64,000 nt of DNA from a virus (taxonomy: Duplodnaviria > Heunggongvirae > Uroviricota > Caudoviricetes): the IMG/VR virus record IMGVR_UViG_3300031787_000054; one strand, 5' to 3'. The translations under genes were made by a program, and so were the position numbers. Positions 1 to 64,000 of this stretch are shown here, in pieces. The notes under the pieces were generated by a model. The model saw only the letters and a list, made by a program, of their open reading frames with translations. It was not told the origin of the DNA and did not search any database. Positions within the stretch are counted from its first letter, which is position 1, and each line of letters begins with the position of its first letter.

Positions 1-91
1 AGACCATGTAACAGGAATACAAGCTAATGTGCCGTATTCATTGAAGATTGTAGCCTTCAATTAACAACTATTATAGGTCTTTGGAGATTAG

Positions 92-1738
92 ATGGGTCCT
101 ATTATTGATAATAAAATTAAACAACCAGTACAAAATCCTCAACAAAAAAGAGGAACAGGCTTTACTAATTTAGGTAGAATTCTTGGCGCACAAACTGGAA
201 GTAAGGTAGGTTCTGCTGTTGCTGGTGGTATTAGTAATGTCGCTCAACAATCTAGACAAGGAACTGAGTCAGCAAAACAAGAGTTCCAACAAAAAGCACA
301 AGGAAGTAGAGTTGCTTCTTCTCAACAAGGTCAAGAAAAAGGACAAGGTATTGTTAGTCGATTTGGTGTTCAAGCACAACCAGCGACTACTGAACCTACT
401 GCTCAACCAACACAACAAAATGTTGCTCCACAAAATCAACAACAAAGAAAAGAAGCATCTTTAGGAACAGTAATTGGTCCAGCACAATACCAAGGTGATT
501 TTCAAGATTTTACCGATGAAGAAATAGCTGATTATCAAAAATTAGTTTCAGGACAATATTCAGGACCAAGAGACTTAGCAAATCAAGAAGCTCTTCTAGC
601 TAAAGCACAACAAGCTGAGACACTTGGAGGATTAACACAATCTTCTGGTGGTAGAGAAGAATTGCTTCGTCAATTTGTTGGTGGAGGTCAAGGATATACT
701 TCTGGTATGAGTAAGTTAGATCAACTTATTCTAGGTAAACAAGGTAATTTAACTGGTGCTAGAAGAGACACTAGAGGACAAATGAGAAACGTTAGTGAAG
801 CTGCTCAACAAGCACAAGGACTAGCTTCACAGATTAGTGCAGAAGAACAAGCTGCTGCTGATTTAATTAAAGGAAATGTATCTGGAATTGGTTCAACTAT
901 TTCAGGTGATATTGGAAAAAGATTTGAATCTGCTCAAAAGTTTGAAGAAAATAGAGGCAAAATAGCTAACGAGCTACAAAATTTTAAAGGTAACTCAGAC
1001 CAATTAGGCGATTACTTATTCAATAAAGGATTAATAGGTTCTGAAGAACTTAAACAAATAAAAGCTGTTGATCAAGCGAATAAATACGCAGCAGGTCTTG
1101 CTGATCATGAACATGGATTAAAAGATAAAAATGCATATACTGAATCTTATTATAAAAGTAAATTGAATGATTTTATAACAAAAGGTACACAAGCTTCTAG
1201 TGGTTTATCAGAAGCTGGTGTAACAACTGCTGAACAAGCTGCTAGATTACAAGCTTTACAAAAGTTAGGAGCAGGTCAATTTCAACAGTATTTAGGTGAT
1301 GATATAAATAAAGTCGGTTCTTTTCAACAAGGTAAAGTGGGGATTAGTGGTAATGATTTTAATAAGTATTCTGAAAACTTAGCTGAACAATTGTGGAAAG
1401 CTGAACAAAACAGAATTAAAGATCAAATGGGTAAGGCTGAATTTGCTAGAAAAGAAATACCGTCTGGTTATGATTTATATGGTAAGCCTAAATACGATGG
1501 TATAACAAATTATTCAACAATTGATTCAGGAAGAAAAGATATATATGCTGATTACTTAAATCAACTAAGAGGCGATGCTTGGAAACTAAATGGTGCACCA
1601 GATTTAGCTACTCTTAATAAATTAATTAGTTCAGGAAGAGCAGATACTAAAAAACAATTAGAAGCAAATTTAAAACGTTTACAAGAACAAGGTTATGATG
1701 TTAATGATGAACGTTATTTTGATTTTTATAATAAATAG
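92..1738 (+). CDS. Gln/Ala-rich virion-associated protein (putative internal/ejection or tail-associated protein)
   Basis: 548-aa ORF with an RBS-like GGAG upstream. Q/A/G-rich low-complexity composition. First of a co-directional block that ends at a holin. Confidence 0.35.
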   Translation: MGPIIDNKIKQPVQNPQQKRGTGFTNLGRILGAQTGSKVGSAVAGGISNVAQQSRQGTESAKQEFQQKAQGSRVASSQQGQEKGQGIVSRFGVQAQPATTEPTAQPTQQNVAPQNQQQRKEASLGTVIGPAQYQGDFQDFTDEEIADYQKLVSGQYSGPRDLANQEALLAKAQQAETLGGLTQSSGGREELLRQFVGGGQGYTSGMSKLDQLILGKQGNLTGARRDTRGQMRNVSEAAQQAQGLASQISAEEQAAADLIKGNVSGIGSTISGDIGKRFESAQKFEENRGKIANELQNFKGNSDQLGDYLFNKGLIGSEELKQIKAVDQANKYAAGLADHEHGLKDKNAYTESYYKSKLNDFITKGTQASSGLSEAGVTTAEQAARLQALQKLGAGQFQQYLGDDINKVGSFQQGKVGISGNDFNKYSENLAEQLWKAEQNRIKDQMGKAEFARKEIPSGYDLYGKPKYDGITNYSTIDSGRKDIYADYLNQLRGDAWKLNGAPDLATLNKLISSGRADTKKQLEANLKRLQEQGYDVNDERYFDFYNK

Positions 1739-1749
1739 GAGAATATAAT

Positions 1750-2730
1750 ATGGGTCCATTAGCAGCAGCAGGTGTATCAGTTGGTGCACAAGTCGTTGGA
1801 GGAATGTTAGCCAATAACGCTGCATCAGGTGATAGAGCTAGAGCAAATGAATTAGCTGGAGAAGCACTTAGTGTTTTAAAAGACTTAGGATTACCTCCTG
1901 ATTTATCTAGACAGATAATATTCGAACAGTTTACACAACAAGGAATGATGACTCCTGAATTGGAGCAAGAAATTTCTGCTGGTAAATCTGAGTTTGAAGA
2001 CTTCCAAGAAGCACCAGAAATGCGTACAGCACAACTGGAAGCACTACAAGCTCTACAACAAAGAGGTAGGACTGGATTAGGTGCTGAAGATAGAGCTGCT
2101 TTAAATCAAGCTCGTAGAGATGTTCAAAAAGATGCTGAAGCTAAGAGACAACAAATATTAATGGATATGCAAGCTAGAGGACAATCTGGTTCTGGAGCTG
2201 AATTAATTGCTCAATTATCAGGAGCACAAGCTGCACAGGAAACACAAGCAGCTGAATCTGATAGATTAATGTCACAAGCAGCACAAACTGCTCTTCAGTC
2301 AATTCAAAATGCTGGAACTTTAGGCGGTAATATTCGATCACAAGATTACGGTATTCAATCAGAGAAAATGTCAGCAGGTGATGCAATGAATAGATTTAAT
2401 ACTGAATTATCGGCTGGTAGACAACAACGTAATGTTGGTTCAATAAATGAAGCAAGAGCTTCTAATTTAGGTGAAAAACAAAGATTAGCTGATGCTAATA
2501 TTGCAGTAAGAAATGCTGAGAGACAAAGACAACGTGATGCTGAAGCTCAAGAATATGGTTTAAATATGGATAGAGCTAAGTTATTATCTGGTGGATATCA
2601 AGATGCTTCTAAAGTAGCACAAGCTAGAGGTGATACAACAGCTGCTCAAACAATGGCTGTTGCGAATGCTGTTGGTGGAGGAGTTAACTCTTATATGAAA
2701 TGGAACAAAAACGCAGCTAAAAAAGAATAA
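1750..2730 (+). CDS. Ala/Gln-rich helical structural-module protein
   Basis: 326 aa. Tightly spaced after the previous ORF (AGGAGA RBS). Repetitive AQ/EA-rich composition, predicted mostly helical. Confidence 0.3.
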   Translation: MGPLAAAGVSVGAQVVGGMLANNAASGDRARANELAGEALSVLKDLGLPPDLSRQIIFEQFTQQGMMTPELEQEISAGKSEFEDFQEAPEMRTAQLEALQALQQRGRTGLGAEDRAALNQARRDVQKDAEAKRQQILMDMQARGQSGSGAELIAQLSGAQAAQETQAAESDRLMSQAAQTALQSIQNAGTLGGNIRSQDYGIQSEKMSAGDAMNRFNTELSAGRQQRNVGSINEARASNLGEKQRLADANIAVRNAERQRQRDAEAQEYGLNMDRAKLLSGGYQDASKVAQARGDTTAAQTMAVANAVGGGVNSYMKWNKNAAKKE

Positions 2731-2749
2731 CAACCAAAAAGGATAAAAT

Positions 2750-3748
2750 ATGAAACAAAAAACAAAATTTGATGAAGAATTAGATATACCTAAAAATAAG
2801 TCATTAATTAAAACAAACGACGATCTAACTGATATAAGAAATAGATCATTAATTACAACAGACGATGATTTAACTGAATTAACAAAACAAGATATCTCTC
2901 GTAAAATAAGAGAGTTTGACCGAGATACAGACAATACAAAATTATTTCATGAAGTCAGAGAGATGTTAAATCCGATAAATAAAGAAAACGAAATGTATCC
3001 TGAAGGATTTGATACACGTAGTATGTCAGCTACAAAGAACAAAATTAATCCAGATAGGAGAGAACTAAATAAAGAAATGAATCGTATTAATGAATTATAT
3101 CAACAATATGATTTGGAAATGCGAAAAGCAGGGGCTAGTGATATCCAGCGTCAAAAAATGCGTGATATGATGAATGATAAAAAATCTGAGTTAATTGCTG
3201 AGAAAGGTGACGATTTACAGAAATTAAATAAGTTTGGTAAATTAATGAGTAAAGCAAAGAAAGCTCTGCCTGTCGTTGGAGGGATTGCAGCTGGAGTTGG
3301 TGCACTTCAATCAGGAGATGCAGCTGCTGCTGGTATTGATTTCTTAGTTCCCGGTGGGTTAGAGTCAGTTGATGCTGCTCCAGGGTTGGATACAGCGATT
3401 GAAAAGGGACAATTACCTTCTCGTGTTAAAGAATCCATGATGAAGCAACAAGAACAAGCATTAGAGCAATCATACCCAGAAGACACTGATCAAATTAAAC
3501 AAGCACGTCTTGCTGCTGCTAAAAAACTAAAAGAACAACAATTATCTGCTTTTAAAAGAAAAACAGAACAAAATCAAGAAGATGATATGAAAGCAGATAT
3601 TGAAGGTGGAGTAGATCAATATTTCGACCCAAGACAAGAATACTATCCTAGATCTGCTGAAGAAGTTCAAAGACAGTTAATGGAAAATGAACAAGATAGA
3701 AAATTCAGACAATTAATGGGTGAAAGAAGAGTTAATAAACAACTATAA
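2750..3748 (+). CDS. structural-module protein with central Gly/Ala-rich hydrophobic segment
   Basis: 332 aa. GGIAAGVGALQSGDAAAAGIDFLVPGG segment. Same operon as neighbours. Confidence 0.3.
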   Translation: MKQKTKFDEELDIPKNKSLIKTNDDLTDIRNRSLITTDDDLTELTKQDISRKIREFDRDTDNTKLFHEVREMLNPINKENEMYPEGFDTRSMSATKNKINPDRRELNKEMNRINELYQQYDLEMRKAGASDIQRQKMRDMMNDKKSELIAEKGDDLQKLNKFGKLMSKAKKALPVVGGIAAGVGALQSGDAAAAGIDFLVPGGLESVDAAPGLDTAIEKGQLPSRVKESMMKQQEQALEQSYPEDTDQIKQARLAAAKKLKEQQLSAFKRKTEQNQEDDMKADIEGGVDQYFDPRQEYYPRSAEEVQRQLMENEQDRKFRQLMGERRVNKQL

Positions 3749-3765
3749 TAGAAATAGGTTAATAC

Positions 3766-5727
3766 ATGGCTGGAAAAGTAATATCTGAGCTTATTGAAAG
3801 AGTAATGTCTAAAGGTGCTTCAAGAAATGAAGCAGTTGAAGCTGTTGCTAAAACAATGGGCAGAAATGCAGATGAAATCGACGAAGTACTAAAGTATTCA
3901 GATGATATACCTTCATCTCCTATGGGTCAAGGTAAGAACTTAGGTGCTTTACAAGAAGCTAAAGTTGGTGCTCCTGATATTGGTGAAGCTAACGTTGTTA
4001 AACCAGATGCTCCTAGTTATCCTTCGAATATTACACAAGATGAATTAGCTACACGTTCTCCTTTTAAATTAGAAGGCGAACCAGTGACTAAAGATTTTAC
4101 TATGCCAGACCCAGATGCTGGTTTACCTGTTGTTAGAGGCAATACACTTCCTGAAGTTGTAGATATGCCTAAATTACCTGAATACCAAACTAGTATTCCT
4201 AGTCGTCCTAAATTTGATGCACAAGATTATAAAGCACCAACTGGTCCAGATTTAACTCCTCCAAGAAAGGCTCAAGTAAACACTGTTGAATCTTTAGATA
4301 CAAAAACAAGAGATCAAATAGCATTGAATACTCCTTTCAGACCAGATGAAAAAGGTATGTCTGTTAAGAATATACTAACAGGTACTGCTGTAGGATTGGG
4401 AGGTTTATATGGTGCTAATGAATTGTTTGGTGATTCACCTCAACAACAAATACCTTTAGCTTCTAAACCAAATAAAGAAATAACTCCTCCTGTTACAGAA
4501 AATAAACCAGAAGATGCTACTGCACCGAAGAAACCTGTTGACTCTAAGAAAGGAAAACAGAATGTTCAAGGCGAAGTTACACCTCCTGTTGAACCTCCTA
4601 AAACAGAAGAAAAGACTGAACCTAAGTCCAAAGAAGAAGATGTTTTAGATAAATACATGAAGATGATGGACGAAGCTGAACAAAAGCGTCAAGATGGTGA
4701 ATTTATTAATGCTATGTATAGAGCTGGTATTATGGCGGGTTCTGCTATTGCAGGAGTGAAACCAGATTATGCTTTAGTAGATGCTTTAGATAAATTAGTA
4801 GATTCAGATGTTAAACGTGTAAAGAATATGATGGGTACTCAATCTGACGTTAATAAATTAAAACAAGCACGTAAATTAGAATTATTAGAAGAGAAGGCTA
4901 ATGACCCCAATAATGCTTTAGCTGTTAAAGCGACATTAATGATGAAATCTAGAATACCTAATTTTCCAGAAGGTCATTCTGTTGCTGAAATTGAGAAATT
5001 AACAGGACTTAAAGTTTCAACTATTCTAGGATACGAAGAAAATGAAAAGTCAGCGGAAAAAGCTTTTGATAGACAGAAAATGTTAAAACAATTAGAACTT
5101 GAATCAGCTCAGCGTGAAAAAGAAAATCGTTTAGATGAAAGACAAAGAAAGTATGTTTCAGAATTAAGGAAGGAAACAAGAAGCGGTGAACTTGGTAAAA
5201 AATATAGAGAATTTACTAAATTAAATATAATTGGTAAATCTTTAGATGAGTTTGCTAAAAACCCAACAGGGTATTCAGACTATGCAACATTAATGAGTGG
5301 GTTGAAAGGGTTACAAGGAGACGAATCAGTAGTAAGAGAGGCGGAGATTAGATTAGGTATGGAAGCTGGTTCATTTAAAGATCAAATGATGAATCGTATT
5401 GATAGACTTAGAACAGGTAAATCTTTACAACCTGGTCAAAGAGAAGCAATTTCTAATTCAATAAAAATACTTAGTACATTGAATAGACAGAGTTATTTAG
5501 ATTCGATTCAGCCTATTTTAACAAACGCTGAACAAGAAGGAATATCTAAAGATTTAATTATACCTCCAGATGTAATAGAAGCATTGGGCACTGAATACAA
5601 TAAAGATAAAAAAACACAACCAAGTCAAACTAAAACAAAGAAATACTCAACTGGTCAACAAGTTAGAATACGCGGAAAAGTATATAAAGTAGTGAATGAT
5701 AATGGTGACTTAGAGGAAGTTAAGTAA
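3766..5727 (+). CDS. large structural-module protein (Pro/Lys-rich linker, coiled-coil C-terminus)
   Basis: 653 aa. Pro-rich linker (PPVEPPKTEEKTEPK) followed by coiled coil. No recognisable catalytic motif. Confidence 0.3.
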   Translation: MAGKVISELIERVMSKGASRNEAVEAVAKTMGRNADEIDEVLKYSDDIPSSPMGQGKNLGALQEAKVGAPDIGEANVVKPDAPSYPSNITQDELATRSPFKLEGEPVTKDFTMPDPDAGLPVVRGNTLPEVVDMPKLPEYQTSIPSRPKFDAQDYKAPTGPDLTPPRKAQVNTVESLDTKTRDQIALNTPFRPDEKGMSVKNILTGTAVGLGGLYGANELFGDSPQQQIPLASKPNKEITPPVTENKPEDATAPKKPVDSKKGKQNVQGEVTPPVEPPKTEEKTEPKSKEEDVLDKYMKMMDEAEQKRQDGEFINAMYRAGIMAGSAIAGVKPDYALVDALDKLVDSDVKRVKNMMGTQSDVNKLKQARKLELLEEKANDPNNALAVKATLMMKSRIPNFPEGHSVAEIEKLTGLKVSTILGYEENEKSAEKAFDRQKMLKQLELESAQREKENRLDERQRKYVSELRKETRSGELGKKYREFTKLNIIGKSLDEFAKNPTGYSDYATLMSGLKGLQGDESVVREAEIRLGMEAGSFKDQMMNRIDRLRTGKSLQPGQREAISNSIKILSTLNRQSYLDSIQPILTNAEQEGISKDLIIPPDVIEALGTEYNKDKKTQPSQTKTKKYSTGQQVRIRGKVYKVVNDNGDLEEVK

Positions 5728-7811
5728 TGAATATTAATGATTTCAATCAAGATGAAATTGAAGTGATTGGTAACATCAATGATGTTTCAGAAGATGAAAT
5801 TGAACAAATACAACCAACAGCTAGTTCAGTATTAGCTAATAAAGTGTCTGATGTGGCTGGTGATGTTACATCTGGAACAAAAGGAATAACTTCTAGTGCA
5901 ATAGAAGGTGTTCAAGATTTAGGTATGGGGATAGCACAAGGAACCACTTTAGGTGGAGCAGAAGAAATCGGAGCAGGACTCCAAACTCTACTAGCTAAAA
6001 TACTGCCTAATAGTCCATTAGACGTTGATAAACAACTGGCTAAACAAGGATTCACTGGTGACATTACCTCTAGTGCTTCTGACTTTTATAGACAAGCTGA
6101 AAACGAAGAACAAGATCGATATAATAAATCAGAAGAAAGAAGTCCTTTTTTATATGGAGCCGGTGAGTTAGGTGGAGCAATAACTACTGGTGTTGCAACT
6201 GGTGGAGCAGCTTCTTCAATGACTGGTATTGGACAACAAGCTTTAAAAGAAGTAGTGAAACAAGGCGGTAAACAAGCATTAGGTAAAGAAATACTTAAGC
6301 GTGGAGCATTACTAGGTGGAACTGGTGCTATAGAAGGTGGAATCGCTGGTGCTTTAGGTTCTGAGAAAGGTGAACTAATTGGTGCAACTCCTGAAGAAAA
6401 AGAAGCATTAAAAGCAGACACAATTGGTGGAGCAGTAATGGGTGGAACTCTCGGTTTCGGTGGAGGGTTAATAAGTGATATCGGTTCAACTTCTGCTGGT
6501 AAAGCATTAGAAAAAGCAAAACAAGCAACAGGTGAGTTTATTGAAGAAAGACCTTTTCTTCGTAAAATTAAAGAACAATATCAAATGGGTAAAGAAGGAA
6601 TAGACCCATCAAGTGAAAAAGACTTAGGTATCAGAACTCAATTTGATGAAGCTGGTAATGAAATAGTTGGACCTAAGATTTCACAGTATGCACAGAATGA
6701 AGCAACTAAATTAACAAATGAAATTATTGAAGCAAGAAATAAGATAGGTAAAACTGTAGGAGATGCTCTTGATAATGCAGATAAAGCTGGAGTGTCTATT
6801 GACTTAACTAATGAAGTTAAGAACGCAGGTCAACGTATAATGAGTGCTTATGATTTAGCACCGAACATTCTAGTGAACCCTAAAGGTAGAGCTGCATATG
6901 AAAGAATGGTACAAGTTGGACAATCGTCTGTAACTGAAATTAGAGCAGTATTAGATGATATGGATGCTATCTATAATCAATTAGACTCAATTAAAAATAA
7001 AGACACAGCAACTGAATTAACAATGAAAAACATTGCTGATTTCAGAAAACAAGTATCTAATAAATTAAAAGAATCAATACCAGCATATAAACAAGCCGCT
7101 GAGAGATTCCAACGATTCAATGAATTAGTTCCTGAAACAATTATATCTAAAGATAAACCTAGAGAAATATCTGGAGTGTTCTTTGGTAATTTAAAGTCTG
7201 AACAAAAAGATAATAAACTATATGATGCAATAATGGACTTACTAGACAAAGGTACAGCACCTGGTACATCTAGTTTAAAAGCTAAAACAGCATTTACTAA
7301 CATCCTTGATGGATTAAAACAATTCGAAAAAGAAGAGCTACTAAGATTTGGTAAAGGTGAAATATCTGAGCCAGCCTTTAAAAAGAAAGCATTAGACTTT
7401 GAAAAAGAAATTCAGGGTGTTTCTGATAAACTAGGCTCTATTAAATTGGGTATGTTTGAAAGAGCTGACTCTGGTCAACAAGCCAAAGGACTTAATGTTT
7501 TATTTGGTTTAGGTGAAGGATTGGCTGGTACTTCAATGAGAACTGCTAATATCGTAGGTAGAAAAATGGATAAAGTAGCTGATGTTACTAAAGCTATTTA
7601 TAAAATGCCACACAATAAAATGATGGAATTATCTCAGAAGTTAAAAGGAATACCAGGACTGAAAACATACGGTGAATATCTAGAAGAAGGTTTAAACTCT
7701 AATGATTTAAGTAAGAGAAACGCAGCATTATTTACTATTGTTCAAAATCCACAATCAAGAATGTTAATATCAGCAGAAGACTTAGAACAAAGTCCAGTAG
7801 AAGAGGAATAA
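5727..7811 (+). CDS. large Gly-rich protein (putative internal core / tape-measure-like)
   Basis: 694 aa. Start overlaps the upstream stop (TAATG). Gly-rich amphipathic repeats (GGAITTGVATGGAASS, LLGGTGAIEGGIAGALG). Confidence 0.3.
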   Translation: MNINDFNQDEIEVIGNINDVSEDEIEQIQPTASSVLANKVSDVAGDVTSGTKGITSSAIEGVQDLGMGIAQGTTLGGAEEIGAGLQTLLAKILPNSPLDVDKQLAKQGFTGDITSSASDFYRQAENEEQDRYNKSEERSPFLYGAGELGGAITTGVATGGAASSMTGIGQQALKEVVKQGGKQALGKEILKRGALLGGTGAIEGGIAGALGSEKGELIGATPEEKEALKADTIGGAVMGGTLGFGGGLISDIGSTSAGKALEKAKQATGEFIEERPFLRKIKEQYQMGKEGIDPSSEKDLGIRTQFDEAGNEIVGPKISQYAQNEATKLTNEIIEARNKIGKTVGDALDNADKAGVSIDLTNEVKNAGQRIMSAYDLAPNILVNPKGRAAYERMVQVGQSSVTEIRAVLDDMDAIYNQLDSIKNKDTATELTMKNIADFRKQVSNKLKESIPAYKQAAERFQRFNELVPETIISKDKPREISGVFFGNLKSEQKDNKLYDAIMDLLDKGTAPGTSSLKAKTAFTNILDGLKQFEKEELLRFGKGEISEPAFKKKALDFEKEIQGVSDKLGSIKLGMFERADSGQQAKGLNVLFGLGEGLAGTSMRTANIVGRKMDKVADVTKAIYKMPHNKMMELSQKLKGIPGLKTYGEYLEEGLNSNDLSKRNAALFTIVQNPQSRMLISAEDLEQSPVEEE

Positions 7812-7812
7812 A

Positions 7813-8205
7813 ATGAAAGAATGGTTACAAGCGTCAACAATCAGTATACTAGCCGTATTTGCTCCAATTAAAGCAATACTTATAACAGTTGGCTTTCTAA
7901 TATTTATGGATTGTATTACTGGTATGCTTGCATCTCGTAAACGTGGAGAAAAGATAACTAGTGCAGCTTTAAGAAGAACAGTGACTAAAGCTTTCGTGTA
8001 TCAATCTGCTGTAATCACCGGTTTCTTAGTTGAGACATATCTAATCGATAAAGCTATTCCAATTAATAAAATTGTAGCAGGATTAATAGGTGTTGTAGAA
8101 TTTAAGTCAATACTAGAAAACCTAAACACTATTCACGGTGATGACCTATTTAAGAAACTTATTGAGAAATTAGGCAGTATTAATGATAAATCTAAAGAAG
8201 ATTAG
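7813..8205 (+). CDS. holin-like small membrane protein
   Basis: 130 aa with two to three predicted TM segments and a charged C-terminal tail. Overall architecture resembles phi29-type holins. Lies at the end of the structural block. Confidence 0.5.
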   Translation: MKEWLQASTISILAVFAPIKAILITVGFLIFMDCITGMLASRKRGEKITSAALRRTVTKAFVYQSAVITGFLVETYLIDKAIPINKIVAGLIGVVEFKSILENLNTIHGDDLFKKLIEKLGSINDKSKED

Positions 8206-8654
8206 TCTGTATCTATCTTATCGAATAACTCTACTACTTCACTCATTATCGTTGAATCTTCATCGTTATTTTCCGTAATTTCAAACTCTTTCTTTTTCAT
8301 ATCCTCTAAGTAATCCATATTATGATCACCTTGTGCTTTCTGTTTAGTGTACACGCATCTATTTCTTTGATTATTTCTTCTATAACATTCTAGTTCACCT
8401 TGTTTGTCTTTGATGACTTTAACGCCTTTATGATTGAAATTAGCACATACAGTTTCTTCCATAAACGAATTAAGCCATTCTTTAGGGTTCATCTTAACTG
8501 TTGTACCATCGGCTAGTGTAACATCCATTAACTTATCTGGTATCTTTTTTGCGTAAGAAGCAACGTCTTCAATTTCTTCGTATCTAGTTTTTAGATTTAA
8601 CTCGGGTTCTAATGCTTTATATTTAACTTTATCACGTTTAGTTTTCTTTTTCAT
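8202..8654 (-). CDS. hypothetical protein
   Basis: 150 aa. Cys-containing (CANFNH...C..C) C-terminal half. Convergent with the holin. Confidence 0.4.
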   Translation of the reverse strand: MKKKTKRDKVKYKALEPELNLKTRYEEIEDVASYAKKIPDKLMDVTLADGTTVKMNPKEWLNSFMEETVCANFNHKGVKVIKDKQGELECYRRNNQRNRCVYTKQKAQGDHNMDYLEDMKKKEFEITENNDEDSTIMSEVVELFDKIDTD

Positions 8655-9312
8655 TCTTGCTCCTAGCTTCTCGTATTTGTTGTCTTTGTTCTTTAGTGAA
8701 CATCTTACTAATAAACTCTGGATTTATCTGGAACCATAGTGCACGATTAGAACCTCTTCTAGCTTTAGGGAAATATAACTTAAGCATATTTATAAAACTA
8801 GGATATGAAAATAATGATTTCTTTCCTCGTAGCTTACGTAATTCATTATAAGCTTCGTATATTAAGAATCCTTCACACCATACTTTACCTCCTAATAACT
8901 TTGTTTCATTTAAAAAGTATTCAAATGCGTTCTTTTGTGCAGAACTTTTCATTCTTCTTGATTTATTCTGTTTCAAATACTCAAATAATAACTTGGATAA
9001 ATTCATTGAATCAAAGTTAATACGATAAAACATACCGTTATGATTAGAGTAATGAGGTAAGTACTTATTGACCTCTAACGCAAATTGTATTTTATTTACA
9101 GGGTTATTAGAGTATGCTTTGTATAAGTCATATATTATCTTAGTATTTACTGCATTTGGACCAGGATTAATCTCAAACCTACTTAAAAAAGGAACAATGT
9201 CATTATAATACTCAGTTAGTACTTGTTCTGTTTCTATAACCTCTAAATCATTCTCTAAAGCGTCTAGGAGCGATTCTGTGTCGATCTGGTGGGGTAGCTT
9301 AGGGTTAGTCAT
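8638..9312 (-). CDS. hypothetical protein
   Basis: 224-aa ORF with overlapping start/stop coupling to its neighbours. Confidence 0.4.
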   Translation of the reverse strand: MTNPKLPHQIDTESLLDALENDLEVIETEQVLTEYYNDIVPFLSRFEINPGPNAVNTKIIYDLYKAYSNNPVNKIQFALEVNKYLPHYSNHNGMFYRINFDSMNLSKLLFEYLKQNKSRRMKSSAQKNAFEYFLNETKLLGGKVWCEGFLIYEAYNELRKLRGKKSLFSYPSFINMLKLYFPKARRGSNRALWFQINPEFISKMFTKEQRQQIREARSKNEKEN

Positions 9313-9695
9313 TATCTTAATTCCTGTGCCCCTTTAATCGCTAAACTAGTGGCTAGTACACCCAAAACGAACCACCCTGCTCTTTCATAGTTATTAACTC
9401 GTTTAATAGAGTCGATGTCTGTATGTAGTTGGTGATTACGTGCTCTATAATAATCAATCTGTTCTTCTCTAAGCTTAATCTTCTTAACCTGTAAATCAAT
9501 CTTTTTTCTGTAGTTCTGGTTTAACTTCTTTTGTGTTTCAAGATCAATTAGATCATTCTTAACTTCGATTGTTTTTTCTGGAGTGAATAGGTAACCAGTA
9601 TATGGGGCTGGCTTATTCTTCTCTATATAAGTTACCTGAGCAAAACTATTTAGGCTTATTGAAGAAATCAAGAATATCTTTAACATCGTTTTCAT
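9312..9695 (-). CDS. secreted/membrane coiled-coil protein (signal peptide + C-terminal TM)
   Basis: N-terminal signal peptide (LISSISLNSFA-Q), central coiled coil, C-terminal hydrophobic anchor. No lipobox Cys. Confidence 0.4.
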   Translation of the reverse strand: MKTMLKIFLISSISLNSFAQVTYIEKNKPAPYTGYLFTPEKTIEVKNDLIDLETQKKLNQNYRKKIDLQVKKIKLREEQIDYYRARNHQLHTDIDSIKRVNNYERAGWFVLGVLATSLAIKGAQELR

Positions 9696-9903
9696 TTTTC
9701 TTCTTCTCTCCTTCTTCGATTATTTGTTTCTCTTGTTTGTCAGTATCTTTTATGTCTTCATCGATCTTATCTATAACTTTTTCAATCTTTTCTACCTGTT
9801 CTTTAAGTTTTTTATCTGTTTCAACTATGTTTTTATTAACAAAGAACCTGTATAAGACGAGTCCGATAGTTGAACCCAAGACAGCAATAATTAACTCATT
9901 CAT
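9646..9903 (-). CDS. N-terminal TM, highly charged coiled-coil protein (Rz/i-spanin-like architecture)
   Basis: 85 aa. One N-terminal TM helix followed by a K/E-rich helix. Overlaps the previous gene by 50 nt. Confidence 0.35.
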   Translation of the reverse strand: MNELIIAVLGSTIGLVLYRFFVNKNIVETDKKLKEQVEKIEKVIDKIDEDIKDTDKQEKQIIEEGEKKKNENDVKDILDFFNKPK

Positions 9904-10071
9904 TTTTTCTCCGTTAATACTAAAATTATTTGTGATATAGTAAAGAATAATAAGAACTTAATACATTGAGAGGAAATATTTTCTTGTTGTTGCCAATCAG
10001 AAAAGATGATATTACCGATTGTTCCAAGAACAAGATTACTAAGAATCATTAATCTGGTTAATTCTTGAAGT

Positions 10072-10440
10072 TTACTGTTCATTCTTCTTCCTTTTCTTCT
10101 CTTTACGCTTCTCTTCTCTGTACTTCTTTCTGAATTCGTCTTCAATCATTGTTTTAGTTTCATGACAAGTCACACAACAAATTTGAAAAGCATTTGGGTC
10201 TTCAGGAAGTAACCTTTCAATGTATGCATCAAAGGTAGTGAAACCTTCTTTAATATCTATTACTGGAAGAATATGGTCGATTTGTACGTCTTTTCTTTTG
10301 AAGTTTTCACCACAGATAGCACATTTATATAATCCTCGTTCAACACGAGCATTTACTAGTGCTTGATTTCTTGGTTGCCAACGTAGTGACGCTGATCTTA
10401 ATACATGTTTAACAAATGCTATTCGGTTTTGTTTCTTCAT
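10072..10440 (-). CDS. HNH-like endonuclease
   Basis: CxxC...DHILP...CxxCH arrangement consistent with an HNH or zinc-finger nuclease fold. Confidence 0.5.
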   Translation of the reverse strand: MKKQNRIAFVKHVLRSASLRWQPRNQALVNARVERGLYKCAICGENFKRKDVQIDHILPVIDIKEGFTTFDAYIERLLPEDPNAFQICCVTCHETKTMIEDEFRKKYREEKRKEKKRKKNEQ

Positions 10441-10444
10441 CTAT

Positions 10445-10480
10445 TATACTATATCATACTTTTATGATTTTGTCAAGAAC
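10445..10480 (-). promoter_or_regulatory. conserved sigma70-like promoter (AGTTCTTGACAAA-N17-TATAGT)
   Basis: -35 TTGACA at 10476-10471. -10 TATAGT at 10453-10448. Confidence 0.6.
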
Positions 10481-10483
10481 TTT

Positions 10484-10816
10484 TTATACTCTAATTGTTC
10501 CATCTTTTAGAAAGCAAACAGTATTTGATTTTTCAATTTTTGAATTATCTATCTTATTAACAAAACAATCTCTTTTATATGGATTATATCCTGCTGGTGT
10601 GTTACATATTGTTGTGTCTGTTATATCAGTTAACTCTCCACAAACATAAGCATGTACGTTCTTTCTTTTTTCTCTAAGTACTTTTGCCCTTCCAGCCTTT
10701 TGAACTCTAAATACACAATTAATTAGAACTAATTCATCTAGGTGTTTTATTACTTTACCTTTATATTTAATAGACCATTTATTTTTGTGTAAATTTCTAT
10801 AAACGTGCACAATCAT
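10484..10816 (-). CDS. hypothetical protein
   Basis: 110-aa ORF in operon context. Confidence 0.4.
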   Translation of the reverse strand: MIVHVYRNLHKNKWSIKYKGKVIKHLDELVLINCVFRVQKAGRAKVLREKRKNVHAYVCGELTDITDTTICNTPAGYNPYKRDCFVNKIDNSKIEKSNTVCFLKDGTIRV

Positions 10817-11175
10817 TCTTTTCTCCTTAACTCATGATGTTTACACTCTTCATTTAAACAAAACACCATACTACCAAAAGGTAGCTTATCCACCCTAATC
10901 TCTCCTCCACATTTGGGACAAAAATTAGTATATTGTGTCTTCATTTCTTTTAATGTTTTATCTTTCTTGGCAGCTTCGATTGCATCTTCAACGCTAAATT
11001 CATTCATTGAACCTTTTAGAAATCTCTTTGTCTTATCAAATGCAGATTCTAGTGTTCTTATTTCTGATTTTAGTTGGTTATTTTCTTTCTCTAGTTTTCG
11101 TATCCTTTCTTTTAATTTACTTACTTCTCCATCTTTATCTTCTTTTTCATATGCTCTATGCTTTGATTTACCCAA
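10813..11175 (-). CDS. zinc-ribbon coiled-coil protein
   Basis: CPKCGG...C..EC motif plus a basic coiled-coil N-terminus. Confidence 0.45.
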   Translation of the reverse strand: MGKSKHRAYEKEDKDGEVSKLKERIRKLEKENNQLKSEIRTLESAFDKTKRFLKGSMNEFSVEDAIEAAKKDKTLKEMKTQYTNFCPKCGGEIRVDKLPFGSMVFCLNEECKHHELRRKE

Positions 11176-11185
11176 TTTAAACTCC

Positions 11186-11638
11186 TTATGAGCCTGTTGA
11201 ACCGAACCCTCCAGTACCTCTTTCTGTTGAACTTAATTCAGTGACCTCATTAAATTCTATTTTAGGATAAGGTACTATTATTAACTGTGCAATCCTGTCT
11301 CCTACTTTATATACTTTATTTTCGTTATAAAAAGGATCATTGCTTGTGATTCTAAATTTTAATAATACTTCTGCTCGATATCCACTATCAATAACTCCAA
11401 CATGATTACATAAAATCAAGTCGGTTTTACTTAAACTAGAACGTGGATAAAGTAATCCTGTATACCCTTCTGGTATTTCAAAAACTAATCCTGTTCCATA
11501 TGTTATAATACCTTCATCATTTATAGTTCTACTGGTTGCGACTAAATCTAACCCTGCGTCTCCATTTTTCGCATAACTAGGAATTACGGCTTCTTTTACT
11601 AATTTCTTAATGTTTACTATCATCTTTAATTTCTCCAT
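11186..11638 (-). CDS. dut: dUTP diphosphatase
   Basis: dUTPase motifs present: GDAGLDL, RSS, GxIDxGYRG-like (VIDSGYRAE) and C-terminal GTGGFGSTG. Confidence 0.85.
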   Translation of the reverse strand: MEKLKMIVNIKKLVKEAVIPSYAKNGDAGLDLVATSRTINDEGIITYGTGLVFEIPEGYTGLLYPRSSLSKTDLILCNHVGVIDSGYRAEVLLKFRITSNDPFYNENKVYKVGDRIAQLIIVPYPKIEFNEVTELSSTERGTGGFGSTGS

Positions 11639-12281
11639 ATAAATATGCTCTTTGTCCTAACTTCTCTAATTGTCTAACAGATGATCTTAACTCGCTCATA
11701 GAACCGTTATTTAATAAAACAAAATCATATTCACTATCTTCACCTAGATCATTCTCACTACTATGGGAATCACCTGAACCATCTGCTTCTTCTCTTTTGA
11801 TTCTACAAGTTATTCCACCTAGTTCTTTAATAAACTTACGTTCATGTGAGAATCTCATGTCAGCAATCACTACTGGTGTTTCAATTTGTTTAATCTTATT
11901 ACTAAGAAAAGTAATCCAAAAATTATTATCAAATAATGTTTTTCTAACAATGTCAGTTCCAATTACTTGCATTATTTCTCTTGGAGAAGAAAATGCTATC
12001 TTTTCATCAGTTGGTTGAAACAATGATTCAGTTTTATTAAAGTAATCTAAAATATTATTGTATAAATCTGTTTTATTTAATACTAAAGGTGAACTGAACT
12101 TAGTATCTTTTAATGATTCTTCATAGAAGTTTTTCAATGGAATTCCTGTCATTGCTTGACATAAATGTTTTAAGTCGTCACCAAAACTTAATTTAGTATA
12201 CCCGAATTCCTTTACTAAAATATCAGCAGATGTATCTTTTCCTGAACGTTTTTTACCACCTAAACCAAGAACAAATCCCAT
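11607..12281 (-). CDS. deoxynucleoside monophosphate kinase
   Basis: N-terminal P-loop GLGGKKRSGKDT. Size and layout match T4 gp1-type dNMP kinases. Confidence 0.65.
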   Translation of the reverse strand: MGFVLGLGGKKRSGKDTSADILVKEFGYTKLSFGDDLKHLCQAMTGIPLKNFYEESLKDTKFSSPLVLNKTDLYNNILDYFNKTESLFQPTDEKIAFSSPREIMQVIGTDIVRKTLFDNNFWITFLSNKIKQIETPVVIADMRFSHERKFIKELGGITCRIKREEADGSGDSHSSENDLGEDSEYDFVLLNNGSMSELRSSVRQLEKLGQRAYLYGEIKDDSKH

Positions 12282-12288
12282 ACCCCTC

Positions 12289-13095
12289 CTATTTGTTTTT
12301 AATTTTATTGTAAGAATCCATTGCTCTTTTTACTAACTTAGACTTATCGAATTTAGATAAAGTATCAACAAACAATTCTTCCGTCGCTAATACGTCTAAT
12401 CTATTATATTTATCCATACTATTAAATGCTCTAATGTTGCCATTCATACACTCTCTATGTAAAGCAAATCCGCTGAATTCTGGGTGATTAGATTTAAAAT
12501 ATTTTTTATTAAATCTTTGACTCATATACTCTAAACTATAACTTGGTAATTTCATATGACGTTTAGCTATTACTTTAGTATCTAGTTTACCAAAAGAGTT
12601 TAATTCTGGAAGCCTATGAACTCCTATTCTAAAATTAATAACCTTAATATCAAAAGAATTTGAATTTTGTCCCAAAACTATATCAGCTTCATTGATTAGT
12701 TTCAATAACTTTTTAACTAATGTTTTATCATTCATCAATGCTTTACCTTTCTTATTTCTCTGATCAGCATATAATACTTCATCAGACCCTAACCATTTGG
12801 CTGACCAAGATAGAATAAAGGAATCTTCAATCATTTGATTGATACTAAAGTTCTGATCATAAAGACCAAATCCATATAATGACATTGGTGCTGTCTCAAT
12901 ATCAAATACTAGAACCTTTGGTGTGTATTCTGGAACTTCTGAACAATGATTGTCAATACAGTGTTTAATAGAGTCAACTGAACGATACGACCCAAATCTT
13001 TCACGATAAGCCTTAGCTATGCTAAATCTAGTCATACCTTTTTCTAAACATCTTTGTACGAAATTAATTTGTACTTTTTTCCATTCTTCTTTCAT
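12289..13095 (-). CDS. DEDD-type 3'-5' exonuclease
   Basis: Exo I-like FDIETAP and Exo II-like GQNSNSFD motifs. Confidence 0.5.
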   Translation of the reverse strand: MKEEWKKVQINFVQRCLEKGMTRFSIAKAYRERFGSYRSVDSIKHCIDNHCSEVPEYTPKVLVFDIETAPMSLYGFGLYDQNFSINQMIEDSFILSWSAKWLGSDEVLYADQRNKKGKALMNDKTLVKKLLKLINEADIVLGQNSNSFDIKVINFRIGVHRLPELNSFGKLDTKVIAKRHMKLPSYSLEYMSQRFNKKYFKSNHPEFSGFALHRECMNGNIRAFNSMDKYNRLDVLATEELFVDTLSKFDKSKLVKRAMDSYNKIKNK

Positions 13096-13346
13096 TCAAT
13101 ACTCTCTTTTTCTATTAAATCATTAATTCTATCTATTTCATCTCTAAAGCTTTTCATTCGACTTGAATACTCTGATCTAATATAGTTTAATTCGTTTGCT
13201 ATATACTTTAACCTTGAATCCTTTGTGTCTGGTCTATTTAGAATTTGTAAACACGTTTGTATATTCTTTAAACTAACTTCCATTGCTTTTATACTTCTAA
13301 TAAGTTCTTTCTTTCTTTTTCTGGTTGCTAGATTGTGAACACCCAT
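13092..13346 (-). CDS. hypothetical protein
   Basis: 84-aa ORF immediately downstream of a conserved promoter. Confidence 0.4.
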   Translation of the reverse strand: MGVHNLATRKRKKELIRSIKAMEVSLKNIQTCLQILNRPDTKDSRLKYIANELNYIRSEYSSRMKSFRDEIDRINDLIEKESIE

Positions 13347-13360
13347 TAAAACTCCTAGAG

Positions 13361-13396
13361 TTTACTATACCATACTTTTGTTTATTTGTCAAGCAA
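13361..13396 (-). promoter_or_regulatory. conserved promoter copy
   Basis: TTGACA (13392-13387), 17-nt spacer, TATAGT (13369-13364). Confidence 0.6.
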
Positions 13397-15542
13397 TATT
13401 TAATACCTGATCAATAACTTTTAAATTCTTTTTAAGTGAGTAGTTAGGAAAATGTGTTTTAATATCAAAAATTGTATCGAATACTGAAATTGTATCGTAT
13501 ATGTTTTTATATAGTCTGGATTTATTATATTCACCTTTAAAGTCTTCAACTAGACACAGAGTGTCGTCTTCTTTGTAGAAAACAAAAAACCTATCGCCTT
13601 CCACATAGTTTGATTCTTTAATAGCGTCTAATACTTTGGTCTCGTTTGTTCTTTCAGATTCCATCATAGTACTTGATAATGTTTTTCTTGCTGCCCATCT
13701 TTTGATATCTGTAACATTAGAAGCTTCTTTAATATAATTAATATATAGTTGTTTAAGTTCTTCGAATGGACCACCGTAAAGTATGTGTTTTATAATAATT
13801 TTAATCATTTCTTTTAGGGCAGAACATTTAGTTGAAGCTTTTAATGCTGAACCTTTAACTGTTATTTTATCACCTTCACGATAAGCATAATTTTTTGCTT
13901 TTACAACCATAATCGAATCATATACTGAATCTAATTCAAACTTAATTTCTTTAGGTAATAACTCATTAATTTCAGTAATTAGTTTATCTATTTCTTGTTT
14001 ATTAAATTCTTGTCCATTTTTCCATATAGTTATAGAATCTGTGTCTACTTTAGGAACACTAAATCCTTTTGATTCTGCCCAATTAATGGAATATGTTAGT
14101 ATTTCTCGTCCACGTCTGGTTACTTCTGCTGCACCCGCTGGGAAGTTAAAATTTAGTCCTTGTGCACCCATGAATCCATACAGAGAATTTATCAGAATTT
14201 TCTGGCTGGTATCTAGGTGTTTATATAAATTATTGCCTGTCTCTTTTGCTAATTTTTTATTCTTTAATCTTTCAGCCCTTAAATATTCCAATAGTTTGAG
14301 CATGTGACAATTAGGGTCTTTTTCTTTACTATATATTTGATATTCAAGCATCACAGATGGATATAGTGAAGCAATATCGAAAGACACAGCGTTTTGATAC
14401 ACACCAGGATTTCCGTATGAGATTGCTCCTTCGTATTCGACAGGACCATCTTCTTTAGGAATACTATGTTTGTTTTGTAAATAACTTCTAACCATTAGCG
14501 AATTTAATTGACTACCGCTGGCACTTTCAACAATTAATTGAAAAGTTTTAGGAATCATTTGAGTCATATAAAAGAAAGGGGCAGACATTAAATCATATAA
14601 TGCTAAAGAATCGTCACTGTCGTCTTCACAATATACTTTTATTTTTTCCCATTCTTCAGGAATTAAATAATTATGTCTTATTTGACTAGCATCATAATGT
14701 ACTCTTTTTTCTTTCTCTAGACCTTCGACTTTAATAATAGATTTTAACGCATATGACTCATATTTTTTAGTTGCAGTATCATATCTGTAAGCTAAAAACA
14801 TTGTATCAATTAGGTCTCTTCCATGTATTTTACATTTATTGTAATGTAAATCTCTACTACCATCTACTCTGAATTTAGATTCACGTTTAGCTCTAGTCAT
14901 CGCTGAACCGTCTCTACCTAGATTAAGTTCATATCCGTGTCTTTCTGAACAGAATAACATATACGGTAAGTCATATCCAAAGATATTGTGACCAATTATT
15001 ATTGCTGGGTCCATTGAACAAACCCAAGAACACCAATCTGCAACCATTTCACCACAATTATTATAATCAGTGTAACTGAACAATTTTTTAATTACAATTC
15101 CGTTTTTTCTGAATGTATTAGAAATTAATAATACTTTCGAGTCGTGATTGTGTTCCAACCCTGTGCCTTCTATATCGAAGCTTAACATAGGTAATTCAGT
15201 GTTTGTTAGACCTTTGTAATACGTTAATCCGTCTTTCAACATAAACGCTTCTTGGTCATTATAAACACTATATATATCTTCGTTACGATATTTAATTCTT
15301 GCTTCTTCTAACTCTGATTTATTTTTAAATTGTTTTCCAAACTTATAATGTAAATCACCATCTAATCTAACAAAGTCATTTCCTATCTTCCTATCACTAA
15401 GAAGCCAGAAACGATTAGACATATACTGTAAATGAGTTTTGAAGTTCTCGTCTACAGTATACACTAACGCTTTATCATTTTGAATTTCAATTGAAACAAT
15501 TCTTTCTAGAGAATTCTTTCCATAGATTAATGACTGTGACAT
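13389..15542 (-). CDS. family B DNA polymerase
   Basis: Exo I FDIEGTG. Motif A DIASLYPSVM. Motif B KILINSLYGFMG. Motif C KVDTDSITI. Confidence 0.9.
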   Translation of the reverse strand: MSQSLIYGKNSLERIVSIEIQNDKALVYTVDENFKTHLQYMSNRFWLLSDRKIGNDFVRLDGDLHYKFGKQFKNKSELEEARIKYRNEDIYSVYNDQEAFMLKDGLTYYKGLTNTELPMLSFDIEGTGLEHNHDSKVLLISNTFRKNGIVIKKLFSYTDYNNCGEMVADWCSWVCSMDPAIIIGHNIFGYDLPYMLFCSERHGYELNLGRDGSAMTRAKRESKFRVDGSRDLHYNKCKIHGRDLIDTMFLAYRYDTATKKYESYALKSIIKVEGLEKEKRVHYDASQIRHNYLIPEEWEKIKVYCEDDSDDSLALYDLMSAPFFYMTQMIPKTFQLIVESASGSQLNSLMVRSYLQNKHSIPKEDGPVEYEGAISYGNPGVYQNAVSFDIASLYPSVMLEYQIYSKEKDPNCHMLKLLEYLRAERLKNKKLAKETGNNLYKHLDTSQKILINSLYGFMGAQGLNFNFPAGAAEVTRRGREILTYSINWAESKGFSVPKVDTDSITIWKNGQEFNKQEIDKLITEINELLPKEIKFELDSVYDSIMVVKAKNYAYREGDKITVKGSALKASTKCSALKEMIKIIIKHILYGGPFEELKQLYINYIKEASNVTDIKRWAARKTLSSTMMESERTNETKVLDAIKESNYVEGDRFFVFYKEDDTLCLVEDFKGEYNKSRLYKNIYDTISVFDTIFDIKTHFPNYSLKKNLKVIDQVLNIA

Positions 15543-15661
15543 TAATTCTCTTTAGTTTGTTCTTTTTCTAGTTCTTCTAAAGCTAATTCAAACCATGATT
15601 TTTCATCCGTTGGTTTTCTTAAAATAATGTCGAATAAAGGCATTGGGTTTTGATCTTTCAT
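15542..15661 (-). CDS. small leader ORF translationally coupled to the DNA polymerase gene
   Basis: 39-aa ORF, not in the supplied track. Preceded by a GGAGG RBS. Its stop overlaps the polymerase start (TAATG). Located just downstream of the promoter at 15680-15708. Confidence 0.3.
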   Translation of the reverse strand: MKDQNPMPLFDIILRKPTDEKSWFELALEELEKEQTKEN

Positions 15662-15676
15662 AGGTCCTCCTAATAT

Positions 15677-15712
15677 GGTACTATATCATAAAACATGATT
15701 TTTGTCAAGTGT
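15677..15712 (-). promoter_or_regulatory. conserved promoter copy upstream of the DNA polymerase operon
   Basis: TTGACA (15708-15703), 17-nt spacer, TATAGT (15685-15680). Confidence 0.6.
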
Positions 15713-15716
15713 TATT

Positions 15717-17672
15717 TTAGTCCCATCCTGAATCATTGTCTTTGTTTTCTTTTTTGAGCTTTAATAATTCTTTTAATTCTTGTCTTTCAACATCTTCAAG
15801 TTCACTAATTTCTCCTGTTTTACCTTTCCACCCGAACTCTAGTCTATCTAATTCACCTAGATCATTCTTTAAAATATTCATTACCATATACTTATCTAAC
15901 TCTTTAGTTGATGGAGTATAAAATGGTCTAGATAAACTTATAATACCTCTGAATGATTGATACAAGAATGAACTACCTTTAATTGATGTATAGCTCGTTA
16001 TCTCTGTGTCTGGTCCACTTCCCAAGCTAAATTTATTAGGTTGACAAAGAACAATAGCTGCGACATCTAAATCATTCACTAAGTCTTGAATTTCATTTGC
16101 TATTTTCTTAGAAGCAGCAGTATCGTCTGATACGTCAGTATTTACTCTCTCGAAGTAGTCTAACATAACAAATCGGACTTTCTCGCCCGTTGTTTGTTCA
16201 ACCTCTTGAATATAATTTCGGATACTAGCAATAGTAGCTGAGCTTCTGTCGTAAAACCAAACGTTTCCATATCGTTCTCTGATCAAGTTCATTAATTCTT
16301 TTTGTCTAGGATTGTTTGTTTTGAAAATGTGGTATACTTCTTCTCTAGGTAATCCTGTTACTTTGTATAATAGCTTTTCAAATAACCTATTTCTGTGCAT
16401 ATCTAACGATGCAAACACACTAGTTATACCTTGTTTAGACGTATTCTCTAGTATATTCAAGGCGAGTGCAGTTTTTCCCGCACCAGGGGCAGCTACAATA
16501 CCGACATTAGAACCAACCGTAATAGGCATTGTTCTATCTAAGCTTTTAATACCTGTTTTGATTGTATTCTTTTCTATGTTTTGAACAAACGAAACGAATT
16601 GTGATTCAATTTCACTAATTTTCATTGGTTCAACATCTAAATCAATCTTATTCTTAACACCCATACTAGAAGCATATATTGCTAACCAATTAGTAGGGTC
16701 TTTGGTTGTGAATTGTCCACCTTTCCATGTTTCAGAAAACACTTGACTAATGATTAAATCGATTTCAGAATCAGGAAATTCTTCTTCTCCTGTTCTTTTA
16801 GATTGGATTTCAGCAACACCAGTTAGTAGATTTTTTACATGTTCTTCTGCGTATCCGACATTTCGATATGTAGCAGCTAGGCATAACATAGCGTGATTTC
16901 TTTGACCTGTTTTAAAGAAACCATTAGCTAATAACCATCTAGCTTCATCTAGATATTTAGGTTTTGTTTTCATGTCGATAGTTGTGTGATCAAAACTATA
17001 CTCAGCTTCTGTTTCTTTCTTCTTTTCAGGTACTTTAATATTTTTCATATCATCTGGTAAGTCGACTTGTGTACTTTCAACTTGAATGTTTCTTTGATTT
17101 TTAGCTAGTTCAGTTATCTGAGTGATTGGTAGTTCATCTAACTCATATAAATGAAGTGGAATCTTGTATAATCCAGATTTCTGATGTTTAGTGTTCGGTA
17201 AACGAATAATTCTATTAGGGTCGTTCACCACCTTATCAAACGTTTTCAAGTCCCCTGCAACATCAAACACAATAGCTTTAAATGTTGACGGAGTAATACT
17301 ATCATTCAACTGTACTTCCAAAGAGAATCCCTTGTTTCCAGTGAAGTGAGCTACAATAGATTGCTCTGGAATACCTCTATCAATCAATCTATGTGCTGTA
17401 ACAATAGCATCTTGTCGAGCAAGTTCTAAACTATCTTTACTATCAAAGTCGAAGTATAATATATTGGTTACAGTATCTTCAATCCCTGAAACAGTTCCAG
17501 TAGTAGATACTATTTTTTTATGATTTTGATTATATAAAAACAAACTACGATACCAATCTTTAGATTTATCTTTGATTAAATTCTGATACTCATTAGCTGC
17601 GACTAGATTAGCTTTACTAGTTAATCCCTCACGGAGATTTACAAACTTCATTTCTTCCTCCAAATTATTCAT
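15717..17672 (-). CDS. bifunctional primase-polymerase (AEP) / DnaB-like helicase
   Basis: N-terminal AEP motifs YFDFDSKD, FTGNKGFS and RLPNTKHQK. C-terminal Walker A GIVAAPGAGKTALALN as in SF4 DnaB-like helicases. Confidence 0.8.
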   Translation of the reverse strand: MNNLEEEMKFVNLREGLTSKANLVAANEYQNLIKDKSKDWYRSLFLYNQNHKKIVSTTGTVSGIEDTVTNILYFDFDSKDSLELARQDAIVTAHRLIDRGIPEQSIVAHFTGNKGFSLEVQLNDSITPSTFKAIVFDVAGDLKTFDKVVNDPNRIIRLPNTKHQKSGLYKIPLHLYELDELPITQITELAKNQRNIQVESTQVDLPDDMKNIKVPEKKKETEAEYSFDHTTIDMKTKPKYLDEARWLLANGFFKTGQRNHAMLCLAATYRNVGYAEEHVKNLLTGVAEIQSKRTGEEEFPDSEIDLIISQVFSETWKGGQFTTKDPTNWLAIYASSMGVKNKIDLDVEPMKISEIESQFVSFVQNIEKNTIKTGIKSLDRTMPITVGSNVGIVAAPGAGKTALALNILENTSKQGITSVFASLDMHRNRLFEKLLYKVTGLPREEVYHIFKTNNPRQKELMNLIRERYGNVWFYDRSSATIASIRNYIQEVEQTTGEKVRFVMLDYFERVNTDVSDDTAASKKIANEIQDLVNDLDVAAIVLCQPNKFSLGSGPDTEITSYTSIKGSSFLYQSFRGIISLSRPFYTPSTKELDKYMVMNILKNDLGELDRLEFGWKGKTGEISELEDVERQELKELLKLKKENKDNDSGWD

Positions 17673-17692
17673 AATAGTCCTCCCTTTTAATA

Positions 17693-17760
17693 AGCTCCTT
17701 AAAGCGTAATTACTGCCTTAAGGAGCACTCGATTCGTAGTAGGTGGAGGTATCCTACTAA
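17693..17760. other. two adjacent hairpins between the primase-helicase start and the upstream gene
   Basis: GCTCCTTAA...TTAAGGAGC (9 bp) and GTAGTAGG...CCTACTA (7 bp). Confidence 0.4.
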
Positions 17761-18023
17761 TCCTTTGTTACTTGTATAATTTCAAACCTAACGTAATCTT
17801 TCATTTCATTAGCGTAACTAATCTGTTTTTTGGCATAATCTTCTGTTATCTTACCATCATTTAAAGCTTTAGTAATGCCTTCAATTTTTGATTTCTTACT
17901 TTCTAACTGTAAGAATACTTTCTTAGAACCTTCGGGAATTTTAATATCTCTAAAGATTTCAACATAATCTGATTCACCTGCGTTCTTTGATTTCTTAATT
18001 TCTCCAACTTTTCTTCTAGCCAT
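17757..18023 (-). CDS. hypothetical protein
   Basis: 88-aa ORF. Confidence 0.4.
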   Translation of the reverse strand: MARRKVGEIKKSKNAGESDYVEIFRDIKIPEGSKKVFLQLESKKSKIEGITKALNDGKITEDYAKKQISYANEMKDYVRFEIIQVTKD

Positions 18024-18468
18024 TGTTTTCTCCTTCGTTTATAATTTCCAGGTCTTTCTTTTCTTGTTCTGTTAGTTCGACATTAGGGTCTGCTGCTTTT
18101 TGTAATAAGTCTCTTGCTTCGTTATATGTCTGCATCATCATTAAGAACTTACATTCTAAAGCATAGTTACCTAGTTCTAATAACATTTTTTCTGTTTTAT
18201 TTAACTTGTAGGCAGCGTCTGTTAAGTCTTTATCTACTAGAGCCTTAAGTAATCTTTTTGCTCCTCTTGACGATAAAAAATCAACACCTTGTCTGAATTT
18301 TGTTGAGTATAATCCATAACCTAAACTAGCGGTAGCTAATGGGTCATTTGCTCTAGCTTCTGCTTCCTGTAAAAGCTTTTCTTCTTCTACTTTAACGTCT
18401 AACTGTTGCAATTGTTGCTCTTCTGTTACATTATTTTCTTCTGACATATAATTCCTTTTTATTGCCAA
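18016..18468 (-). CDS. hypothetical protein
   Basis: 150-aa ORF, acidic and helical. Confidence 0.4.
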   Translation of the reverse strand: MAIKRNYMSEENNVTEEQQLQQLDVKVEEEKLLQEAEARANDPLATASLGYGLYSTKFRQGVDFLSSRGAKRLLKALVDKDLTDAAYKLNKTEKMLLELGNYALECKFLMMMQTYNEARDLLQKAADPNVELTEQEKKDLEIINEGENNG

Positions 18469-18965
18469 CCATCATCATTTGTTTGTGTTTCTTTAGCTGG
18501 CGTAGCTGGTGGAGATTTACTTGGTTTAGAAAACCCAGAAGGTTTAGGTTGGGCTTCTTGTTGAGGAGGTTTACTAGCTTGTGTATCAGCTAGGGGTGAG
18601 TCTACGATTCTTTCACCCTCATCCAAATCAGCTAAAGCAAATGCTGTTCCATAATTACAAAGAGCTAAACATCTACCAATTGAACCTGTTTCAGCTTTCT
18701 CTGTGTGATCTGAAAAATCTTTCTTTGTTTCACGCTTTGTTGCTGAAACTTGTTTGATAATATTACCGTCTTTATCTTTGATTTTGATTGTACTTTTTGC
18801 TACAGTTTGATCTTCTGTTAATAGCAAGAACTCAGTACTGATTTCAAAATTATCTACTTCCTCGTTGAACCACACTAGACGATGTGCAACAAGCATGTAG
18901 CTTTTACCTTTAAGATTAACAAGAGGTAGGTCTGTCCCTTTCTTTGTTTTTACAATCTTACTCAT
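18459..18965 (-). CDS. hypothetical protein (possible ssDNA-binding protein)
   Basis: 168 aa. Pro/Gln-rich C-terminal tail ending in an acidic DDGWQ. Lies in the replication module. Function is a guess. Confidence 0.3.
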   Translation of the reverse strand: MSKIVKTKKGTDLPLVNLKGKSYMLVAHRLVWFNEEVDNFEISTEFLLLTEDQTVAKSTIKIKDKDGNIIKQVSATKRETKKDFSDHTEKAETGSIGRCLALCNYGTAFALADLDEGERIVDSPLADTQASKPPQQEAQPKPSGFSKPSKSPPATPAKETQTNDDGWQ

Positions 18966-18976
18966 ATCTCTCCTTA

Positions 18977-19213
18977 TTAAAATAACCCTTCACGAATTAC
19001 TGACATTTTAAATCTTTCAACGGCTACCTGCTTTTCAACATCTTCACCTAAAACTTCTGGTACACCAGCTATACCTGCGTCAATACTAAACGGAACTTTA
19101 ATAGTTTTAAAAACGCCGTTATGTTTCACTAAACCAATAGCAACATTACTAAGTTCTGTTAGTTGTTCTGATTCTTGTTCTGTTTCAATTGTTTGTTCTT
19201 TCTTTTTTGACAT
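18977..19213 (-). CDS. hypothetical protein
   Basis: 78-aa ORF directly downstream of a conserved promoter. Confidence 0.4.
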   Translation of the reverse strand: MSKKKEQTIETEQESEQLTELSNVAIGLVKHNGVFKTIKVPFSIDAGIAGVPEVLGEDVEKQVAVERFKMSVIREGLF

Positions 19214-19230
19214 ATTCGTCCTTTGTTAAA

Positions 19231-19266
19231 ATTACTATATCATACTTTTGTTTATTTGTCAAGAAC
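19231..19266 (-). promoter_or_regulatory. conserved promoter copy
   Basis: TTGACA (19262-19257), 17-nt spacer, TATAGT (19239-19234). Confidence 0.6.
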
Positions 19267-19433
19267 TATTTACATTAAAAAATATGCTATTAAAAATACC
19301 CACCCAGCTAAAGTATATGGTCTTCCTTCTGATTGTTGTTCTTTTGATTTAGGGAAAATACCACCTTGTTTAATCATTGCTATAATAAAGAAAACTAAAG
19401 CGGTTGCATTTAGTAACATTTTGTAATTAGTCA

Positions 19434-20417
19434 TTATATCTCCTCTTTAATAACTTTTCTATATATATCTAAAATAATATGGTTTATTTCTATACTATCT
19501 GGTAAATTTGAATGTTGTTTAATTTCAAGTAGTTCTTTTAATCCTTTTTCTATTTCAGGTTGAACTATTGTTGTGAAATCTAATTCTCCTTTTTTAACCA
19601 ATAATATAAAGTCTCTTTGTTCTTTTTCTAACGGAAAAGCTAAAGAACCTGTTGTCAATAATACCTTTCCTTGGTGTATAACACGTAAGGCATGACTGAC
19701 AGCTTTCCAATCTACGCCTTGGTTCATTTTAGCTAATTTACTTCTTGTACCAAATTCATCGTACGCTTTTTGTAAAGAATTGATAACGTAATCAATCGTT
19801 GAAAACATTGGATACTTTTTACCAATAACTTCAAAATGTTCGTCATATCCTTCATTTAAATCATTTTTAACTTTAGGAACTTGAACAATATGAACATATT
19901 CTAATTTAGTTAGTTCTAATAATTGATTTCTAAAATTAAATAACTTATTAGAATAAGGATAAGTTTCTTTATAATTCTTTAAAGTTTCAAGTACCTTCTC
20001 TACTGAACCCATTCTAGTCCCACGAATACCGTATTTAGCTGCTTGTTGTTTAGCATATCCAATAAAACTAACTACATTCTTATGTACTAATTCATTTCTT
20101 TTTGAAACAATCTCATCCCATAGTGGGTGTTTCTCTAGAATAAATTCATCGGGAGTAAACAATAATTCGATTGCTACTGTTTGTCCTTCTTTTAGCATGT
20201 TCATAAACTTATCTAATGAAAATAATTCAGTGTCTATATCAGAGCTGTTATTTTTATTATTTGAATTATTAGTACTTTGATTAATACTTTTATTAAATTT
20301 ACCTAGTAATATGTCGTCAGCAGATGGTAAGTACACGCCTTTATAATCTTTGTCTGATTTCTCGGTATTTAGTCCAAATAAATGTGACCCAGCTATAGCT
20401 TTCATTATTATTTTCAT
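19434..20417 (-). CDS. Pol-beta-superfamily nucleotidyltransferase-fold protein
   Basis: N-terminal GS-x11-DxD (AGSHLFGLNTEKSDKD) plus a downstream acidic DTE, typical of the minimal NTase fold. Interrupted by an Asn/Ser-rich low-complexity insert. Confidence 0.5.
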   Translation of the reverse strand: MKIIMKAIAGSHLFGLNTEKSDKDYKGVYLPSADDILLGKFNKSINQSTNNSNNKNNSSDIDTELFSLDKFMNMLKEGQTVAIELLFTPDEFILEKHPLWDEIVSKRNELVHKNVVSFIGYAKQQAAKYGIRGTRMGSVEKVLETLKNYKETYPYSNKLFNFRNQLLELTKLEYVHIVQVPKVKNDLNEGYDEHFEVIGKKYPMFSTIDYVINSLQKAYDEFGTRSKLAKMNQGVDWKAVSHALRVIHQGKVLLTTGSLAFPLEKEQRDFILLVKKGELDFTTIVQPEIEKGLKELLEIKQHSNLPDSIEINHIILDIYRKVIKEEI

Positions 20418-20705
20418 CTAGTTATTCTCCTTCTGGCTCCCATCTACCATCAATTCTACTTGCAGCTCTAGCTCCTCCAATTCCTTTATTTTTATGGAAT
20501 ATAGTATATAACTTGGAGGTAACATACCAATTTGTTCTAATCTATTTAAAATTTTATCAGCATCTTGTATATCTCTACCGTCATTGCAATAATGATTTCC
20601 TGTAAGTCTTAATACATTAACTATATTTTGTATAGCTTCACTTCTTTTCACAAACTCTCCCATAATACAAAGAGTCGTATACAACTTCTTTCCCATAGCT
20701 CGCAT
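20418..20705 (-). CDS. hypothetical protein
   Basis: 95-aa ORF. Confidence 0.35.
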   Translation of the reverse strand: MRAMGKKLYTTLCIMGEFVKRSEAIQNIVNVLRLTGNHYCNDGRDIQDADKILNRLEQIGMLPPSYILYSIKIKELEELELQVELMVDGSQKENN

Positions 20706-20859
20706 TGTCTCTACACCTAAAAGTAAAACTTTCTTCAGTAAAATGTATACTATCTAATCCTCTATTACAACTACAAAAATTCTTTGCGAATTTAACTGCT
20801 AATTCTTTTTTATCTACACCACACGATACTAACAACAATAAAATAATTAATTTATACAA
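20638..20859 (-). CDS. small lipoprotein
   Basis: Signal peptide with a lipobox-like LLVSCG. 73 aa. Confidence 0.4.
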   Translation of the reverse strand: MYKLIILLLLVSCGVDKKELAVKFAKNFCSCNRGLDSIHFTEESFTFRCRDNASYGKEVVYDSLYYGRVCEKK

Positions 20860-21106
20860 ACAAACCTCCTATTAGACCTGCTAATAAAATTATTAAAGGA
20901 ATTATTGTAAGATAAAAGTACAGGATTAACATAAATAAGTTAACGAAAGGAATAAAAGATAGACCAAATAGGTATCTCAAAGCATCTTCTTTATAATCGA
21001 ATCCATATTTCAATACCAAAACACAAAGTAAATTTAGAAGCACAGCAAAGACATAGGCAGTTAAGTTTTCTTTAATGTCTTTCTTTTGTTTCTTTGTTAA
21101 TTTCAT
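20852..21106 (-). CDS. membrane protein
   Basis: 84 aa, two to three TM helices. Confidence 0.4.
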   Translation of the reverse strand: MKLTKKQKKDIKENLTAYVFAVLLNLLCVLVLKYGFDYKEDALRYLFGLSFIPFVNLFMLILYFYLTIIPLIILLAGLIGGLFV

Positions 21107-21369
21107 TTAAAATCCTCTACTGTATCTAATATTATTGCATCTTTTGGTTGATTCTTTATAAAATCGTCAATCTTATGAAGAGGTATTAATATACTAGGTT
21201 GTGTAGCATTATCTAACCCTATCAAAAAGAAAGCATAATTATTTATCATACTAACTGATGTTATTGTTTTGTATCCGATAATGTTATTAGTTCCTGCTTC
21301 CGTAATTGGATATAATAGTCCTAGTAAGCTGTATCCGTTCATAATTATTCCTCCATAAAAGCATAGCAA
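21103..21369 (-). CDS. hypothetical protein
   Basis: 88-aa ORF. Confidence 0.35.
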   Translation of the reverse strand: MLCFYGGIIMNGYSLLGLLYPITEAGTNNIIGYKTITSVSMINNYAFFLIGLDNATQPSILIPLHKIDDFIKNQPKDAIILDTVEDFK

Positions 21370-21620
21370 TTATACAAACAGTTTTTCTGTTTATCTGTAA
21401 TATTATATCCTTTAATTACTTTATTTGCAATATCTAAATTCATCTGTCTGTATACTTTTGTTATTTTATCTTGATTATCTAATATATGTTTAGCTAGATC
21501 GTTTATGCTCCAAGCTTCTTTAGCTTCAATATATCTATCAGCTAATGATGCTTGGTATTCTAATGATGATTGGTATTCTATGTAATATTCTGCATCTATT
21601 AAGTCTCTAAAAATACTCAT
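21345..21620 (-). CDS. hypothetical protein
   Basis: 91-aa ORF. Confidence 0.35.
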   Translation of the reverse strand: MSIFRDLIDAEYYIEYQSSLEYQASLADRYIEAKEAWSINDLAKHILDNQDKITKVYRQMNLDIANKVIKGYNITDKQKNCLYNCYAFMEE

Positions 21621-21621
21621 T

Positions 21622-21870
21622 TTATTTCCTTTTAAATGGTTTGTAGTTTAGTATCTTATATAGTAGTCCATTTTCAAATATAGCAGAATCCCATATCATG
21701 ATAATTATAGCAACAATGGATACAAATAAAACTGCTGGTAAACATGTTAAAGAGAATAAAATATGCTTCATAGCTATACCTTGTATTCCTTCTTCAGTTA
21801 AGAATTCTAGTACTAAGGATGTAGACCAAAAATTATAAGCAAAATAAATAATACTAAGTATAGTAATCAT
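21622..21870 (-). CDS. membrane protein
   Basis: 82 aa, two TM helices. Confidence 0.4.
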   Translation of the reverse strand: MITILSIIYFAYNFWSTSLVLEFLTEEGIQGIAMKHILFSLTCLPAVLFVSIVAIIIMIWDSAIFENGLLYKILNYKPFKRK

Positions 21871-21946
21871 AATTTCCTATTTAACCACACAAGAAGCTTT
21901 AACTCTAATCTTATCTGGTTTATTGTTATTAGTTTCATGTTCCATT

Positions 21947-22147
21947 TTAACTATCCTTAGGATAAACCAATCCGATGAAGAAAGACGCTACACTAAATAG
22001 ACCCAAAAACCAAGCACTTGATAATTTTGTTATCAGGTTTAATTCATCTCCTAGTGTTACATTATTGATCTGATAGATACTAATACCAGTAGCTAATACT
22101 GCTGACGTTAGGCTTGTTAGTAGAACTTTTTGTTTAATGTTTTTCAT
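21947..22147 (-). CDS. membrane protein
   Basis: 66 aa, two TM helices. Confidence 0.4.
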   Translation of the reverse strand: MKNIKQKVLLTSLTSAVLATGISIYQINNVTLGDELNLITKLSSAWFLGLFSVASFFIGLVYPKDS

Positions 22148-22157
22148 AAATTCTCCT

Positions 22158-23234
22158 TTATTCTTCTTTTTTGATTACTTGACTATAATCATCTTTGTGA
22201 CATATTTCATAGAAAGCACACTTACCATATGGTTTTATGCACGATTGTAAGTTTCTAGGAAATATACCTGTTTTAATTGCTGAATTAACCATATTCATAT
22301 TTTCAATAACTATCTCTTCTAACTTCTCTGGTATCTCATTAATTATAATTTGTGTGAATATACTAGGATTAAGCTTCTCGTTCCATTCACCCTCACAACG
22401 TTCACCTTCAATGATATTACTGCAAGTTTTATGTCTTCCACCTGTACCATCAAATCCACACTTAGAACATATTTTAATCTTGTTCTTTCTAATGTGTTTA
22501 TTTAGTACAAAGAATCCAGCGTGTCTTGTATGACCGAAGTCTGAGCTTAGTCCATGCACATATAAACTTAATTGTGGGCTAGTTATTACAGCATTATCCT
22601 CGTACATTTTGCTTGATGTTTTAAAGTCTAGAATAATAGGAGCATCGTATCCTTTCCATTTAACGACAGCATCTGCATAACCAATGATACTATCACCTTC
22701 ACTATTAGCTAGTTCAACTTTAACTTGCGTACCTAGTACTTCTGTTACATTATTTTTTATCTGTTTAATTGCTTCTTCCACCATCAGAAGCCCTTTAATA
22801 CGCATTACATGCCAGTTAATGAAGTTTAGTTCTTTCTTCCTAGCTTCTGGTAGGTTGTCATATCCTACTGTGTCTTTAAGCTCATAAAGCTTGTCTACTT
22901 GTTCTTTAGAAGGTAAGTCGTCACCTAGTCCAGATAACTGTTCTAATACTTCATAATCGAAATCAGAATTAGCATATACTATATTAGTTGCAGATATTAA
23001 TTGAGTTGATACACCATTTAGTTTTTGTTCAGTCCAAGTATCCATAAACATTTTCTTAGTTTGGTCTTCGTCTTTTGTTTTAAGAAATGTTTCTAGTGCC
23101 TTATCTAAGGCTGTACCGAATAACAAAGCTGATGAGTGCAAGTTGCCCCTATATCCTTTTTTGTAATGAAGTTCCCAAGCTTTAGAACAATCAGTGTATT
23201 TAGTTACTGATGAGTGAGATAGTTTATTATTCAT
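22158..23234 (-). CDS. PD-(D/E)XK nuclease with Cys cluster (Cas4/RecB-like exonuclease)
   Basis: N-terminal Cys (CSKAW). PD-(D/E)XK-like D...ILDFK motif. C-terminal CSKCG...C...C cluster consistent with a 4Fe-4S Cas4-like nuclease. Confidence 0.5.
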   Translation of the reverse strand: MNNKLSHSSVTKYTDCSKAWELHYKKGYRGNLHSSALLFGTALDKALETFLKTKDEDQTKKMFMDTWTEQKLNGVSTQLISATNIVYANSDFDYEVLEQLSGLGDDLPSKEQVDKLYELKDTVGYDNLPEARKKELNFINWHVMRIKGLLMVEEAIKQIKNNVTEVLGTQVKVELANSEGDSIIGYADAVVKWKGYDAPIILDFKTSSKMYEDNAVITSPQLSLYVHGLSSDFGHTRHAGFFVLNKHIRKNKIKICSKCGFDGTGGRHKTCSNIIEGERCEGEWNEKLNPSIFTQIIINEIPEKLEEIVIENMNMVNSAIKTGIFPRNLQSCIKPYGKCAFYEICHKDDYSQVIKKEE

Positions 23235-23316
23235 TGTATTCCTGTTTTAGTTATTGTAATAAGCACACCAACTAGAAAACCTAAGATAAATATAATTCCA
23301 GCATTAATTATTTTTT

Positions 23317-23598
23317 CTAACATGCTTGTTTCTTTTTAAGAAAGAATTCTAAAATACTTAAATCTGCTTTTGTATGATTGCACTCATTGCAACAAACTAC
23401 TAGATTATCAATTCTATTTGAACCACCGTTAGATAAGGGAACTAAGTGATCAATAGTTACGTAATCTTTTTCTTTTGAATTATGGAATTGCATATTCTTG
23501 GAACAATATTCACAAACATACTTACCGTTTAATTGAAGATTTCTTTTAATTAGATTTCTTCTGTTCCTTTGATACTGACCGTTTCCACGAGATGCCAT
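23317..23598 (-). CDS. HNH endonuclease
   Basis: CEYC...DHLVPLSNGGSNRIDNLVVCCNECNHTK is the classic HNH motif. Confidence 0.8.
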   Translation of the reverse strand: MASRGNGQYQRNRRNLIKRNLQLNGKYVCEYCSKNMQFHNSKEKDYVTIDHLVPLSNGGSNRIDNLVVCCNECNHTKADLSILEFFLKKKQAC

Positions 23599-23618
23599 TA
23601 ATACCTCCTAATGACATC

Positions 23619-23654
23619 TCCACTATACCACATTTTCTTTATTTTGTCAAGAAC
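23619..23654 (-). promoter_or_regulatory. conserved promoter copy upstream of the HNH/nuclease operon
   Basis: TTGACA (23650-23645), 17-nt spacer, TATAGT (23627-23622). Confidence 0.6.
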
Positions 23655-23824
23655 TTTTTTACGTCTGAATAAGATATGAAGGCTGGAAGGAATTCACCTT
23701 CCAGTGTTAGAGAATAACCAGCTACAGATTCTATTGCTTTAACTTCAATTATCTTTTTATAATCAAGTATGTTGCCGTCTATATCTTTAATTGGGAATTT
23801 TTTACCGATTAAATGTTCTAACAT
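23639..23824 (-). CDS. hypothetical protein
   Basis: 61-aa ORF. Confidence 0.35.
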   Translation of the reverse strand: MLEHLIGKKFPIKDIDGNILDYKKIIEVKAIESVAGYSLTLEGEFLPAFISYSDVKKFLTK

Positions 23825-23831
23825 ATTCCTC

Positions 23832-24281
23832 CTAAAAATCTAATCCTAAGCCTAACATTAAAGTACCGTTGCTAATTGCTTGACCGTTGATTGACATTTT
23901 ATCATCTAATAATCTATCAAAGCCGATACCGATTAATTCTTCTTGTTCTGTTCTAACTTTAACAGTGTCTTTCTTTCTATTCACAGAAAACCCGTTAGGT
24001 CCAACACCAGCCATCACTCTAACTCTATTTTTATTTGATTCTTTTTGTTTTTCTTTAAAAATCAGAGGTTTGTCTTTTTTATTATCTTCAGTTAAAATTG
24101 CGGAAATATTCACTTTGGCTTTTCTTTTAACTACCATGTATTTATTACCATCAAAATTATATGTCTCACCATTCTTTAATGTGACAGTGATTTTTGAATC
24201 CTTAAATAATTTAGGAACTTCAATTTCTTCAGCAAAACAATTCACAGTAAATACTAATAATATCAATATGATTAATTTCAT
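23832..24281 (-). CDS. secreted protein
   Basis: N-terminal signal peptide (MKLIILILLVFTVNCFAEE). 149 aa. Confidence 0.45.
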   Translation of the reverse strand: MKLIILILLVFTVNCFAEEIEVPKLFKDSKITVTLKNGETYNFDGNKYMVVKRKAKVNISAILTEDNKKDKPLIFKEKQKESNKNRVRVMAGVGPNGFSVNRKKDTVKVRTEQEELIGIGFDRLLDDKMSINGQAISNGTLMLGLGLDF

Positions 24282-24291
24282 TTCAAACTCC

Positions 24292-24912
24292 TTAGTTAAA
24301 TGTTACAATTCTAATACCAGAACTACCTAAGCTAAATCCTATCTTATTTCCTGAGAACCAAAAACTTTCTCCGTTTGATAATTCATCAACTTTATGCGAG
24401 TTACTACAACTAGAAGAAGTAAACACTCCTACGTTATTACCATTCACTTTTGTATAATATGATGTGCCAGAAACTTGAGTACATGAACTAGATGAACTTG
24501 AATTAATTGTTACTAACGTACCTGCGTCACCTTCTGCACCTTGAGGACCAACAGGACCTTGTTCTCCATTTTGACCAGCAGGACCTTGTGGACCCACTTC
24601 ACCTTCTGGACCTTGCTCTCCTTGCAGACCTTGTTCACCTTGTAAACCATTTAATCCGTTACAAATAATAATACTGTTTTGATATATGTCACCTTCAGAT
24701 GCAGTTAAGCTATCATCTGTGTCTAAGTAAATGTCTGTACTTTTGCCACCAGTTGGACATAATAATCCCTCATCAATAATACTAATTTCAGATACCAATG
24801 AATGTGCTGATTTACCGTTTTCACCGTTGATACCACTTGAACCTTTTTGTAAAGTTAGTTTTCTTTCTTTTCCACAACTAATAACTAAAAACAGTAACAT
24901 TAATAATTTCAT
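24292..24912 (-). CDS. collagen-triple-helix-repeat lipoprotein
   Basis: Lipobox-like LFLVISCG signal. About 20 G-x-y triplets ([43 protein letters not shown]). Ser-rich C-terminal domain. Confidence 0.6.
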
Positions 24913-24921
24913 CGTTTCTCC

Positions 24922-25110
24922 TTATTTTTCTACACAAATAGCTTTTATTTGTAGTTTTTCTTTGTTTTTACTATTCGATTCTTCTTCCATTCTAATTAAT
25001 TCACTTATTGCTTTTTGACAAAGAGCCGTTTCTTTGAACTCTTGTGTTCCAGATGTTATACTACCACCAGCGTAAAGTATGTAATAAATTAATACTATAG
25101 TTGCTTGCAT
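24922..25110 (-). CDS. hypothetical protein
   Basis: 62-aa ORF. Confidence 0.3.
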   Translation of the reverse strand: MQATIVLIYYILYAGGSITSGTQEFKETALCQKAISELIRMEEESNSKNKEKLQIKAICVEK

Positions 25111-25159
25111 TTAATCCTTTCCAAGTTCTTCCTTTACTAATATTGTAGAAGGATTAACT

Positions 25160-25468
25160 TTATAATTTTTCCAACTTATCTACTTCTTCTTGTACTTTCT
25201 TAACCTGCTTAGTATAACTGGATACTATGCTATTAAGTATATCTATGCCATATCCTTTATTTTGCGCTTTTTCATTTCTTCTTTTTGTAAAATGTTCTAG
25301 CTTACCTGTTAAATGTTTTAGTTTACTTCTTAGTGATTTCAATTTCTTATTCTTCCCACTAATCTTAGAAGGAGCTGACTCCCTATACTGGTCACCTTGA
25401 ACTAATTCTAATTCTTGTTGTATCTGATCTTTTGTCTTCTTCACTCTTTGTTTTCTTCCAGATTTCAT
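25160..25468 (-). CDS. Lys-rich basic protein
   Basis: 102-aa highly basic helical ORF. Confidence 0.35.
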   Translation of the reverse strand: MKSGRKQRVKKTKDQIQQELELVQGDQYRESAPSKISGKNKKLKSLRSKLKHLTGKLEHFTKRRNEKAQNKGYGIDILNSIVSSYTKQVKKVQEEVDKLEKL

Positions 25469-25613
25469 AGAACTTCTTTTCTCCTAATACTTTCTTTGCT
25501 TTTTGTAAAACAATAGGTAATGTTATTGGTTTGTTTTCATTCTCACGTAAAGTTGGCAACACTATTGCTCTAACAAAGAATTTAACTGCGTTCTTAGCTT
25601 CTTTTCTTGTCAT
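25392..25613 (-). CDS. hypothetical protein
   Basis: 73-aa ORF overlapping the previous one in another frame. Confidence 0.3.
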   Translation of the reverse strand: MTRKEAKNAVKFFVRAIVLPTLRENENKPITLPIVLQKAKKVLGEKKFYEIWKKTKSEEDKRSDTTRIRISSR

Positions 25614-25620
25614 ATAATCC

Positions 25621-26832
25621 TTAATGAAAGTCTGAGTTATCTTTATCTAAGTATGCTTCTGAAATCCATTTTAATGACTTCCTGTTGTTTGGACAGAACT
25701 TATCATTGTATGATTCAATAGATTTAATAACTACACCTTCTCTGATTTTTTGTTCTGGACAATATACTGAATCACCTTTAGTTAATTCATATACTTTTTC
25801 TTTATTAAAAGGACCTTCGTATAATACTGGAACAACATCAAATCCTCTTTCTTCTGCATACTGACGAACTTCTTTAGGACTTAACCATACGTGTTCACTG
25901 TTATCTAATGTTTTTTTAACATCAAATAAAACAAAATGATGTCTGTCTTTAAATCCATAATCGTAATTCTTTTGGATTCCTTGACCAATTAGCTCACCAT
26001 AAATAGTTTCACCTTCTTTAATCTTATCTTTAGCCTTAACACCTTTTAAAACATTACCATATACATCTTCACCATAGAAACCAGAGTATCCGACTCTGTT
26101 AGTAAGTTCTACGTTATTAGACCCATAACAGAACTCGTATTTAGGTAATAGACCTAGCTTTCCAGAAACGATTCTTTTTAGCATATTTAAGCTCGAAAGA
26201 AGAATGGTCTTAGTATCTCCTTTCCTTGTTTTAAGTTGATTTAAGCACCCAAAGAATTCGTTTAAAGACGGAATTACTGTTGGTAACATAGATGCTCTAC
26301 AGTTACTTCCATGCAATTTTTCCTCAACTACAACTAACTCTCCTTCAGTGAATAGGTTTGGAAACCATTTTACGTTTTCTAGTCCGTTATATTTATGAAA
26401 TAATGGGTTCTCTAGTGGTTTGTTTCTAGATGTTTTAAGTCTAGGAGTAAACTCAGGAGCAGGTGGTTCGTATTTAATAATACCTAACGATTCAGATAAA
26501 TCATCCTCTAGTGAAAACTTAGATACATCAGTAAATTCTGATATTTCTTCTTTAGATATCAGCATACCCTGAGAAGCAAATCCTCTAATACGAATTTGTC
26601 TAACTCTTGAATTATGTAGCTTGATCTTACTTCCTTCTGGAAATAATTTAGATTCTAAGTTATTAGGTAATACTGAATCAATTGGAACGTAGATAATCTC
26701 ATCTCCCACAACGTATTTGTTTTTTGGAATTACCACATGAAATCCATATACGATTGCAATTTCTAATCGTTCAGCGTTTGAGTGAGGATATATCTCTAAT
26801 ATTTGAGTCAGTGGTGTTTTAAATAATGACAT
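25621..26832 (-). CDS. ATP-dependent RNA ligase (Rnl2/Rnl5-like nucleotidyltransferase with N-terminal extension)
   Basis: Motif I lysine in EEKLHGSN at about residue 172, resembling the KxHGxN of the Rnl2 family. About 160 aa of OB-like sequence precede it, as in Deinococcus/Naegleria-type Rnl5. Confidence 0.65.
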   Translation of the reverse strand: MSLFKTPLTQILEIYPHSNAERLEIAIVYGFHVVIPKNKYVVGDEIIYVPIDSVLPNNLESKLFPEGSKIKLHNSRVRQIRIRGFASQGMLISKEEISEFTDVSKFSLEDDLSESLGIIKYEPPAPEFTPRLKTSRNKPLENPLFHKYNGLENVKWFPNLFTEGELVVVEEKLHGSNCRASMLPTVIPSLNEFFGCLNQLKTRKGDTKTILLSSLNMLKRIVSGKLGLLPKYEFCYGSNNVELTNRVGYSGFYGEDVYGNVLKGVKAKDKIKEGETIYGELIGQGIQKNYDYGFKDRHHFVLFDVKKTLDNSEHVWLSPKEVRQYAEERGFDVVPVLYEGPFNKEKVYELTKGDSVYCPEQKIREGVVIKSIESYNDKFCPNNRKSLKWISEAYLDKDNSDFH

Positions 26833-26851
26833 AACCCTCCAGTTATAAAAT

Positions 26852-26939
26852 GAAGTTAGGTAGCGAGTTAAATACTGTCCGAAGTAACTTTAGACGCATT
26901 TTGGTTCGAATCCATAACTAACAGTCTGGACCTAACTTC
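26852..26939 (+). other. tRNA-like T-loop element enclosed by a 10-bp inverted repeat
   Basis: Canonical GGTTCGAATCC at 26903-26913. GAAGTTAGGT (26852-61) pairs perfectly with ACCTAACTTC (26930-39). No canonical cloverleaf could be folded by hand. Confidence 0.3.
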
Positions 26940-26942
26940 AAA

Positions 26943-26978
26943 TTCACTATATCACATTTTTTGATTTTTGTCAAGAAC
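26943..26978 (-). promoter_or_regulatory. conserved promoter copy upstream of the RNA ligase
   Basis: TTGACA (26974-26969), 17-nt spacer, TATAGT (26951-26946). Confidence 0.6.
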
Positions 26979-27439
26979 TATTTCACGTAAATTAAAATTT
27001 CACTATCACCTGTTACTTTATTGATTATTTCTTCAATCTTAGTCCAATCTCCTCCACCTAATCCACTGCCAATTTTAGGCATAGCTACAATCTTACCTTT
27101 ATCCAAGTACTTTCTTTTAATTTCATTCATACATTGTTCAATAGCATCATAGTCGATATATTGTTTTCCATCATATCCGTATTTATCCTGTGTGAAACAG
27201 TTTAGTATTGTTAGTTTATCGGAAACTTTAACAGGTTGAACCATGCCTAGTAATAAGCCTGTTCCAAAGTTCAACAATTTGTAATGTTCACATAATCCGT
27301 GATAGTTTTCCTTCACAACGGGGTATTTTTCTAACATTGTTTTAGCTACACCTGAGCCAAACTTACTCTGACAGTTTACACCATGAGCGATTACTCCCTC
27401 TGTTACATCAAATAAATCACCTTGTACGTATTTAATCAT
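26978..27439 (-). CDS. macro-domain protein (ADP-ribose binding/hydrolase)
   Basis: GDLF...GVIAHGVNC...GSGVA... and GGGDW fit the macro / Appr-1''-p processing fold. Confidence 0.65.
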   Translation of the reverse strand: MIKYVQGDLFDVTEGVIAHGVNCQSKFGSGVAKTMLEKYPVVKENYHGLCEHYKLLNFGTGLLLGMVQPVKVSDKLTILNCFTQDKYGYDGKQYIDYDAIEQCMNEIKRKYLDKGKIVAMPKIGSGLGGGDWTKIEEIINKVTGDSEILIYVK

Positions 27440-28308
27440 TAGAAATCTCCTTTGGCTACTTGTAGTACTTTCAATCCTTTACTTCTTAACATGTCTACTA
27501 CCTGTTGTCTATCATCTAGAGCAAAGAATATATTATACTTAGGTAGTATTTCGTATTCTAATAAAACTTCTTTAGTGATATTGTCTTGTCTAAAGTCTCC
27601 ACTGTATCGCATAAATAATTCATCATAAGGTATATCATGTTTGTTTAACCATTCTTCTGTTTGTTTTCTGTAATCGTCTGGACGACCTGAACACAATACT
27701 ATTTTCATTCCTGTTTCTTTGTATGTTCTAAGTATATGAATTATTTCCATTATAGGTTTATCTTCTGGCATTGTACTAAAGAATAGTTTCCAATCTTTCT
27801 TTCCTTCTCCACGAACAAAGTTTAATCTATGGCTTAAATCCGCGATAGTACCATCAATATCGCAATATATTGCTTGTTCTTTATCTTTAAGTAATCCCTT
27901 TTCAGTAATGATTATGTCAGCTTCTTCTGAACTAATAGGTTGAAACTTAGACAGGAAAGTATCAAGTGCAGACCTTGCTTCTTTATAACAGGTAATAGTT
28001 GGGTGATTTGTTCTTTGTTCCATTCTTCTTAGACATTCTTTTGTTTGAACAATAAAAGAAAAGATAGCTGTTTCATAACCGTGTTCCTTTGCAACAGAAA
28101 GGTATCTATTTCGTTGTTCTTTACTAAAGTTCATACGATCTACAACAATCTTCTGTCCTGCTTCTATTGCGTCTTTAAACGCTTTTAAATGCCCATCTTT
28201 ACCTTGATCGTCTTGAGATATACGAACATATCCTGTTAACTCCAACTTAGAAGCAAATGTTGACTTACCAGAACCAGGAGGACCAACTAATACAATACAA
28301 TGTTTCAT
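27439..28308 (-). CDS. polynucleotide 5'-kinase / 3'-phosphatase
   Basis: N-terminal P-loop VLVGPPGSGKST. C-terminal HAD phosphatase motif YCDIDGTIAD. Layout matches T4 Pnk. Confidence 0.85.
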   Translation of the reverse strand: MKHCIVLVGPPGSGKSTFASKLELTGYVRISQDDQGKDGHLKAFKDAIEAGQKIVVDRMNFSKEQRNRYLSVAKEHGYETAIFSFIVQTKECLRRMEQRTNHPTITCYKEARSALDTFLSKFQPISSEEADIIITEKGLLKDKEQAIYCDIDGTIADLSHRLNFVRGEGKKDWKLFFSTMPEDKPIMEIIHILRTYKETGMKIVLCSGRPDDYRKQTEEWLNKHDIPYDELFMRYSGDFRQDNITKEVLLEYEILPKYNIFFALDDRQQVVDMLRSKGLKVLQVAKGDF

Positions 28309-28309
28309 A

Positions 28310-28537
28310 CTAATCCTTTTTAAATGAATCTATTTTATCACCTAGTATTTCGAATAATTCTGTTATTAGCATTATAATCATAAATAGAAACGCAACAATG
28401 TTGACGAGAGGAATTAAAGCAAACTCTCTTAACTCTTCGCTTTCATAATAATAAGAACCTAATATTACTGATATACTAGGAATTATGTAAACAATAGTCA
28501 ATGCTGAAATGTAAATAAATATGAAATAATCAATCAT
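28310..28537 (-). CDS. small membrane protein
   Basis: 75 aa, two TM helices. Confidence 0.4.
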   Translation of the reverse strand: MIDYFIFIYISALTIVYIIPSISVILGSYYYESEELREFALIPLVNIVAFLFMIIMLITELFEILGDKIDSFKKD

Positions 28538-28681
28538 ATTATTTCCTTTTTCTTAGTTCCTCAATTGTTTTGTTTCTTAGCTGATTGCTGAGCTGATCTC
28601 CGAGCTGACTGTAGAGCTGTATGTTGAGCTGACTAGCTTTTATTATTTTACTTCTTTTCATATTATTCTCCTTAAATAAAG

Positions 28682-28759
28682 TGAGATAGCTGAGAATCGA
28701 ACCCAGTCTTTCCTCTACCCAACGGGTCATCAAGGATGTTTACCAATCACCACTATCTC
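28682..28759 (-). tRNA. tRNA-like gene (perfect acceptor stem and canonical T-arm; anticodon arm not resolved)
   Basis: The minus strand reads GAGATAG...CTGGG-TTCGATT-CTCAG-CTATCTC-A. That gives a perfect 7-bp acceptor stem, a T-stem with a canonical TTCGATT T-loop, and a plausible D-arm (GGTG/CATC with GG in the loop). I could not fold a canonical anticodon stem by eye. No encoded CCA. Confidence 0.4.
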
Positions 28760-28803
28760 ATAAACAGCGAAACTCGCCACTCTCACAACTTCGTATGTGA
28801 CAC

Positions 28804-29091
28804 CTATTTATCTAATTTAAATTCATATTCTCCAAACAAGAAATCACTGATATTTATTTCAATCTTGTTGCATGACCAATATTCTCTTCTAACAAAAACC
28901 CAACCATGTCCATTCTTAGACGTGTCTTTGGTACAGTTTTTTACTAGTATTTTAGACAAAGGAGTGGTAGGGAATATAATCCAGTAATCGCTAAGGTCTT
29001 TCTTTGTATATTCTTCAACTATACGGATTGTATCGTTATAAATATAGAAAGATAAAATACCTAATAAAAATGCACCAATAAACGTTTTCAT
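28804..29091 (-). CDS. membrane-anchored protein
   Basis: N-terminal TM or signal-anchor segment. 95 aa. Confidence 0.4.
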   Translation of the reverse strand: MKTFIGAFLLGILSFYIYNDTIRIVEEYTKKDLSDYWIIFPTTPLSKILVKNCTKDTSKNGHGWVFVRREYWSCNKIEINISDFLFGEYEFKLDK

Positions 29092-29106
29092 TTTATATTC
29101 CTTTGA

Positions 29107-29451
29107 TCACTTCATTTTGGGTGATAATAATTGTTTTATTTCAAGCTCTACTTTTATTTTTAAAGCTTCACATATTTCATTCTTCACTAAGATATAGTCT
29201 TCATCAAGTAAAAAGAAAGGATATACTCTAGTGTAGCTTTCAAGTTTCGGATCTTTAAATTTATAATTTTCTTTTCCAACTGCGATTATTTTATATACTA
29301 AAGTATAAGTTTCTGGTGATTCAAATTCATTGCCTTTTGTAGTATCGCTTTTTAATACACAATCACCTACCTTAAACTTAGGTTTGATTACTTCAGTCTT
29401 TGGTTCTACTGTACAAGACATTAGCAATAATAGTAACAGTATTCTAATCAT
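29107..29451 (-). CDS. lipoprotein
   Basis: Signal peptide with lipobox-like LLLMSCT. 114 aa. Confidence 0.45.
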   Translation of the reverse strand: MIRILLLLLLMSCTVEPKTEVIKPKFKVGDCVLKSDTTKGNEFESPETYTLVYKIIAVGKENYKFKDPKLESYTRVYPFFLLDEDYILVKNEICEALKIKVELEIKQLLSPKMK

Positions 29452-29825
29452 TATTTACTCCTCTCAATAATACGTTCCATGTTAATCTTAATTGCTTCTT
29501 CAGTTGGAACATAGTCATTGTAAAACTGTACGTTATCTGGTACAAATATTGAGCTATCTCTAAAGTTAGGATTATATCCACGTCTTAACATCTCAGTAAC
29601 TAATTGTTCAAACCTAGTTTCTAAGAACTTCATCTTATTGTAGAAGAACTTAACATGACCTTTACCTAACGTGTAGGTATTAGGAATCTCATCAAAGCTA
29701 AATGACTTACCTTTACGATTAAGTGAGGTACGCAAGTTATTAGGTAGCCTAGCAATCTCACGATACTCAGCTACTAGGTGCTTCGTTGACAATTCTGTAA
29801 CAGGTACTACGTTAATACGTGTCAT
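29451..29825 (-). CDS. denV: pyrimidine-dimer DNA glycosylase (T4 endonuclease V family)
   Basis: Near co-linear similarity to T4 DenV throughout: MTRIN..V.EL...HL.AEYRE, GHV.FFY.K..FL..R, YxPxEA.I. Confidence 0.9.
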   Translation of the reverse strand: MTRINVVPVTELSTKHLVAEYREIARLPNNLRTSLNRKGKSFSFDEIPNTYTLGKGHVKFFYNKMKFLETRFEQLVTEMLRRGYNPNFRDSSIFVPDNVQFYNDYVPTEEAIKINMERIIERSK

Positions 29826-29840
29826 ATTACTTCTCCTTGT

Positions 29841-29876
29841 GTGAGCATATCACATTTAGATAAATTTGTCAAGAAC
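29841..29876 (-). promoter_or_regulatory. conserved promoter copy (variant -10 TATGCT) upstream of denV
   Basis: TTGACA (29872-29867), 17-nt spacer, TATGCT (29849-29844). Confidence 0.5.
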
Positions 29877-30650
29877 TTTTTTTGTAATGTCGTAAATAGG
29901 AGGGTCGTACTTTGCTCTTGAGTAATATCTTAGTGCTGAAATAACTCCGTTATCCCCTTCTTCTTGAAAATCATTGAAGATACGATGGAAACGAAAATAG
30001 AAACTAAACCCTAATCTACTAAACACTGTTTCTTTTGTTAGCTTTGTTTGAATTAAAGCTGAAACTTGATGATATACGGTTGATGTTTGAAAATACTTAG
30101 TGTGTGATTTGATTACGTGTACAATTAAATGTAGTAGCCAGAAAAAGTCTAGCAAAAATAGAAACAGAACTAAACTCTTCTTCTGAAACAACGCACGATA
30201 TATAATAGACCATGTACTAAGTCCACAAAAATCAGGTAAAAACTTACGCTTGCCTTTTGTTGTGTGAGTATTCTGAAAAAAACTACCACGCTTTAGTATA
30301 TCTTTCGTTATTTGTTTAACTCTTTCTTTTTCACCAAGAAAACCTGCCAGTATTATGTAGCCGATGCTGTTATCTCTTGATACTGTTCTGCTGTCTGTCC
30401 ACAATCTACCTTCTTCTGTGTCTTGAATACTATGATATCTACGTAATTTACCGTCTTTCATAAAACGATACATAGCTAAAGCTGAAACAGCGGACGCAGA
30501 CATTGTGCTGTTCCATGTATTATCACCCGATACTAATTTTTGGTACACAGAGTTTGTTGTTAAGAAGTTAGAATCAACAGCATTGAAATGATCTGGTGTT
30601 TTTTGCACCAGAAAACCAAGGTCGTCCATAAATCTATCTAACTTTTTCAT
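29856..30650 (-). CDS. hypothetical protein with central hydrophobic segment
   Basis: 264-aa ORF downstream of a promoter. Confidence 0.4.
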   Translation of the reverse strand: MKKLDRFMDDLGFLVQKTPDHFNAVDSNFLTTNSVYQKLVSGDNTWNSTMSASAVSALAMYRFMKDGKLRRYHSIQDTEEGRLWTDSRTVSRDNSIGYIILAGFLGEKERVKQITKDILKRGSFFQNTHTTKGKRKFLPDFCGLSTWSIIYRALFQKKSLVLFLFLLDFFWLLHLIVHVIKSHTKYFQTSTVYHQVSALIQTKLTKETVFSRLGFSFYFRFHRIFNDFQEEGDNGVISALRYYSRAKYDPPIYDITKKVLDKFI

Positions 30651-30661
30651 ATAACCTCATT

Positions 30662-32284
30662 TTATATACCACATACTCCACCAACACACTGAACTTCGTT
30701 TTCTTCAAACACCATTCCTTCGTTGGCTAGTGCTTCTTCTAGTGAAACTCTAGTAAGGGGTTGACCTCCTCGGCATCCATCTGGATAACAAGTAAATCCT
30801 CTTAGTCTTTTTGCATATTTCAATAATGTATTTGAATTCTTATCTAATGAACTTTCATTATTGTCGTCTGTTCCCCATGAAGACATATTACATGTTGAAC
30901 TGATAGACATATCAACGTAGTTCTGAATGTCAGCTTGAAACTTAACACGTTGTCTAAACGAAAGATCGTATGAATCTTTTATGTTCTCAATTTTAACTCC
31001 ACGTTCAAGAAGTCTTTTAACTGAACCATCGACAACGTATTGAAATAACCATTTACCTTCTTTAAAGTATCTGCGTTTATATGCTTTACAAAATAAAGGT
31101 TCAATTCCTGTTGTTGTTTCAGCAAGTATCCCTATTGTTCCAGTTGGTGCAATCGCTCTGACACCTTTAGGCACAGACACTCCTAATTCTTTAGCAAACG
31201 TGTATGCTGTATCATTTGATTGTTCTTCATATATAGCTAACCATTTATGTAACTCTGGAGTGCATACGTAGTCTTCGCCACGCATCATTAACCACTCATG
31301 AATACCACCTAAACCTAATCCAATTCTGTTGTTTTTTAATCCAACTTCTTTTATTTTATCATTAGGTACATCGGAATATATTCCTCCACAAATTAAAAAC
31401 TTTGTTGACATTTCAATATCTTTTCTTAATTGCTTAGTGTCTTTTATTCTGTTTAACCAAATAGTGCCCAGGTTACATTTATCTGAATCGTCTTCACTCA
31501 CTACTTCACAACAAGCGTTGCGTAGTGACTCGTTATCTTTTCTAAAGTTAAAGCTAAATCCTGGTTCTGCTGTACTAAATGCTTGTGAACAATTTCTTCT
31601 CCATACTTCTTTAGCGTGTAAATATAATGGGTGTTCTTTGTTTTCAATTGCCATGAAAAATTCAGTGTCATATATAACTGATATGTTTGTTAACTCCATG
31701 TCTAATTTGAAATTAAAATCTTGTTCTTTTAGTTTCTTTAAATCTTCTGTGTGATTTTTTAAATCAAGAAATTTAAATATGTCAGCATGTTTCCAATTTA
31801 ATCCTGCCCAAATAGCTGAACGACGCTGACCTCCTTGCATTATATTTCTTCCAGCTTCATTGACCATTCGCATTAAAGCAATAGGACCTGTACTAAATCC
31901 TCCTGTTCTTTTTACTAAAGCACCTTCATGTCTCAAAGCTGAATAATCAACACCGATTCCTCCACCAGTCATTAGTGCTGAAGTAATTCGATACATTAAC
32001 TCAGCCCATTCTTCACGAGAATCACCTGCTCTAAATAAAAAACAATTATTAACCTGATGGAATGGTCTACCTGCTGAATATAAATATCTACCACCAGGAA
32101 TAAATCTTCTATCTTCAATCATGTTTACAATATATTTTTTATCTTCAGGAGAGAGTCTTTGACCACAAACTGCTTCAACTATTCTGTTTGACATGTCAGA
32201 CCAGTTCTCTTGACCATTCATTGAATACTTTTGAATAAAAACATCTTGACTAAACTTATTTGAAAATACATCGTACTTTGACAT
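30662..32284 (-). CDS. ribonucleotide reductase (large, monomeric; class II-like)
   Basis: RNR signature GGGIGVDYSALRHEGALVKRTGGFSTGPIALMRMVNEAGRNIMQGGQRRSAIW. NxCxE-like NACCE. C-terminal Cys pair CVGGVC. Confidence 0.75.
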   Translation of the reverse strand: MSKYDVFSNKFSQDVFIQKYSMNGQENWSDMSNRIVEAVCGQRLSPEDKKYIVNMIEDRRFIPGGRYLYSAGRPFHQVNNCFLFRAGDSREEWAELMYRITSALMTGGGIGVDYSALRHEGALVKRTGGFSTGPIALMRMVNEAGRNIMQGGQRRSAIWAGLNWKHADIFKFLDLKNHTEDLKKLKEQDFNFKLDMELTNISVIYDTEFFMAIENKEHPLYLHAKEVWRRNCSQAFSTAEPGFSFNFRKDNESLRNACCEVVSEDDSDKCNLGTIWLNRIKDTKQLRKDIEMSTKFLICGGIYSDVPNDKIKEVGLKNNRIGLGLGGIHEWLMMRGEDYVCTPELHKWLAIYEEQSNDTAYTFAKELGVSVPKGVRAIAPTGTIGILAETTTGIEPLFCKAYKRRYFKEGKWLFQYVVDGSVKRLLERGVKIENIKDSYDLSFRQRVKFQADIQNYVDMSISSTCNMSSWGTDDNNESSLDKNSNTLLKYAKRLRGFTCYPDGCRGGQPLTRVSLEEALANEGMVFEENEVQCVGGVCGI

Positions 32285-32354
32285 TAGTTAAACCTTTATT
32301 AATAGAGGAGGAAGTGAATTCTTCCTCCTTAGACTAATATAGTTGTTTACGAAA

Positions 32355-33839
32355 TTATGAAGCAGATAATCTTTTTCGAATATCATTTAAAGATTCTTCA
32401 ATTAAAAAGTTACCATTTTCAAAAACTGTTTTCAATAAATTCTCTTTAGAGATATTAGAACTTGTATCATCGGAATATTCTAATACACCAGAATTATTTT
32501 TGAATACTGTCACTTTACCTAACGCTGAATTTTTTGTACCGTCGTCTGTCTTAGGTGCTTTGAATATTGCTTTCTCTGTTCCATTAATTGTAACAGATGT
32601 TGCTTTCATTGCAAAACCTAAAGTGTCTCTTGTGATAAATTGATATGTGTATGAACCGATTCCTAGTACAACATTAGTAGAAGCGAATCCTTTTTGTTTT
32701 AATCTCTCACAAATTTCTTTACATCTTTCAAGTGTAATCGAGTCACCGTAAATAGCTCCGATTTTAGGATTAAGTATTTTGTATCCTTGTGATGATACTG
32801 TTCCACCGAATGTTTCATATAATAATTCAATAACACCTTTGTTCTCAGGTGAACCTAGAGGAGCTTCAGGGTCTCCACATAGAATGTCAGCAGGGTCTCC
32901 ACTATCAGGACGAACCACTACTTTATCTAATGAACCTGCTCCACCATCACGAGCTAGAATTGATTCTTTTAATGAAGGTAAAATGTTTGTTACAACATTA
33001 AATAAATCCCAAGTATCTGACACAATACTAACAATACCTGTTGGATATAGTTCTTCAATGAATCTTCTATATGTTTCTCGTTCGTCTTCATATCCTCCTG
33101 CACACATTACTGAATGTTCGCTTGCTGGAACTGAACAACCAACTAATTCTTTAGTAACATCTGCATTGTAGTATTGTTCTGCATAATTAATTGCGGGTAA
33201 TGTATCTGTTCCAACGAATGATAGTAGGTGTCCAACACCAGATCGTGCTGAGTCTTCAGGTCCACTCTGTCCTCTCATAGAGAAATCGTGTCCTTGAAAT
33301 TCAACGCCAGCAGTAGAGCCTGTTGTCTCCAGTGCGTAATTATCTAATACTGAGCGGTAAGCTTTAGCAATACTTGCTGTTGTCGCTGGTTTCCATAGTA
33401 GTGATGAAAGAATAGTTTCAAGATAATTTGTTAACCAAAAGAATTCATCTTTAGTATTCTCGATTGTCATTACTGGAACTCGAAATGGTACTAACGTTCC
33501 TTCAGCTAATGCTGTTACTTTTAACGGTAAATAACCTAAATCATGTAAGTCTTCTAAGTGTTTTGTTTCAACATTTGGATTAAATAAATAAGCAGATACT
33601 TGACGCTTGTATTCATTAATAATTTCTTCTTTCTGTTTACTAAAGAACTGTGAATTAAATAATTCGTTTAATTCTTTTAATGCACCTTGTGTTCCAAAAG
33701 CTACAACGTTCTCAATTCCGTTGGCATGTTTACCTGAACGTGGTGTCCATGTACTGTATACCTTTGATGTGTTCTTTGGATACTGTACTCTATGACTAAG
33801 CTTGTAACCGTCACATGCTAATGTTGCAATTAAATTCAT
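32355..33839 (-). CDS. nadV: nicotinamide phosphoribosyltransferase family protein (NadV/Nampt-like)
   Basis: 494 aa. N-terminal LACDGYKLSHRVQYP and overall Nampt-like organisation. Confidence 0.8.
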   Translation of the reverse strand: MNLIATLACDGYKLSHRVQYPKNTSKVYSTWTPRSGKHANGIENVVAFGTQGALKELNELFNSQFFSKQKEEIINEYKRQVSAYLFNPNVETKHLEDLHDLGYLPLKVTALAEGTLVPFRVPVMTIENTKDEFFWLTNYLETILSSLLWKPATTASIAKAYRSVLDNYALETTGSTAGVEFQGHDFSMRGQSGPEDSARSGVGHLLSFVGTDTLPAINYAEQYYNADVTKELVGCSVPASEHSVMCAGGYEDERETYRRFIEELYPTGIVSIVSDTWDLFNVVTNILPSLKESILARDGGAGSLDKVVVRPDSGDPADILCGDPEAPLGSPENKGVIELLYETFGGTVSSQGYKILNPKIGAIYGDSITLERCKEICERLKQKGFASTNVVLGIGSYTYQFITRDTLGFAMKATSVTINGTEKAIFKAPKTDDGTKNSALGKVTVFKNNSGVLEYSDDTSSNISKENLLKTVFENGNFLIEESLNDIRKRLSAS

Positions 33840-34060
33840 TATTTATCTCCTTTGGTAAAATCTTTACCTGTTAATTTCTTTGACGCTTTACTAAAAAACG
33901 GAATACCAAATGCAACAATAGCACATATTATATGTACTGTAATACCTATTACTCTAAATTCTTCATGAGTCATAGGAGTTAGTATCAATAGTAGACCAAA
34001 GAAAAACAAACTACTAGCTATTGTTATTCCTAATTTTAGTTCTCTTTTAACTTCTTTCAT
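33839..34060 (-). CDS. small membrane protein
   Basis: 73 aa, two TM helices. Start overlaps the nadV stop. Confidence 0.4.
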   Translation of the reverse strand: MKEVKRELKLGITIASSLFFFGLLLILTPMTHEEFRVIGITVHIICAIVAFGIPFFSKASKKLTGKDFTKGDK

Positions 34061-34212
34061 TTTTCTCTTTTATTAATCTATTAAATCCTTTAAATAAAAG
34101 ATACAATAAAGATACTATCCCTAGTATCGGGAGTTCGTTTGATTTATGGCTTAACATAAAAGGTAAGATAAAACCAAAGTACGCTCCTAAAAATAAAATT
34201 ATAATAAATAGT

Positions 34213-34422
34213 TTATTCATTATGTTTACTCCAATGTTTTATATTATCTAAATACAATTTATAGTTTTGATTTAGTTCATAGACTATACCATTGTGTTTA
34301 TTACTTAATGATAATTTAACTTTAATATATCTATTGTTTACATCACGATAAGTTACTCTATGTATATGTACAAATAAGTCGCTCTTTTCGTTTGTATATG
34401 TTCCAGGATATATCATAATCAC
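34213..34422 (-). CDS. hypothetical protein
   Basis: 69-aa ORF. Confidence 0.3.
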   Translation of the reverse strand: MIMIYPGTYTNEKSDLFVHIHRVTYRDVNNRYIKVKLSLSNKHNGIVYELNQNYKLYLDNIKHWSKHNE

Positions 34423-34487
34423 CTTTTGTTAGATGACGATAGCTCGTCAACCCGACAACTCCTAGATGGTATGTCGCACCATATTAA

Positions 34488-35342
34488 TTACTTAATGTTA
34501 ATAAAGGGAATAGCGTTACTTCCTGTCATAGTTGGAAGTCTTCCGTCCCAACGTTGGATAGCTTCGTACTGGATTAATTCAGATGTTAGTGTTTTTAATT
34601 TTAAAGCATTAGACTTTGCCTCTGCTTCAGCTATTGCTAACATTGATTTAGCTTTACCTTCAGCTTCTGCAATTTGTTTTTTAGCTTGTGCTTCAGCTTC
34701 TCTTAGTTCGTTCTCTCTTTGTTGTGCTCTTTGTGTTGCTTCAATCTTAGAGTTAAGAGCAGATACAACGTTGTCTGGTAATCTAATAGAACCAATTAAA
34801 TATACTTTCTCAATAATAATACCATGCGGTTTTAAACTCTCTCTAACTAATCCTTCAACCTTTAGAAATAAGTCTGTCTTACCAGAACCATAAACAGATT
34901 CAACAGTCATTGTAGATGCTACAGTATTTAGTGCATCTCTTAAAGCGTTCTTTACTACAACAGCTTTTATTTCATCAATACCTTTCCTATACTTTTGGAA
35001 TAGTTTGCTGATCTTAGAATCATCAACAGTGAATGTTACACCCATATCAATGTTACAAGATAGACCTTCTGACGTTTGAAAAGTAAAAGATTCATCTGTT
35101 TCAGAGTCTTCCATTTCGTCTCTCGTGTAGATTTTTGTTTGTTGGAAAGTAGGGAAGATGTATAGTTCCTCATTGATCCCAACCCAATATCTACCTACAC
35201 CTAGTACTTCGTGGTCAACACCCTTACTACCGCCTAGTAGGTAAATCTTAACACCAACATTACCTGCTGGAACTTTAGAACAAGACGTTGTGAATAACGT
35301 CAGTAACAATACAATAAAAAAACCCTTCAGAAAATTAATCAT
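34488..35342 (-). CDS. SPFH/band-7 (stomatin/prohibitin-like) membrane protein
   Basis: N-terminal TM, SPFH-like core, Ala/Glu-rich coiled-coil tail (EAEAQAKKQIAEAEGKAKSMLAIAEAEAK). Confidence 0.55.
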   Translation of the reverse strand: MINFLKGFFIVLLLTLFTTSCSKVPAGNVGVKIYLLGGSKGVDHEVLGVGRYWVGINEELYIFPTFQQTKIYTRDEMEDSETDESFTFQTSEGLSCNIDMGVTFTVDDSKISKLFQKYRKGIDEIKAVVVKNALRDALNTVASTMTVESVYGSGKTDLFLKVEGLVRESLKPHGIIIEKVYLIGSIRLPDNVVSALNSKIEATQRAQQRENELREAEAQAKKQIAEAEGKAKSMLAIAEAEAKSNALKLKTLTSELIQYEAIQRWDGRLPTMTGSNAIPFINIK

Positions 35343-36106
35343 TCAACTTCTCCTTTGAAATTAAATACTCGTTTAATGCCTTCTTCAAATAATACAAGAG
35401 AACCTCTAGAATAAATACCATGTGTTGTGTATAGATATACTTCGGAAGCTCCCATTTTATATAACTGTTTAGCACATTGAATAAAGGTAGCTCCTCCATC
35501 ACAAATGTCGTCCACTATTAAACACTTTTTATTTGTTATAGGATATAGTGAGTCGGCTTCTAATGAAAGAATCTTACCTGTTGATTGTTCTCTTACCTTG
35601 TTGAAATAAATACTAGGTATATTAGTTAATGAATTTAACTTACTATAACGAACACTAGCTCCTTTGTCTGGATAGATAAGTACATCTGTTCCAGTTAATA
35701 AAGTAACAGTTTGAATGTATTTGTAAGGTATTTCATTTATACAATTAGCTATACCATGTTTATCGGAATGAGCATCAATCAAATACACAGTACTAAAGTT
35801 AAGTGAATTAATCAAATGAGCAAATGGGTGAATACCGAATGTCGAATCATTACTTACCTCCTTATCCTGTCTTCCGTATGGAAGATAGTTAATACGTAGT
35901 GTTCCTAGTTTTTCTGAAACAGAGCCAATCATAAATCGTAATTGAGCGATTGTTATAAGCTCTGACTCTTTATCAAAGTCCCATTCAATTACGTTATTAA
36001 ACGTTATTTTCATTTTGTTATACACATCTTCTGGGAGTTTCCAGACTTGTGTACAAGTATCAGGGAATGTTGTTGGAGTTACGTTGTAACCGTTTAGTGT
36101 TATCAT
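35339..36106 (-). CDS. phosphoribosyl-diphosphate synthetase-like (Prs/PRTase-fold) protein
   Basis: PRPP-binding motif CLIVDDICDGGATF. Shorter (255 aa) than housekeeping Prs. Confidence 0.65.
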   Translation of the reverse strand: MITLNGYNVTPTTFPDTCTQVWKLPEDVYNKMKITFNNVIEWDFDKESELITIAQLRFMIGSVSEKLGTLRINYLPYGRQDKEVSNDSTFGIHPFAHLINSLNFSTVYLIDAHSDKHGIANCINEIPYKYIQTVTLLTGTDVLIYPDKGASVRYSKLNSLTNIPSIYFNKVREQSTGKILSLEADSLYPITNKKCLIVDDICDGGATFIQCAKQLYKMGASEVYLYTTHGIYSRGSLVLFEEGIKRVFNFKGEVE

Positions 36107-36114
36107 TTTACCTT

Positions 36115-36306
36115 TTATTCACAAGGAGCAATAAATTCTATTTTGTTAGATGGATAACTTGTACTATTATAATACAAAGTTAATTCTGTAAAACTGGCAT
36201 CAAATCCATATTTAATATGGTCTTCATTTATTTTGCTGATAAAGATACGATATATTTTTCCTGCATAATTAATTAAATTATAACTATTCTCCATAAGAAA
36301 CCTCAA
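36115..36306 (-). CDS. hypothetical protein
   Basis: 63-aa ORF. Confidence 0.3.
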   Translation of the reverse strand: MRFLMENSYNLINYAGKIYRIFISKINEDHIKYGFDASFTELTLYYNSTSYPSNKIEFIAPCE

Positions 36307-36535
36307 TACTATTAAATTGAGTTTGTGAAATGTTCACATTATCTTGTGCTGTCAAGTTCTGATTATTGAAAGCTTGTAGGTCTTCTAACGCTGTCTTAAG
36401 AGCTTCAATGGGTATAGCAACATTACCAGTTGGTGAACGAAAAATAACCATTGATGGATCTCCGTGCATCAATCTCACTTCACATTCTACTTCACGTTCG
36501 TTTGTTGGTAAATAAATAAGTAATTCTTTTCTCAT
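36284..36535 (-). CDS. hypothetical protein
   Basis: 83 aa. First gene after the promoter at 36547-36575. Confidence 0.35.
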   Translation of the reverse strand: MRKELLIYLPTNEREVECEVRLMHGDPSMVIFRSPTGNVAIPIEALKTALEDLQAFNNQNLTAQDNVNISQTQFNSIEVSYGE

Positions 36536-36543
36536 AATACTCC

Positions 36544-36579
36544 TTTAGTATATCACATATTGTTTAATTTGTCAAGTGT
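36544..36579 (-). promoter_or_regulatory. conserved promoter copy (-10 TATACT)
   Basis: TTGACA (36575-36570), 17-nt spacer, TATACT (36552-36547). Confidence 0.55.
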
Positions 36580-36646
36580 TATTTTATATCTAAGTCCTTA
36601 ATACAATAAAGGAAACCTAAATAACATATAGCCATTATAATAAATA

Positions 36647-37051
36647 TTAAGGGCATACACTTTCTCCGATTAATGTTAAGTCTCTGTCAAAGAATATACG
36701 AGGATATATCTCATCGAATATATCACCTTGTCTTAATAGACAAACTTCATATTTAGTATCTTCTATTGTTCCAACGAATTCATCAAGACATGTTCCTTTT
36801 ATTTGAAAAACAAAACCAACGTATGGTGTGTTAGTGATCTCCATACCATCACTATTATAATCTTTTATAACTTGTACTATGTCTCCTGGTTTAAATTTTG
36901 TAGCCATTTTTATCTGTCTCCTTCTTACAAGATCGACACACATAAAACATATGTCCACCTGCTGTGTTACTAATAATATTAGGACTACCACAACAATGAT
37001 TCTTTGTTTCAATATATGATTCGTATTTAAAGAATGGAGGAGGTAAGTCAT
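36647..37051 (-). CDS. hypothetical protein (true start may be the internal Met near 36907)
   Basis: ORF overlaps the next gene by 160 nt unless it starts at MATKFKPGDIV. Confidence 0.3.
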   Translation of the reverse strand: MTYLLHSLNTNHILKQRIIVVVVLILLVTQQVDICFMCVDLVRRRQIKMATKFKPGDIVQVIKDYNSDGMEITNTPYVGFVFQIKGTCLDEFVGTIEDTKYEVCLLRQGDIFDEIYPRIFFDRDLTLIGESVCP

Positions 37052-37256
37052 CTGTTATTTCTTCACAATCACCAATTGAAACCATGAATGATGCACCGAA
37101 ATCGTAAGGATCTAATACATCATAATGAGGGAAAGGATATGAATATAATCTTCCTTCTAGTTCAGCACCGAAGCATCTCATTATTGGTGTCATGTGAAAC
37201 CCTAACTTAGATGATTCATCATACTTAACTATTCTAATCTTCTTTAGAGTAGACAT
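36891..37256 (-). CDS. Cys-rich small protein
   Basis: 121 aa with HCCGSP...CRSC cysteines. Confidence 0.35.
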   Translation of the reverse strand: MSTLKKIRIVKYDESSKLGFHMTPIMRCFGAELEGRLYSYPFPHYDVLDPYDFGASFMVSIGDCEEITDDLPPPFFKYESYIETKNHCCGSPNIISNTAGGHMFYVCRSCKKETDKNGYKI

Positions 37257-37257
37257 A

Positions 37258-37830
37258 TTACCTCCTTAGTTCATATTCAAATCTTAGTTTTCTTTTTTGT
37301 TTTAGTAATTTAGCAACACCATTCTTGATAAGTTCTTGCAACTTAAGTGCTGTCTTTGTGTACTGATTATCTTTCTTAGCGTATAACTGTCTTAAGTGTA
37401 TCTTCTTTCCATTAAGCTCAACAACTCTTGGATTGCTGTTATTCTCTTCACCAACATACTTAAAGTTACTAGCTTTATATATTGTTCCTATGTGTCCAAC
37501 GTTGGGGTCTGTATATGAAAGAATAATAGGTGGGCAGTCTTTATTCTTTAATATGTTTAATGTCTTTGCTAAGAAGAATGATTCAGTATTCTTTTCTGTG
37601 TTATCAATTAAACAAAATCTTCTTAGTTCAATATACTTATCGCTATCTATATTCTTACCCATTGGTTTACCATATAAAGCAACACCTATTAGGTTATTAT
37701 TTAGGTCACGTAAAGTAAATATAAACTTCTGTTGTAGTGATCTATATGATTTTGAATAGTGCCATGTGATAATGAAGTCCATAATTTCTTTAGTTAATGT
37801 TTCTTCTTTTACAATGTATTTAGACTTCAT
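37258..37830 (-). CDS. hypothetical protein
   Basis: 190-aa ORF. Confidence 0.4.
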   Translation of the reverse strand: MKSKYIVKEETLTKEIMDFIITWHYSKSYRSLQQKFIFTLRDLNNNLIGVALYGKPMGKNIDSDKYIELRRFCLIDNTEKNTESFFLAKTLNILKNKDCPPIILSYTDPNVGHIGTIYKASNFKYVGEENNSNPRVVELNGKKIHLRQLYAKKDNQYTKTALKLQELIKNGVAKLLKQKRKLRFEYELRR

Positions 37831-38057
37831 ATTAAAACTGCTTCCTTTTGTCTAATAATAAAGTGATCTCTATCTCCTCCTTTTGTACTTTTTGCTAGAA
37901 AACGAACACGTACGTCTCTTTCTTTAAAGGGAACGTTAGTACATACGACAACACAGATGTCACCAACAAAATATAAACCAGCACAACCTTCTTCTTCATC
38001 GTCTTGCAAATTTGGATTAACGTTCTGTATCTGTAAAACATCTCCTATTTTAAACAT
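37827..38057 (-). CDS. small beta-rich protein (KIGDV family)
   Basis: 76 aa. N-terminal MFKIGDVLQIQ, shared with several other small ORFs. Confidence 0.35.
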   Translation of the reverse strand: MFKIGDVLQIQNVNPNLQDDEEEGCAGLYFVGDICVVVCTNVPFKERDVRVRFLAKSTKGGDRDHFIIRQKEAVLI

Positions 38058-38347
38058 AAAAATCTCCTATGTAATAAACATCAACACTTACCTTTCTAGT
38101 AAACCATAAATTATTAGTGTCTCTAAACATGATTAAATAATAAATACCTGATTGGTACACATGGACAAAGTGCATAGAATACCATCTATTAAATAAAATT
38201 TATAGATATCTAAAGTATTTAAATCGTTGACTTTTTGCATTTTGTTCTCACTTTTTACTTGACAAATAAAAGAAAGTATGGTAACAACTGTTATGGGACA
38301 GAGACGAATCTACAAATTCGTCGATGATGTTATGTGAACTGTTTCAT

Positions 38348-38629
38348 TTAAGGAATGGTCTGTTTAAAGTTACCTTTGAATTTAACACCTAAAGATTCTA
38401 AGTACTCTCTTACTTCTTCTTTAGCTTTACGCAATGATTTATACGATGTCTTGTGTACTGTAGTAAATTGATCATCGTTTAATGTCTCTCTTACTGAATA
38501 TGTTCTATTTGATAAGTTAATACAAACATAATATAAGTTACCATTTGCTGAGAAATATTTACTAAGTAAACAATCACCAGCCTTGGTGTATGTTATCTTT
38601 GTTGGAAATAAATCTAAAGTCATAAACAT
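38348..38629 (-). CDS. hypothetical protein
   Basis: 93-aa ORF. Confidence 0.35.
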   Translation of the reverse strand: MFMTLDLFPTKITYTKAGDCLLSKYFSANGNLYYVCINLSNRTYSVRETLNDDQFTTVHKTSYKSLRKAKEEVREYLESLGVKFKGNFKQTIP

Positions 38630-38862
38630 TCTCCTACTTCATAAAGGAAATCTTTATAAAATGAAGTACCATCTATCATCTCTTGTCTGGTTACTTGTAT
38701 ATAAGAATCATTAAATGATTTAAATTCAACGTCACCGTCGGAGTGAATATCTTTAAGTAAACAATATAAAATAATGTAAGTACTGTTTGTATTATACATG
38801 TAACACATGTAACAGTAAAATTTATCTTCTCTTATGTCTTTAATGTTTGTTATTCTTTTCAT
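38620..38862 (-). CDS. hypothetical protein
   Basis: 80-aa ORF. Confidence 0.35.
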   Translation of the reverse strand: MKRITNIKDIREDKFYCYMCYMYNTNSTYIILYCLLKDIHSDGDVEFKSFNDSYIQVTRQEMIDGTSFYKDFLYEVGECL

Positions 38863-39059
38863 ACTACCTCACCCACTTTATTTAACATTATATCTTTGAA
38901 ATCACCAAATGATCTATCTGATTTAATATCTGTACCAATATAATAATAAGATATATAGCTTCCCACTATGGATTCAATTAATACTAAAGCTAATTGAAAC
39001 TTATCTCTTAGAGCATCTGTTTCGCTCATTTGTACAATATCTCCAACTTTAATATTCAT
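38859..39059 (-). CDS. small beta-rich protein (KVGDI family)
   Basis: 66 aa. MNIKVGDIVQM N-terminus. Confidence 0.35.
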   Translation of the reverse strand: MNIKVGDIVQMSETDALRDKFQLALVLIESIVGSYISYYYIGTDIKSDRSFGDFKDIMLNKVGEVV

Positions 39060-39438
39060 TTAATACCTTCCTATAATATAAATCATTTAATGGGTTATCT
39101 ATTCTTGAACCACCTACAACACCACGATTATAACAAACAACGAATGTTTTATTTTGTTTGTGTTTACATCTTTTACTAAAATAACTAAGTAATTGTATAC
39201 CTCTGTGTACATTAGTACATGGGTCTAGTAGTTGTTCGTGTGTCTCGATAACAAATTCGGGGCGTATTTGCATCAGACCAACTTCGCCTATACTACCTAT
39301 TACCTGTGAATTAAAACGTGACTCAACGCTAATTAAAGCGTACACAAGACGTTCATTAACATTATACTTTTCTGAATACATTTGAATACAAGAAGAAAGA
39401 AACCAAGAATTAATCAGACTCACCAAAGACTGCATCAT
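39049..39438 (-). CDS. lytic transglycosylase (SLT domain)
   Basis: SLT signature LISVESRFNSQVIGSIGEVGLMQI with catalytic Glu, downstream Y-rich region. Confidence 0.7.
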   Translation of the reverse strand: MMQSLVSLINSWFLSSCIQMYSEKYNVNERLVYALISVESRFNSQVIGSIGEVGLMQIRPEFVIETHEQLLDPCTNVHRGIQLLSYFSKRCKHKQNKTFVVCYNRGVVGGSRIDNPLNDLYYRKVLNEY

Positions 39439-39595
39439 ATACCTCCTGTAATGTATCGTAATCTATCTGACCTCCACCGATATTTATTATCAGTTCATCA
39501 GGTAATACTACCATTACATTTGATCTATCTAACTCAGCAATTAATGAATTCGAGTTAAATACTGTGTGCTTATCTTTAAGGAATTGAATGACCAT
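39410..39595 (-). CDS. hypothetical protein
   Basis: 61-aa ORF. Confidence 0.3.
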   Translation of the reverse strand: MVIQFLKDKHTVFNSNSLIAELDRSNVMVVLPDELIINIGGGQIDYDTLQEVYDAVFGESD

Positions 39596-39900
39596 AAGAC
39601 CTCACACACAGTTGTTAAGTTAATAATTTCAAGCTCTTAGAAGCTTGCTTAGAATTAGAGCTACGAATACAAAAACCAACAAACCATTTGACAGTAAACT
39701 TAATACAGCTATACCAGACAAACGTAATAATAGTTTAGTAATGTCGCTCATTAAAATGAATGTTGCTAGAATCCCTAGCAGGAATAAAATACTAGTCGAT
39801 TTGTACCTCCCTATTGTAAAAGATTTTACTTAGCGTATTAGCTAGCTTTAAAAATAGAAACAAAACTACACCTATAACTAATACCTTTTGCATATACCTC

Positions 39901-40317
39901 CTATTGTACTGTGTCTTTTTTACCAAATGGAATAACATTACTAATGTCGTCGAATGTTCCGTTATCACCTTCTGTTAAGATTGATTCGTTCAGTAGTGCT
40001 TCTTCAATCTGTTCAATTTGTTCTGGAGTATCAGCAACCATTAACTGTAATGCTGTTGACTCGATCACTTTGTATTCTTCTGGAGTTAACTGTGACTTCA
40101 TTTGATTTAAGTAATCGGTTTGAACATCAAGTAAACACTGTAGTAATACAATGAACGGACCTTGTTCTTCAATTAGTTGAGGCGTTGTCAGTGACACTTC
40201 ATTTGCTTTATGTTTAATCATACTAAGCAATGAATTTAAAACGATCTGGTATTGATTCATAATCCTCCTTTGTTGGATTAAGCTATTAAGTCTACTTCTA
40301 ATGGGTGAACCCACCAA
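39901..40317 (-). CDS. hypothetical acidic helical protein
   Basis: 138 aa. Real start possibly the internal MNQYQ. Confidence 0.35.
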   Translation of the reverse strand: MVGSPIRSRLNSLIQQRRIMNQYQIVLNSLLSMIKHKANEVSLTTPQLIEEQGPFIVLLQCLLDVQTDYLNQMKSQLTPEEYKVIESTALQLMVADTPEQIEQIEEALLNESILTEGDNGTFDDISNVIPFGKKDTVQ

Positions 40318-40532
40318 TATTCAGTAGTTTGTGTTACTCTCTTAACTCTTAATGTATGTGTATCAGGATTTGCAATAACTATTAACACATCACCTAACTT
40401 AAATCTGTTATAAATACTAAGTACTGATCTTTCATTATTAAACTCTACTGTATCAAATGTATTATCTAGGTCATCATAATCCTTAACACACCTTTTCACT
40501 TGAACTATACTACCTTTTTTAAATGTTCTCAT
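40278..40532 (-). CDS. small beta-rich protein (KKGSIV family)
   Basis: 84-aa ORF. Confidence 0.35.
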   Translation of the reverse strand: MRTFKKGSIVQVKRCVKDYDDLDNTFDTVEFNNERSVLSIYNRFKLGDVLIVIANPDTHTLRVKRVTQTTEYWWVHPLEVDLIA

Positions 40533-41089
40533 ATTGTTACACCCTTCATAATTTTTTGTACATTTCTCAACACCTTCTTATCGAAGTCACTACACAAATA
40601 CTCACATACATCAGTTAAATCTTGAATGATGTTATCCTCTAAGTATAATGTTGTATCTAGTATTGGGATATCCTTCAAGCTTCTTATGTCACGTTTAAGA
40701 AGAAAGAATAAGTCTGACCTCTTAGATTGATCTAAAACATTCCACAACAATACTAGACAACCAGCGTGTGCTAGTATCTCTTCGTGTAATATATCTACTC
40801 TATCTTGTACTTTATGTTTGATATTATAAAGAGATGGTCTATCTAATCTATCCTTGTGACCAGTTGAATGTATTAACTCGTGCATCAGTGTCACATAACC
40901 CCAATTCTTATTAGAAGAAAGCTTCTCGTTTATTACTATAATATCAAGTGGAATCATATACTTACCAAATGAATCTATCTTATCACTGTTAAATATCTTA
41001 GGGAAAACAAAGTCATCATAGTTTAATGAACCACCTATTAGTTTATCCAATGCGTGTAGTTGAATGTTCATTTGTTCTCCTTTGTTCAT
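40529..41089 (-). CDS. HExxH zinc-metallopeptidase-like protein
   Basis: LMHELIHSTGH motif. 186 aa. Overlaps the ATP-grasp gene by 47 nt (translational coupling). Confidence 0.5.
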   Translation of the reverse strand: MNKGEQMNIQLHALDKLIGGSLNYDDFVFPKIFNSDKIDSFGKYMIPLDIIVINEKLSSNKNWGYVTLMHELIHSTGHKDRLDRPSLYNIKHKVQDRVDILHEEILAHAGCLVLLWNVLDQSKRSDLFFLLKRDIRSLKDIPILDTTLYLEDNIIQDLTDVCEYLCSDFDKKVLRNVQKIMKGVTI

Positions 41090-41843
41090 TGATGTATTGT
41101 ATGATATTGTTAACCCATATATCTAAGTTAAGTGAGTTAAGTCCTGGACTAGAATTAACTTCAATAACATAGAACCGTTTCTTATCCCTATCAAATATAA
41201 TATCAACTCCACCGAATAATAAACCCAAACCTTGTACAGCTTTAATACACATTTGTTGTGCATTTAAATTACATGTTGATATCTCTGGATTACATTTTCT
41301 GAATTGACAGTTATGTGATTTATATATCTTAACACTAGAATCATTAGGTATCTTCTCATACACACCTAGAATCTTACCATTGAATACATGTACTCTATAC
41401 TCTTTCTTATTAACAATAGGTCTTGTAATATATAAATCAGTATCTCTTATTGTGTTGTCATATCTAACAACCATATCTCTACCACGTACATAGAAATATC
41501 CGTTAGTATCTTTGTATCTGTTAATATCAAATGTTGATCTATCACCTTCAATTAAATCAAAGTATTTAGGTGTTCTAACTCCTTCGATCTGTTTTAGATT
41601 CTTAATCATATCGTGTTTGTTAGATGCTTTACGCACAGCTTGTTTATCATTAAGTGTTAATGTCTGGTTGCTGTCATTGGTTCTACTCTCGCCCCATCTA
41701 ACGAATACATTGCTATGTTTAGGAGTCATGTATTCTCTAACCCTGCGTACTTTCCTAAAGGCTCTTGAATTTTTTAATTTAAGATACAATAACTTACCTG
41801 TCTTACATGATTTATTTGAGTAAGAAAAGTTTAATGTTGTCAT
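41043..41843 (-). CDS. ATP-grasp family ligase (RimK/GshB-like)
   Basis: C-terminal ATP-grasp signature EYRVHVFNGKILGV ... GLLFGGVDIIFDRDKKRFYVIEVNSSPGL. Confidence 0.6.
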   Translation of the reverse strand: MTTLNFSYSNKSCKTGKLLYLKLKNSRAFRKVRRVREYMTPKHSNVFVRWGESRTNDSNQTLTLNDKQAVRKASNKHDMIKNLKQIEGVRTPKYFDLIEGDRSTFDINRYKDTNGYFYVRGRDMVVRYDNTIRDTDLYITRPIVNKKEYRVHVFNGKILGVYEKIPNDSSVKIYKSHNCQFRKCNPEISTCNLNAQQMCIKAVQGLGLLFGGVDIIFDRDKKRFYVIEVNSSPGLNSLNLDIWVNNIIQYINEQRRTNEHSTTRIG

Positions 41844-42073
41844 ACAGCATCTCCTAATTTTATAAATAGTTCTTGAGAGTATATTGATATACTGCCACGT
41901 AATAATCTATTTTCGTATCCTTTTATTGGACAAAGTTTAAATATTCTTATATTGGTTGGTAATATATTATACACTAAAAAAATCCTCCCTTGAAGAAGTG
42001 AACCAAAACTTGTTGGTGAAACCTTAATATATAAACAACCTTTCACTAATTCATTTACCTTAAGTACTTTCAT
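41840..42073 (-). CDS. 77-aa small protein, paralog family member A
   Basis: Tandem 77-aa ORF related to the next two (MKVLKVNELVKGCLYIKV / ...LFIKLGDAV). Confidence 0.45.
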   Translation of the reverse strand: MKVLKVNELVKGCLYIKVSPTSFGSLLQGRIFLVYNILPTNIRIFKLCPIKGYENRLLRGSISIYSQELFIKLGDAV

Positions 42074-42303
42074 TCTACACTCCCTATTTCAATGAACTCA
42101 GGAAGTTTATCACCTGGTATATAGTGTGTTCTAGTAAATCCTCTGATTATATAAGGTCTTAACACAATTATTTTCTTTTGTTCAGGGTTAGATGTAATCT
42201 CTGTAACTATAAATATTTCACCTGACATAAGATAACCATTACCATTTACCTTCATATATACTTTGTTTACTAGTAGTTCTGGATATTTAATTACTTTCTT
42301 CAT
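42070..42303 (-). CDS. 77-aa small protein, paralog B (C-terminal EFIEIGSVE)
   Basis: Shares its N-terminus with paralog A and its C-terminal nine residues with paralog C. Confidence 0.45.
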   Translation of the reverse strand: MKKVIKYPELLVNKVYMKVNGNGYLMSGEIFIVTEITSNPEQKKIIVLRPYIIRGFTRTHYIPGDKLPEFIEIGSVE

Positions 42304-42533
42304 TCTACACTCCCTATTTCAATGAACTCTGCTCTAGTATCAGCTGGAACATAATAACAATCCTCTATTTTATTACCAACATAACTTCTTGTTTTTTTGC
42401 GATAAGGAGTGATTTCTCTAATGTAAAAATAATTAGTTAGACAAAGGTAATGATCACTATTTAATTTCATATACAGTTTACCCATACACAAATCTTCGTA
42501 TTTAAGAATCTTCATTACTACCTCCACACTCAC
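42300..42533 (-). CDS. 77-aa small protein, paralog C (C-terminal EFIEIGSVE)
   Basis: C-terminus identical to paralog B. Tandem arrangement with ATGA overlaps. Confidence 0.45.
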   Translation of the reverse strand: MSVEVVMKILKYEDLCMGKLYMKLNSDHYLCLTNYFYIREITPYRKKTRSYVGNKIEDCYYVPADTRAEFIEIGSVE

Positions 42534-42735
42534 ATACTAGTTTTAATAATTGTCTTTCTTTGAAGTTTGAGTATGATCTTTGAAAGGTTTCACCTTCTCC
42601 TCCTAAGTATATATATTCAACTTTGTCACTCCAAGGATTAGAGTATGTTACATAAATTAATCTGTAAGTATTACTTCGACTGAAGTAAGGATTAGTACCT
42701 TCCGTGGTAAGATAAATACTATTTGATTTAATCAT
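42502..42735 (-). CDS. 77-aa small protein (unrelated sequence, same length)
   Basis: Fourth consecutive 77-aa ORF. Y/S-rich, C-terminal CECGGSNEDS. Confidence 0.4.
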   Translation of the reverse strand: MIKSNSIYLTTEGTNPYFSRSNTYRLIYVTYSNPWSDKVEYIYLGGEGETFQRSYSNFKERQLLKLVCECGGSNEDS

Positions 42736-42736
42736 A

Positions 42737-43018
42737 CTAAGCCCTTTGTTTAAACTTCAATCTCTTCTTTGTCTTTCTAATCCTATCTTTAATAATCTCT
42801 AATACATTACCTATAGATTCATATTCTGCTGGATTATAGAAGTCCCATTGTTCATCAGGTATTACACCTGTTTCTTGGAACTCATACATTGTATCACTGA
42901 GTGAATACATGTCTTCAATAGCTGAGTCTAAAGCCTCCAACAAATCATCATCTGTTAGATGTTCTACGTCCCTTGCTTTCAAGGGAGTATCTTCTGTTTG
43001 ATGTTCTTGTTTTATCAT
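42737..43018 (-). CDS. strongly acidic small protein
   Basis: 93 aa. D/E-rich over the first 75 residues, basic tail. Confidence 0.4.
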   Translation of the reverse strand: MIKQEHQTEDTPLKARDVEHLTDDDLLEALDSAIEDMYSLSDTMYEFQETGVIPDEQWDFYNPAEYESIGNVLEIIKDRIRKTKKRLKFKQRA

Positions 43019-43033
43019 ACAATCCTCCTTTAA

Positions 43034-44107
43034 TTAAGCATAAGAAACACTGTCGTCATTGTTATAAGCATCATACAATAGCTTAAGTTTAGTATCGTAA
43101 TCCATACTGTTTAATACATCTTGTTCATCTTTAGATAAGGTTAAACAATATTGCAACAAAACAGATGACATAGCACTCACTACTGTCATGTCGATCTCAC
43201 TAGCTTTAGATGTCGAAGACGTTGACGATTCCTCTCTTCCGTTCGAGTAAAGCCAGTTCGAACACGAGCTTGATTGTTGACTGGCAAACCTTCTTGAAGA
43301 AGAATATGATTGACGATGAACAAATGTTCTATTAATATCTGTAACACTAATAGGTTCACCTGTGATAGCATCAACTCTCAATAGTTTATTATCGAATAAA
43401 GGGAAGCATAATGGCTTCTTCCATTTCAATTTCTCACAAGTATTCTTAATGATATCATCACTTGTACAAATAATAAAGCCACCGATCTCTTCAACTTGAG
43501 CAATAAAAAGTGGAGCATTGTATTTAAACACATCAAGAATTCTTCTACCATCTGATTGTTTACTAAGAGTAGCAACACCCCAATAACCCTCTAGAGCATC
43601 AGTTGTTTCCTGAATCTTACTTGAGTTATTAGCAACATCATTCTTTAGGTACTCATTCAAGATTGTTTCAGAATCACACGTTGAAATAATATTAGTTAAC
43701 TTATGTGAGTTATTGATAACTCCATTATGAATCAATGCTGTGTCATCAATAATAAAAGGGTGAACATTCTGAAATGTTCTAGCACAAGTAGCCCATCTTG
43801 TATGGAATATAATTGATTTAACATTCTCGAAATTAATATTTCCTGTAGATGAATACTCTGTTTCATCAAGAGCTGTAGGAACTTTATCTTTAATGACACC
43901 CTGATACTTAGCTAACTCAGTCAGTGGTTTTAAGAAAGCTTTAGACACATCAAGAAATCTTTCAGAAAACATATTCCCGTCACCATCAATAGCCGCATAA
44001 CCTAATCCGTGATTATCAGATTTAGTCATGTCAGCTTTAGATGCGAACATAAATTGTTTTGCTTTCAAACCATTTTGAATACCAAACATCACCATTACTT
44101 TACACAT
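43034..44107 (-). CDS. class-II (Ntn) glutamine amidotransferase domain protein
   Basis: Cys at position 2 (MCKV...) as the Ntn nucleophile. HTRWATCARTFQNVHPF...ALIHNGVINN resembles GATase-2 / AsnB N-terminal motifs. Confidence 0.6.
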   Translation of the reverse strand: MCKVMVMFGIQNGLKAKQFMFASKADMTKSDNHGLGYAAIDGDGNMFSERFLDVSKAFLKPLTELAKYQGVIKDKVPTALDETEYSSTGNINFENVKSIIFHTRWATCARTFQNVHPFIIDDTALIHNGVINNSHKLTNIISTCDSETILNEYLKNDVANNSSKIQETTDALEGYWGVATLSKQSDGRRILDVFKYNAPLFIAQVEEIGGFIICTSDDIIKNTCEKLKWKKPLCFPLFDNKLLRVDAITGEPISVTDINRTFVHRQSYSSSRRFASQQSSSCSNWLYSNGREESSTSSTSKASEIDMTVVSAMSSVLLQYCLTLSKDEQDVLNSMDYDTKLKLLYDAYNNDDSVSYA

Positions 44108-44116
44108 ACTTACTCC

Positions 44117-45607
44117 TTATGCAAATTTTAAAATACGGTTATTAATATAATCTAAAGATTGACTTGGGATACCTTCGATATAATTAGGAATCGTTTCAAC
44201 TTTTCTAGGAGAAGATTCTAATTTAGAAGTAGCATTAACAATAGGTAAAATAAAGTTAATCCAATTTAACATATCATCAGTATCTACTGTGCCCTCATGA
44301 ACTCTAATCTCTAATGTTTTATGTCGAGCATAAGACATAGGATTGATAACTAAGTATCTGTCAGATCGTCTACCTCCTGATGTCATGTTTGCTTTGTATT
44401 GATAGTCTTCAATGTTCGGTGACTCAGTTGGTCTACAATAAGTGTTTGATCTTCTTTGTTCTGGTTGTGACTCAACTAAAAACTTTTGAAGCTTAACTAG
44501 ATTATGAAATGCAATTGCTACATCTCTCTTTCTCATATCAAAATGAACATGCAATCCACAACTATTATTTACTGAACACTGTGCTTCTTGTAATGCAACA
44601 CCTAATCTATTTAGGATTTCGATACGATTGTTTTCTGGAACTAATACTCTGATTTCGTGAGTGAAAGGGTATCCATCTGAAGTTCTAAGTGAACCATCTG
44701 ATGTAACATTAGTCCATTTCTGTAACTTGTTTTTAATTAACACCTCTTTTAATTTACCAACGTCAGACTTAGAAATTAATTCAATCTCAATACCAATGAA
44801 TGAATCGTTGTTGTATGGTTTCTTTTCATCATTGATTAGATTCTTTTGAATGTGTTCATACATTTTTAAATACTGTCCATTAGTTTGAGCAACACCATTG
44901 TACAATTCAATAGCACCAAACCTAGTTTCTTTCTTTGTCGGACTAGACTTAACTGCTAATCTTTGTTCACGAAGTTTTTTATTAAGAGCTTGATGTGCTT
45001 TTAATTTAATAGCCTTCAAATCTTTCTTAACGATAGTCACACCATTCTGAACTACTTCAACAGTAGGCATTGGAATTTCTACTTCCAATAGTTTCTTCCC
45101 TACTGTACGTGATGCTCTAACTTTAAGTTCTTGATTCATTAACTTACTTAGCTTCTCACGATTCTCTTTAATCTTTTTAGATAAAGTATTTTCTTTATCA
45201 GTTTTACCTTTAACACCTAGTCGTTGTTGTTCCTTATCAAGAGCTTCTAACTTCTTAGTTTCTTTTAGTAAAGTGAAGAACATTGTGTTCTTATTTTCTT
45301 TAACACTAAATACTTTAATCTTTAAGTCTTTAGGAAATATAACTTTCTTGTATCTTTCAAATACTAAGTTATCTTTCAACACAATGAACTCTGTTCCTTC
45401 TTTAATTAATATCTTTTTACTATCTAACGTAAATGAAATATCTTCGTTCAATATACAACGAACATATTTATTGTTCTTATCAAACTCACCAATGTATTCA
45501 ATCTCTTTTCCAACAAAATAAGGTCCGAGTTTATTCTCTTTGTCCTTATTAATTTTGTAGATAGCACCTAACTCAAATACTTTTGTTTCCATATTACTTA
45601 CCTCCAA
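44117..45607 (-). CDS. glutamine-synthetase-like amidoligase (carboxylate-amine ligase fold) with N-terminal Lys-rich domain
   Basis: C-terminal half carries FIGIEIELIS, CGLHVHFD and LEIRVHEG. These resemble the GxExE / HxH / ExR signatures of the GCS2/YbdK/PafA-type amidoligases. Confidence 0.5.
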   Translation of the reverse strand: MEVSNMETKVFELGAIYKINKDKENKLGPYFVGKEIEYIGEFDKNNKYVRCILNEDISFTLDSKKILIKEGTEFIVLKDNLVFERYKKVIFPKDLKIKVFSVKENKNTMFFTLLKETKKLEALDKEQQRLGVKGKTDKENTLSKKIKENREKLSKLMNQELKVRASRTVGKKLLEVEIPMPTVEVVQNGVTIVKKDLKAIKLKAHQALNKKLREQRLAVKSSPTKKETRFGAIELYNGVAQTNGQYLKMYEHIQKNLINDEKKPYNNDSFIGIEIELISKSDVGKLKEVLIKNKLQKWTNVTSDGSLRTSDGYPFTHEIRVLVPENNRIEILNRLGVALQEAQCSVNNSCGLHVHFDMRKRDVAIAFHNLVKLQKFLVESQPEQRRSNTYCRPTESPNIEDYQYKANMTSGGRRSDRYLVINPMSYARHKTLEIRVHEGTVDTDDMLNWINFILPIVNATSKLESSPRKVETIPNYIEGIPSQSLDYINNRILKFA

Positions 45608-45797
45608 TATTTAATGAAACATCTTCATGTTCCATTAGTTTAGTTTTAATATCTTCGTTCTTTGATTCATAAACTCTGTGTAATCTTGACTGCCAATCAA
45701 TTGCTTCTTCTAATGTTAATCGCTTCGGACATCTATCATAAACTTTCCACCCTTTATTGTTTAGATTGTAACTAATATAGTACTTAGTGTTATCCAT
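45594..45797 (-). CDS. hypothetical protein
   Basis: 67-aa ORF. Confidence 0.35.
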   Translation of the reverse strand: MDNTKYYISYNLNNKGWKVYDRCPKRLTLEEAIDWQSRLHRVYESKNEDIKTKLMEHEDVSLNIGGK

Positions 45798-45805
45798 GTT
45801 GCCTC

Positions 45806-45991
45806 CTAATATTTAATAACTTCTACTATTTCATCATCTATACAATATAAATTAGTATCAAAGTTAATAATATCTACCTTGGTACTATTACCGTTAGGTG
45901 ATATCCATTTAATAATAGCTAGTCTAGTGATGTGAATACCTCTGAAATATCCTTTTACTTTAATAACTGAACCTTCTTTATATAGTTTCAT
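45806..45991 (-). CDS. small beta-rich protein (KEGSVIKV family)
   Basis: 61-aa ORF. Confidence 0.35.
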   Translation of the reverse strand: MKLYKEGSVIKVKGYFRGIHITRLAIIKWISPNGNSTKVDIINFDTNLYCIDDEIVEVIKY

Positions 45992-46182
45992 GATACCTCC
46001 TCTACGTCTTCATATGTCAACCATATTTCTTGCTTACCAATAACAAGAACCTTAACCCAAGAAACTTCACGTCCAGTAAACGTAACGTGTTTTACAACAC
46101 CTAAACGATTAATAAAATCTTTAGGGTTTAGTTTAGTGTAAGTTTCTGGAATCTTAAGAATCTTCACTACTTTGTTTTTCAT
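45988..46182 (-). CDS. hypothetical protein
   Basis: 64-aa ORF. Confidence 0.35.
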   Translation of the reverse strand: MKNKVVKILKIPETYTKLNPKDFINRLGVVKHVTFTGREVSWVKVLVIGKQEIWLTYEDVEEVS

Positions 46183-46427
46183 TCTTTCCTCCTATATACG
46201 TTTATTTTGTTATGTAGATACCATTGATAATCTTGGTTTAAATAATCCATTAATTTTTGTTTATAACCATGACTACCTGTGTTTAAATTATAACTATTAT
46301 AATACGTGTTATTGTAACAACATTCAATCAATGTAGACTCAGGTCGTTTAGTAATTAAAAATCCTTTATTTTGTAATGCTAACATGTGACAATAATTATA
46401 ACATTGTATATCAGTTAATTCCCACAT
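46179..46427 (-). CDS. hypothetical protein
   Basis: 82-aa ORF. Confidence 0.35.
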   Translation of the reverse strand: MWELTDIQCYNYCHMLALQNKGFLITKRPESTLIECCYNNTYYNSYNLNTGSHGYKQKLMDYLNQDYQWYLHNKINVYRRKE

Positions 46428-46711
46428 ACAGCTTCTCCTATTTTTTTAAGCTTTATAATGAAAAATGAATGTTCAGTGAACGTGAACCACTGACGGATAC
46501 CTAACATCTCTACCTTGTAAAATCTATTTGATCCATATACATAACATTTTATTACAATAATTATATCGTAATCTTGATCTATTAAAACATCACCTTCGTA
46601 ATACTTAAAACCTTTAATCTTCGTAAAGTAAAACTTCTTCAAGAGAAACATCTTCCAAGCTAGATAAGTTAGCATATAGTTGACGTAACTTTTTAATCTT
46701 ATCACGTTCAT
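46415..46711 (-). CDS. hypothetical protein
   Basis: 98-aa ORF. Overlaps the next ORF in another frame, so its start is uncertain. Confidence 0.3.
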   Translation of the reverse strand: MNVIRLKSYVNYMLTYLAWKMFLLKKFYFTKIKGFKYYEGDVLIDQDYDIIIVIKCYVYGSNRFYKVEMLGIRQWFTFTEHSFFIIKLKKIGEAVCGN

Positions 46712-46838
46712 GTTTACCTCTGTTTGATAAAATAGACTGAGCTTGTTGATGTGTTAAGTTTGGTTTATACAAATTGTATTTAATTAATAATCGTTTTTGC
46801 TTTGTCGTTAAAAGTTTTTCACGCATTGTCACCTCCAA
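46614..46838 (-). CDS. hypothetical basic protein
   Basis: 74-aa ORF. Confidence 0.3.
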   Translation of the reverse strand: MEVTMREKLLTTKQKRLLIKYNLYKPNLTHQQAQSILSNRGKHERDKIKKLRQLYANLSSLEDVSLEEVLLYED

Positions 46839-46960
46839 AATAGAAACAAAACTAACATCTACTCACCAACGCATCACCTATATAGTACCCAAACATAAAT
46901 ACTTTATAGATAAAATAAACAGTTAGTAATCCTAATAATAAACTTAATCCTTTTAATATG

Positions 46961-47143
46961 TTAACCATCTATTACCTCCAATGGTATCATGAATAAAATA
47001 GTATCATACAATGAAACCTGTTCATAAGTTCTAATTTTAGATTCAGTGACTGATTGAAAGTAACCATATACACCATATTTGTCTCGTCTATTAAATTTAC
47101 AATACATACCATCATATCCCTTATGTATAACTAAGTAGTACAT
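46961..47143 (-). CDS. MYYL-family small protein, paralog 1
   Basis: MYYLVIHKGYDGMYCKF...ILFMIPLEVIDG. Confidence 0.45.
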   Translation of the reverse strand: MYYLVIHKGYDGMYCKFNRRDKYGVYGYFQSVTESKIRTYEQVSLYDTILFMIPLEVIDG

Positions 47144-47334
47144 GTTACCTCCATTGGTATCATGAATAAAATATTTTCTTTAAAACTGAATTGACATAAA
47201 TCTCCTAATGGTATATTATTCACTGTTGCTTTAACAGTGACAGGTCGGAAGTACCCACTTAAAGTATAATTATTTTCACCAATTACTTTACAGTACATAG
47301 CTTCACATGTATCATGTATAATTAAATAGTACAT
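47131..47334 (-). CDS. MYYL-family small protein, paralog 2
   Basis: MYYLIIHDTCEAMYCKV...ILFMIPMEVTCTT. Confidence 0.45.
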   Translation of the reverse strand: MYYLIIHDTCEAMYCKVIGENNYTLSGYFRPVTVKATVNNIPLGDLCQFSFKENILFMIPMEVTCTT

Positions 47335-47555
47335 ACAACCTTCATTGGTATGACATAACTAATAAATTGTTTTCGTATAAATGAAATACCTATTAGGTGT
47401 TCATTTAAATAACAACCGACACTATACATACCAGAATATTTATCATGTGTAACTACGAGGTCTTTACAAAAACTATAGCCTATACTATCATCATTAGAAC
47501 TTCGCCATATCACTATGTAATACATCTTTACTCTCCTCTGATAAAGGGAATTCAA
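47322..47555 (-). CDS. MYYL-family small protein, paralog 3
   Basis: MYYIVIWRSS...ISYVIPMKVVCTI. Confidence 0.45.
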   Translation of the reverse strand: MNSLYQRRVKMYYIVIWRSSNDDSIGYSFCKDLVVTHDKYSGMYSVGCYLNEHLIGISFIRKQFISYVIPMKVVCTI

Positions 47556-47688
47556 TCAAAGCTATATACCTAACACCTATCTCTTTTAACTTAATAGATG
47601 TGTCAGTGAACTCCTTTAAATATGAGTCGTTGTTCACAATGTATGGATATACTATCTTTGTTTTATCTGGACGTTGTTCTAAAATCAT
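47494..47688 (-). CDS. hypothetical protein
   Basis: 64-aa ORF. Confidence 0.3.
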   Translation of the reverse strand: MILEQRPDKTKIVYPYIVNNDSYLKEFTDTSIKLKEIGVRYIALIEFPLSEESKDVLHSDMAKF

Positions 47689-47899
47689 TTATCTCTCCTA
47701 TTATAGAATAGTATTCAATATTTTTTATTCTGTAATCAACCCAAGAGTAACATTTAGAACCATCTAATCCAAAAAAATAACCTCTAACAAACCAATCATT
47801 GATACATGAGTCCTCAAATGTTGTATTAAATGGAATAAATATATATGAAACAAACCAATGATCACTGTTCATAAAATAAACTGTTTTCATATTAACCAA
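47663..47899 (-). CDS. hypothetical protein
   Basis: 78-aa ORF. Confidence 0.3.
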   Translation of the reverse strand: MVNMKTVYFMNSDHWFVSYIFIPFNTTFEDSCINDWFVRGYFFGLDGSKCYSWVDYRIKNIEYYSIIGEINDFRTTSR

Positions 47900-48080
47900 C
47901 GTTTGTTATTTCAATTAAGTCTCCATCTACTTCAAGTAATAACTTATCTTTCTGCCAATCACGTTCACTTATAGTGTACTGATATGAGTCCCATAATTCT
48001 TGTTTTAATTCTGTAACATTACAAATAAATTCAAATGGTTTCTCAAGCATTTCAGTTACAATAACAATTTTCTTTTTCAT
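47892..48080 (-). CDS. hypothetical protein
   Basis: 62-aa ORF. Confidence 0.3.
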   Translation of the reverse strand: MKKKIVIVTEMLEKPFEFICNVTELKQELWDSYQYTISERDWQKDKLLLEVDGDLIEITNVG

Positions 48081-48093
48081 TTAAAACTCCTTA

Positions 48094-48282
48094 TTACCAA
48101 AGGTTTCCATATCTACCTTGTTTAATGTTACGTTGAATCTCGTATTCACTTACTATATTCTTAAGTCTTTCTACTTCTTTTTGTAGTTTAACTATTTCTT
48201 TTCTCAATTGAATTACTTCATCATTACAGTTACATTCGGTATAATGTAATCCACATTCATTACAAAAACCACTCATCTTCAT
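48094..48282 (-). CDS. small Cys-containing coiled-coil protein
   Basis: CNECGLHYTECNCN motif plus coiled coil. Confidence 0.35.
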   Translation of the reverse strand: MKMSGFCNECGLHYTECNCNDEVIQLRKEIVKLQKEVERLKNIVSEYEIQRNIKQGRYGNLW

Positions 48283-48631
48283 CTCCGTAATTAGGGTTAA
48301 TAATCTTTTGTATCTCGCTTAATTTAACTGTTTGGTAATTGAGCTTATTCCTAGCATCTTCTAAGTATAATATCAAACTACTTATTAAACCATTGTATGA
48401 GTTCTCAATGGTGCTTCCACAACCTGAATGAATATAATTACCTTTGCTATCATAAACTCTAACGAAAAAAGGATTATACACATCACACGAGTGATCATAA
48501 CCTTGATTAAATAATAGTTCTTCATACACCCCATTGTGTTTCATATATCTAACTTTATAAGAGTTAATTCTCTTATTCTTTTCTTTATTTTTTCTTAGTT
48601 CTTTTAGAATATTTTCATCATTAATCCTCAT
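48260..48631 (-). CDS. hypothetical protein
   Basis: 123-aa ORF. Confidence 0.35.
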   Translation of the reverse strand: MRINDENILKELRKNKEKNKRINSYKVRYMKHNGVYEELLFNQGYDHSCDVYNPFFVRVYDSKGNYIHSGCGSTIENSYNGLISSLILYLEDARNKLNYQTVKLSEIQKIINPNYGDEDEWFL

Positions 48632-48639
48632 CTAATCTC

Positions 48640-49515
48640 CTATAAATCATTAACATTTCTGAACCCTTTATAAACAGGAAACCTAGGCTTCTCCTTCATA
48701 CCAGAAGGTTGAAATGTATAAGTTATTATTTGGTTAATGCAACCACTTCGTTGTTCCCATATTAGTTTACGTTGCTCATCATTAAACCCTGTACCAATAT
48801 CAAACACCACATCAGTATTAATATCCTTAACTGTTATCGAACCTAGCGTGTTGGCAGGAATTAAATTCTCTTTATGTGAGCTACGTTTAGTGTTACCTAA
48901 CTCATCTATCGTTGCTTCATTGTTATTAATCATCTTCTCATTGAATGATATGATCGTTGCCTCACTATCTTCAAAGCGTTTAATCTTTAATAGATACTGT
49001 TCTTTAACTGTTGATCTACCACATTTATATGGAGAGTTAATTGATCTAACCATTACACCTTCATATCCTGCTGATATCCATACTTCTTCTGTTACATTTA
49101 AGTCATTAATATTTTTAACCATCATTGGTTCGAGAGACACGACATTCTTAATACCTAACTCCTTAACTTTACTAATATATTGTTCAACACGTTGTTGATA
49201 TGGTGTGTTGATTGAATCCTTAACCCAATCAAATACAAAGTAAGCGAACTCTGGTTCACCATCTTCACTCATAACAAGTGATTGTGTTTCATTGAATGTT
49301 TTATTAGGACATATAATCTCACCATCAAATCCGTCTGGTAGCTGTGATAATTTTTGTTGAATATATTTATTTGGAATCTCAATAAACTTACGAGACAAAG
49401 CTCTACCATTAATTATTAAACAACGAATACCATCTAGCTTAGGTGTAGCCAATACAGGAAACTGTAAGTTATTAATATCACCTACGTTACAAGCGAGCAT
49501 TGGTTTAGTTATCAT
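48640..49515 (-). CDS. ATP-dependent DNA ligase (minimal type)
   Basis: Motif I PKLDGIRCL. Motif III FDGEIICP. Motif IV EGVMVRS. Motif V LLKIKRF. Confidence 0.85.
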   Translation of the reverse strand: MITKPMLACNVGDINNLQFPVLATPKLDGIRCLIINGRALSRKFIEIPNKYIQQKLSQLPDGFDGEIICPNKTFNETQSLVMSEDGEPEFAYFVFDWVKDSINTPYQQRVEQYISKVKELGIKNVVSLEPMMVKNINDLNVTEEVWISAGYEGVMVRSINSPYKCGRSTVKEQYLLKIKRFEDSEATIISFNEKMINNNEATIDELGNTKRSSHKENLIPANTLGSITVKDINTDVVFDIGTGFNDEQRKLIWEQRSGCINQIITYTFQPSGMKEKPRFPVYKGFRNVNDL

Positions 49516-49817
49516 TAGTCTCTCCTTCTAGTGTGTCCTTGAACAGCACGGACAAGTCCATTTGATTTAGCCATACTTGAATTAACCTTGAGATTATTAC
49601 CCAAGTTAGAACCCTTGTTCCTTAGCTTAGTTGCATTGATAATGTATTGTGTTAGTCTAGGGTCAGAGTTAATCTGTATATCACACCCTGTCTTATGATC
49701 GTAGATCATGTTACCAGTGTAACAATCTACATCACTAGCACAGTCCGAACACTCGTCAATCTTACCCTTCTTATTCTTACTAACTTCAATCTCACCATCA
49801 CAATGACGACAATACAT
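49515..49817 (-). CDS. Cys-rich zinc-binding protein
   Basis: CRHCDGE...CSDC...C...C pattern. Confidence 0.4.
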   Translation of the reverse strand: MYCRHCDGEIEVSKNKKGKIDECSDCASDVDCYTGNMIYDHKTGCDIQINSDPRLTQYIINATKLRNKGSNLGNNLKVNSSMAKSNGLVRAVQGHTRRRD

Positions 49818-49956
49818 ATTACCTCCTTAGTTAAATAAGGAAAGAATATCCTTAATGATTTGTTGCTTAACATCTCTATCTTTTTTCTTACTAACCTTTA
49901 ATCTTCTATCATATAATTTAAGAGCTTCAATAATAACACTAGCTTCAACTGTACCC

Positions 49957-50172
49957 TTAACAATCTCTTTTCTTTTTGTTTGTTGCATACTCATTCCTTT
50001 GTTTATTAAAGTTTAAATAACTTCTCTCTCCAATATTCATTTATATAATTAATACAACATCTTAAATCTTGTTTATACATTCCATGTACTGAAAATATTC
50101 CTTTTCTTTTTATAGATATATTAATCCCTTGATAATAAGTTTGATATATACCATTAACACATTGCCACTTTA
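49957..50172 (-). CDS. unlisted 71-aa ORF (MITLKWQCVNGIYQTYYQG...)
   Basis: Found by manual translation of the 49.8-50.27 kb gap, which the supplied track leaves empty. GGAG RBS 5 nt upstream of the ATG. A 53-55-aa ORF (49827-49994) also exists in another frame. Confidence 0.35.
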
Positions 50173-50270
50173 ATGTAATCATATAACTCCTTAGAATGTT
50201 GATGCTGATAGTTGTATTAAGCTGATGAATCCGTGAAGAAAAAGAAACCAGAATACAATGTATATTTGTG

Positions 50271-50483
50271 TCATGTTATCTCTCCTAGTTTACAGTGTAT
50301 ATAAGAATCAAATGTATTTTTATATCTTGTCCAATTACAAAAACCCACTAAGTTTACATAGCTATATACAAATTTTATAGGTGTTTCATCTTGTATAACA
50401 ATAATGGTTGCTTTAAATACAGGATCCCAATCTTCTTCACCCATATTAGTTAGTAAAATATCACCCACTTTATACTTATTCAT
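50271..50483 (-). CDS. small beta-rich protein (KVGDIL family)
   Basis: 70-aa ORF. Confidence 0.35.
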   Translation of the reverse strand: MNKYKVGDILLTNMGEEDWDPVFKATIIVIQDETPIKFVYSYVNLVGFCNWTRYKNTFDSYIHCKLGEIT

Positions 50484-50673
50484 ATGTAACTCCTACCTTC
50501 ATAATAACATACGAACCGAAATTATTTATACTTTTCATTTGTATATTATCTTTCTTAGCTATATATTTATATGTTACAATATTATCTCTTATATTAGTTA
50601 TTACTATAAGAGACATTTCATAACTACAATCTACCTTTGTTCCCATTAAATATAACTCACCTACCTCATACAT
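50476..50673 (-). CDS. small beta-rich protein
   Basis: 65-aa ORF. Confidence 0.35.
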   Translation of the reverse strand: MYEVGELYLMGTKVDCSYEMSLIVITNIRDNIVTYKYIAKKDNIQMKSINNFGSYVIMKVGVTYE

Positions 50674-50787
50674 AACATAACCTTATGTTTCAATAACTTC
50701 AAGCGTAGAGACACATCTATGTTATGTTCTTTTAATAACTTAAGCAACATAAGCTCTGAGCGTAGTGCTTTAATATAAGTTTCCATA

Positions 50788-51102
50788 TTACACCTCCTGT
50801 TTACAGTCGGGACATACCCATATCATGAAGTTAGTTAACACTTTGTTATGATATTTTCTTGGGTGTGTACAGGTTGTTTGTTGTACTTGAGGGACGGACG
50901 TTGGTTCTTTAAACAGTTCATATAACTTATCAATTGTTTCAAGAAAAAATAAAAATTTTTCACCTACTTGTTTTGTTTTACTATTGTAGTGAATTCTCTG
51001 AACTTTATATATATTATTAACTTCTATAATTTCATAGATTGAATTATATAATTTGTTTTTATGAATAATTATATCCCCAACTTTAAACTTTGGCGTTGTC
51101 AT
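50788..51102 (-). CDS. small protein with C-terminal Cys pairs (KVGDIII family)
   Basis: 104 aa. C...HPRKYH...CPDC. Confidence 0.4.
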   Translation of the reverse strand: MTTPKFKVGDIIIHKNKLYNSIYEIIEVNNIYKVQRIHYNSKTKQVGEKFLFFLETIDKLYELFKEPTSVPQVQQTTCTHPRKYHNKVLTNFMIWVCPDCKQEV

Positions 51103-51255
51103 TCAATCCTCCTATGGACTCGTCAGGTTACACATAATGTAACGACGACCGACTAATTCTAGTCAGGTCGTTTCGTCCTTAATTATATTTAGATACCACT
51201 AGATGTACTAAAGGTAAACAAATAAACACTACCCCTAATAATAAATCCTCCACTA

Positions 51256-51579
51256 TTATCCTACCTTCTTATCCATATCTTGTGGATTAAATGCTTTGAT
51301 TTCTTTTCTTGATAACTTATCATTGTTATCTTGAACGAATTGTTGGATTGTTGCTAGGTTCTCAATAAACTTTTCAAATTGTTGAACATACATATTGATT
51401 GGAAACCTACCACCTAACCCATAGATAGTTAATCCACCACCTTTGTTAATCTCAACCCTTACAGTGTTACCCACTAGGTTGTTAAGAATCTTTAATTGTT
51501 CTTGTTGCTTCTTTAACTGCTCGATAAGAGCTTGTTTTTCTTCAAGTAATTGTTTCGCTGTTTTTGTTGCAGTTGTCAT
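51256..51579 (-). CDS. hypothetical coiled-coil protein
   Basis: 107-aa ORF. Confidence 0.4.
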   Translation of the reverse strand: MTTATKTAKQLLEEKQALIEQLKKQQEQLKILNNLVGNTVRVEINKGGGLTIYGLGGRFPINMYVQQFEKFIENLATIQQFVQDNNDKLSRKEIKAFNPQDMDKKVG

Positions 51580-51974
51580 AATAGTTCTCCTTTGTAGCGT
51601 AATGCTACGTTGTTAATTAGTTAAGCTGTTTCGGTGTGACATTACACCTCGTCAGTCAGACTTATAGCCTGAGACAGCTTAGGGAATAGTGTTTGCGATC
51701 ACTACTCCCACTACTGTATGTTATCAGCTCGACGTTATCCTCCCATAGGTACATTAATCCTATGGTTCTTATATCGAACCGACTAGCTAGACTCTTCACT
51801 GTTTTACAGCTTATACCATATAGGTAGTCTAGATGCAAAGACGTTGCTTCTCGGTAATGTAGTTCTCGCTACAAAACTCCACAACACCCAACGGGTTATG
51901 TCTAATAACAGTTACTAGCCGTCTAGCCAAGTGTTAAGGTACACCTGCCCTTTTCTAGTAACCTATAGTTTATA

Positions 51975-52259
51975 CTAGATAAAACTTATGCCATTTTCTA
52001 CCTTTACAAGGTTAACGCTTTGCTTCGTTAAGAGCTTTTTTAAGCGTTTAATTTCAGACATAAGTCTATCTTTAGAGGATTTTCCTTTGACAAAAAATCC
52101 ACGTTGAAACAAGTTTATATCGTTCGGGCAGTTGGTTATAACATACCCCGAATGAAACACTTTTTTAGTTGCGTTTACAGCTTGACGCTTCAACGCTTGT
52201 TGTTTATAACCTGTATTAGCTCTTTTACAAGCCAACGCAGTTTTACTTAATGTTCTCAT
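51975..52259 (-). CDS. basic protein (possible nucleic-acid binding)
   Basis: 94 aa, K/R-rich. Confidence 0.35.
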   Translation of the reverse strand: MRTLSKTALACKRANTGYKQQALKRQAVNATKKVFHSGYVITNCPNDINLFQRGFFVKGKSSKDRLMSEIKRLKKLLTKQSVNLVKVENGISFI

Positions 52260-52393
52260 AAGACGTTATACTCCTATTTCGGGTGACAACACCCATCATC
52301 AGTAGGGACTCAATTATCCCTAGATAGGGAGCGAGTGGTTAACTCGCCCAAAGATTCATGGCTAGGATAAATACTAGAGAGAGTTTTATAATA

Positions 52394-52576
52394 TTAACTA
52401 GCATGGTTATACTCATTCATTTTAGCATAAGCTTCACTTAGAGTCTTGAATGTTATTTCTTCTTTTTCAGACTCATGATTCTTGAAGTAATGTAATATAT
52501 ATACATTAAGTTCTTGATTATATACTAGTTTACATAAGAAGCCACTAATAGGGTTACTTAACATTTTGATAATCAT
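52394..52576 (-). CDS. hypothetical protein
   Basis: 60-aa ORF. First ORF of the leftward block. Confidence 0.3.
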   Translation of the reverse strand: MIIKMLSNPISGFLCKLVYNQELNVYILHYFKNHESEKEEITFKTLSEAYAKMNEYNHAS

Positions 52577-52819
52577 GTGATTCTCCTAGTTTAAGTATAT
52601 ATTTAATTATATATACAAGAATTTAATTTTAATCTCGACTTGTCAGGTCGATGCCGAGCTATCATTCAAGCCCCATGCCAACTCATTTTCTGAACAAAAT
52701 CAAGCACTTAGCTGTGGTTCACAATGACACCAGTATCGAAAAGTCACCAAAAACAGAGCCAAAATGCCACCAAAGCCAGTATCAAAACAACACCATCTCA
52801 ACAAATTCAAGCACTTAGA

Positions 52820-52856
52820 GCTAAGTACCTGAAATCTCGTAGCATGGTATAATAAG
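52820..52856 (+). promoter_or_regulatory. candidate extended -10 promoter (TGgTATAAT) pointing rightward
   Basis: TGGTATAAT at 52845-52853. Weak -35. Lies immediately before the alternating purine-pyrimidine tract. Confidence 0.3.
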
Positions 52857-52858
52857 AA

Positions 52859-53050
52859 CCCGTGCGTGTGTATTAATACCCGTATGCGTGTGCATATGCC
52901 CCTGCGTGTGTTTTTATATACCTGCGTGAGCGTACGTGCGAGCGTGTGCGTGCATGGGTGTGCAGGTGCGTGTAGGCGTGAGCGTGTGTGTGCATGATGC
53001 GTAGGCGTGTGTGCGAGCGTGTGCGTGCGTATGTGTGCTAGGGGGGGGGT
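52859..53050. repeat. GC-rich alternating purine-pyrimidine (GCGTGTG)n-like tract ending in G9
   Basis: Degenerate CGTG/TGCG repeats over about 190 nt in an otherwise AT-rich genome. G9 run at 53041-53049. The ORF 52700-53089 across it is a translation artefact. Confidence 0.7.
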
Positions 53051-53280
53051 ACACCCTTCGTGGTTCAGGGTGACATTGACCGAGTACATTCACTCACTTT
53101 ACCCTCTCAACTATAGAAACCAGTAACCCTTCACCCTACTACTCATTCACAACCTTTATAACAACTCTTAGTATAATAGCCTCTAAAACGAACAAAAACA
53201 GGGTTATTTGATACTTTAGTATATAGACCTAATAGTTAGTATTAAAGCTTCTAAAACCTCTTTAAAAGGATATTAAGCTT

Positions 53281-53865
53281 ATGTTTAGTATATTTGATTT
53301 AAGTAATCTAGACAATGTTCCATTACAGGGTATAATAGCTCTTATAAACGATTCTGATAAGAAGGTATACCTAACACAGGGTTCTAACATTCCAGTGCTT
53401 CTAGGCAAGATTATAAGCGAAATAAAGCAGGGTATTCATACTCACCAAGAATTATGTGATGATTATAAGAAATTAAAAGCTATGGTTATAGAAACACAAA
53501 CCGACATTACACATAGGTACTTACACATGTCTTACTGGTATGATTACTTTGAAGCTAATGGATATAAGCTATATACTAAAAAGAATCATTTGAGTTATAA
53601 GGTTAGTAAAGGTTTAGTACATGTAGGAAGAAGTAGTACAAAGCTAGTCGTTGAAGTTTATTTAGTAAATAGTAGATGTGAAAAGACAGTAGTAGGAGTA
53701 TTCGAAACAATACAACAAGCTGATGAGTTTATAGAAACTTACTACACACAGGACAATAAATATAAGCTACCAATACTAGCTAACAACAAGTTGACTATGG
53801 CACACTATCTATCAAAAACGAGTCGAAGGAGCGAAGCGACTGACGCAGTTACTATGGATAGGTAG
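53281..53865 (+). CDS. hypothetical protein
   Basis: 194 aa. First gene of the rightward block. Confidence 0.45.
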   Translation: MFSIFDLSNLDNVPLQGIIALINDSDKKVYLTQGSNIPVLLGKIISEIKQGIHTHQELCDDYKKLKAMVIETQTDITHRYLHMSYWYDYFEANGYKLYTKKNHLSYKVSKGLVHVGRSSTKLVVEVYLVNSRCEKTVVGVFETIQQADEFIETYYTQDNKYKLPILANNKLTMAHYLSKTSRRSEATDAVTMDR

Positions 53866-53955
53866 ATAGTTAGTAATTAAAAACTAAACACCAACCAAGT
53901 TGTTATTTAGGTACATATTTACTTATATTATATTATTATATGTATAGGTAATATT

Positions 53956-54011
53956 TTGACCCACCTACTGGTTCTGGATTGACCCACCTCTGGGTCTAGT
54001 TTGACCCACCT
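53956..54011. repeat. three direct repeats of TTGACCCACCT spaced 22-23 nt apart
   Basis: Copies at 53956-53966, 53979-53989 and 54001-54011. An AT-rich stretch lies upstream and a promoter downstream. Confidence 0.7.
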
Positions 54012-54027
54012 AAAGTGAATGTTTTTG

Positions 54028-54070
54028 AAAAAAGTTCTTGACAAAAATATAAAAGTGTGGTATTGTAGAA
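54028..54070 (+). promoter_or_regulatory. same promoter family on the plus strand (AAGTTCTTGACAAA-N17-TATTGT)
   Basis: TTGACA at 54038-54043. TATTGT at 54061-54066. Located 60 nt upstream of the gene at 54128. Confidence 0.55.
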
Positions 54071-54127
54071 ACAACTATTAGCAACAAACTATGCCTAGAA
54101 ATAAGGGTAGTTTCTATAAGGAGATTT

Positions 54128-54556
54128 ATGAGTCCAGAAGTTAAAACAGTTTTAATTAGTTTAGTAACATTATTAGTTTATAGATCAATTGAACAAATGG
54201 TTAACAGTTATTTGTTTAGAAAACAGATGAACGGGTTTACAGCTAGGTTAGCTGAACAAAGCGGATTAAGCAATTACGTTGGTGGAGATGTTAACTTATC
54301 TGTTAAAGAAAGAGCTATTAAACGTATCAATGCTTTAGGTACGGATAATAGTGGTATTGTTTTAAATAAGGATAAAGCTTATCTAGGAAAGAACACAGAA
54401 CATGGACCAGTTTATGAGGACGTAGATGTTGCTTTCTTTGAAGGAGTTGAATTACCCTTAAGTCATGAAGAACATGAGGAAGTAGCCAAAGCTTTTAATA
54501 ATCAAGCATTTAGAGAAAGAAAAGAACAAGAAAAACAAACCCTGACAAGGCTGTAG
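54128..54556 (+). CDS. membrane-anchored hypothetical protein
   Basis: 142 aa. N-terminal TM. Preceded by a sigma70-like promoter. Confidence 0.45.
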   Translation: MSPEVKTVLISLVTLLVYRSIEQMVNSYLFRKQMNGFTARLAEQSGLSNYVGGDVNLSVKERAIKRINALGTDNSGIVLNKDKAYLGKNTEHGPVYEDVDVAFFEGVELPLSHEEHEEVAKAFNNQAFRERKEQEKQTLTRL

Positions 54557-54660
54557 TATGTTGTTTGTTATATTCGTATATGCAATAATAACAGCTAGTT
54601 TGGAACGTTCACAGATTCAAACTAACGCCGTAAATAACGAAGAGTTAATCAGGAGACAAC

Positions 54661-55032
54661 ATGAAGAGCAAAGACTTAGAATCCTCAACAGAGACAGGTA
54701 CTAGTATTTCTGGGACGGTATATAAATCACTAACCGAAGTGTGTATTAATTTACTTGGAACAGAACTAACTGTGAAAAAGATATCACTAGATTTAGATTA
54801 TGATTCGTTTTGTACATTTTTAAGAGATGATCAAACTATAAATGGAAGCCCATTTCTTTACTTGCGTGAAGGGTCATCAACAAACAAGATAAGGCTAAAT
54901 TATTACAACCTTTATGGTGTATGTGAAGTCATTATACAATGTGATGTAGATTCTGAAAAAAAGAGAATTAAAGAAGAGATGACTAGACTATCTGAACAAT
55001 TGAAAAAACTAGATAAGGACTTTAATGATTAA
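54661..55032 (+). CDS. hypothetical protein
   Basis: 123-aa ORF. Confidence 0.4.
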   Translation: MKSKDLESSTETGTSISGTVYKSLTEVCINLLGTELTVKKISLDLDYDSFCTFLRDDQTINGSPFLYLREGSSTNKIRLNYYNLYGVCEVIIQCDVDSEKKRIKEEMTRLSEQLKKLDKDFND

Positions 55033-55318
55033 ACCTGACTATAAACTTATTTATGGTATTATTAAAGGGTTAGAAGCGTTAGAAGAAACCCACGGTATAG
55101 ACTTATATGCTAATGAGATAGTTGAAATGACTAGTATATTGACTCCGTTGATTAGTGTGGACATGCCTGACTCACTAAGTAATTGGAATGATTATTTTAA
55201 TATGGCTTTTAAAAAAGCTTTAAACGAAGACAGGTATTTAAAAAGAGATGAAATACAAACGTTTATAATTCATTGTTTTGACATTGACGTTAGTATTAGA
55301 CTTTTAGAGGATTTATAG
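55025..55318 (+). CDS. acidic hypothetical protein
   Basis: 97-aa ORF. Confidence 0.4.
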   Translation: MIKPDYKLIYGIIKGLEALEETHGIDLYANEIVEMTSILTPLISVDMPDSLSNWNDYFNMAFKKALNEDRYLKRDEIQTFIIHCFDIDVSIRLLEDL

Positions 55319-55470
55319 TGTATTTATTAATTATTTTAGCAACAGTTGGGTTTATAACATCAGCAATAGGGGCAAGCATGTTACAAAAAACACCAGTTAA
55401 GGGACTCCAACTTATTATACTAGGTCATGTGATAATGGCTACAACTATTGTTTTTAAAGGACTTGTATGA
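55318..55470 (+). CDS. unlisted 50-aa two-TM membrane peptide (GTG start)
   Basis: Manual translation: VYLLIILATVGFITSAIGASMLQKTPVKGLQLIILGHVIMATTIVFKGLV. The GTG overlaps the upstream TAG. The stop overlaps the next ATG. Confidence 0.3.
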   Translation: MYLLIILATVGFITSAIGASMLQKTPVKGLQLIILGHVIMATTIVFKGLV

Positions 55471-55811
55471 AGATTAAAGGTATTAAAAAAATACATTTTC
55501 ATCCTTTTGATTATAAACTCAAGTTCACAAAAGATAAAAGGTTTATTAAACGCGACTACGGTGAAACTAATTTAACTGATAAATGGATTAAAATAGGTGA
55601 CGTTAACGACGAAAAGATCATTAAACACTTCATATTACACGAAGCATTACATGTATTATTAGAAGAAGTTATTGAAAATACAGCAAAAATTAAAGATTTA
55701 GAAGACAGGGAAGAGGCAATAGTTAGAATGGTATCGCCTAGATTACAGCAATTTATTGAATCTAACCCTGATTTAATTAAATGTTACTTACCAGAGGACG
55801 ACAATGAGTAA
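55467..55811 (+). CDS. small HExxH-motif protein
   Basis: FILHEALHVLLEEV. 114 aa. Confidence 0.4.
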   Translation: MKIKGIKKIHFHPFDYKLKFTKDKRFIKRDYGETNLTDKWIKIGDVNDEKIIKHFILHEALHVLLEEVIENTAKIKDLEDREEAIVRMVSPRLQQFIESNPDLIKCYLPEDDNE

Positions 55812-55992
55812 ATCTAGAACTTGTTCTTGTCCATATTGCGGGTTTACAGTTGAGATTCCTGAAGATCACGAAAAGGAACATGATAAAATTTGTTGCATGA
55901 ACTGTAATAAAGCGTTTCCTGTTCCACCAAAGAAAACTAATTATGGTTTTCCTATGAGCTTTGATATTGATAATAAAGACTGGAATGAATGA
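55804..55992 (+). CDS. zinc-ribbon protein
   Basis: CSCPYCG...CCMNCN. Confidence 0.4.
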   Translation: MSKSRTCSCPYCGFTVEIPEDHEKEHDKICCMNCNKAFPVPPKKTNYGFPMSFDIDNKDWNE

Positions 55993-56303
55993 AGGGAAAG
56001 ACATATTTAAACAGTTTAAGAAAAGGATATTTTAAAGTACCTTTTCAAATAAAATCAATGGGTTTAAGTAGCAAAGCTCTTATGGTTTACTTTTATTTAT
56101 GTTCATACAGTGAAGATTTTAATCCTTCTGTTCGTTATCTAGCTTCGGAGTTAGGTATTTCTAAGGTGACGGTTAAAGATTGTTTAGATGAATTAGTTAC
56201 TAAACAGATAATAGTATTACTTAAACAAGGAAATAGAACCAAACCGAATGAATATATGTTTAACTCACCGAAAAAATGGAGAAAAGATGGGAATAATATC
56301 TAA
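55989..56303 (+). CDS. winged helix-turn-helix DNA-binding protein
   Basis: LSSKALMVYFYLCSYS...VRYLASELGISKVTVKDCLDELVTKQII is a typical wHTH (replication-initiator or regulator N-terminal-domain-like). Confidence 0.5.
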   Translation: MKGKTYLNSLRKGYFKVPFQIKSMGLSSKALMVYFYLCSYSEDFNPSVRYLASELGISKVTVKDCLDELVTKQIIVLLKQGNRTKPNEYMFNSPKKWRKDGNNI

Positions 56304-56466
56304 TATATTGAGATCAGTTATTGTTGTTATATGTGCTTTAATGGTTTTAACTGGTTTAAGACAAAGACATGATAATATAATTAAAATAATGAAGGCATCA
56401 GATGAAAAAAATAAGAGAAAAACTTGTATTCAAAGCCCCGAAAACAAGAAAGCCAATTGCGAATAA
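56248..56466 (+). CDS. small membrane protein
   Basis: 72 aa with one TM. Overlaps the previous ORF by 56 nt. Confidence 0.3.
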   Translation: MNICLTHRKNGEKMGIISNILRSVIVVICALMVLTGLRQRHDNIIKIMKASDEKNKRKTCIQSPENKKANCE

Positions 56467-56594
56467 AACAAATTCGTCTCATAAATCTAAAAAAGACTAT
56501 AAACGCTTAAAATTTCGTAACAGTAAGCTCAGAACTACTTTGACTGATATAGATAATTAACAACTGTTTCTATATAACTAGGGAAAGGAAGTTT

Positions 56595-56816
56595 ATGGCT
56601 GAAGAAATCAACATGTCAACATGTAGGGTGTGTGGCGAGATTAAGACTCGGATTCAAGATGGTGAATTCGATTCGAAGAATAAGAGGTGGGTAGATGAAA
56701 CAGGAAAACAATGGAACGGAAGAAAGTGTCCAGACTGTGTTGTCCAAATCCAAAGAGAAAAACAAAAACAAAGAAGAGCCAAAGCAAAAGAAAGGCTCAA
56801 AAAACTCTTTGAATAA
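56595..56816 (+). CDS. zinc-ribbon protein
   Basis: CRVCG...CPDC. Confidence 0.4.
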   Translation: MAEEINMSTCRVCGEIKTRIQDGEFDSKNKRWVDETGKQWNGRKCPDCVVQIQREKQKQRRAKAKERLKKLFE

Positions 56817-56879
56817 GTGTCCATTTTGTGAAGTATCTTGTGGTTATGCTCATTGTTCTTTCAACAATAAGGATTAAAG

Positions 56880-57185
56880 ATGTCAGAAGACTTAGAGTAT
56901 TCAACCGCAGAACTAATAATTGCTCATATAGAAGAAACAAACGATATTATTGGAAACATTCGGGAATTTCAAGAACTGATCAACAACGTGTCCGATCCAT
57001 CGTTGAAGATTTTATACGAGGAAGACATAACCTCAGAATCAAAGCAACTAATGAAAGTGTGTCAGAACCTAAAGTTCCTATTGACTAATTACTTGGTTGA
57101 ATGTAAGAACAATAATAGACCAGTAGATATTAATTTTTATCGTGTTTTTAAAGAGTTAGATAAGCTAGGAGATTTAAATGAATAG
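56880..57185 (+). CDS. hypothetical protein
   Basis: 101-aa ORF. Confidence 0.4.
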   Translation: MSEDLEYSTAELIIAHIEETNDIIGNIREFQELINNVSDPSLKILYEEDITSESKQLMKVCQNLKFLLTNYLVECKNNNRPVDINFYRVFKELDKLGDLNE

Positions 57186-57600
57186 TAATAAGTACTTCAT
57201 TTGGAATAAAGGCGATGATATTCAATTAAGTAAGAACTTTAATTCAAAAGAATTCGATTGTCAGTGTTCTAGACCTGCTTGTATTGAACAAAGAATATCA
57301 ATAGACCTAATCGATAAACTAGAATTTATCAGGAAAGAGGTAAATCAACCTCTAACTGTAACATCTGGATTTCGTTGTTTTAATCACCAACAAGATTTAA
57401 AAGACAAAGGAACTGTTAGTACTGTTATTGCTCAGAAATCAACTCACGTATTAGGTGATGCTGTTGATATTAAGATACCGAAGAATAATACAGTTGAAAC
57501 GTTTCTAGAAAGATGTGAAAAACATTTCGAAAGTATCGGTTTAGCTAAAACATTTTTACATTTAGATTTGAGAAAGGGTAAAAGACGTTGGAATTATTAA
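57178..57600 (+). CDS. peptidase M15 (L-Ala-D-Glu / D-Ala-D-Ala metallopeptidase; endolysin candidate)
   Basis: SGFRCFNHQ...STHVLGDAVDIKIP...HLDL matches the zinc-binding H/D/H layout of M15 cell-wall peptidases. Confidence 0.6.
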   Translation: MNSNKYFIWNKGDDIQLSKNFNSKEFDCQCSRPACIEQRISIDLIDKLEFIRKEVNQPLTVTSGFRCFNHQQDLKDKGTVSTVIAQKSTHVLGDAVDIKIPKNNTVETFLERCEKHFESIGLAKTFLHLDLRKGKRRWNY

Positions 57601-57705
57601 CAACTTTCTATAAGATTCGACGTTTAGCAATGCCGAATGTTCCTATTGGAACGATTAATAATAAAGCGGTTCACGCAACCCACGGGTCTTAAAAATTAGG
57701 TAGTT

Positions 57706-57990
57706 ATGGAAAAAATCAAATCATTGATACCAGGAACTCTTTTCGTCTTATTTTGCATAAAGTCATTATTTATCTCTCCAAGTGCTTCAGAAGTAGCAAT
57801 TTGTTTCATTTTAGCAGCAATTACTGCTATATTTACGTATATAGAGAAGATAACTACTGTTAAAAGTTTAGAATTAAAAATTGAAGAAAATAATAAAAAA
57901 GTTGATGAGTATCTAGAATCAGTTAATGCTTTAAGAAATAGTGTTGACTCTGTAAAGATGTCAATTGGTATGAGGAATAACCGTGGCTAA
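57706..57990 (+). CDS. two-TM small membrane protein (holin candidate)
   Basis: 94 aa. Two TM helices followed by a charged coiled-coil tail. Immediately downstream of the M15 peptidase. Confidence 0.4.
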   Translation: MEKIKSLIPGTLFVLFCIKSLFISPSASEVAICFILAAITAIFTYIEKITTVKSLELKIEENNKKVDEYLESVNALRNSVDSVKMSIGMRNNRG

Positions 57991-58435
57991 TAACACATTA
58001 GATCAGTTATCTAAGAAATTCTCTACAGTTGAAGAATTACAAACATATTGTGATTCTCAATTCAAAATTATCCAGAAATTAACTAAACAATTAAATGATT
58101 CTAAGAAAGAAATTGACGAGTTAAAAGAAAAATATATTAAGTTAAAGGAAGCAAAGCCTTCACCTGAAGCTATTAAGTTAAGTAATGGGTCATTAGGTCA
58201 ATTAGGTGTAACAGACGAAGAAGCTATATGTGTTATGCAGTTAAACTTCCTAAAACAAATAGCGGTTGTTAGAGAATTGACACTAGAAGAATCTAAGAAA
58301 GTTGAGATTTACGTTAAAACACTTAATACTATTAGAAATGTACCTAAAAAGATAGAGTTAGAAACTAAAGACATGAGTAATGAACAATTAATTAAGCTCA
58401 TTGAAGCATCGGTTGATAGTTTTGATAAACAATAA
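57983..58435 (+). CDS. coiled-coil protein (terminase small subunit candidate)
   Basis: 150 aa. Directly upstream of, and overlapping, the terminase large subunit start. Confidence 0.35.
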   Translation: MANNTLDQLSKKFSTVEELQTYCDSQFKIIQKLTKQLNDSKKEIDELKEKYIKLKEAKPSPEAIKLSNGSLGQLGVTDEEAICVMQLNFLKQIAVVRELTLEESKKVEIYVKTLNTIRNVPKKIELETKDMSNEQLIKLIEASVDSFDKQ

Positions 58436-59919
58436 TGGAACAAACCAAACTTCCTAAGATATCTAAGCAACAAGCTAAATACGAGCTTTGGCGAAGAGGG
58501 GAATTATCTTGGAAGATGCACTCAGTTCAAAAAGAACTACATAATCTATACAAAAATTCAGGTGAAAATCAGATAATGGTGTGGTTACTATCTAGACAAA
58601 CAGGTAAGTCTTTTTGTTTAGCATTACTTGCTTGTATGGAATGTGTCACAAAACCAAATGCTATCGTAAAACTACTAACAGACACCAAAGTACATGCTCA
58701 AACTATATTTGAACCTTTATTCCGTGAGATTCTAGAGGATTGTCCTGAAGATATTAAGCCTGAATATAATAAAAGTTCCTATATTTACTACTTTCCAAAT
58801 GGCTCCCAGATACAACTAGCTGGTTCAGATGGTGGACACGCAGAAAGACTAAGAGGTCAGAAATCTACACTAGTTCTTATTGACGAAGCTGGTTTCTGTG
58901 ATAAATTAAAGTATAACGTTCTATCTATTCTATTACCAACTACAACACATACTGGCGGTAGAATCATAATGGCTTCAACTCCACCAGAAGACCCTGAACA
59001 TGAGTTTCTTGATTTCATTGAAAAAGCAGAAATGGAAGAAACCTTAATTAAAAAGACAGTATTCGATAATCCTCTTTTAAGTAAGGAACAAATAGACACT
59101 ATTATATCTAGATTCCCGTTAGGAATTAATGACCCTCAGTTTAGACGTGAGTATATGTGTGAAATTCTTAGAAGTGAGGAGAAGTCTGTATTTCCTGAAT
59201 TAAATGAGGAAAAAATGCAAAGGATAGTTGGTGAATGGGATAAGCCTGTGTTCTTTAATTCATATGTTGGTATGGATTTAGGATTTGATGACTTTACTGC
59301 TGTTATATTCCTGTATTATGATTTTATGAAAGACAAGATAGTGGTAGAAGATGAGATAGTAATTGAAGGTAAGAACTTGAAATTAGACGAGTTTGGTCAA
59401 ACTATTTTAGATAAAGAAAAACAGTTGTGGACAAATCCTTTAACTAACGAACTAATAGCTCCAGATGTCAGATGTAGTGATATCAATAAGATAGTGACAA
59501 ATGAGATAGCTAGACACACAGGGTATAAAGTATATTTTGGTGTTCCAAAAGGTAAATTTGATGAGAAAGGTTCTTCTACTAACAAACTAAGAGTATTATT
59601 AGCTAATGAAAAGGTAATAATTAATCCTAGATGTAAGACATTAATCAGACATCTAAAGAATGTACAGTGGAAGAAAAGAACATCAAATAACACTAAATTA
59701 GAGTTTAAAAGATCAATAGATGACGGACATTATGATACAGTAGATGCTTTAATTTATGCGGTTAATTCTATATCATATACAAAGAATCCATACCCTGCTG
59801 GATATAACGTAAATATGCAGAATCTTTATGTTTATGATAAGGATTCGTTTGAGGCAAGAAACGGTAATTATCAAACTAATAATATCCAAGTGTTAAAGAA
59901 ACTATTCAATAGAAAATAA
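58435..59919 (+). CDS. terminase large subunit
   Basis: Walker A WLLSRQTGKSF. Walker B VLIDEAGF. C-terminal nuclease-like acidic residues. Confidence 0.85.
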   Translation: MEQTKLPKISKQQAKYELWRRGELSWKMHSVQKELHNLYKNSGENQIMVWLLSRQTGKSFCLALLACMECVTKPNAIVKLLTDTKVHAQTIFEPLFREILEDCPEDIKPEYNKSSYIYYFPNGSQIQLAGSDGGHAERLRGQKSTLVLIDEAGFCDKLKYNVLSILLPTTTHTGGRIIMASTPPEDPEHEFLDFIEKAEMEETLIKKTVFDNPLLSKEQIDTIISRFPLGINDPQFRREYMCEILRSEEKSVFPELNEEKMQRIVGEWDKPVFFNSYVGMDLGFDDFTAVIFLYYDFMKDKIVVEDEIVIEGKNLKLDEFGQTILDKEKQLWTNPLTNELIAPDVRCSDINKIVTNEIARHTGYKVYFGVPKGKFDEKGSSTNKLRVLLANEKVIINPRCKTLIRHLKNVQWKKRTSNNTKLEFKRSIDDGHYDTVDALIYAVNSISYTKNPYPAGYNVNMQNLYVYDKDSFEARNGNYQTNNIQVLKKLFNRK

Positions 59920-59967
59920 TTCTATACTTAACAACTATAAAAAGCAATTTAAACAAAAGGTTAAGTT

Positions 59968-60708
59968 ATGTTAAAGTTACTAGGCAGCTCATTAAAATGG
60001 TTAAGTCTGTCATTATTGGTTCTTTTTATTTCAGTTAATGCTAATAGATTACACGAATCTTATTTGTTAGATTATATTGGAAACCAAGTAGTTATGGTTA
60101 CAAATGGTAATGGAGGAGGAACTGGATTTCATGTTGAAGCTCCTTCAGGAGATGTTTATATTTTAAGCAATAGACATGTGTGTGCTGTAAAGGATGATAA
60201 TAACTTTGTAACTATCATTACACAAGATGGTAGATCACATAAGAAAAAAGTAATTAAGGAATATAAAAAACACGACTTATGTTTAATTGAACCTGTTCGT
60301 GGATACTCTGGATTGGAATTAACTGAACAAAATGATTTACATTCTAAATTATATATTGTAGGTCATCCAGGATTAAGACCACTTACTTTATCTAGTGGAC
60401 ATTATATTGGAGACGACACAATTTCAATTTCTTCTCCTAATGTTGAAAAGAAAAACTGTAATGGTAAATTTGAAAAGATTCCAGAAAACTCACTTGAATA
60501 CTTCTTTTTTGGATTACAATCAATATGTGTTAATTATTTTGATAGTTATATGACAGATGCTCCTGTTTATGGTGGAAATAGCGGTTCACCGATGGTTGAT
60601 GCTAGAGGTAACGTTTGGGGAGTAGTATTCGCTAAATCAATGAACGCTGTTCACAATGGTTATATTGTTCCTATTGATTTTGTTAAGGATTTTTTAAAGA
60701 AATATTAA
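59968..60708 (+). CDS. secreted trypsin-fold serine protease (S1B/glutamyl-endopeptidase-like)
   Basis: Signal peptide. His in SNRHVC, Asp in KHDLCLIE, Ser in GGNSGSPMV (the GNSGSP variant typical of V8/Spl/exfoliative-toxin-type S1B enzymes). Confidence 0.65.
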   Translation: MLKLLGSSLKWLSLSLLVLFISVNANRLHESYLLDYIGNQVVMVTNGNGGGTGFHVEAPSGDVYILSNRHVCAVKDDNNFVTIITQDGRSHKKKVIKEYKKHDLCLIEPVRGYSGLELTEQNDLHSKLYIVGHPGLRPLTLSSGHYIGDDTISISSPNVEKKNCNGKFEKIPENSLEYFFFGLQSICVNYFDSYMTDAPVYGGNSGSPMVDARGNVWGVVFAKSMNAVHNGYIVPIDFVKDFLKKY

Positions 60709-60720
60709 TTAGGATTCCAA

Positions 60721-62760
60721 ATGGACGATAATAAAAATAATCCAATGGACCAATATTTTGCTCGTAAAAAAGCAGAAGAATGTGCCCACGCATTATTACA
60801 GAAAGGAAGAACCTTCTTTAATATATTAGAAGGTAATTCTTACATCTATAAAATTCAAAATATGTGGAGAGCATACTCTGGTTCATATAGCACAGAGAAC
60901 GGTGAAGGTCATCAAATATCATTTACTGGTGAACAAGGTGAGTTAGTTAAACTACCTGTTAATCACTTTTCTAATCTAGCAAGACATACATATAATATGG
61001 TTACAGCTAATCGTCCTATTATGGAAGCTAGAGCAATCAATACTGATTATAAATCATTATCCCAAACATATTTAGCTAATGGTATATTAGACTACTATAT
61101 GCGTGAAAAGGGATTAGAAGATGTTCTAAATAAAGCAGTAGAGTATGCCATCGTTTTAGGTTCTGGTTATGTTAAACTAGAATGGAACGCTACTTCAGGA
61201 GAAGCAGTAGATGTTGACCCTGAAACAGGTGAATTACATTATACAGGTGAAATTGAATTTAAACCAGTTGACCCTCTTAACGTTATATTTGATGGAACAA
61301 AAGAAACATGGAACCATGAATGGATTGTTATTAGATCATTTCAAAATAAGTTCAATCTAATGGCTAAGTTCCCAGAATATGCACAGAAGATTTCAGAACT
61401 GGATACTAAAAACGCAAATTCTTTATATCGTTTATCTTTGTGGTCAAACGATGACACAGTTGATGTCCCTGTATATGAATTCTATCATAAGAAAACAGAA
61501 GCTATGCCTGAAGGTAGATACATGTTATTCTGTTCAGATGATATCGTTCTTTTAGACACACCAATGCCATACAATAATATTCCAGTACATAGAATTGTTC
61601 CAAGAGAAATACTAGGAACTTGTTACGGATATTCAGACATGTTTGATGTTTTCCCTATTCAAGAAATGATCAACGCTACTTATTCAGCTATAGCTACAAA
61701 TCAAAACGCTTTTGCTGTTCAGAATGTTTATATACCAAGAGAAGCAGATATCAATATCACTTCCATTGCTGGTGGTATGCAAGTATTTGAAGGTAATGCT
61801 AAACCTGAATCATTAAATCTAACAGAAACACCTGCTGAAGTTTATAAATTCTTAGAAATTTTAATTCAATCAGCTGAAACTATGTCTGGTATTAGTTCTG
61901 TCACTAGAGGAAATCCAGAAGCATCTTTAGAATCAGGTGCTGCATTAGCATTGGTTCAATCTATGTCTTTACAGTTCATTAATGGATTACAACAAAGTTA
62001 TGTTAAGATGGTTGAATCTGTTGGTACAGCTCTAATACAAATTTTAAAAGATTATGCTCATACACCGAAGTTAGTTGCTTTAGTTGGTAGAAATAATAGA
62101 TCGTTACTAAAACAATTTACAGGTAAAGAAATAGCTAACATTAATAGAGTTGTAGTTGATATTGGTAACCCTTTATCAAGAACAATTGCTGGTCGTGTTC
62201 AAATGGCAGATCAGTTAGCACAAATGAAACTATTAAAGAATCCTCAACAATATTTCCAAGTAATGAATACTGGTAAAATTGACGTTCTTTTTGAGGGAGA
62301 AATTAGTGAATTATTACTAATTAAATCTGAGAACGAAAGCTTGTTGTCTGGAGAAAAAGTATACGCTTCTATTTTAGATCAACATAGAGCACATATATTA
62401 GAACATAAATCAGTCATGGCTGACCCTGATTTAAGAAAAGACCAAACGTTGGTACAGAATGTACAAGAACATATTAAAGAGCATATTGATTTATTAAGAA
62501 ATGGAGATGCAGATTTGTTACAATTGATTGGTGAACAACCTCTTAATCCTCCACAACAAGCAGGTAATCCTGAACTTCCTCCAGGTCCAATGAATAATCA
62601 AGAAGTAATTGAAGGAAGTCCTATACCAGGTGTACAACAAGCACCTAATCAAACAAAACAAATGGATGACATGGGACAATCTAGTCCTCCAGCGGTAGAT
62701 GCTTCATTATTGCCTAATCCAGATATCCAAGCAAATCAAGCACCAGGAGGAGTTAAATAA
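60721..62760 (+). CDS. portal protein (putative)
   Basis: 679 aa in the position after terminase. Q/P-rich C-terminal tail. No motif confirmation possible by eye. Confidence 0.5.
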   Translation: MDDNKNNPMDQYFARKKAEECAHALLQKGRTFFNILEGNSYIYKIQNMWRAYSGSYSTENGEGHQISFTGEQGELVKLPVNHFSNLARHTYNMVTANRPIMEARAINTDYKSLSQTYLANGILDYYMREKGLEDVLNKAVEYAIVLGSGYVKLEWNATSGEAVDVDPETGELHYTGEIEFKPVDPLNVIFDGTKETWNHEWIVIRSFQNKFNLMAKFPEYAQKISELDTKNANSLYRLSLWSNDDTVDVPVYEFYHKKTEAMPEGRYMLFCSDDIVLLDTPMPYNNIPVHRIVPREILGTCYGYSDMFDVFPIQEMINATYSAIATNQNAFAVQNVYIPREADINITSIAGGMQVFEGNAKPESLNLTETPAEVYKFLEILIQSAETMSGISSVTRGNPEASLESGAALALVQSMSLQFINGLQQSYVKMVESVGTALIQILKDYAHTPKLVALVGRNNRSLLKQFTGKEIANINRVVVDIGNPLSRTIAGRVQMADQLAQMKLLKNPQQYFQVMNTGKIDVLFEGEISELLLIKSENESLLSGEKVYASILDQHRAHILEHKSVMADPDLRKDQTLVQNVQEHIKEHIDLLRNGDADLLQLIGEQPLNPPQQAGNPELPPGPMNNQEVIEGSPIPGVQQAPNQTKQMDDMGQSSPPAVDASLLPNPDIQANQAPGGVK

Positions 62761-63488
62761 TGAGTAATCCTCGTTCTTTATTAGACCCAGGTCAGATTAT
62801 TCAACATTCTTATGATGAAGCTGCTCAACGTATTAGGGTTGATTCTGAAGCAACTGTAGTAAACGCTGACATAGATATACAATTAGATGCTAGTGAAGAT
62901 AATGTTGCTATTCAAGACACAGATGGTGATCAGTTAGAAATTAATGCTGACGGGTCGATTAATGTTAAATCACCAGAAATAGAAGGTAAATTAGACGATG
63001 TAATAAATGAATTACAAGATATTAACTCAGAACTTAATACACAGAGTTCTTTGTTAACTAGTTTAGATTCAAAAGATTTTGCAACATCAGCTAAACAAGA
63101 TACAGGTAACAATAGTTTAAATAGTATAGATTCTAAAATGAATTCTCTTGGTCAAAAAACAATGGCAGGTTCAATGCCTGTTGTTCTTCCGTCTGATCAA
63201 ACAATTAATGTTCAAACACAAAATCCAATGATAATGGCTGGAACTATTGATGGTCAACCAAACGGAACATCATATGTTACAGTTAATAATTTATTTGAAC
63301 AAATACTAAAAACACATGACAGAGATCAACAAATTACTTATGCTGATTTCGGAACAAAAGACCAAAGAATAACTGAGATAGAATACACAAGTTCTACTTT
63401 TCCTGGTGTAACAGCTAAAAAAACAATAAGTTATACACTAGTTAGTGGAAAATATAGAAGAGATAGTATCACACGATCTGTAGTTTAA
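62760..63488 (+). CDS. scaffold-like / head-assembly protein (putative)
   Basis: 242 aa. Acidic and helical. Start overlaps the portal stop. Confidence 0.35.
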   Translation: MSNPRSLLDPGQIIQHSYDEAAQRIRVDSEATVVNADIDIQLDASEDNVAIQDTDGDQLEINADGSINVKSPEIEGKLDDVINELQDINSELNTQSSLLTSLDSKDFATSAKQDTGNNSLNSIDSKMNSLGQKTMAGSMPVVLPSDQTINVQTQNPMIMAGTIDGQPNGTSYVTVNNLFEQILKTHDRDQQITYADFGTKDQRITEIEYTSSTFPGVTAKKTISYTLVSGKYRRDSITRSVV

Positions 63489-63499
63489 GGAGAATATAT

Positions 63500-64000
63500 A
63501 ATGAAGTTAATTAAAGCAGGATTACTTGACAACGTAGTTGGTTCATATGACCAAACAAAAACTACAACTCAAGGAAGAGTTTCACAAAAGACAATAAGCG
63601 GAGATGATTATTTAGGTCCTCCATTATCTAAATTCAATGATTTAATTACAGACCTAGCTCTAACTCCTTCTGGTCCAATATTTAAAACATCAAATAATAG
63701 AGTATTCGTTCCATTCTTAGTAGTAGCTGGTACATTTGGTGTAGCACTATATAATCATAATGCAACAACAAATTCTAATACCTACATTGGACAAATAAGA
63801 TTCAGTATTCCAAATACAGCAGCAACAACTCATACTATTAGAGCATTTAAAGTTATAGATACAGGAACTACTGGATGGAAAATATTCATTAGTACAACTG
63901 GTTCTGTATTATTTAATGGTGCTACATTTCTAGTTAATTCAGTGGATTTAGCTGACTTTATAGCATCTCCTCCTACTTTTGGATTTGCAACAGGAAATGA
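63500..64000 (+). CDS. major capsid-like protein, N-terminal part (runs off window)
   Basis: ATG at 63500 with an AGGAGA RBS. Open to the window end. Position after the scaffold-like gene. Confidence 0.35.

Follow-up and report, generated by a model that had tools for sequence, protein, structure and literature searches.

A Poa1p-like macro domain gene between phage RNA-repair genes may belong to NAD+ rebuilding

The window analysed here is a stretch of 64,000 nucleotides of viral DNA (IMGVR_UViG_3300031787_000054), best explained as coming from the block of early genes in a tailed phage genome, which we hold with moderate confidence as one part of the whole reading developed below. ORF calling found three genes on the minus strand at exactly the positions where the original prediction had placed a contiguous cassette.

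28308-27439, minus strand: Pnk, 289 aa, predicted bifunctional polynucleotide 5'-kinase / 3'-phosphatase, T4 PseT-type Pnkp
27439-26978, minus strand: macro, 153 aa, stand-alone Poa1p-like macro domain protein of the Adpp / T4 Tk.4-AdfM family
26832-25621, minus strand: ligase, 403 aa, predicted ATP-dependent RNA ligase of the Rnl5 type (DraRnl/NgrRnl family), OB-like domain at the N-terminus

The genes are indeed contiguous, the Pnk stop codon and the macro start codon having base 27439 in common (TAATG) and 145 nt lying between macro and ligase, and the macro is close to the 150 aa expected of it. In a sister phage (L001) the order Pnk-macro-ligase is kept, but small extra ORFs lie between the genes. 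A macro gene between Pnk and ligase was seen in these two phages only.

Pnk is a T4-type bifunctional Pnkp by both domain criteria, and its enzymatic activity on RNA ends is predicted from sequence. The N-terminal kinase domain (PF13671, 8e-18 in Pfam) carries a P-loop at residue 9 (GPPGSGKS), and the DIDGT motif (residue 150) falls within a HAD_PNKP domain (PF25109, 2e-37) that spans residues 145-289, as anticipated for a P-loop kinase joined to a DxDGT phosphatase. The protein further matches phrog_505 at 2e-59 and, in the PDB, Pnkp1 (4xrp, 4e-27) and T4 Pnk (1ltq, 4e-17), with the kinase domains of both aligned.

The ligase is of the Rnl5 type and has RNA ligases rather than DNA ligases as its nearer kin, and ATP-dependent sealing of 3'-OH/5'-PO4 nicks in duplex RNA is its predicted activity. 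Pfam identified the N-terminal OB domain (PF21189, 9e-13) at residues 9-92 as well as PF09414 (1.4e-25), and the score of 172.8 bits against TIGR02306 exceeds the curated cut-off of 151.15. The covalent nucleotidyltransferase motifs (I, III, IV and V) comprise KLHG (motif I, K172), GELIG at 279 (E280), FVLFD at 300 (D304) and EGVVIK at 365 (K370), and none of K172, E280, D304, K370 and K388 varies among 26 homologues. NgrRnl is the best PDB match by sequence (1.5e-13), its residues 15-127 aligning with residues 13-125 of the window ligase. The AF2 model (pLDDT 87.9) consists of a beta-domain (7-93), a linker and an NTase domain, and in Foldseek NgrRnl was the top and full-length match (~1e-19), followed in score by T4 Rnl2 (1e-9), with DNA ligases at 3e-4 or worse. 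The predicted architecture, with the motif-I lysine at about residue 172 and an N-terminal OB-like extension rather than the Rnl1 arrangement, was thereby confirmed. Like NgrRnl and DraRnl, the protein has an OB-like domain followed by the NTase domain and lacks a C-terminal domain, but it is ~60 aa longer, only ~22% identical to NgrRnl, and has in the model an extra helical segment (~190-225) that comes after motif I and ahead of the next strands.

A Pol-beta-fold nucleotidyltransferase, likewise foreseen in the original prediction, lies 5.2 kb from the ligase and is RlaP.

19434-20417, minus strand: RlaP-family Pol-beta nucleotidyltransferase (PF10127 at 2e-13, phrog_388 at 1e-78)

Pnk, the Rnl5-type ligase and RlaP constitute a known and recurrent phage RNA-repair set, and RlaP-Pnk-RNA ligase repair cassettes were reportedly noted in phages and bacteria by Burroughs and Aravind in 2016. 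Such cassettes also appear in Iyer et al. 2021 (PMC7824862) and in Carruthers et al. 2025 (PMC12776372), according to which RlaP extends damaged RNA by 1-2 nt at the 3' end. That the three genes form a repair set is supported by their recurrence in relatives: among 54 loci centred on relatives of the window ligase, Pnk was nearby in 19 and RlaP in 15, adjoining ligase or Pnk, while a macro gene was found in one. This single locus reads Adps-macro-Namat-ligase. In relatives the three genes are tightly clustered, as Pnk-RlaP-ligase or RlaP-Pnk-ligase, and the closest relatives have RlaP between Pnk and ligase and no macro, whereas in the window and its sister phage RlaP is ~5 kb off and the macro occupies the slot between Pnk and ligase.

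The set resembles PseT and Rnl1/Rnl2 of T4, which repair tRNA against the anticodon nuclease PrrC, in its end-healing followed by end-sealing, in the two-domain Pnkp (P-loop kinase, then DxDGT HAD phosphatase) and in that the repair genes are scattered among unrelated ones within a block for nucleotide metabolism. It differs in that the window ligase is Rnl5-type (OB + NTase) and not Rnl1, T4 Rnl2 matching the NTase domain only, and in being accompanied by RlaP. Host ribonucleases, for example anticodon nucleases, would leave 2',3'-cyclic-phosphate and 5'-OH ends, of which the T4-type Pnkp would phosphorylate the 5' end and strip the 3' or cyclic phosphate; RlaP could put back one or two missing 3' nucleotides, and the Rnl5-type ligase would close the 3'-OH/5'-phosphate nick in folded RNA.

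The 145 nt between macro and ligase contain two features of their own.

26946-26974, minus strand: sigma-70-like promoter candidate, TTGACA-17-TATAGT with a TG extended -10
26852-26939, minus strand: imperfect but conserved hairpin of 88 nt, in the 5' leader of the ligase gene, closing stem GAAGTTAGGT/ACCTAACTTC

The promoter candidate directly follows the macro stop codon, upstream of the ligase, and with 11/12 matches is the best in 25000-29200, a region in which the total of promoter-like sites is not above that of shuffles and for which the sigma-70 consensus may not be the promoter type of the host. Its hexamers are identical in the sister phage. The position of this site between the two genes, like the extra ORFs in the sister phage, favours the reading of two independent modules developed below. 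As a minor side finding, the ligase is preceded by the conserved hairpin leader (MFE -24.3 kcal/mol, z -1.67), after which come a Shine-Dalgarno sequence, GGAGG (26840-26836), and, at 26832, the ATG start codon of the ligase. Compared with the sister phage, the hairpin has a 31-nt identical core and, on a by-eye reading, a closing stem kept by two-sided changes; RNAalifold gave 22 pairs, of which 1 is compensatory and 3 are wobble-compatible. It belongs to no Rfam family and no further copies were found. Independently of the role of the macro, it might, with low probability, be a functional RNA tied to the ligase, such as a regulator or a decoy. The two tRNA-like elements that had been suggested nearby were not recovered: ARAGORN found no tRNA or tmRNA in the whole window, and Rfam had no match reaching gathering score anywhere in the window, nor any meaningful one for 25000-29500 when E values up to 10 were admitted.

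The macro protein matches PF01661 at 2.5e-5 in Pfam and phrog_335 at 3e-41. Its AF2 model (pLDDT 93.5) retrieved Poa1p, BT1257, DarG, SCO6735 and TARG1 in Foldseek with E values from 6e-12 to 1e-9. The best structural match (6e-12) is yeast Poa1p, the ADP-ribose-1''-phosphate phosphatase that follows Tpt1 in tRNA splicing, and by alignment equivalents of its H23 and N26 are kept in the window macro; S30 and F152 are not conserved, K26 and G128 taking their place in a by-eye reading of the alignment, and the window has no Tpt1 or 2H partner among the ORFs searched. Within the phage Poa1p-like family two members have been tested, Adpp and T4 Tk.4/AdfM, and the role of neither is in RNA repair (doi 10.64898/2026.01.28.702374, doi 10.1101/2025.11.20.689424). 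The window macro is 25% identical (3e-8) to Adpp of Vibrio phage Gary, the one Adpp tested biochemically, and 34% identical (1e-21) to the NARP1-associated macro of phiAbaA1. All family-invariant residues are kept, including H19 and N22, which align in invariant columns with the essential H24 and N27 of Adpp (Gary numbering), the mutants H24A and N27A losing function (Table S4 of doi 10.64898/2026.01.28.702374).

Two further genes of the window bear on the role of the macro.

32355-33839, minus strand: Namat of NARP1 (predicted nicotinamide ADP-ribose transferase), 2e-176 to PDB 9W5X/9W5W (SPbetaL1 Namat)
35339-36106, minus strand: Adps-like PRPS-fold enzyme (predicted ADPR pyrophosphokinase, initial enzyme of NARP1), 255 aa, PF00156/PF14572 only

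The match of Namat to human NAMPT (3e-70) is weaker than that to SPbetaL1 Namat. R310 is the equivalent of the catalytic R306, a K stands at the variable R40 position, and the motif GIGSYTYQF supplies aromatic Y/F at the positions F392/Y396 of the adenine-binding selectivity clamp. The Adps-like protein is 32% identical (5e-22) to Adps of Vibrio phage Gary with the K192 equivalent kept, has no Pribosyltran_N match in Pfam and falls below every NCBIfam PRPS cut-off. Adps is defined by a C-terminal truncation, the alpha11-alpha12 module being absent from its PRPS-like fold (PMC13586617), with which the length of 255 aa is consistent, and it is from this length that the truncation is inferred. 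Both genes lie 4-8 kb upstream of the macro on the same strand, with a gene for an SPFH/Band7 protein and three other small ORFs between them.

In the work of Osterman et al. 2026, 15% of NARP1 operons contained a macro of the Poa1p-like kind, Adpp, which was shown to convert ADPR-1P to ADPR, feeding NARP1 NAD+ reconstitution against aRES defence (doi 10.64898/2026.01.28.702374). The same three protein families as in NARP1-AP of Vibrio phage Gary (Adps, Adpp and Namat) are present in the window, but the macro is situated outside the NARP1 operon, between Pnk and ligase, and Adps and Namat are separated by other genes. Among 80 loci centred on macro relatives, NAMPT-like genes (14) and PRPS-like genes (11), often abutting the macro, were the commonest specific neighbours. 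The macro is accordingly read as an NAD-rescue enzyme of the Adpp type because NARP1-type genes recur near its relatives, because the window itself encodes Namat and an Adps-like protein upstream, and because the essential His and Asn are kept, a NARP1-associated member is 34% identical and Poa1p is the top structural match. Adps and Namat would turn the ADP-ribose and nicotinamide left by an NAD-depleting defence back into NAD+, and the macro would most likely be the Adpp that converts ADP-ribose-1''-phosphate, the product of a RES-type NADase, into ADP-ribose usable by NARP1. Against this stands the distance from Namat, ~9 ORFs or ~4.0 kb downstream on the same strand, since the criterion of Osterman et al. 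places the macro within two genes of Adps or Namat. Also against it, a rough NJ tree of the family sets both tested proteins in the other major clade, and within the macro's own sub-clade the neighbourhoods contain Pnk and RlaP with about the same frequency as NARP1 genes.

The identity to the tested Adpp is, moreover, slightly lower than that to T4 Tk.4 (32% over the full length, E 2e-17), whose phage has no NARP1 next to tk.4, and this counts against an Adpp role. An AdfM-type orphan antitoxin would remove DarT2-type ADP-ribose from thymidines of phage DNA and be unrelated to both RNA repair and NARP1, a role that we consider rather unlikely for the window macro, although a protein of this type could combine anti-DarT2 and Adpp activities. 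Knockout of tk.4 makes T4 sensitive to DarTG2 (HIDEN-SEQ preprint, doi 10.1101/2025.11.20.689424), and Tk.4 belongs to the same macro family and gives its PDB matches in the same order. The NCBIfam profile of the DarG macro domain matches the window macro at 5e-14, Foldseek found DarG at 1.5e-10 and the thymidine-ADPr hydrolase SCO6735 at 4e-10, and most phage genomes with this macro family, T4-like ones, are without NARP1 alongside, all of which favours the antitoxin. Poa1p and BT1257 score slightly above DarG, however, NARP1 genes are near the macro in the window, metagenomic phages have NARP1-type genes beside this family more often than any other specific genes, and AdfM itself is known by genetic phenotype only. 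T4 also differs in that tk.4 lies between tk and vs, and the GGGDW loop is GKGNW in Tk.4.

The original prediction had the macro work with Pnk and ligase on damaged RNA; in such a model it would strip ADP-ribose from RNA phosphate ends or clear ADPR-1''-phosphate or 2'-phosphate by-products of NAD-dependent repair. The place of its gene between Pnk and ligase, in an order preserved in the sister phage, speaks for such a role, and the overlap of its start with the Pnk stop would fit co-expression with Pnk and so weighs against an Adpp role. Likewise, an RNA ligase is found within 6 kb in 7 of the 80 macro-centred loci (~9%) and Pnk in 6. Some macrodomains of the TARG1/MacroD/PARG type reverse phosphate-end RNA ADP-ribosylation (PMC11833690), Poa1p is placed downstream of tRNA splicing by a second-hand citation, and Iyer et al. 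2021 (PMC7824862) proposed NAD-dependent RNA repair for a subset of phage macros. Most of the evidence nevertheless points the other way, and we think a function on RNA ends very improbable. The one ligase-centred locus with a macro has it within NARP1, and RlaP, not macro, is what separates Pnk from ligase in the closest ligase relatives. No Tpt1/KptA or 2H family match was obtained with Pfam in 40 window ORFs, which include all of >=120 aa between 8 and 53 kb and part of those below ~90 aa. Repair with a Pnkp of the T4 type gives no junction bearing a 2'-phosphate on which Tpt1 could act. Fusions of macro to Pnk or to ligase are absent among 114 homologues, the T4-likes have macro and pseT/rnl genes unlinked, the three genes are parted by ORFs in the sister phage, and no member of the macro family is known to act on RNA. 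With the family roles and the missing tRNA-like elements added, the proposed processing of ADP-ribosylated or 2'-phosphate RNA ends found no support.

The Adpp reading thus leaves the macro physically in the cluster but probably not a component of RNA repair, since Pnk and RlaP recur around relatives of the ligase and macro hardly does. Its location between Pnk and ligase would be a lineage-specific gene order and not a sign of work on RNA ends; unrelated genes among repair genes are acceptable because T4 has four of them between rnlA and pseT (rnlA-alc-pseT.3-pseT.2-pseT.1-pseT). On balance, we lean towards two independent, already described counter-defence modules lying side by side, in which the macro most likely serves NAD+ rebuilding. 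The analysis establishes the identity of the domains, the families they belong to, the kept catalytic residues and the neighbourhood counts; enzymatic activities in this phage, and the preference for Adpp over AdfM as the role of the macro, are deduced from these. It is a long shot that the macro was instead recruited into the RNA-repair cassette, in the slot of RlaP, and frees RNA phosphate ends of ADP-ribose, or of some other block derived from it, before Pnk and ligase act; if true, the macro-containing cassette would be a counter to an RNA-ADP-ribosylating defence.

In the best-supported reading, the genes at 25621-28308 belong to two known modules lying side by side, with the macro gene going with NARP1, the NAD+-reconstitution pathway of Adps and Namat. 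Pnk, the Pol-beta nucleotidyltransferase RlaP and an Rnl5-type ligase would provide RNA repair, while NARP1 and a dispersed macro protein resembling Adpp, the Poa1p-like ADP-ribose-1''-phosphate phosphatase, would provide NAD+ reconstitution. The descriptive part of the original prediction was right except for its two tRNA-like elements, since the ORFs and domains were found and neither ARAGORN nor Rfam at its gathering score reported a hit anywhere in the window. Three ORFs occupy the cassette, all on the minus strand and with the expected Pnk, macro and ligase domains, and the nucleotidyltransferase proposed nearby is real and is RlaP:

28308-27439, minus strand: Pnk, 289 aa, PF13671 and PF25109 (HAD_PNKP)
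27439-26978, minus strand: macro protein, 153 aa, PF01661, phrog_335 at 3e-41
26832-25621, minus strand: RNA ligase, 403 aa, N-terminal PF21189 OB domain and PF09414 nucleotidyltransferase (NTase) domain
19434-20417: RlaP, Pol-beta protein, PF10127, phrog_388 at 1e-78

Pnk carries the P-loop GPPGSGKS and the HAD motif DIDGT, and its relatives include Capnocytophaga Pnkp1 (4e-27) and T4 Pnk (4e-17). As had been proposed, the ligase is Rnl5-like and not of the Rnl1 type. It belongs to TIGR02306 (RNA_lig_DRB0094, the DraRnl family of NCBIfam) with 172.8 bits against a curated cut-off of 151.15, and its best solved relative by sequence is Naegleria NgrRnl (1.5e-13), followed by T4 Rnl2 (1.8e-5). 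In an AlphaFold2 model made from 26 homologues (pLDDT 87.9), a disordered linker joins the N-terminal beta-domain to the NTase domain. In Foldseek this model matched NgrRnl over its full length (~1e-19) and T4 Rnl2 in the NTase domain only (1e-9), whereas DNA ligases, with which the enzyme does not cluster, matched at 3e-4 or worse. The motif I lysine is K172, which is invariant across the homologue alignment together with E280, D304, K370 and K388. RlaP extends the 3' ends of damaged RNA by 1-2 nt (PMC12776372), and repair sets of the Pnk/RlaP/ligase type have been described in phages by Iyer et al. 2021. By the biochemistry of these families, we infer that Pnk, RlaP and the Rnl5-type ligase form an RNA-repair module.

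The order Pnk-macro-ligase is not a conserved unit. It was found elsewhere only in a sister phage (locus L001, 67-71% protein identity), in which a 60-aa ORF splits Pnk from the macro gene and a 138-aa ORF splits the macro gene from the ligase. Ligase relatives one step more distant (59-65% identity) show the order Pnk-RlaP-ligase; a PolyA_pol-type NTase gene lies upstream and a macro gene is absent. In a ligase-centred survey, based on iterative profile searches over the ORFs of 54 loci, Pnk was encoded within 6 kb of the ligase at 19 loci and RlaP at 15, and a macro protein at a single one. At that locus (L118, 1645-7104 of IMGVR_UViG_3300013101_000073) the order is Adps-macro-Namat with the Rnl5-type ligase immediately after, showing that the RNA-repair ligase recurs next to phosphatase-bearing NARP1, the macro gene being on the NARP1 side. 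In the loci of close ligase relatives (L101, L102 and L103, ~100-7200 in each), genes for a DruA-domain protein, a PolyA_pol/CCA-type NTase (PF01743), Pnk, RlaP and the ligase are clustered, with a metallophosphatase and a PhoH/PIN protein nearby.

A macro-centred survey covered neighbours within 6 kb at 80 loci of macro relatives. Ribonucleotide reductase (RNR) was a neighbour at 17 loci, NAMPT-like genes at 14 and PRPS-like genes at 11; the RNA ligase was present at 7, Pnk at 6 and RlaP at 4. Direct abutment on the macro gene was often seen for the NAMPT-like and PRPS-like genes. No fusion of a macro domain to a Pnk or ligase domain was found among 114 macro homologues, the sole fusion being to the unrelated PF27001, and none tied a macro domain to Pnk or ligase among the 120 ligase homologues listed. 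In T4-like phages, the macro family is represented by tk.4, located between tk and vs and distant from pseT and rnlA, which are themselves separated in T4 by four unrelated genes. The T4 tk.4 gene (adfM) also lies ~5 kb from nrdC.11, annotated as a nucleotidyltransferase (436-1446 and 5923-6390 of the T4 locus).

These distributions bear on the proposal that the macro protein acts on RNA ends together with Pnk and the ligase. The case for such a role consists of gene position and the start/stop overlap, and the overlap is not kept in the sister phage. An NAD-dependent route would further need Tpt1/2H partners, and no Tpt1/KptA, 2H or RtcB was present among the window ORFs scanned. The interpretation stands for RNA repair but not for the part assigned to the macro protein, whose action on RNA ends has a low probability.

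NARP1 itself is encoded on the cassette strand, 4-8 kb upstream of the cassette and in the same order in the sister phage:

32355-33839, minus strand: Namat, E 2e-176 with PDB 9W5X/9W5W and 3e-70 with human NAMPT
35339-36106, minus strand: Adps-like PRPS-like protein, short (255 aa), below all PRPS family cut-offs

The two PDB entries are the Namat of SPbetaL1 (PMC12774641). The catalytic Arg is kept in the window Namat, and aromatics occupy both selectivity-clamp helix positions. The Adps-like protein shares 32% identity (5e-22) with the Adps of Vibrio phage Gary, including the conserved catalytic-loop Lys; these features fit the truncated architecture that PMC13586617 describes for Adps. The Adps and Namat genes are separated by three small ORFs and by an SPFH/Band7 (HflK-like) gene at 34488-35342.

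The macro family has two roles with experimental support, Adpp and AdfM (doi 10.64898/2026.01.28.702374; doi 10.1101/2025.11.20.689424). Adpp is found in 15% of NARP1 operons (Osterman et al., bioRxiv 2026, doi 10.64898/2026.01.28.702374) and converts the ADP-ribose-1''-phosphate made by aRES, a RES-domain defence system, to ADP-ribose, which NARP1 can use for rebuilding NAD+; the effect is lost with the mutants H24A and N27A (doi 10.64898/2026.01.28.702374). AdfM was named from HIDEN-SEQ, where knockout of T4 tk.4 sensitised the phage to DarTG2 (doi 10.1101/2025.11.20.689424). The AlphaFold2 model of the window macro protein (pLDDT 93.5) has Poa1p as its best structural match (6e-12), followed by BT1257, DarG, SCO6735 and TARG1. 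By sequence it is 34% identical to the NARP1-associated macro protein of Acinetobacter phage phiAbaA1 (1e-21), 25% to the tested Gary Adpp (3e-8) and 32% to T4 Tk.4 (2e-17). All family-invariant residues are kept, among them H19 and N22, the counterparts of H24 and N27 in Adpp.

The main rival to a place in NARP1 is an AdfM-like, anti-DarT2 function, or both the Adpp and AdfM activities in one enzyme. Neither sequence nor tree sets the two roles apart: the catalytic His, Asn and Gln positions are common to the window protein, Gary Adpp and T4 Tk.4, and a rough neighbour-joining tree placed both tested proteins in one clade and the window protein in the other, with NARP-adjacent macro proteins in both.

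Two candidate elements lie in the 145 nt that separate the macro gene from the ligase gene:

26974-26946, minus strand: strong sigma-70-like promoter candidate, TTGACA-17-TGnTATAGT, before the hairpin
26939-26852, minus strand: imperfect hairpin of 88 nt, immediately 5' of the Shine-Dalgarno sequence of the ligase gene

A 31-nt identical hairpin core is present in the sister phage (L001, 6905-7037), and the closing stem differs there by compensatory changes on both strands that keep the pairing; RNAalifold predicted 22 pairs. The hairpin matched no Rfam family; across 25000-29500, a search of Rfam at E<=10 yielded just two matches, both at chance level, on the opposite strand and inside the ligase ORF. 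Two metagenome scans for the leader element returned no copies, and an 18-mer scan of viral contigs returned only the sister phage and one coincidental coding-region match (L099). In the next ligase relatives after the sister phage, no intergenic sequence precedes the ligase gene. A tRNA-like cloverleaf was considered but gave way to the long imperfect hairpin, since the prediction makes the 'T-loop-like' GGATTCGAACC one strand of a helix. With two copies known, the sequence is best read as a putative 5'-leader stabilising hairpin or RNase III-type site, and it may be the source of the tRNA-like element in the original prediction.

The window is a tailed-phage genome segment of low GC content (~31%) that encodes terminase, portal, DnaB helicase and a DNA polymerase of family B; a long block of its genes, between ~8 kb and 53 kb, is on the minus strand. 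At the nucleotide level, 25000-29000 had no blastn match in a set of 50,697 phage records. Other genes of the block include:

29451-29825: T4 endoV-like pyrimidine-dimer glycosylase
30662-32284, minus strand: gene for a class of ribonucleotide reductase, directly after the NARP1 genes
37258-37830, minus strand: Mom-family protein, PF25680 at 2e-29
41043-41843, minus strand: RimK-like ATP-grasp gene
43034-44107, minus strand: glutamine amidotransferase-like gene
44117-45607, minus strand: Amidoligase_2 gene

Between the RNR and glycosylase genes, a 264-aa minus-strand ORF (29856-30650) without Pfam, PHROG or NCBIfam matches keeps the same position in the sister phage. The Mom-family protein points to hypermodified DNA bases in this phage. 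A run of 77-aa ORFs, of which the first three are tandem paralogues (32-39% identity), is flanked by the genes at 41043-45607; this arrangement may represent a system for peptide ligation or modification. Several small minus-strand ORFs at 20638-20859, 23832-24912 and 29107-29451 have N-terminal lipoprotein-like signal peptides with Cys at the end (for example ...LLVSCG, ...VISCGK and ...LLMSCT), and one of them (24292-24912) has collagen-like GxQ/GxE repeats.

The region holds known kinds of modules and raises no new question, unless the low-probability action on RNA ends or the leader RNA holds. Adpp-like macro genes can sit several kilobases from NARP1, so the published 15% of NARP1 operons, a count limited to macro genes no more than two genes away, may be too low a figure for the NARP1 phages bearing the phosphatase. 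If the best explanation is true, the block would be a textbook case of how counter-defence modules accumulate among the early genes of one phage, here RNA repair and NAD+ reconstitution together with a T4 endoV-like UV-repair glycosylase and possibly an anti-DarT function. It would also caution that a gene sandwiched by two functional partners may differ from them in function.

Follow-up and report, generated by a model that had tools for sequence, protein, structure and literature searches.

Phages that rebuild NAD+ by NARP1, a described pathway present in about 4% of phages (Osterman et al. 2024; 10.1101/2024.02.11.579819), carry two enzymes, Adps and Namat. The validated systems are those of Bacillus phages SPbetaL1 and FADO, E. 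coli phage Bas63 and Vibrio phage ICP1, and structures are described in PMC12774641 and PMC13586617. Osterman et al. recognized the system by an Adps that lies in a clade apart from canonical Prs (their Fig. 3C) and a Namat homolog within 10 genes of it. Two variants of the operon, NARP1-AP of Vibrio phage Gary (Adps-Adpp-Namat; 10.64898/2026.01.28.702374) and the RyDEP-containing NARP1 of mycobacteriophage DyoEdafos (10.64898/2026.05.28.727677), carry extra genes between or beside the core enzymes. NARP2 uses a Nampt like that of phage KVP40 together with a phage NMN adenylyltransferase (Nmnat), and NARP3 consists of a PnuC-like transporter and a NadR-like bifunctional enzyme (PMC13464706).

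We analyzed a 64-kb stretch (the window; 64,000 nucleotides) of the ~84.5-kb metagenomic contig of an uncultured environmental phage, and find in it what is probably a divergent NARP1. The features of the locus, listed in the order in which they would be transcribed, are as follows.

36547–36575, minus strand: candidate promoter-like site, TTGACA-17 nt-TATACT, with TG before the -10 hexamer
36284–36535, minus strand: orf83, first gene past the candidate promoter, called on public contigs
36115–36294, minus strand: orf59, called gene of 59 aa directly upstream of Adps
35339–36106, minus strand: Adps-type Prs-like enzyme, 255 aa, predicted ADP-ribose (ADPR) pyrophosphokinase
34488–35342, minus strand: SPFH/Band-7 protein and predicted lipoprotein, 284 aa
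34213–34416, minus strand: orf67, called gene for a soluble protein of 67 aa
34047–34220, minus strand: orf57, mini-protein with two transmembrane (TM) segments predicted from hydropathy
33839–34060, minus strand: orf73, mini-protein with two TM segments predicted from hydropathy
32355–33839, minus strand: Namat, 494 aa, predicted nicotinamide ADPR-transferase

All of the open reading frames named in a preliminary description of this DNA were found where it had placed them, on the minus strand. They are real genes rather than chance reading frames, since the same block is present and identical on 8 public metagenomic contigs and a diverged relative (L009) retains the SPFH protein and the Nampt-like protein at 85% and 83% amino-acid identity, respectively. 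The gene string is probably an operon, with tight start/stop coupling: the SPFH start overlaps the Adps stop (ATGA junction), and the orf73 stop overlaps the Namat start (TAATG junction). The site at 36547–36575, in the gap before orf83, is the best of its kind upstream of the gene string (11 of 12 matches), but promoter-like sites are no more numerous across the region than in shuffled sequence, so we regard it as a candidate only. The orf83 product is 37% identical to its counterpart in the relative and has no Pfam or PHROG match, and a Pfam search with orf59 gave no match.

Both enzyme families and the Adps-then-Namat order are shared with SPbetaL1, FADO, Bas63 and ICP1. The enzyme genes lie next to each other or overlap in SPbetaL1, FADO, ICP1 and GH15, whereas here they are 1.5 kb apart with a membrane module between them; at least 300 nt separates the two enzyme genes in 50 of 162 NARP1-type loci. 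The preliminary description had the enzymes split by small membrane proteins and an SPFH gene, which is right for the SPFH gene and the two 2-TM proteins but overlooked the soluble 67-aa reading frame. The intervening genes thus number four, and Namat lies inside the 10-gene distance used by Osterman et al.

The product of 32355–33839 matches Pfam NAPRTase (137.8 bits) and NAMPT_N (33.9 bits). It scores 590 bits against the SPbetaL1 Namat chains of crystal structures 9W5X/9W5W and 240 bits against human Nampt, and it is 48–57% identical to the validated Namat enzymes and about 30% identical to the KVP40-like Nampt of nt-1 and VH7D. Its catalytic core is intact (D10, Y12, F186, R189, D212, H242, R310 and D312), and all of the NAM/NMN-site residues are kept, the phospho-histidine (H242) among them; the catalytic residues F189, D215, R306 and the phospho-His of the published numbering are here F186, D212, R310 and H242. 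[quoted passage not shown] The same stretch is GGGLLQQLDRD in KVP40-like nt-1 and GGALLQKLTRD in mammalian Nampt, with G/A and Q/K at the clamp positions. The Phe at clamp position 7 is a minority state, found in 5 of 146 sequences. A second loop, SCL, reads P-R-S-G-K37-H38, and its counterpart in the validated FADO enzyme is P-R-S-N-K-Y; in the published rule the loop has Arg, Lys or Tyr as third residue, and stacking passes to the following residue if the third is Lys or Tyr (PMC12774641), with which a stacking role of H38 would be compatible. In a neighbour-joining (NJ) tree on Kimura distances with 200 bootstraps, the method used for both enzymes, this Namat lies in a 113-member clade (200/200) with the validated SPbetaL1, FADO and ICP1 enzymes and a Felix-like Namat, and the KVP40-like and mammalian Nampt enzymes fall outside it.

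The product of 35339–36106 matches Pfam Pribosyltran, with Pribosyl_synth below threshold, and phrog_619 'ribose-phosphate pyrophosphokinase' (195 bits); together with the Pfam matches of Namat, this agrees with the earlier identification of a Nampt-family enzyme and a short Prs-like enzyme. The protein nevertheless falls under every NCBIfam Prs cut-off (for TIGR01251 the score is 86 bits and the cut-off 113, and the equivalog models are all far below theirs). It is truncated at both ends relative to E. coli Prs, stopping about 45 residues earlier, right after the core, and it lacks the C-terminal alpha11-12 filament/regulatory module. An identity as a housekeeping class I Prs was rejected on these scores, on length (255 aa against ~315 aa) and on the loss of this module. 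Residues F14, R79, H113, D147, K170, D199, D200, C202 and F208 map onto ICP1 Adps, for which the diagnostic residues come from PMC13586617. All of the catalytic residues named for Adps (K185/K162, H121, D161, D212 and D213 in published numbering) are present, as K170, H113, D147, D199 and D200, with K170 corresponding to K185 of ICP1 and K162 of SPbetaL1; the acceptor residues are kept, and I179, C202 and F208 are in Adps-type states. The PP loop, reported earlier as an intact PRPP-binding loop and confirmed as such, is of the Adps type and reads DDICDGGATF, with D199 and D200 as the leading pair, compared with DDICDGAASF in ICP1 and DDMIDTGGTL in E. coli Prs. Two ICP1 ligand-contact residues are changed (F92 to V84 and F223 to Q210), and SPbetaL1 Adps does not have them either. 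Identity to the nearest validated Adps enzymes is 29–35%.

In a tree of 147 sequences (6 canonical Prs, 3 bacterial and 3 archaeal, and 141 Nampt-linked Prs-like proteins), the canonical enzymes split from the Nampt-linked ones at 200/200. This split, the low Prs scores and the missing C-terminal module uphold the earlier suggestion that the 255-aa protein fits an ADPR pyrophosphokinase better than a housekeeping Prs, and the phylogenetic check proposed with it places neither enzyme within the housekeeping NadV or Prs clades (NJ, 200/200 each). The clade that holds this Adps, a large one of ~250-aa proteins that has no characterised member, joins the validated SPbetaL1 and FADO enzymes plus Thrax3 Adps at 167/200, although deep nodes within the Adps-like ingroup are not resolved by the tree. 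Five of the 63 members of this clade are paired with a partner that has the canonical Nampt-type SCH motif, so belonging to the clade does not by itself decide the choice of substrate. A Nampt-like gene is present in the stored flanks at 79 of 80 viral and 72 of 80 bacterial or MAG loci with Adps relatives, and at the viral loci it lies downstream of the Adps relative on the same strand.

We consider it probable, at about 0.87, that this locus is a NARP1 operon that rebuilds NAD+ against NAD+-depleting defence, a reading in which the chemistry and the counter-defence role are predicted from family and clade membership, specificity motifs, catalytic residues, linkage and gene coupling. A bacterial effector of the SIR2, TIR or SEFIR type would split NAD+ into ADP-ribose and nicotinamide; Adps would take the beta,gamma-pyrophosphate from ATP and attach it to ADPR at the terminal ribose (ADPR + ATP -> ADPR-PP + AMP), and Namat would then exchange the pyrophosphate for nicotinamide and give NAD+ directly (ADPR-PP + nicotinamide -> NAD+ + PPi). 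Regeneration of NAD+ in this way would let the phage replicate in spite of the defence. A NARP1 of this kind would be expected to prefer ADPR and ADPR-PP to ribose-5-phosphate and PRPP, and to beat systems such as type I Thoeris, DSR1/2, SIR2-HerA and SEFIR. The preliminary description had called the two enzymes an NAD+ reconstitution pair, and this proposal, with its activity and anti-defence function still predictions, came through the sequence-level tests of NARP1 on clade placement of both enzymes, the Namat clamp, the catalytic residues, the missing Prs C-terminal module and linkage within 10 genes. Since the system had already been described in about one phage in twenty-five, the locus is less novel than that description implied.

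A canonical salvage route, in which PRPP comes from the Prs-like enzyme, NMN from the Nampt-like enzyme and NAD+ from that NMN through host NadR and PncC/NadD, would accord with the Pfam and PHROG names, with the PRPP-dependent NMN synthesis that Namat enzymes keep in vitro, and with the five clade members that have Nampt-type partners. We nonetheless think it improbable. The Prs-like protein is under all curated Prs thresholds and apart from canonical Prs in the tree, and Namat bears the aromatics needed specifically for use of ADPR-PP. Moreover, SPbetaL1 Adps, which belongs to the sister group, formed no product in a Prs-type assay but did convert ADPR and ATP to ADPR-PP, and Bas63 still beat defence in a host without pncC and nadR. 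The published rules (Namat clamp, Adps truncation and PP loop) thus separate NARP1 from canonical salvage on raw metagenomic sequence. A NARP2-type pathway would share the Nampt-superfamily enzyme and the presumed NAD+-restoring purpose, but it is scarcely credible here: no Nmnat, NadR or Nudix domain was found on the called genes within the window of the 84.5-kb contig, the enzyme falls outside the KVP40-like branch (200/200) and has an ADPR-PP clamp instead of the GGxLLQ motif, and Osterman et al. did not see the two pathways together in any phage. With the validated NARP1 systems the locus shares the Namat clamp, the catalytic residues, a truncated Prs-like protein and its place in the enzyme clades.

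Other named variants were also considered. NARP1-AP was rejected, since no Macro-domain ADPR-1''-phosphate phosphatase (Adpp) is found among the window genes; a search that detected Macro domains in two other loci (L132 and L142) found none on the operon reading frames or the other genes of the window. NARP3 was rejected because neither a PnuC-like transporter nor a NadR-like bifunctional enzyme is present among the window genes. No RyR domain was found in the window.

The SPFH protein matches Pfam Band_7 (PF01145) at 83.5 bits, against a gathering cut-off of 23.6, and phrog_200 'lipoprotein' at 261 bits. It has an N-terminal hydrophobic segment, and Cys21 aligns with the canonical lipobox Cys of a homolog (L096); a lipid anchor is predicted to place the protein outside the cytoplasm, where it would be kept from NAD+. 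It is 45–55% identical to the prohibitin-like SPFH lipoproteins of phrog_200 (for example Burkholderia phage phiE125 gp43 and those of Pseudomonas transposable phages), and shares with them the N-terminal lipobox Cys followed by SKVPAGNVGV and a small multi-TM neighbour; those genes have no adjoining NARP1 and a small TM gene upstream, whereas here the SPFH gene is inside the NARP1 operon and the TM genes are downstream. The hydropathy segments are residues 1–24 and 30–46 in orf57 and 8–31 and 34–60 in orf73, and these proteins are 48% and 63% identical, respectively, to their counterparts in the relative. No TM segment is predicted in orf67, which has no tblastn match in the relative and no significant Pfam match, and was found only in this phage. 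The four genes between the enzymes would be co-transcribed with them and take no part in the NAD+ chemistry; most likely they form an accessory module of their own that acts on the envelope.

An SPFH gene lies within 7 kb at 12 of 80 viral NARP1 loci and 3 of 194 control loci (10 of 67 and 3 of 106 after dereplication; p=0.006), the controls being centred on other genes and not on randomly chosen positions of the same genomes. The SPFH genes near NARP1 fall into at least four subfamilies, unrelated to one another and sharing at most 30% identity, and 7 of about 10 such arrangements fall within 1.3 kb. Adjacency is not universal, and the searchable literature yielded no report of SPFH–NARP1 co-localisation. 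The SPFH lipoprotein and the two 2-TM mini-proteins could be working partners of the pathway and not passengers; they may protect the envelope or the proton-motive force, time lysis during NAD+ loss and rebuilding, or counter the membrane-acting effectors that belong to the same defence systems. The translational coupling of SPFH to Adps, the retention of the SPFH-orf57-orf73 block in the diverged relative, an Adps-Macro-Band_7-Namat arrangement in a second, unrelated lineage (L142), the enrichment itself, with its several subfamilies, and the published functional inserts in NARP1 operons (Adpp and RyDEP) all point this way. Against it, the inserts between Adps and Namat elsewhere are mostly of a different, ADPR- or NAD-processing kind, the protein's predicted anchoring would hold it away from NAD+, the same SPFH family recurs in 519 phage records, including many from temperate phages, and 8 viral loci have this family but no NARP1. 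In addition, the Vibrio phage Gary/Brizo/Chloris group has its SPFH gene ~30 kb from NARP1, Kayvirus GH15 has none in the 20 kb upstream of NARP1, accessory genes cluster anyway, and the choice of control anchors tempers the enrichment. We consider a working partnership unlikely on balance. It is equally doubtful that SPFH/Band-7 proteins recurrently accompany phage NARP1, an association not reported so far, with this window a third kind of extension after the Macro phosphatase and RyDEP; co-localisation, if functional, would tie metabolic counter-defence to the cell envelope.

The insert is a Macro-domain phosphatase in NARP1-AP and a RyR-domain glycosidase in the RyDEP systems; both are soluble, process ADPR and supply it to the pathway, unlike the SPFH lipoprotein and small membrane proteins found here. 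Most other inserts between Adps and Namat are likewise ADPR- or NAD-processing enzymes: our survey found Tpt1/KptA, NADAR, ADP-ribosylglycohydrolase, PARG, DUF4291 and metallophosphatases, which hints at more ADPR-feeding accessories than the two published.

Phage operons annotated 'Prs + Nampt' encode Adps, which makes ADPR-PP from ADPR and ATP, and Namat, which makes NAD+ from ADPR-PP and nicotinamide; the pair was named NARP1, is defined by an Adps of a clade distinct from Prs with a Namat within ten genes, and occurs in about 4% of phages (Osterman et al., 10.1101/2024.02.11.579819). Two structural papers (PMC12774641, PMC13586617) supply sequence discriminators for the two enzymes, and we applied these to the window proteins. 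The genes concerned are, in order of transcription:

35339-36106, minus strand: Adps-type ORF, 255 aa
34488-35342, minus strand: SPFH ORF, 284 aa
34213-34416, 34047-34220 and 33839-34060, minus strand: three small ORFs (orf67, orf57 and orf73) between the SPFH ORF and Namat
32355-33839, minus strand: Namat-type ORF, 494 aa, with a class II-like ribonucleotide reductase (RNR) gene downstream

Pfam finds NAPRTase and NAMPT_N in the 494-aa protein, Pribosyltran (with a sub-threshold Pribosyl_synth match) in the 255-aa protein and Band_7/SPFH in the 284-aa protein; the PHROGs names are nicotinamide phosphoribosyltransferase, ribose-phosphate pyrophosphokinase and 'lipoprotein', respectively. The preliminary description was accurate as to ORFs, families and positions, and its account of membrane proteins and an SPFH gene between the enzymes holds, except that four genes lie there and one small ORF encodes a soluble protein. 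The stop codon of Adps and the start codon of SPFH overlap as ATGA, the orf67/orf57 and orf57/orf73 junctions also overlap, and the orf73 stop and Namat start overlap as TAATG. The best promoter-like site (36575-36547, minus strand; 11/12, extended -10) is a candidate promoter 5' of two small ORFs located before Adps. On the 3' side of Namat the search found no terminator-like site that has a T-tract; a perfect 9-bp GC-rich hairpin without a T-tract, AGGAGGAAG-aattca-CTTCCTCCT (about 32306-32329, minus strand), lies 26 nt beyond the stop codon of Namat and ahead of the RNR start, and might act in processing or attenuation, or terminate transcription weakly. The identical block is present on eight public metagenomic contigs of up to 84.5 kb. 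Megablast of the locus against the phage collection gave zero matches, and there is therefore no close cultured relative at the nucleotide level.

The 255-aa protein had been proposed to be of the ADPR-pyrophosphokinase type rather than a housekeeping Prs, and its sequence argues for this on several counts. It falls under every curated Prs threshold; its best match in a PDB set without the ICP1 Adps structure was S. solfataricus Prs. When it is mapped onto ICP1 Adps (taken from the ICP1 genome record, whose numbering is identical to that of PMC13586617), F14, R79, H113, D147 and D199/D200 are kept, the catalytic K170 corresponds to ICP1 K185 and SPbetaL1 K162, I179, C202 and F208 are in Adps-type and not Prs-type states, and the PP loop reads DDICDGGATF. 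ICP1 F92 and F223 are not conserved, and SPbetaL1 Adps also lacks both. The window protein terminates just past the catalytic core and thus lacks the alpha11-12 module, an absence that the ICP1 Adps paper calls a family signature (PMC13586617). A neighbor-joining (NJ) tree sets six canonical Prs proteins (bacterial class I, archaeal class III) apart from 141 Nampt-linked ones with 200/200 support; the canonical set came from the E. coli genome and PDB alignments, and in a genome scan meant to gather canonical Prs the top matches were instead Nampt-linked Prs-like genes. The window Adps is one of 63 metagenomic proteins of about 250 aa that form a clade (166/200), which clusters with SPbetaL1/FADO/Thrax3 Adps at 167/200, with no resolution at deeper nodes. 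The best 80 matches among 185,579 species-representative genomes are all Prs-like, none a housekeeping Prs, and 72 have a Nampt-like gene in their stored flanks; among viral-contig relatives, 79/80 have one downstream on the same strand. Five of the 63 clade members (L018, L127, L149, L158 and L182) are paired with a protein that carries a canonical Nampt-type motif (GGLLLQQHNRD-like) and not the Namat clamp, and these may represent different chemistry or partner swaps. Membership of the Adps clade must therefore be read together with the partner's motif, which in the window is of the Namat type.

Searched against the SPbetaL1 Namat crystal chains 9W5X/9W5W, the 494-aa protein reaches 590 bits, compared with 240 bits for human Nampt. 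In an alignment with 148 relatives, the nicotinamide/NMN-site residues D10, Y12, F186, R189, D212, A239, R310 and D312 and the phospho-histidine H242 are all kept. Its selectivity-clamp helix, GSYTYQFITRD, fits the published pattern GSX-phi-X-phi-X-phi-TRD and has an aromatic residue at both position 3 and position 7; the corresponding stretch is GGGLLQQLDRD in the enzyme of the KVP40-like phage nt-1 and GGALLQKLTRD in mammalian Nampt. Exchanging positions 3 and 7 for the human residues (F392G/Y396K) lowers ADPR-PP-driven NAD+ synthesis about fourfold, and the SCL/SCH double mutant R40A/F392G loses it about 17-fold while NMN synthesis is kept (PMC12774641). The clamp loop, PRSGK37H38, resembles PRSNKY of the validated FADO enzyme. 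A bootstrapped NJ tree unites the window protein with SPbetaL1, FADO, ICP1 and Felix-like Namat in a 113-member clade (200/200) that excludes nt-1 and mammalian Nampt, and in the phage collection its identity is 36-57% to proteins of NARP1-type phages and about 30% to those of KVP40-like phages. PDB 9ke8, which we had suspected of being the KVP40 Nampt, corresponds to no deposited phage protein, its best phage match being SPbetaL1 at 58%. We found no paper citing 9ke8 and left it out of the references.

Both phylogenies that the preliminary description had proposed thus place the window enzymes outside canonical Prs and outside KVP40-like and mammalian Nampt, and its reading of the two genes as an NAD+ reconstitution pair is supported by the clades, the clamp motif and the Prs thresholds. 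Nmnat, NadR, Nudix, PnuC and Macro domains are absent from the precomputed Pfam matches of all called genes across the 64-kb window, so that NARP2, NARP3 (PMC13464706) and NARP1-AP are unsupported; this domain scan covered the window genes, and the roughly 20 kb of contig outside appear to be structural genes. The locus is a fairly divergent NARP1 operon, a further case of an already described pathway, with activity predicted from sequence.

Separation of the two enzyme genes is not unusual, since the Adps-Namat gap is at least 300 nt in 50 and at least 1 kb in 19 of 162 NARP1-type loci. A census of ORFs in this gap at other loci (among them L022, L083, L090, L091, L092, L109, L129 and L142) found Tpt1/KptA (5), Macro (5), NADAR (4), metallophosphatase (4), ADP-ribosylglycohydrolase (3), DUF4291 (3), nucleoside 2-deoxyribosyltransferase-like proteins (2), and PARG, RyR, Ro60/TROVE and adenylosuccinate synthetase (1 each). 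These are mainly ADPR/NAD chemistry, which fits the published accessories Adpp (10.64898/2026.01.28.702374) and RyDEP (10.64898/2026.05.28.727677); apart from Macro and RyR, we did not find the insert types described as accessories in the NARP1 literature examined. In contrast, the window insert consists of an SPFH protein, two 2-TM mini-proteins and the soluble 67-aa ORF, and this embedded SPFH/TM module is the operon's one unusual feature. The SPFH protein has a signal-peptide-like N-terminus, and in alignments its Cys21 matches the relatives' canonical lipobox cysteine (TTSC|SKVPAGNVGV versus LGGC|SKVPAGNVGV). The SPFH-orf57-orf73 block, though not orf67, is kept in L009, a diverged relative. 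Phages with RNRs 68-79% identical to the window's lack the entire Adps-to-Namat block 5' of RNR, and the block is therefore an accessory insertion. Members of the window's SPFH family are found in 519 phage records, including many temperate phages, and in eight viral loci the SPFH gene lies beside a small multi-TM gene without a neighboring NARP1; it thus looks like an autonomous membrane module.

If SPFH stood between the enzymes only in this lineage it could be a mere passenger, but the unrelated 90-kb contig L142 has the order Adps-Macro-Band_7-Namat by Pfam, and Pfam-confirmed Band_7 genes adjoin NARP1 in several further loci. For counting, a profile trained on NARP1-linked proteins was dropped as biased, and a second, 'independent' one as too narrow, since it missed Pfam-confirmed cases; the final detector used only E. 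coli HflK, HflC, QmcA and YqiK with SPFH proteins of non-NARP1 loci. With NARP1 as anchor, 12/80 viral loci have an SPFH ORF within 7 kb; the corresponding counts are 2/160 with PNKP or DNA ligase and 1/34 with RNR as anchor (pooled, 12/80 versus 3/194, p=4e-5; dereplicated, 10/67 versus 3/106, odds ratio 6, p=0.006; contigs of at least 60 kb, 12/49 versus 0/38), the controls being such anchored loci and not random positions of the same genomes. The NARP1-near SPFH proteins belong to at least four subfamilies with mutual identity of 30% or less, and in viral loci all are on the NARP1 strand, most within 1.3 kb. Enrichment across several unrelated subfamilies would fit a functional link to NARP1. 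That kind of control counts against it, however, as do a Vibrio phage group (including the NARP1-AP phage Gary) whose L142-type SPFH lies about 30 kb from NARP1, Kayvirus GH15, which has no SPFH within 20 kb upstream of NARP1, and the predicted orientation of the window SPFH away from the cytoplasm. We found no mention of SPFH together with NARP1 in the searchable literature, and regard the co-localization as a lead with statistical support rather than as a conclusion.

In comparison with L009, identity changes abruptly, in mosaic fashion, where Adps meets SPFH: SPFH, Namat, RNR and orf264 are 80-85% identical (window 30662-35342; L009:7719-13049), versus 31-50% for Adps and three upstream ORFs (window 35339-36535; L009:5580-7726). 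The two NARP1 enzymes of this lineage therefore have different histories, through either allele replacement or much faster Adps evolution. About 2 kb upstream of its NARP1, L009 encodes a 72-aa Tad2-like protein (L009:4800-5018) of the anti-Thoeris sponge family (PF11195, 26.3 bits versus a cut-off of 25); no homolog is detectable in the window, which suggests a counter-defence island of variable content.

Prs-like and Nampt-like pairs are widespread in bacterial genomes and MAGs (L015-L094; Sphingobacterium, Flavobacterium, Pedobacter, Paenibacillus, Marinomonas, Pseudoalteromonas, Colwellia) and extend the bacterial NARP1 of PMC12774641, although some contigs assigned to MAGs may be phage that was mis-binned. 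In another locus, the adjacent Adps-Namat pair is immediately preceded by a gene for inorganic pyrophosphatase (L011:6139-6549), which may be meaningful because Namat releases PPi; in L012 a NADAR gene (5458-5931) precedes the pair. Upstream of the window operon, three small ORFs (37827-38057, 38859-39059 and 36647-36907) without Pfam matches show, by eye, similar starts (M-x-x-K-x-GD-I/V-L/V-Q), suggestive of a small-paralog family. A probable DNA base-modification set (37258-37830, 40529-41843, 43034-45607 and 11186-12281) comprises Mom-like, RimK/ATP-grasp, GATase_6-like and Amidoligase_2 proteins and a 180-aa ORF with a faint MPTase-PolyVal match, accompanied by a dNMP kinase and a dUTPase/DCD-like protein. 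The window also encodes an RNA ligase, a PNKP-type kinase/phosphatase and an RlaP-like protein (25621-26832, 27439-28308 and 19434-20417), an RNA-repair set of the kind that counters tRNA-cleaving defences.

Follow-up and report, generated by a model that had tools for sequence, protein, structure and literature searches.

Several groups of phages carry a cassette in which an amidoligase of Pfam family PF12224 is joined by a class-II glutamine amidotransferase (GATase) and an ATP-grasp ligase. It is annotated in phiEco32-like phages (SU7, SU10, KBNP1711), LUZ24-like phages (UFV-P2, tf, PaP3), PA11/TC6-like phages, and OM43 and Poseidoniales viruses. Among cultured phages the trio is annotated in SU7, TC6, PA11, O4 and CVT22, and likewise in UFV-P2/LUZ24-like phages (PMC3890496). 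In SU10 the ATP-grasp and GATase have been detected by mass spectrometry as early proteins (PMC4281155). The papers that cite it (PMC10580990; PMC11706807) credit an earlier computational prediction of the cassette to Iyer, Abhiman, Burroughs and Aravind (Iyer et al., 2009, Mol Biosyst 5:1636).

We have analysed a locus of this kind in a 64,000-nt stretch of a Caudoviricetes virus (IMG/VR record IMGVR_UViG_3300031787_000054), referred to here as the window. The locus is probably a divergent member of a widespread phage early-gene cassette, Amidoligase_2 plus class-II glutaminase (plus RimK-like ATP-grasp), with its small ORFs lying outside the machine. A sequence-only reading had proposed a ligation or tagging module of five enzyme-like genes; there are four. 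All the ORFs that it listed are present, on the minus strand (as are all features given below), and its fold and family calls agree with profile and structure matches for all four enzymes, so none of them falls to an unrelated fold. Amide-bond-forming machinery was also a reasonable reading, in agreement with earlier computational predictions.

The amidoligase (Amidoligase_2; 44117..45592) most likely starts at the Shine-Dalgarno-supported ATG at 45592, which gives 491 aa rather than the 496-aa form. Its catalytic domain (approximately residues 255-491) has the carboxylate-amine ligase fold of glutamine synthetase (GS) and glutamate-cysteine ligase (GCL), and is preceded by a lineage-specific N-terminal extension of about 250 aa, modelled as a beta-rich region with a long helical hairpin. 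Among its structural matches, a YbdK-like ligase ranks first.

Directly downstream lies a stand-alone class-II (Ntn) GATase-type glutaminase of 357 aa (43034..44107). It matches GATase_6 (E 1e-5, 26.0 bits against a cut-off of 27) and the NCBIfam GlmS N-terminal domain (E 2.8e-11), begins Met1-Cys2, carries GlmS-type motifs, and aligns to GlmS (1xff) over HTRWAT...HNGxIxN; it also has a linker rich in Ser and ends in an acidic, helical tail. The assignment as an Ntn amidotransferase with Cys2 as nucleophile is upheld by the Met-Cys start and the GATase_6 and GlmS matches. Cys2, R104, N128-G129 and D145 are invariant in 64/64 distinct phage GATase partners, and the protein retains every GlmS/PurF-type residue for binding and hydrolysing free glutamine or a gamma-glutamyl head group.

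The third enzyme is a RimK-family ATP-grasp ligase of 266 aa (41043..41843), which matches the Pfam RimK ATP-grasp domain above the gathering score (E 1.4e-8), in keeping with the proposed RimK/GshB-like identity, and phrog_2599 (E 4e-32). Its nearest NCBIfam models are the alpha-L-glutamate ligases MptN, RimK and CofF, and it belongs to this branch, with all scores far below the cut-offs; the RimK equivalog score, at 25 bits against a cut-off of 331, sets it apart from the RimK/S6 glutamylation system. Homologs occur in 175 phage records and, among the matches listed, often adjoin an annotated amidoligase or Gn_AT_II gene.

A comparison across 83 related loci, of which 79 are viral contigs, shows which of these genes belong together. 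A GATase is present in 72, in every case (72/72) on the same strand directly downstream of the amidoligase, with a gap of no more than 100 bp in 56 loci. In phages that differ greatly from one another, amidoligase and glutaminase thus form a pair of invariant order, and the closest relatives carry this pair together with the ATP-grasp. The enzyme core is a known arrangement, not a new one. The view that the larger arrangement, with its candidate substrates, was as yet uncharacterised is not supported: the pair recurs in 72 of the 83 loci and in cultured phages, and the small ORFs are lineage-specific.

The ATP-grasp follows the GATase in 14 of the related viral loci and in one MAG contig. Its presence in just 14/83 of the related loci, and so its absence from most amidoligase-GATase loci, would suit a looser arrangement, with the pair as a unit of its own and with the ATP-grasp and a neighbouring zincin as independent host-takeover or anti-restriction proteins. 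Four NAD-salvage genes separate the ATP-grasp from the pair in one locus (L003), the zincin is of the ArdC/PolyVal anti-restriction type, and the genes stand in one string of about 20 tightly packed genes for which a simple scan lists weak consensus sites only. Against this, the ATP-grasp, wherever present, shares the strand of the pair and follows it, directly abutting it in four loci (L006, L016, L059 and L086, with gaps of 1-27 nt), and unrelated cultured phages show this linkage too. We regard such independence as extremely unlikely.

The zincin itself (40529..41071) is of the ArdC/PolyVal type, with the motif HELIH. The 186-aa ORF matches MPTase-PolyVal (PF18818) at E 2.5e-5, just below the gathering score, and phrog_7245, 'anti-restriction protein', at E 1.7e-7. 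The start is most likely the ATG at 41071 (180 aa), which is preceded by the Shine-Dalgarno sequence aaggag; with this start the zincin and ATP-grasp genes overlap by 29 nt, not 47 nt. An HExxH peptidase overlapping the ATP-grasp gene had been described, and motif and overlap both stand, although the overlap is shorter and the linkage extends to only one relative: among the 83 loci the zincin was found only in L001/L005, cassette-linked in the source phage and one relative, and elsewhere in phages there was one weak match. With ArdC/polyvalent proteins it shares HExxH and a profile match over about 60 residues; unlike ArdC it stands alone, without the ssDNA-binding N-domain, and it scores below the Pfam gathering threshold. 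It is a lineage-specific neighbour that belongs to the cassette with no certainty and may have a separate role, such as countering host restriction.

On the same strand, 2.7 kb further downstream, is a gene of the Mom family (E 1.9e-29); in L001, L004, L007/L008 and L012, too, Mom follows the cassette, at a distance of 3-4 kb. The ligases and glutaminase could accordingly be imagined to build on a modified base, for instance by amidation or extension of the N6-adenine adduct of the Mom-family enzyme, or to serve another hypermodified base; in viral metagenomes amidoligase and amidotransferase genes co-occur with thymidine-hypermodification clusters (PMC8989533). However, Mom was not found in the examined flanks of at least nine other ATP-grasp-type loci or in those of approximately 60 pair-only loci, many of which lie beside terminase genes, and hydroxymethylase, 5-HMUDK and aGPT-Pplase were not found among the window ORFs scanned. 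Mom of phage Mu, to our knowledge, acts without such partners. A role in DNA modification is highly improbable.

Five small ORFs lie between the GATase and ATP-grasp genes. The first encodes an acidic helical protein of 93 aa (42737..43018) with no Pfam, PHROG or NCBIfam family, which is found at the same position (67% identity) in the closest relative only. The next, of 77 aa (42502..42735), has its sole homolog in the closest relative (43% identity), and its last codons hold the GGAGG Shine-Dalgarno site of the following gene. It is unrelated to the remaining three, which are paralogs (E 4e-14 and approximately 3e-4), two of them ending in EFIEIGSVE, both as had been reported. Paralog c (42300..42515) is 71 aa long from an ATG at 42515 with GGAGG upstream, as in public gene calls; the 77-aa form (42300-42533) needs a GTG without a Shine-Dalgarno site. 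Paralog b (42070..42303) is 77 aa, and paralog a (41840..42073), also 77 aa, is divergent (35% identity to b) and ends in FIKLGDAV, the codons of which hold the AGGAG Shine-Dalgarno site of the ATP-grasp gene. The supposed run of four consecutive ORFs of exactly 77 aa therefore holds for three. Small ORFs, at times tandem paralogs, occupy the same slot in several other lineages.

The three paralogs matched only their own three proteins among 1.84 billion representative proteins; they are ORFans of this one phage species. The 63%-identical relative L001 lacks them although it retains every enzyme, with 87% identity in the ATP-grasp and 71% in the GATase. The slot holds no ORF in L006, L016, L059 and L086, and its small ORFs in other relatives have no homology to the three paralogs. 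A model of paralog b (s77b; pLDDT 72.5, moderate confidence, from three sequences) is an SH3-like barrel of five strands, the last of them made by residues 69-75, so that the C-terminus is placed in a core strand with only two free residues. The three paralogs are SH3-like ORFans from local tandem duplication, and the small ORFs as a whole are lineage-specific fillers, not a conserved part of the cassette. Their absence from relatives is no proof that the enzymes of this phage never act on them.

The shared ending of paralogs b and c lies in an exact 31-nt repeat, GAGTTCATTGAAATAGGGAGTGTAGAATGAA, at 42299..42329 and again at 42069..42099, 230 nt (one gene unit) away. It encodes EFIEIGSVE and the stop, and includes a GGGAG Shine-Dalgarno site and an ATGA stop/start overlap. 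DNA identity between the paralog genes is approximately 57% outside the repeat, and within it extends to every synonymous site. Across genes, G[EDSG] occurs in the last seven residues of 19/61 that abut the next start, compared with 3/41 that have a spacer (background 9.6%). The 'acidic C-terminus' that b and c have in common is a side effect of duplicating a junction that holds the ribosome-binding site and ATGA overlap of the next gene.

This bears on the proposal that the ligases modify or conjugate the 71/77-aa proteins through a C-terminal glutamate, in a Pup-like or RimK/S6-like manner, and that the HExxH peptidase processes them. Both RimK and PafA have a C-terminal Glu as their site of action, two paralogs end in Glu and sit between ligase genes, and the small ORFs of other lineages in the same slot also count in its favour. 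The third paralog, however, ends in GDAV, and the peptidase is absent from all relatives but one. Compared with pupylation (PafA/Dop plus Pup), the disordered tag and its GG[QE] motif (GGQ/GGE) are absent, the small ORFs being phage-unique, modelled SH3-like barrels, and PafA and Dop are weaker structural matches to the amidoligase than GCL and GS. Together with the ORFan distribution, the empty slot, the junction repeat and the modelled barrel strand, this makes tagging very unlikely, and the conserved acidic C-terminus does not mark these proteins as substrates or tags.

The overall function is most likely ATP-dependent, glutamine-linked amide-bond chemistry. The amidoligase would activate a carboxylate with ATP as an acyl phosphate and the glutaminase subunit would release ammonia from glutamine; if that ammonia is supplied to the activated carboxylate, the pair would be a two-subunit glutamine-dependent amide synthase. 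The ATP-grasp would couple an amino acid (probably glutamate) to a carboxylate of that substrate; small molecules, cell-envelope precursors and host macromolecules are all conceivable as the target. The ammonia-donor role is weakened by the fusion of class-II amidotransferases, in the characterised cases, to a synthase domain, and by no amidoligase-GATase fusion being seen among the related loci examined.

A stand-alone class-II homolog, EgtC, is a gamma-glutamyl hydrolase. The amidoligase might instead join the gamma-carboxylate of glutamate to an amine (of a small molecule, polyamine or protein lysine), the ATP-grasp extend the alpha-carboxylate, and the glutaminase-like protein later hydrolyse the gamma-glutamyl amide, as in EgtA/EgtC (ergothioneine synthesis), PuuA/PuuD (putrescine use) and PafA/Dop (pupylation). 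The best structural matches of the amidoligase with a known reaction (GCL, GS, GmaS and Dop/PafA) all activate the gamma-carboxylate of glutamate, and the glutaminase residues that hold the free alpha-amino and alpha-carboxyl groups are invariant, so that gamma-Glu-NH-R fits as well as glutamine. In Pfam, the partner of PF12224 is reportedly a GAT-like thiol peptidase or, in Firmicutes, AIG2. A gamma-glutamyl cyclotransferase (GGCT) is present in the SU7 cassette and an AIG2/GGCT-like protein in that of UFV-P2 (PMC3890496), and its presence in phiEco32-like and LUZ24-like cassettes points to gamma-glutamyl intermediates. However, GGCT was not found in the window or, with the SU7 seed, in the 83 related loci, the GATase is nearer to GlmS-type amidotransferase domains than to EgtC (E 0.03), and the smallest unit to be conserved would consist of a ligase and a hydrolase that reverses its work, so that an extra step would be needed for usefulness. 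We consider this add-and-remove scheme possible, though rather unlikely.

Set beside the annotated cassettes, the locus differs in that its amidoligase and ATP-grasp are below 30% identity to those of any cultured phage, in the N-terminal extension, and in that neither GGCT/AIG2 nor COOH-NH2_lig was found here; at the position of the zincin the closest relatives have a second, short amidoligase. It shares with them the three enzyme families on one strand in the order amidoligase, GATase, ATP-grasp, the early or replication-proximal location and, with SU7 and UFV-P2, small hypothetical ORFs between GATase and ATP-grasp. EgtA/EgtC, PuuA/PuuD and the gamma-glutamyl cycle (GCL, GshB and GGCT) likewise combine a GS/GCL-fold ligase, a glutaminase-like hydrolase and an ATP-grasp, but sequence membership of the first and last is non-significant here (NCBIfam glutamate-cysteine ligase, E 0.067; EgtC as above). 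MurT has the Mur-ligase fold and GatD belongs to the class-I GATases, whereas here a GS/GCL-fold ligase meets a stand-alone class-II glutaminase, and a complex or ammonia channel is putative. In logic the proposed pair would nevertheless be analogous to MurT/GatD, which amidates the iso-glutamate of lipid II, or asparagine synthetase: as in MurT/GatD and in AsnB, GlmS and PurF, class-II amidotransferases of the fused kind, ATP-dependent carboxylate activation would be coupled to a glutaminase, with all the glutamine-binding residues kept.

The ligase locus is a divergent member of a phage cassette already known from computational work. It holds all three core parts, namely a PF12224 ligase, a class-II glutaminase adjoining it downstream and a RimK-like ATP-grasp protein in the same gene string. 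The phage to which the window belongs is uncultured and lytic, with ~84.5 kb and ~31% GC, and from ~52.6 kb down to 8 kb the genes are encoded on the minus strand. A near-identity DNA search of deposited phage genomes gave no close relative of the window, PADLOC returned 0 matches, and the window yielded no tRNA genes. The sequence-only reading was accurate in its observation and sound in its reading of the enzymes: every ORF that it listed is present and correctly placed, and its fold and family calls for four enzymes were borne out by profile searches, which give four enzyme-like genes rather than the five it had counted.

Other minus-strand genes in the window form an RNA-repair cluster, comprising an RNA ligase (25621-26832), a Macro domain protein (26978-27439), a PNKP kinase-phosphatase (27439-28308) and an RlaP nucleotidyltransferase (19434-20417). 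The family-B DNA polymerase (12289-15542, minus strand) appears to be split: a 268-aa ORF, whose PolB-exonuclease/RNase H-like matches are weak (E about 1e-4), is followed by a 717-aa ORF with exonuclease and polymerase, and between the two is an 84-aa ORF (13092-13346) that is similar to a small ORF at 25160-25468. A collagen-triple-helix-repeat protein is found among the early genes, in a coordinate group (24292-24912; 29451-29825; 11186-12281 (-)) that also includes a DenV-like pyrimidine-dimer glycosylase, a dUTPase and a T4 gp1-like dNMP kinase.

The amidoligase (44117-45592, minus strand, 491 aa; 496 aa as first listed) belongs to Amidoligase_2, matching PF12224 at E 8.5e-15 over residues 290-455 only and phrog_2443 at E 8e-20, and has the GS/GCL carboxylate-amine ligase fold. 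Residues 1 to ~250 form an extension peculiar to the lineage, modelled as rich in beta structure with a long helical hairpin. A PDB sequence search with the amidoligase profile detected no solved structure and gave only coiled-coil noise from this N-terminal extension, and a fold search was therefore needed. The matches were a YbdK-like carboxylate-amine ligase, 1tt4 (score 12.5), plant glutamate-cysteine ligase (11.3), glutamine synthetases (11.3-10), gamma-glutamylmethylamide synthetase (10.0), Dop (9.3) and PafA (8.5).

The glutaminase (GATase; 43034-44107, minus strand; 357 aa) matches GATase_6 at E 1e-5 (26.0 bits against a gathering score of 27) and the GlmS glutaminase domain at E 2.8e-11. 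Its N-terminus is Met-Cys, and it can be aligned to E. coli GlmS over HTRWAT...HNGxIxN. Cys2, Arg104 (GlmS Arg73), Asn128-Gly129 (the oxyanion hole) and Asp145 (GlmS Asp123) are invariant in 64 distinct phage homologs, and the hallmarks of a class-II glutamine amidotransferase (Met-Cys, Arg, Asn-Gly oxyanion hole and Asp) are all present. Because of the GlmS alignment and the five invariant positions, we take the protein to be a working glutamine or gamma-glutamyl-amide hydrolase domain, as judged from sequence, and not a generic peptidase. The third enzyme (41043-41843, minus strand; 266 aa) carries a RimK-type ATP-grasp domain (E 1.4e-8; phrog_2599, E 4e-32), and 175 phage records contain a homolog. 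It is closest to the alpha-L-glutamate ligases MptN, RimK and CofF, far under every curated cut-off.

Viral contigs gave no matching locus when searched with a single sequence, and so an alignment-based scan was needed. In IMG/VR this confirmed 227 relatives of the amidoligase, and 79 loci were kept; 83 loci were examined by extracting all ORFs and searching iteratively with each window protein. Homologs of the amidoligase are 63% identical on the 84.9-kb contig of the closest relative (L001/L005) and 25-40% identical in many other cases. The glutaminase occurs in 72 of the 83 loci and in every case immediately follows the amidoligase on the same strand, the gap being <=100 bp in 56 loci, <=1 kb in all 72 and 9 nt in the window. 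Fusions of the two, sought as a sign of a complex, were not found. The ATP-grasp gene is present in the 14 loci (of 83) that are the closest relatives, always downstream of the glutaminase, and is followed by a second, short amidoligase in L003, L012, L015, L016 and L059. L006 has a short amidoligase ahead of the main one, and a Saccharibacteria-binned contig (L086) is arranged as L016 is. A COOH-NH2_lig gene lies ~5 kb upstream in L006, L010, L016 and L086, and in distant podovirus-like contigs the pair stands alone beside genes judged by sequence only to be a putative terminase and portal. No GGCT/AIG2, COOH-NH2_lig or second amidoligase was found in the window; since these optional parts vary between lineages, their absence does not exclude it from the cassette. 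The core is the ordered ligase-glutaminase pair, then the ATP-grasp gene, and the small ORFs, zincin, GGCT and extra ligases are lineage-specific.

An NAD-salvage set also lies in the window (32355-36106, minus strand), consisting of NAMPT (32355-33839) and a PRPP-synthetase-like phosphoribosyltransferase (35339-36106) with an SPFH/Band7 protein between them. The same NAD genes and an NMNAT-like gene are placed between GATase and ATP-grasp in L003 (12486-15517).

The amidoligase-GATase cassette was reportedly predicted by computation in 2009. Later papers credit the prediction to Iyer et al. 2009 and otherwise only pass on speculation, on cell-wall modification, superinfection exclusion, secondary metabolites or nitrogen AMGs. 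The pair is also found in cultured E. coli and Pseudomonas phages. The gene order in SU7 is amidoligase, GATase, two small ORFs, ATP-grasp, two small ORFs, GGCT and primase, and in TC6 it is GATase, COOH-NH2 ligase, a hypothetical gene, amidoligase and ATP-grasp. The same trio is annotated in UFV-P2/LUZ24-like phages (PMC3890496), and the ATP-grasp and GATase of SU10 were detected by MS as early proteins (PMC4281155). The enzyme trio at the core of the larger arrangement, which the sequence-only reading took to be uncharacterised, is already annotated in cultured phages and was reportedly predicted in 2009. The literature found on the cassette consists of genome annotations and speculation only, with no experimental characterisation; a lead on polyamines (PMC11898732) turned out to be unrelated.

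The analysis shows directly which folds are present, that the active-site residues are intact and that the gene pair is invariant. From these we infer that amidoligase and glutaminase form a two-subunit glutamine-dependent amide synthase, in which the amidoligase would activate a carboxylate with ATP and the glutaminase would hand over ammonia to it, while the ATP-grasp protein would add an amino acid, probably glutamate, onto the same substrate. Alternatively, the enzymes may add and remove gamma-glutamyl groups, as in EgtA/EgtC, PuuA/PuuD or PafA/Dop; this main rival is supported by the gamma-glutamyl chemistry of every characterised fold relative and by the GGCT genes of other cassettes. 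An amide synthase is preferred because the two-gene unit is then functionally complete, because the glutaminase is of the GlmS type, and because the two genes are paired as strictly as those of enzyme subunits.

The fourth enzyme is a probable zincin (40529-41071, minus strand; 186 aa as first listed) with the motif HELIH (HEIIH in L001), which from its SD-supported start overlaps the ATP-grasp gene by 29 nt. The 186-aa ORF matches MPTase-PolyVal (PF18818) at E 2.5e-5, with 24.8 bits against a gathering score of 27.5, and phrog_7245, 'anti-restriction protein', at E 1.7e-7. The ArdC/polyvalent-protein zincin family is associated with anti-restriction. Among the 83 loci only L001 has a zincin (46% identity), and it sits where relatives carry the second amidoligase.

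The four small minus-strand ORFs lie between the GATase and ATP-grasp genes of the window: a 77-aa ORF at 42502-42735 and paralogs c (42300-42515), b (42070-42303) and a (41840-42073). The latter three are indeed paralogous (b/c E 4e-14, a/b about 3e-4), and the first is unrelated to them. The fourfold occurrence of exactly 77 aa is partly an artefact: from its SD-supported ATG, as in public gene calls, paralog c has 71 aa. A profile of the three paralogs, run against 1.84 billion representative proteins, recovered nothing beyond the three and one marginal repeat protein, a near-identical twin genome is all that their 90% clusters add, and no further member was found among other window ORFs (best E 0.2). 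L001 has no homolog of them; its other identities are 87% for ATP-grasp, 71% for GATase, 63% for amidoligase, 67% for the acidic 93-aa protein (42737-43018, minus strand) and 43% for the unrelated 77-aa ORF. The GATase and ATP-grasp genes are direct neighbours in L006, L016, L059 and L086, only 1-27 nt apart. Slot occupants in L004, L007, L009/L077, L010 and SU7 have no detectable relation to the window paralogs, and hhalign of the paralogs with the slot ORFs of L009/L077 and L004/L007 gave a probability of 0.1%. Together with the C-terminal repeat described below, these findings speak against the small ORFs, proposed as candidate substrates, being conserved ones; the three paralogs are ORFans that are missing in L001 and whose slot is empty in four relatives.

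Tandem small-ORF duplication is common in the early region of the window. A second small-paralog pair, starting MYYL(V/I)IH... (46961-47334, minus strand; E 2e-11), has a possible third copy at 47322-47555, and L009 (11514-11854) and L077 (7475-7821) have two tandem paralogous small ORFs of 55-60 aa between GATase and ATP-grasp, ending FRLRFV/FRLEFV and unrelated in sequence to the window paralogs. The acidic 93-aa protein, which is helical, directly follows GATase and falls into no family, is better conserved in the closest relative than the amidoligase is. It may serve as an accessory factor or be an acidic protein with no connection to the cassette.

The conserved acidic C-terminus, which made the candidate substrates look special, can be traced to a translational-coupling junction and to duplication in tandem. 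In paralogs b and c the codons for EFIEIGSVE lie in an exact repeat of 31 nt, GAGTTCATTGAAATAGGGAGTGTAGAATGAA, whose copies (42299-42329 and 42069-42099) are spaced by 230 nt; outside it the two genes have only about 57% DNA identity. Within the repeat, GGGAG stands six bases ahead of an ATG overlapping the TGA stop, and these elements serve the next gene as ribosome-binding site and coupling junction. Similarly, the codons for ...KLGDAV overlie AGGAG ahead of the ATP-grasp gene, and those for ...ECGGSNEDS overlie GGAGG ahead of paralog c. Window-wide, G[EDSG] occurs in the last seven residues of 19 of 61 genes abutting the next start, as compared with 3 of 41 genes with a spacer >=15 nt and 9.6% of internal heptamers. 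Because the identity holds at every synonymous site, it points to duplication, gene conversion or RNA-level constraint, and not to selection on the acidic tail. Identical C-terminal peptides in tandem phage genes can reflect a shared SD/ATGA translational-coupling junction and not a protein-level motif.

Public proteins P0056-P0058, from a twin 84,458-bp contig, are the same small proteins with 3-5 extra residues. Public variants ending ...SVEWKYLR suggested TGA-recoding, which was rejected: long window genes are intact under code 11, and TGA ends 21 of 122 window ORFs otherwise intact under it. The variants are a gene-calling artefact in which TGA is read as Trp.

A Mom-family protein (37258-37830, minus strand; PF25680, E 1.9e-29), a phage Mu-type adenine-N6 DNA-modification enzyme, is encoded on the same strand, 2.7 kb beyond the downstream end of the cassette. 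L001, L004, L007/L008 and L012 likewise have Mom 3-4 kb downstream, but it is absent within the examined flanks of other loci, including other ATP-grasp-type loci, and a cassette-Mom link is possible but weak. That the cassette acts on DNA together with the downstream Mom is one unlikely reading. We also consider it very unlikely that the cassette has been re-targeted in this one lineage to protein tagging. The SH3-like paralogs or the acidic 93-aa protein would then be lineage-specific substrates or adaptors, glutamylated or amidated by the ATP-grasp protein and the amidoligase, and in place of the second ligase the ArdC-type zincin would carry out a processing step; if true, this would be a phage-encoded protein-tagging pathway.

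The amidoligase-glutaminase pair is among the more widespread phage enzyme pairs without an assigned function, and solving it in any one member would explain all. To these the window adds a member that has diverged strongly, and it helps to tell the core parts from the rest; it is not the best place to solve the function, as metagenomes are the only source of this uncultured phage.

With regard to known systems, the ATP-grasp protein is related to RimK at family level only, and the RimK equivalog (ribosomal protein S6 glutamate ligase) is not matched (NF007764, 25 bits vs 331; TIGR00768, 34.5 vs 143). Nor does the locus resemble that of a graspetide/microviridin RiPP maturase, in which an MvdC/D-type ATP-grasp enzyme is conserved with leader-core precursor peptides, as MvdC matches at E 0.089 and the small ORFs are not conserved with the enzyme. 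The amidoligase is not a member of the Pup-ligase family. Pup itself is a small disordered tag ending in GGQ/GGE that is conserved with its ligase, whereas the small ORFs of the window have IGSVE or LGDAV as their last residues, are predicted by modelling to fold into SH3-like barrels and occur in none of the relatives.
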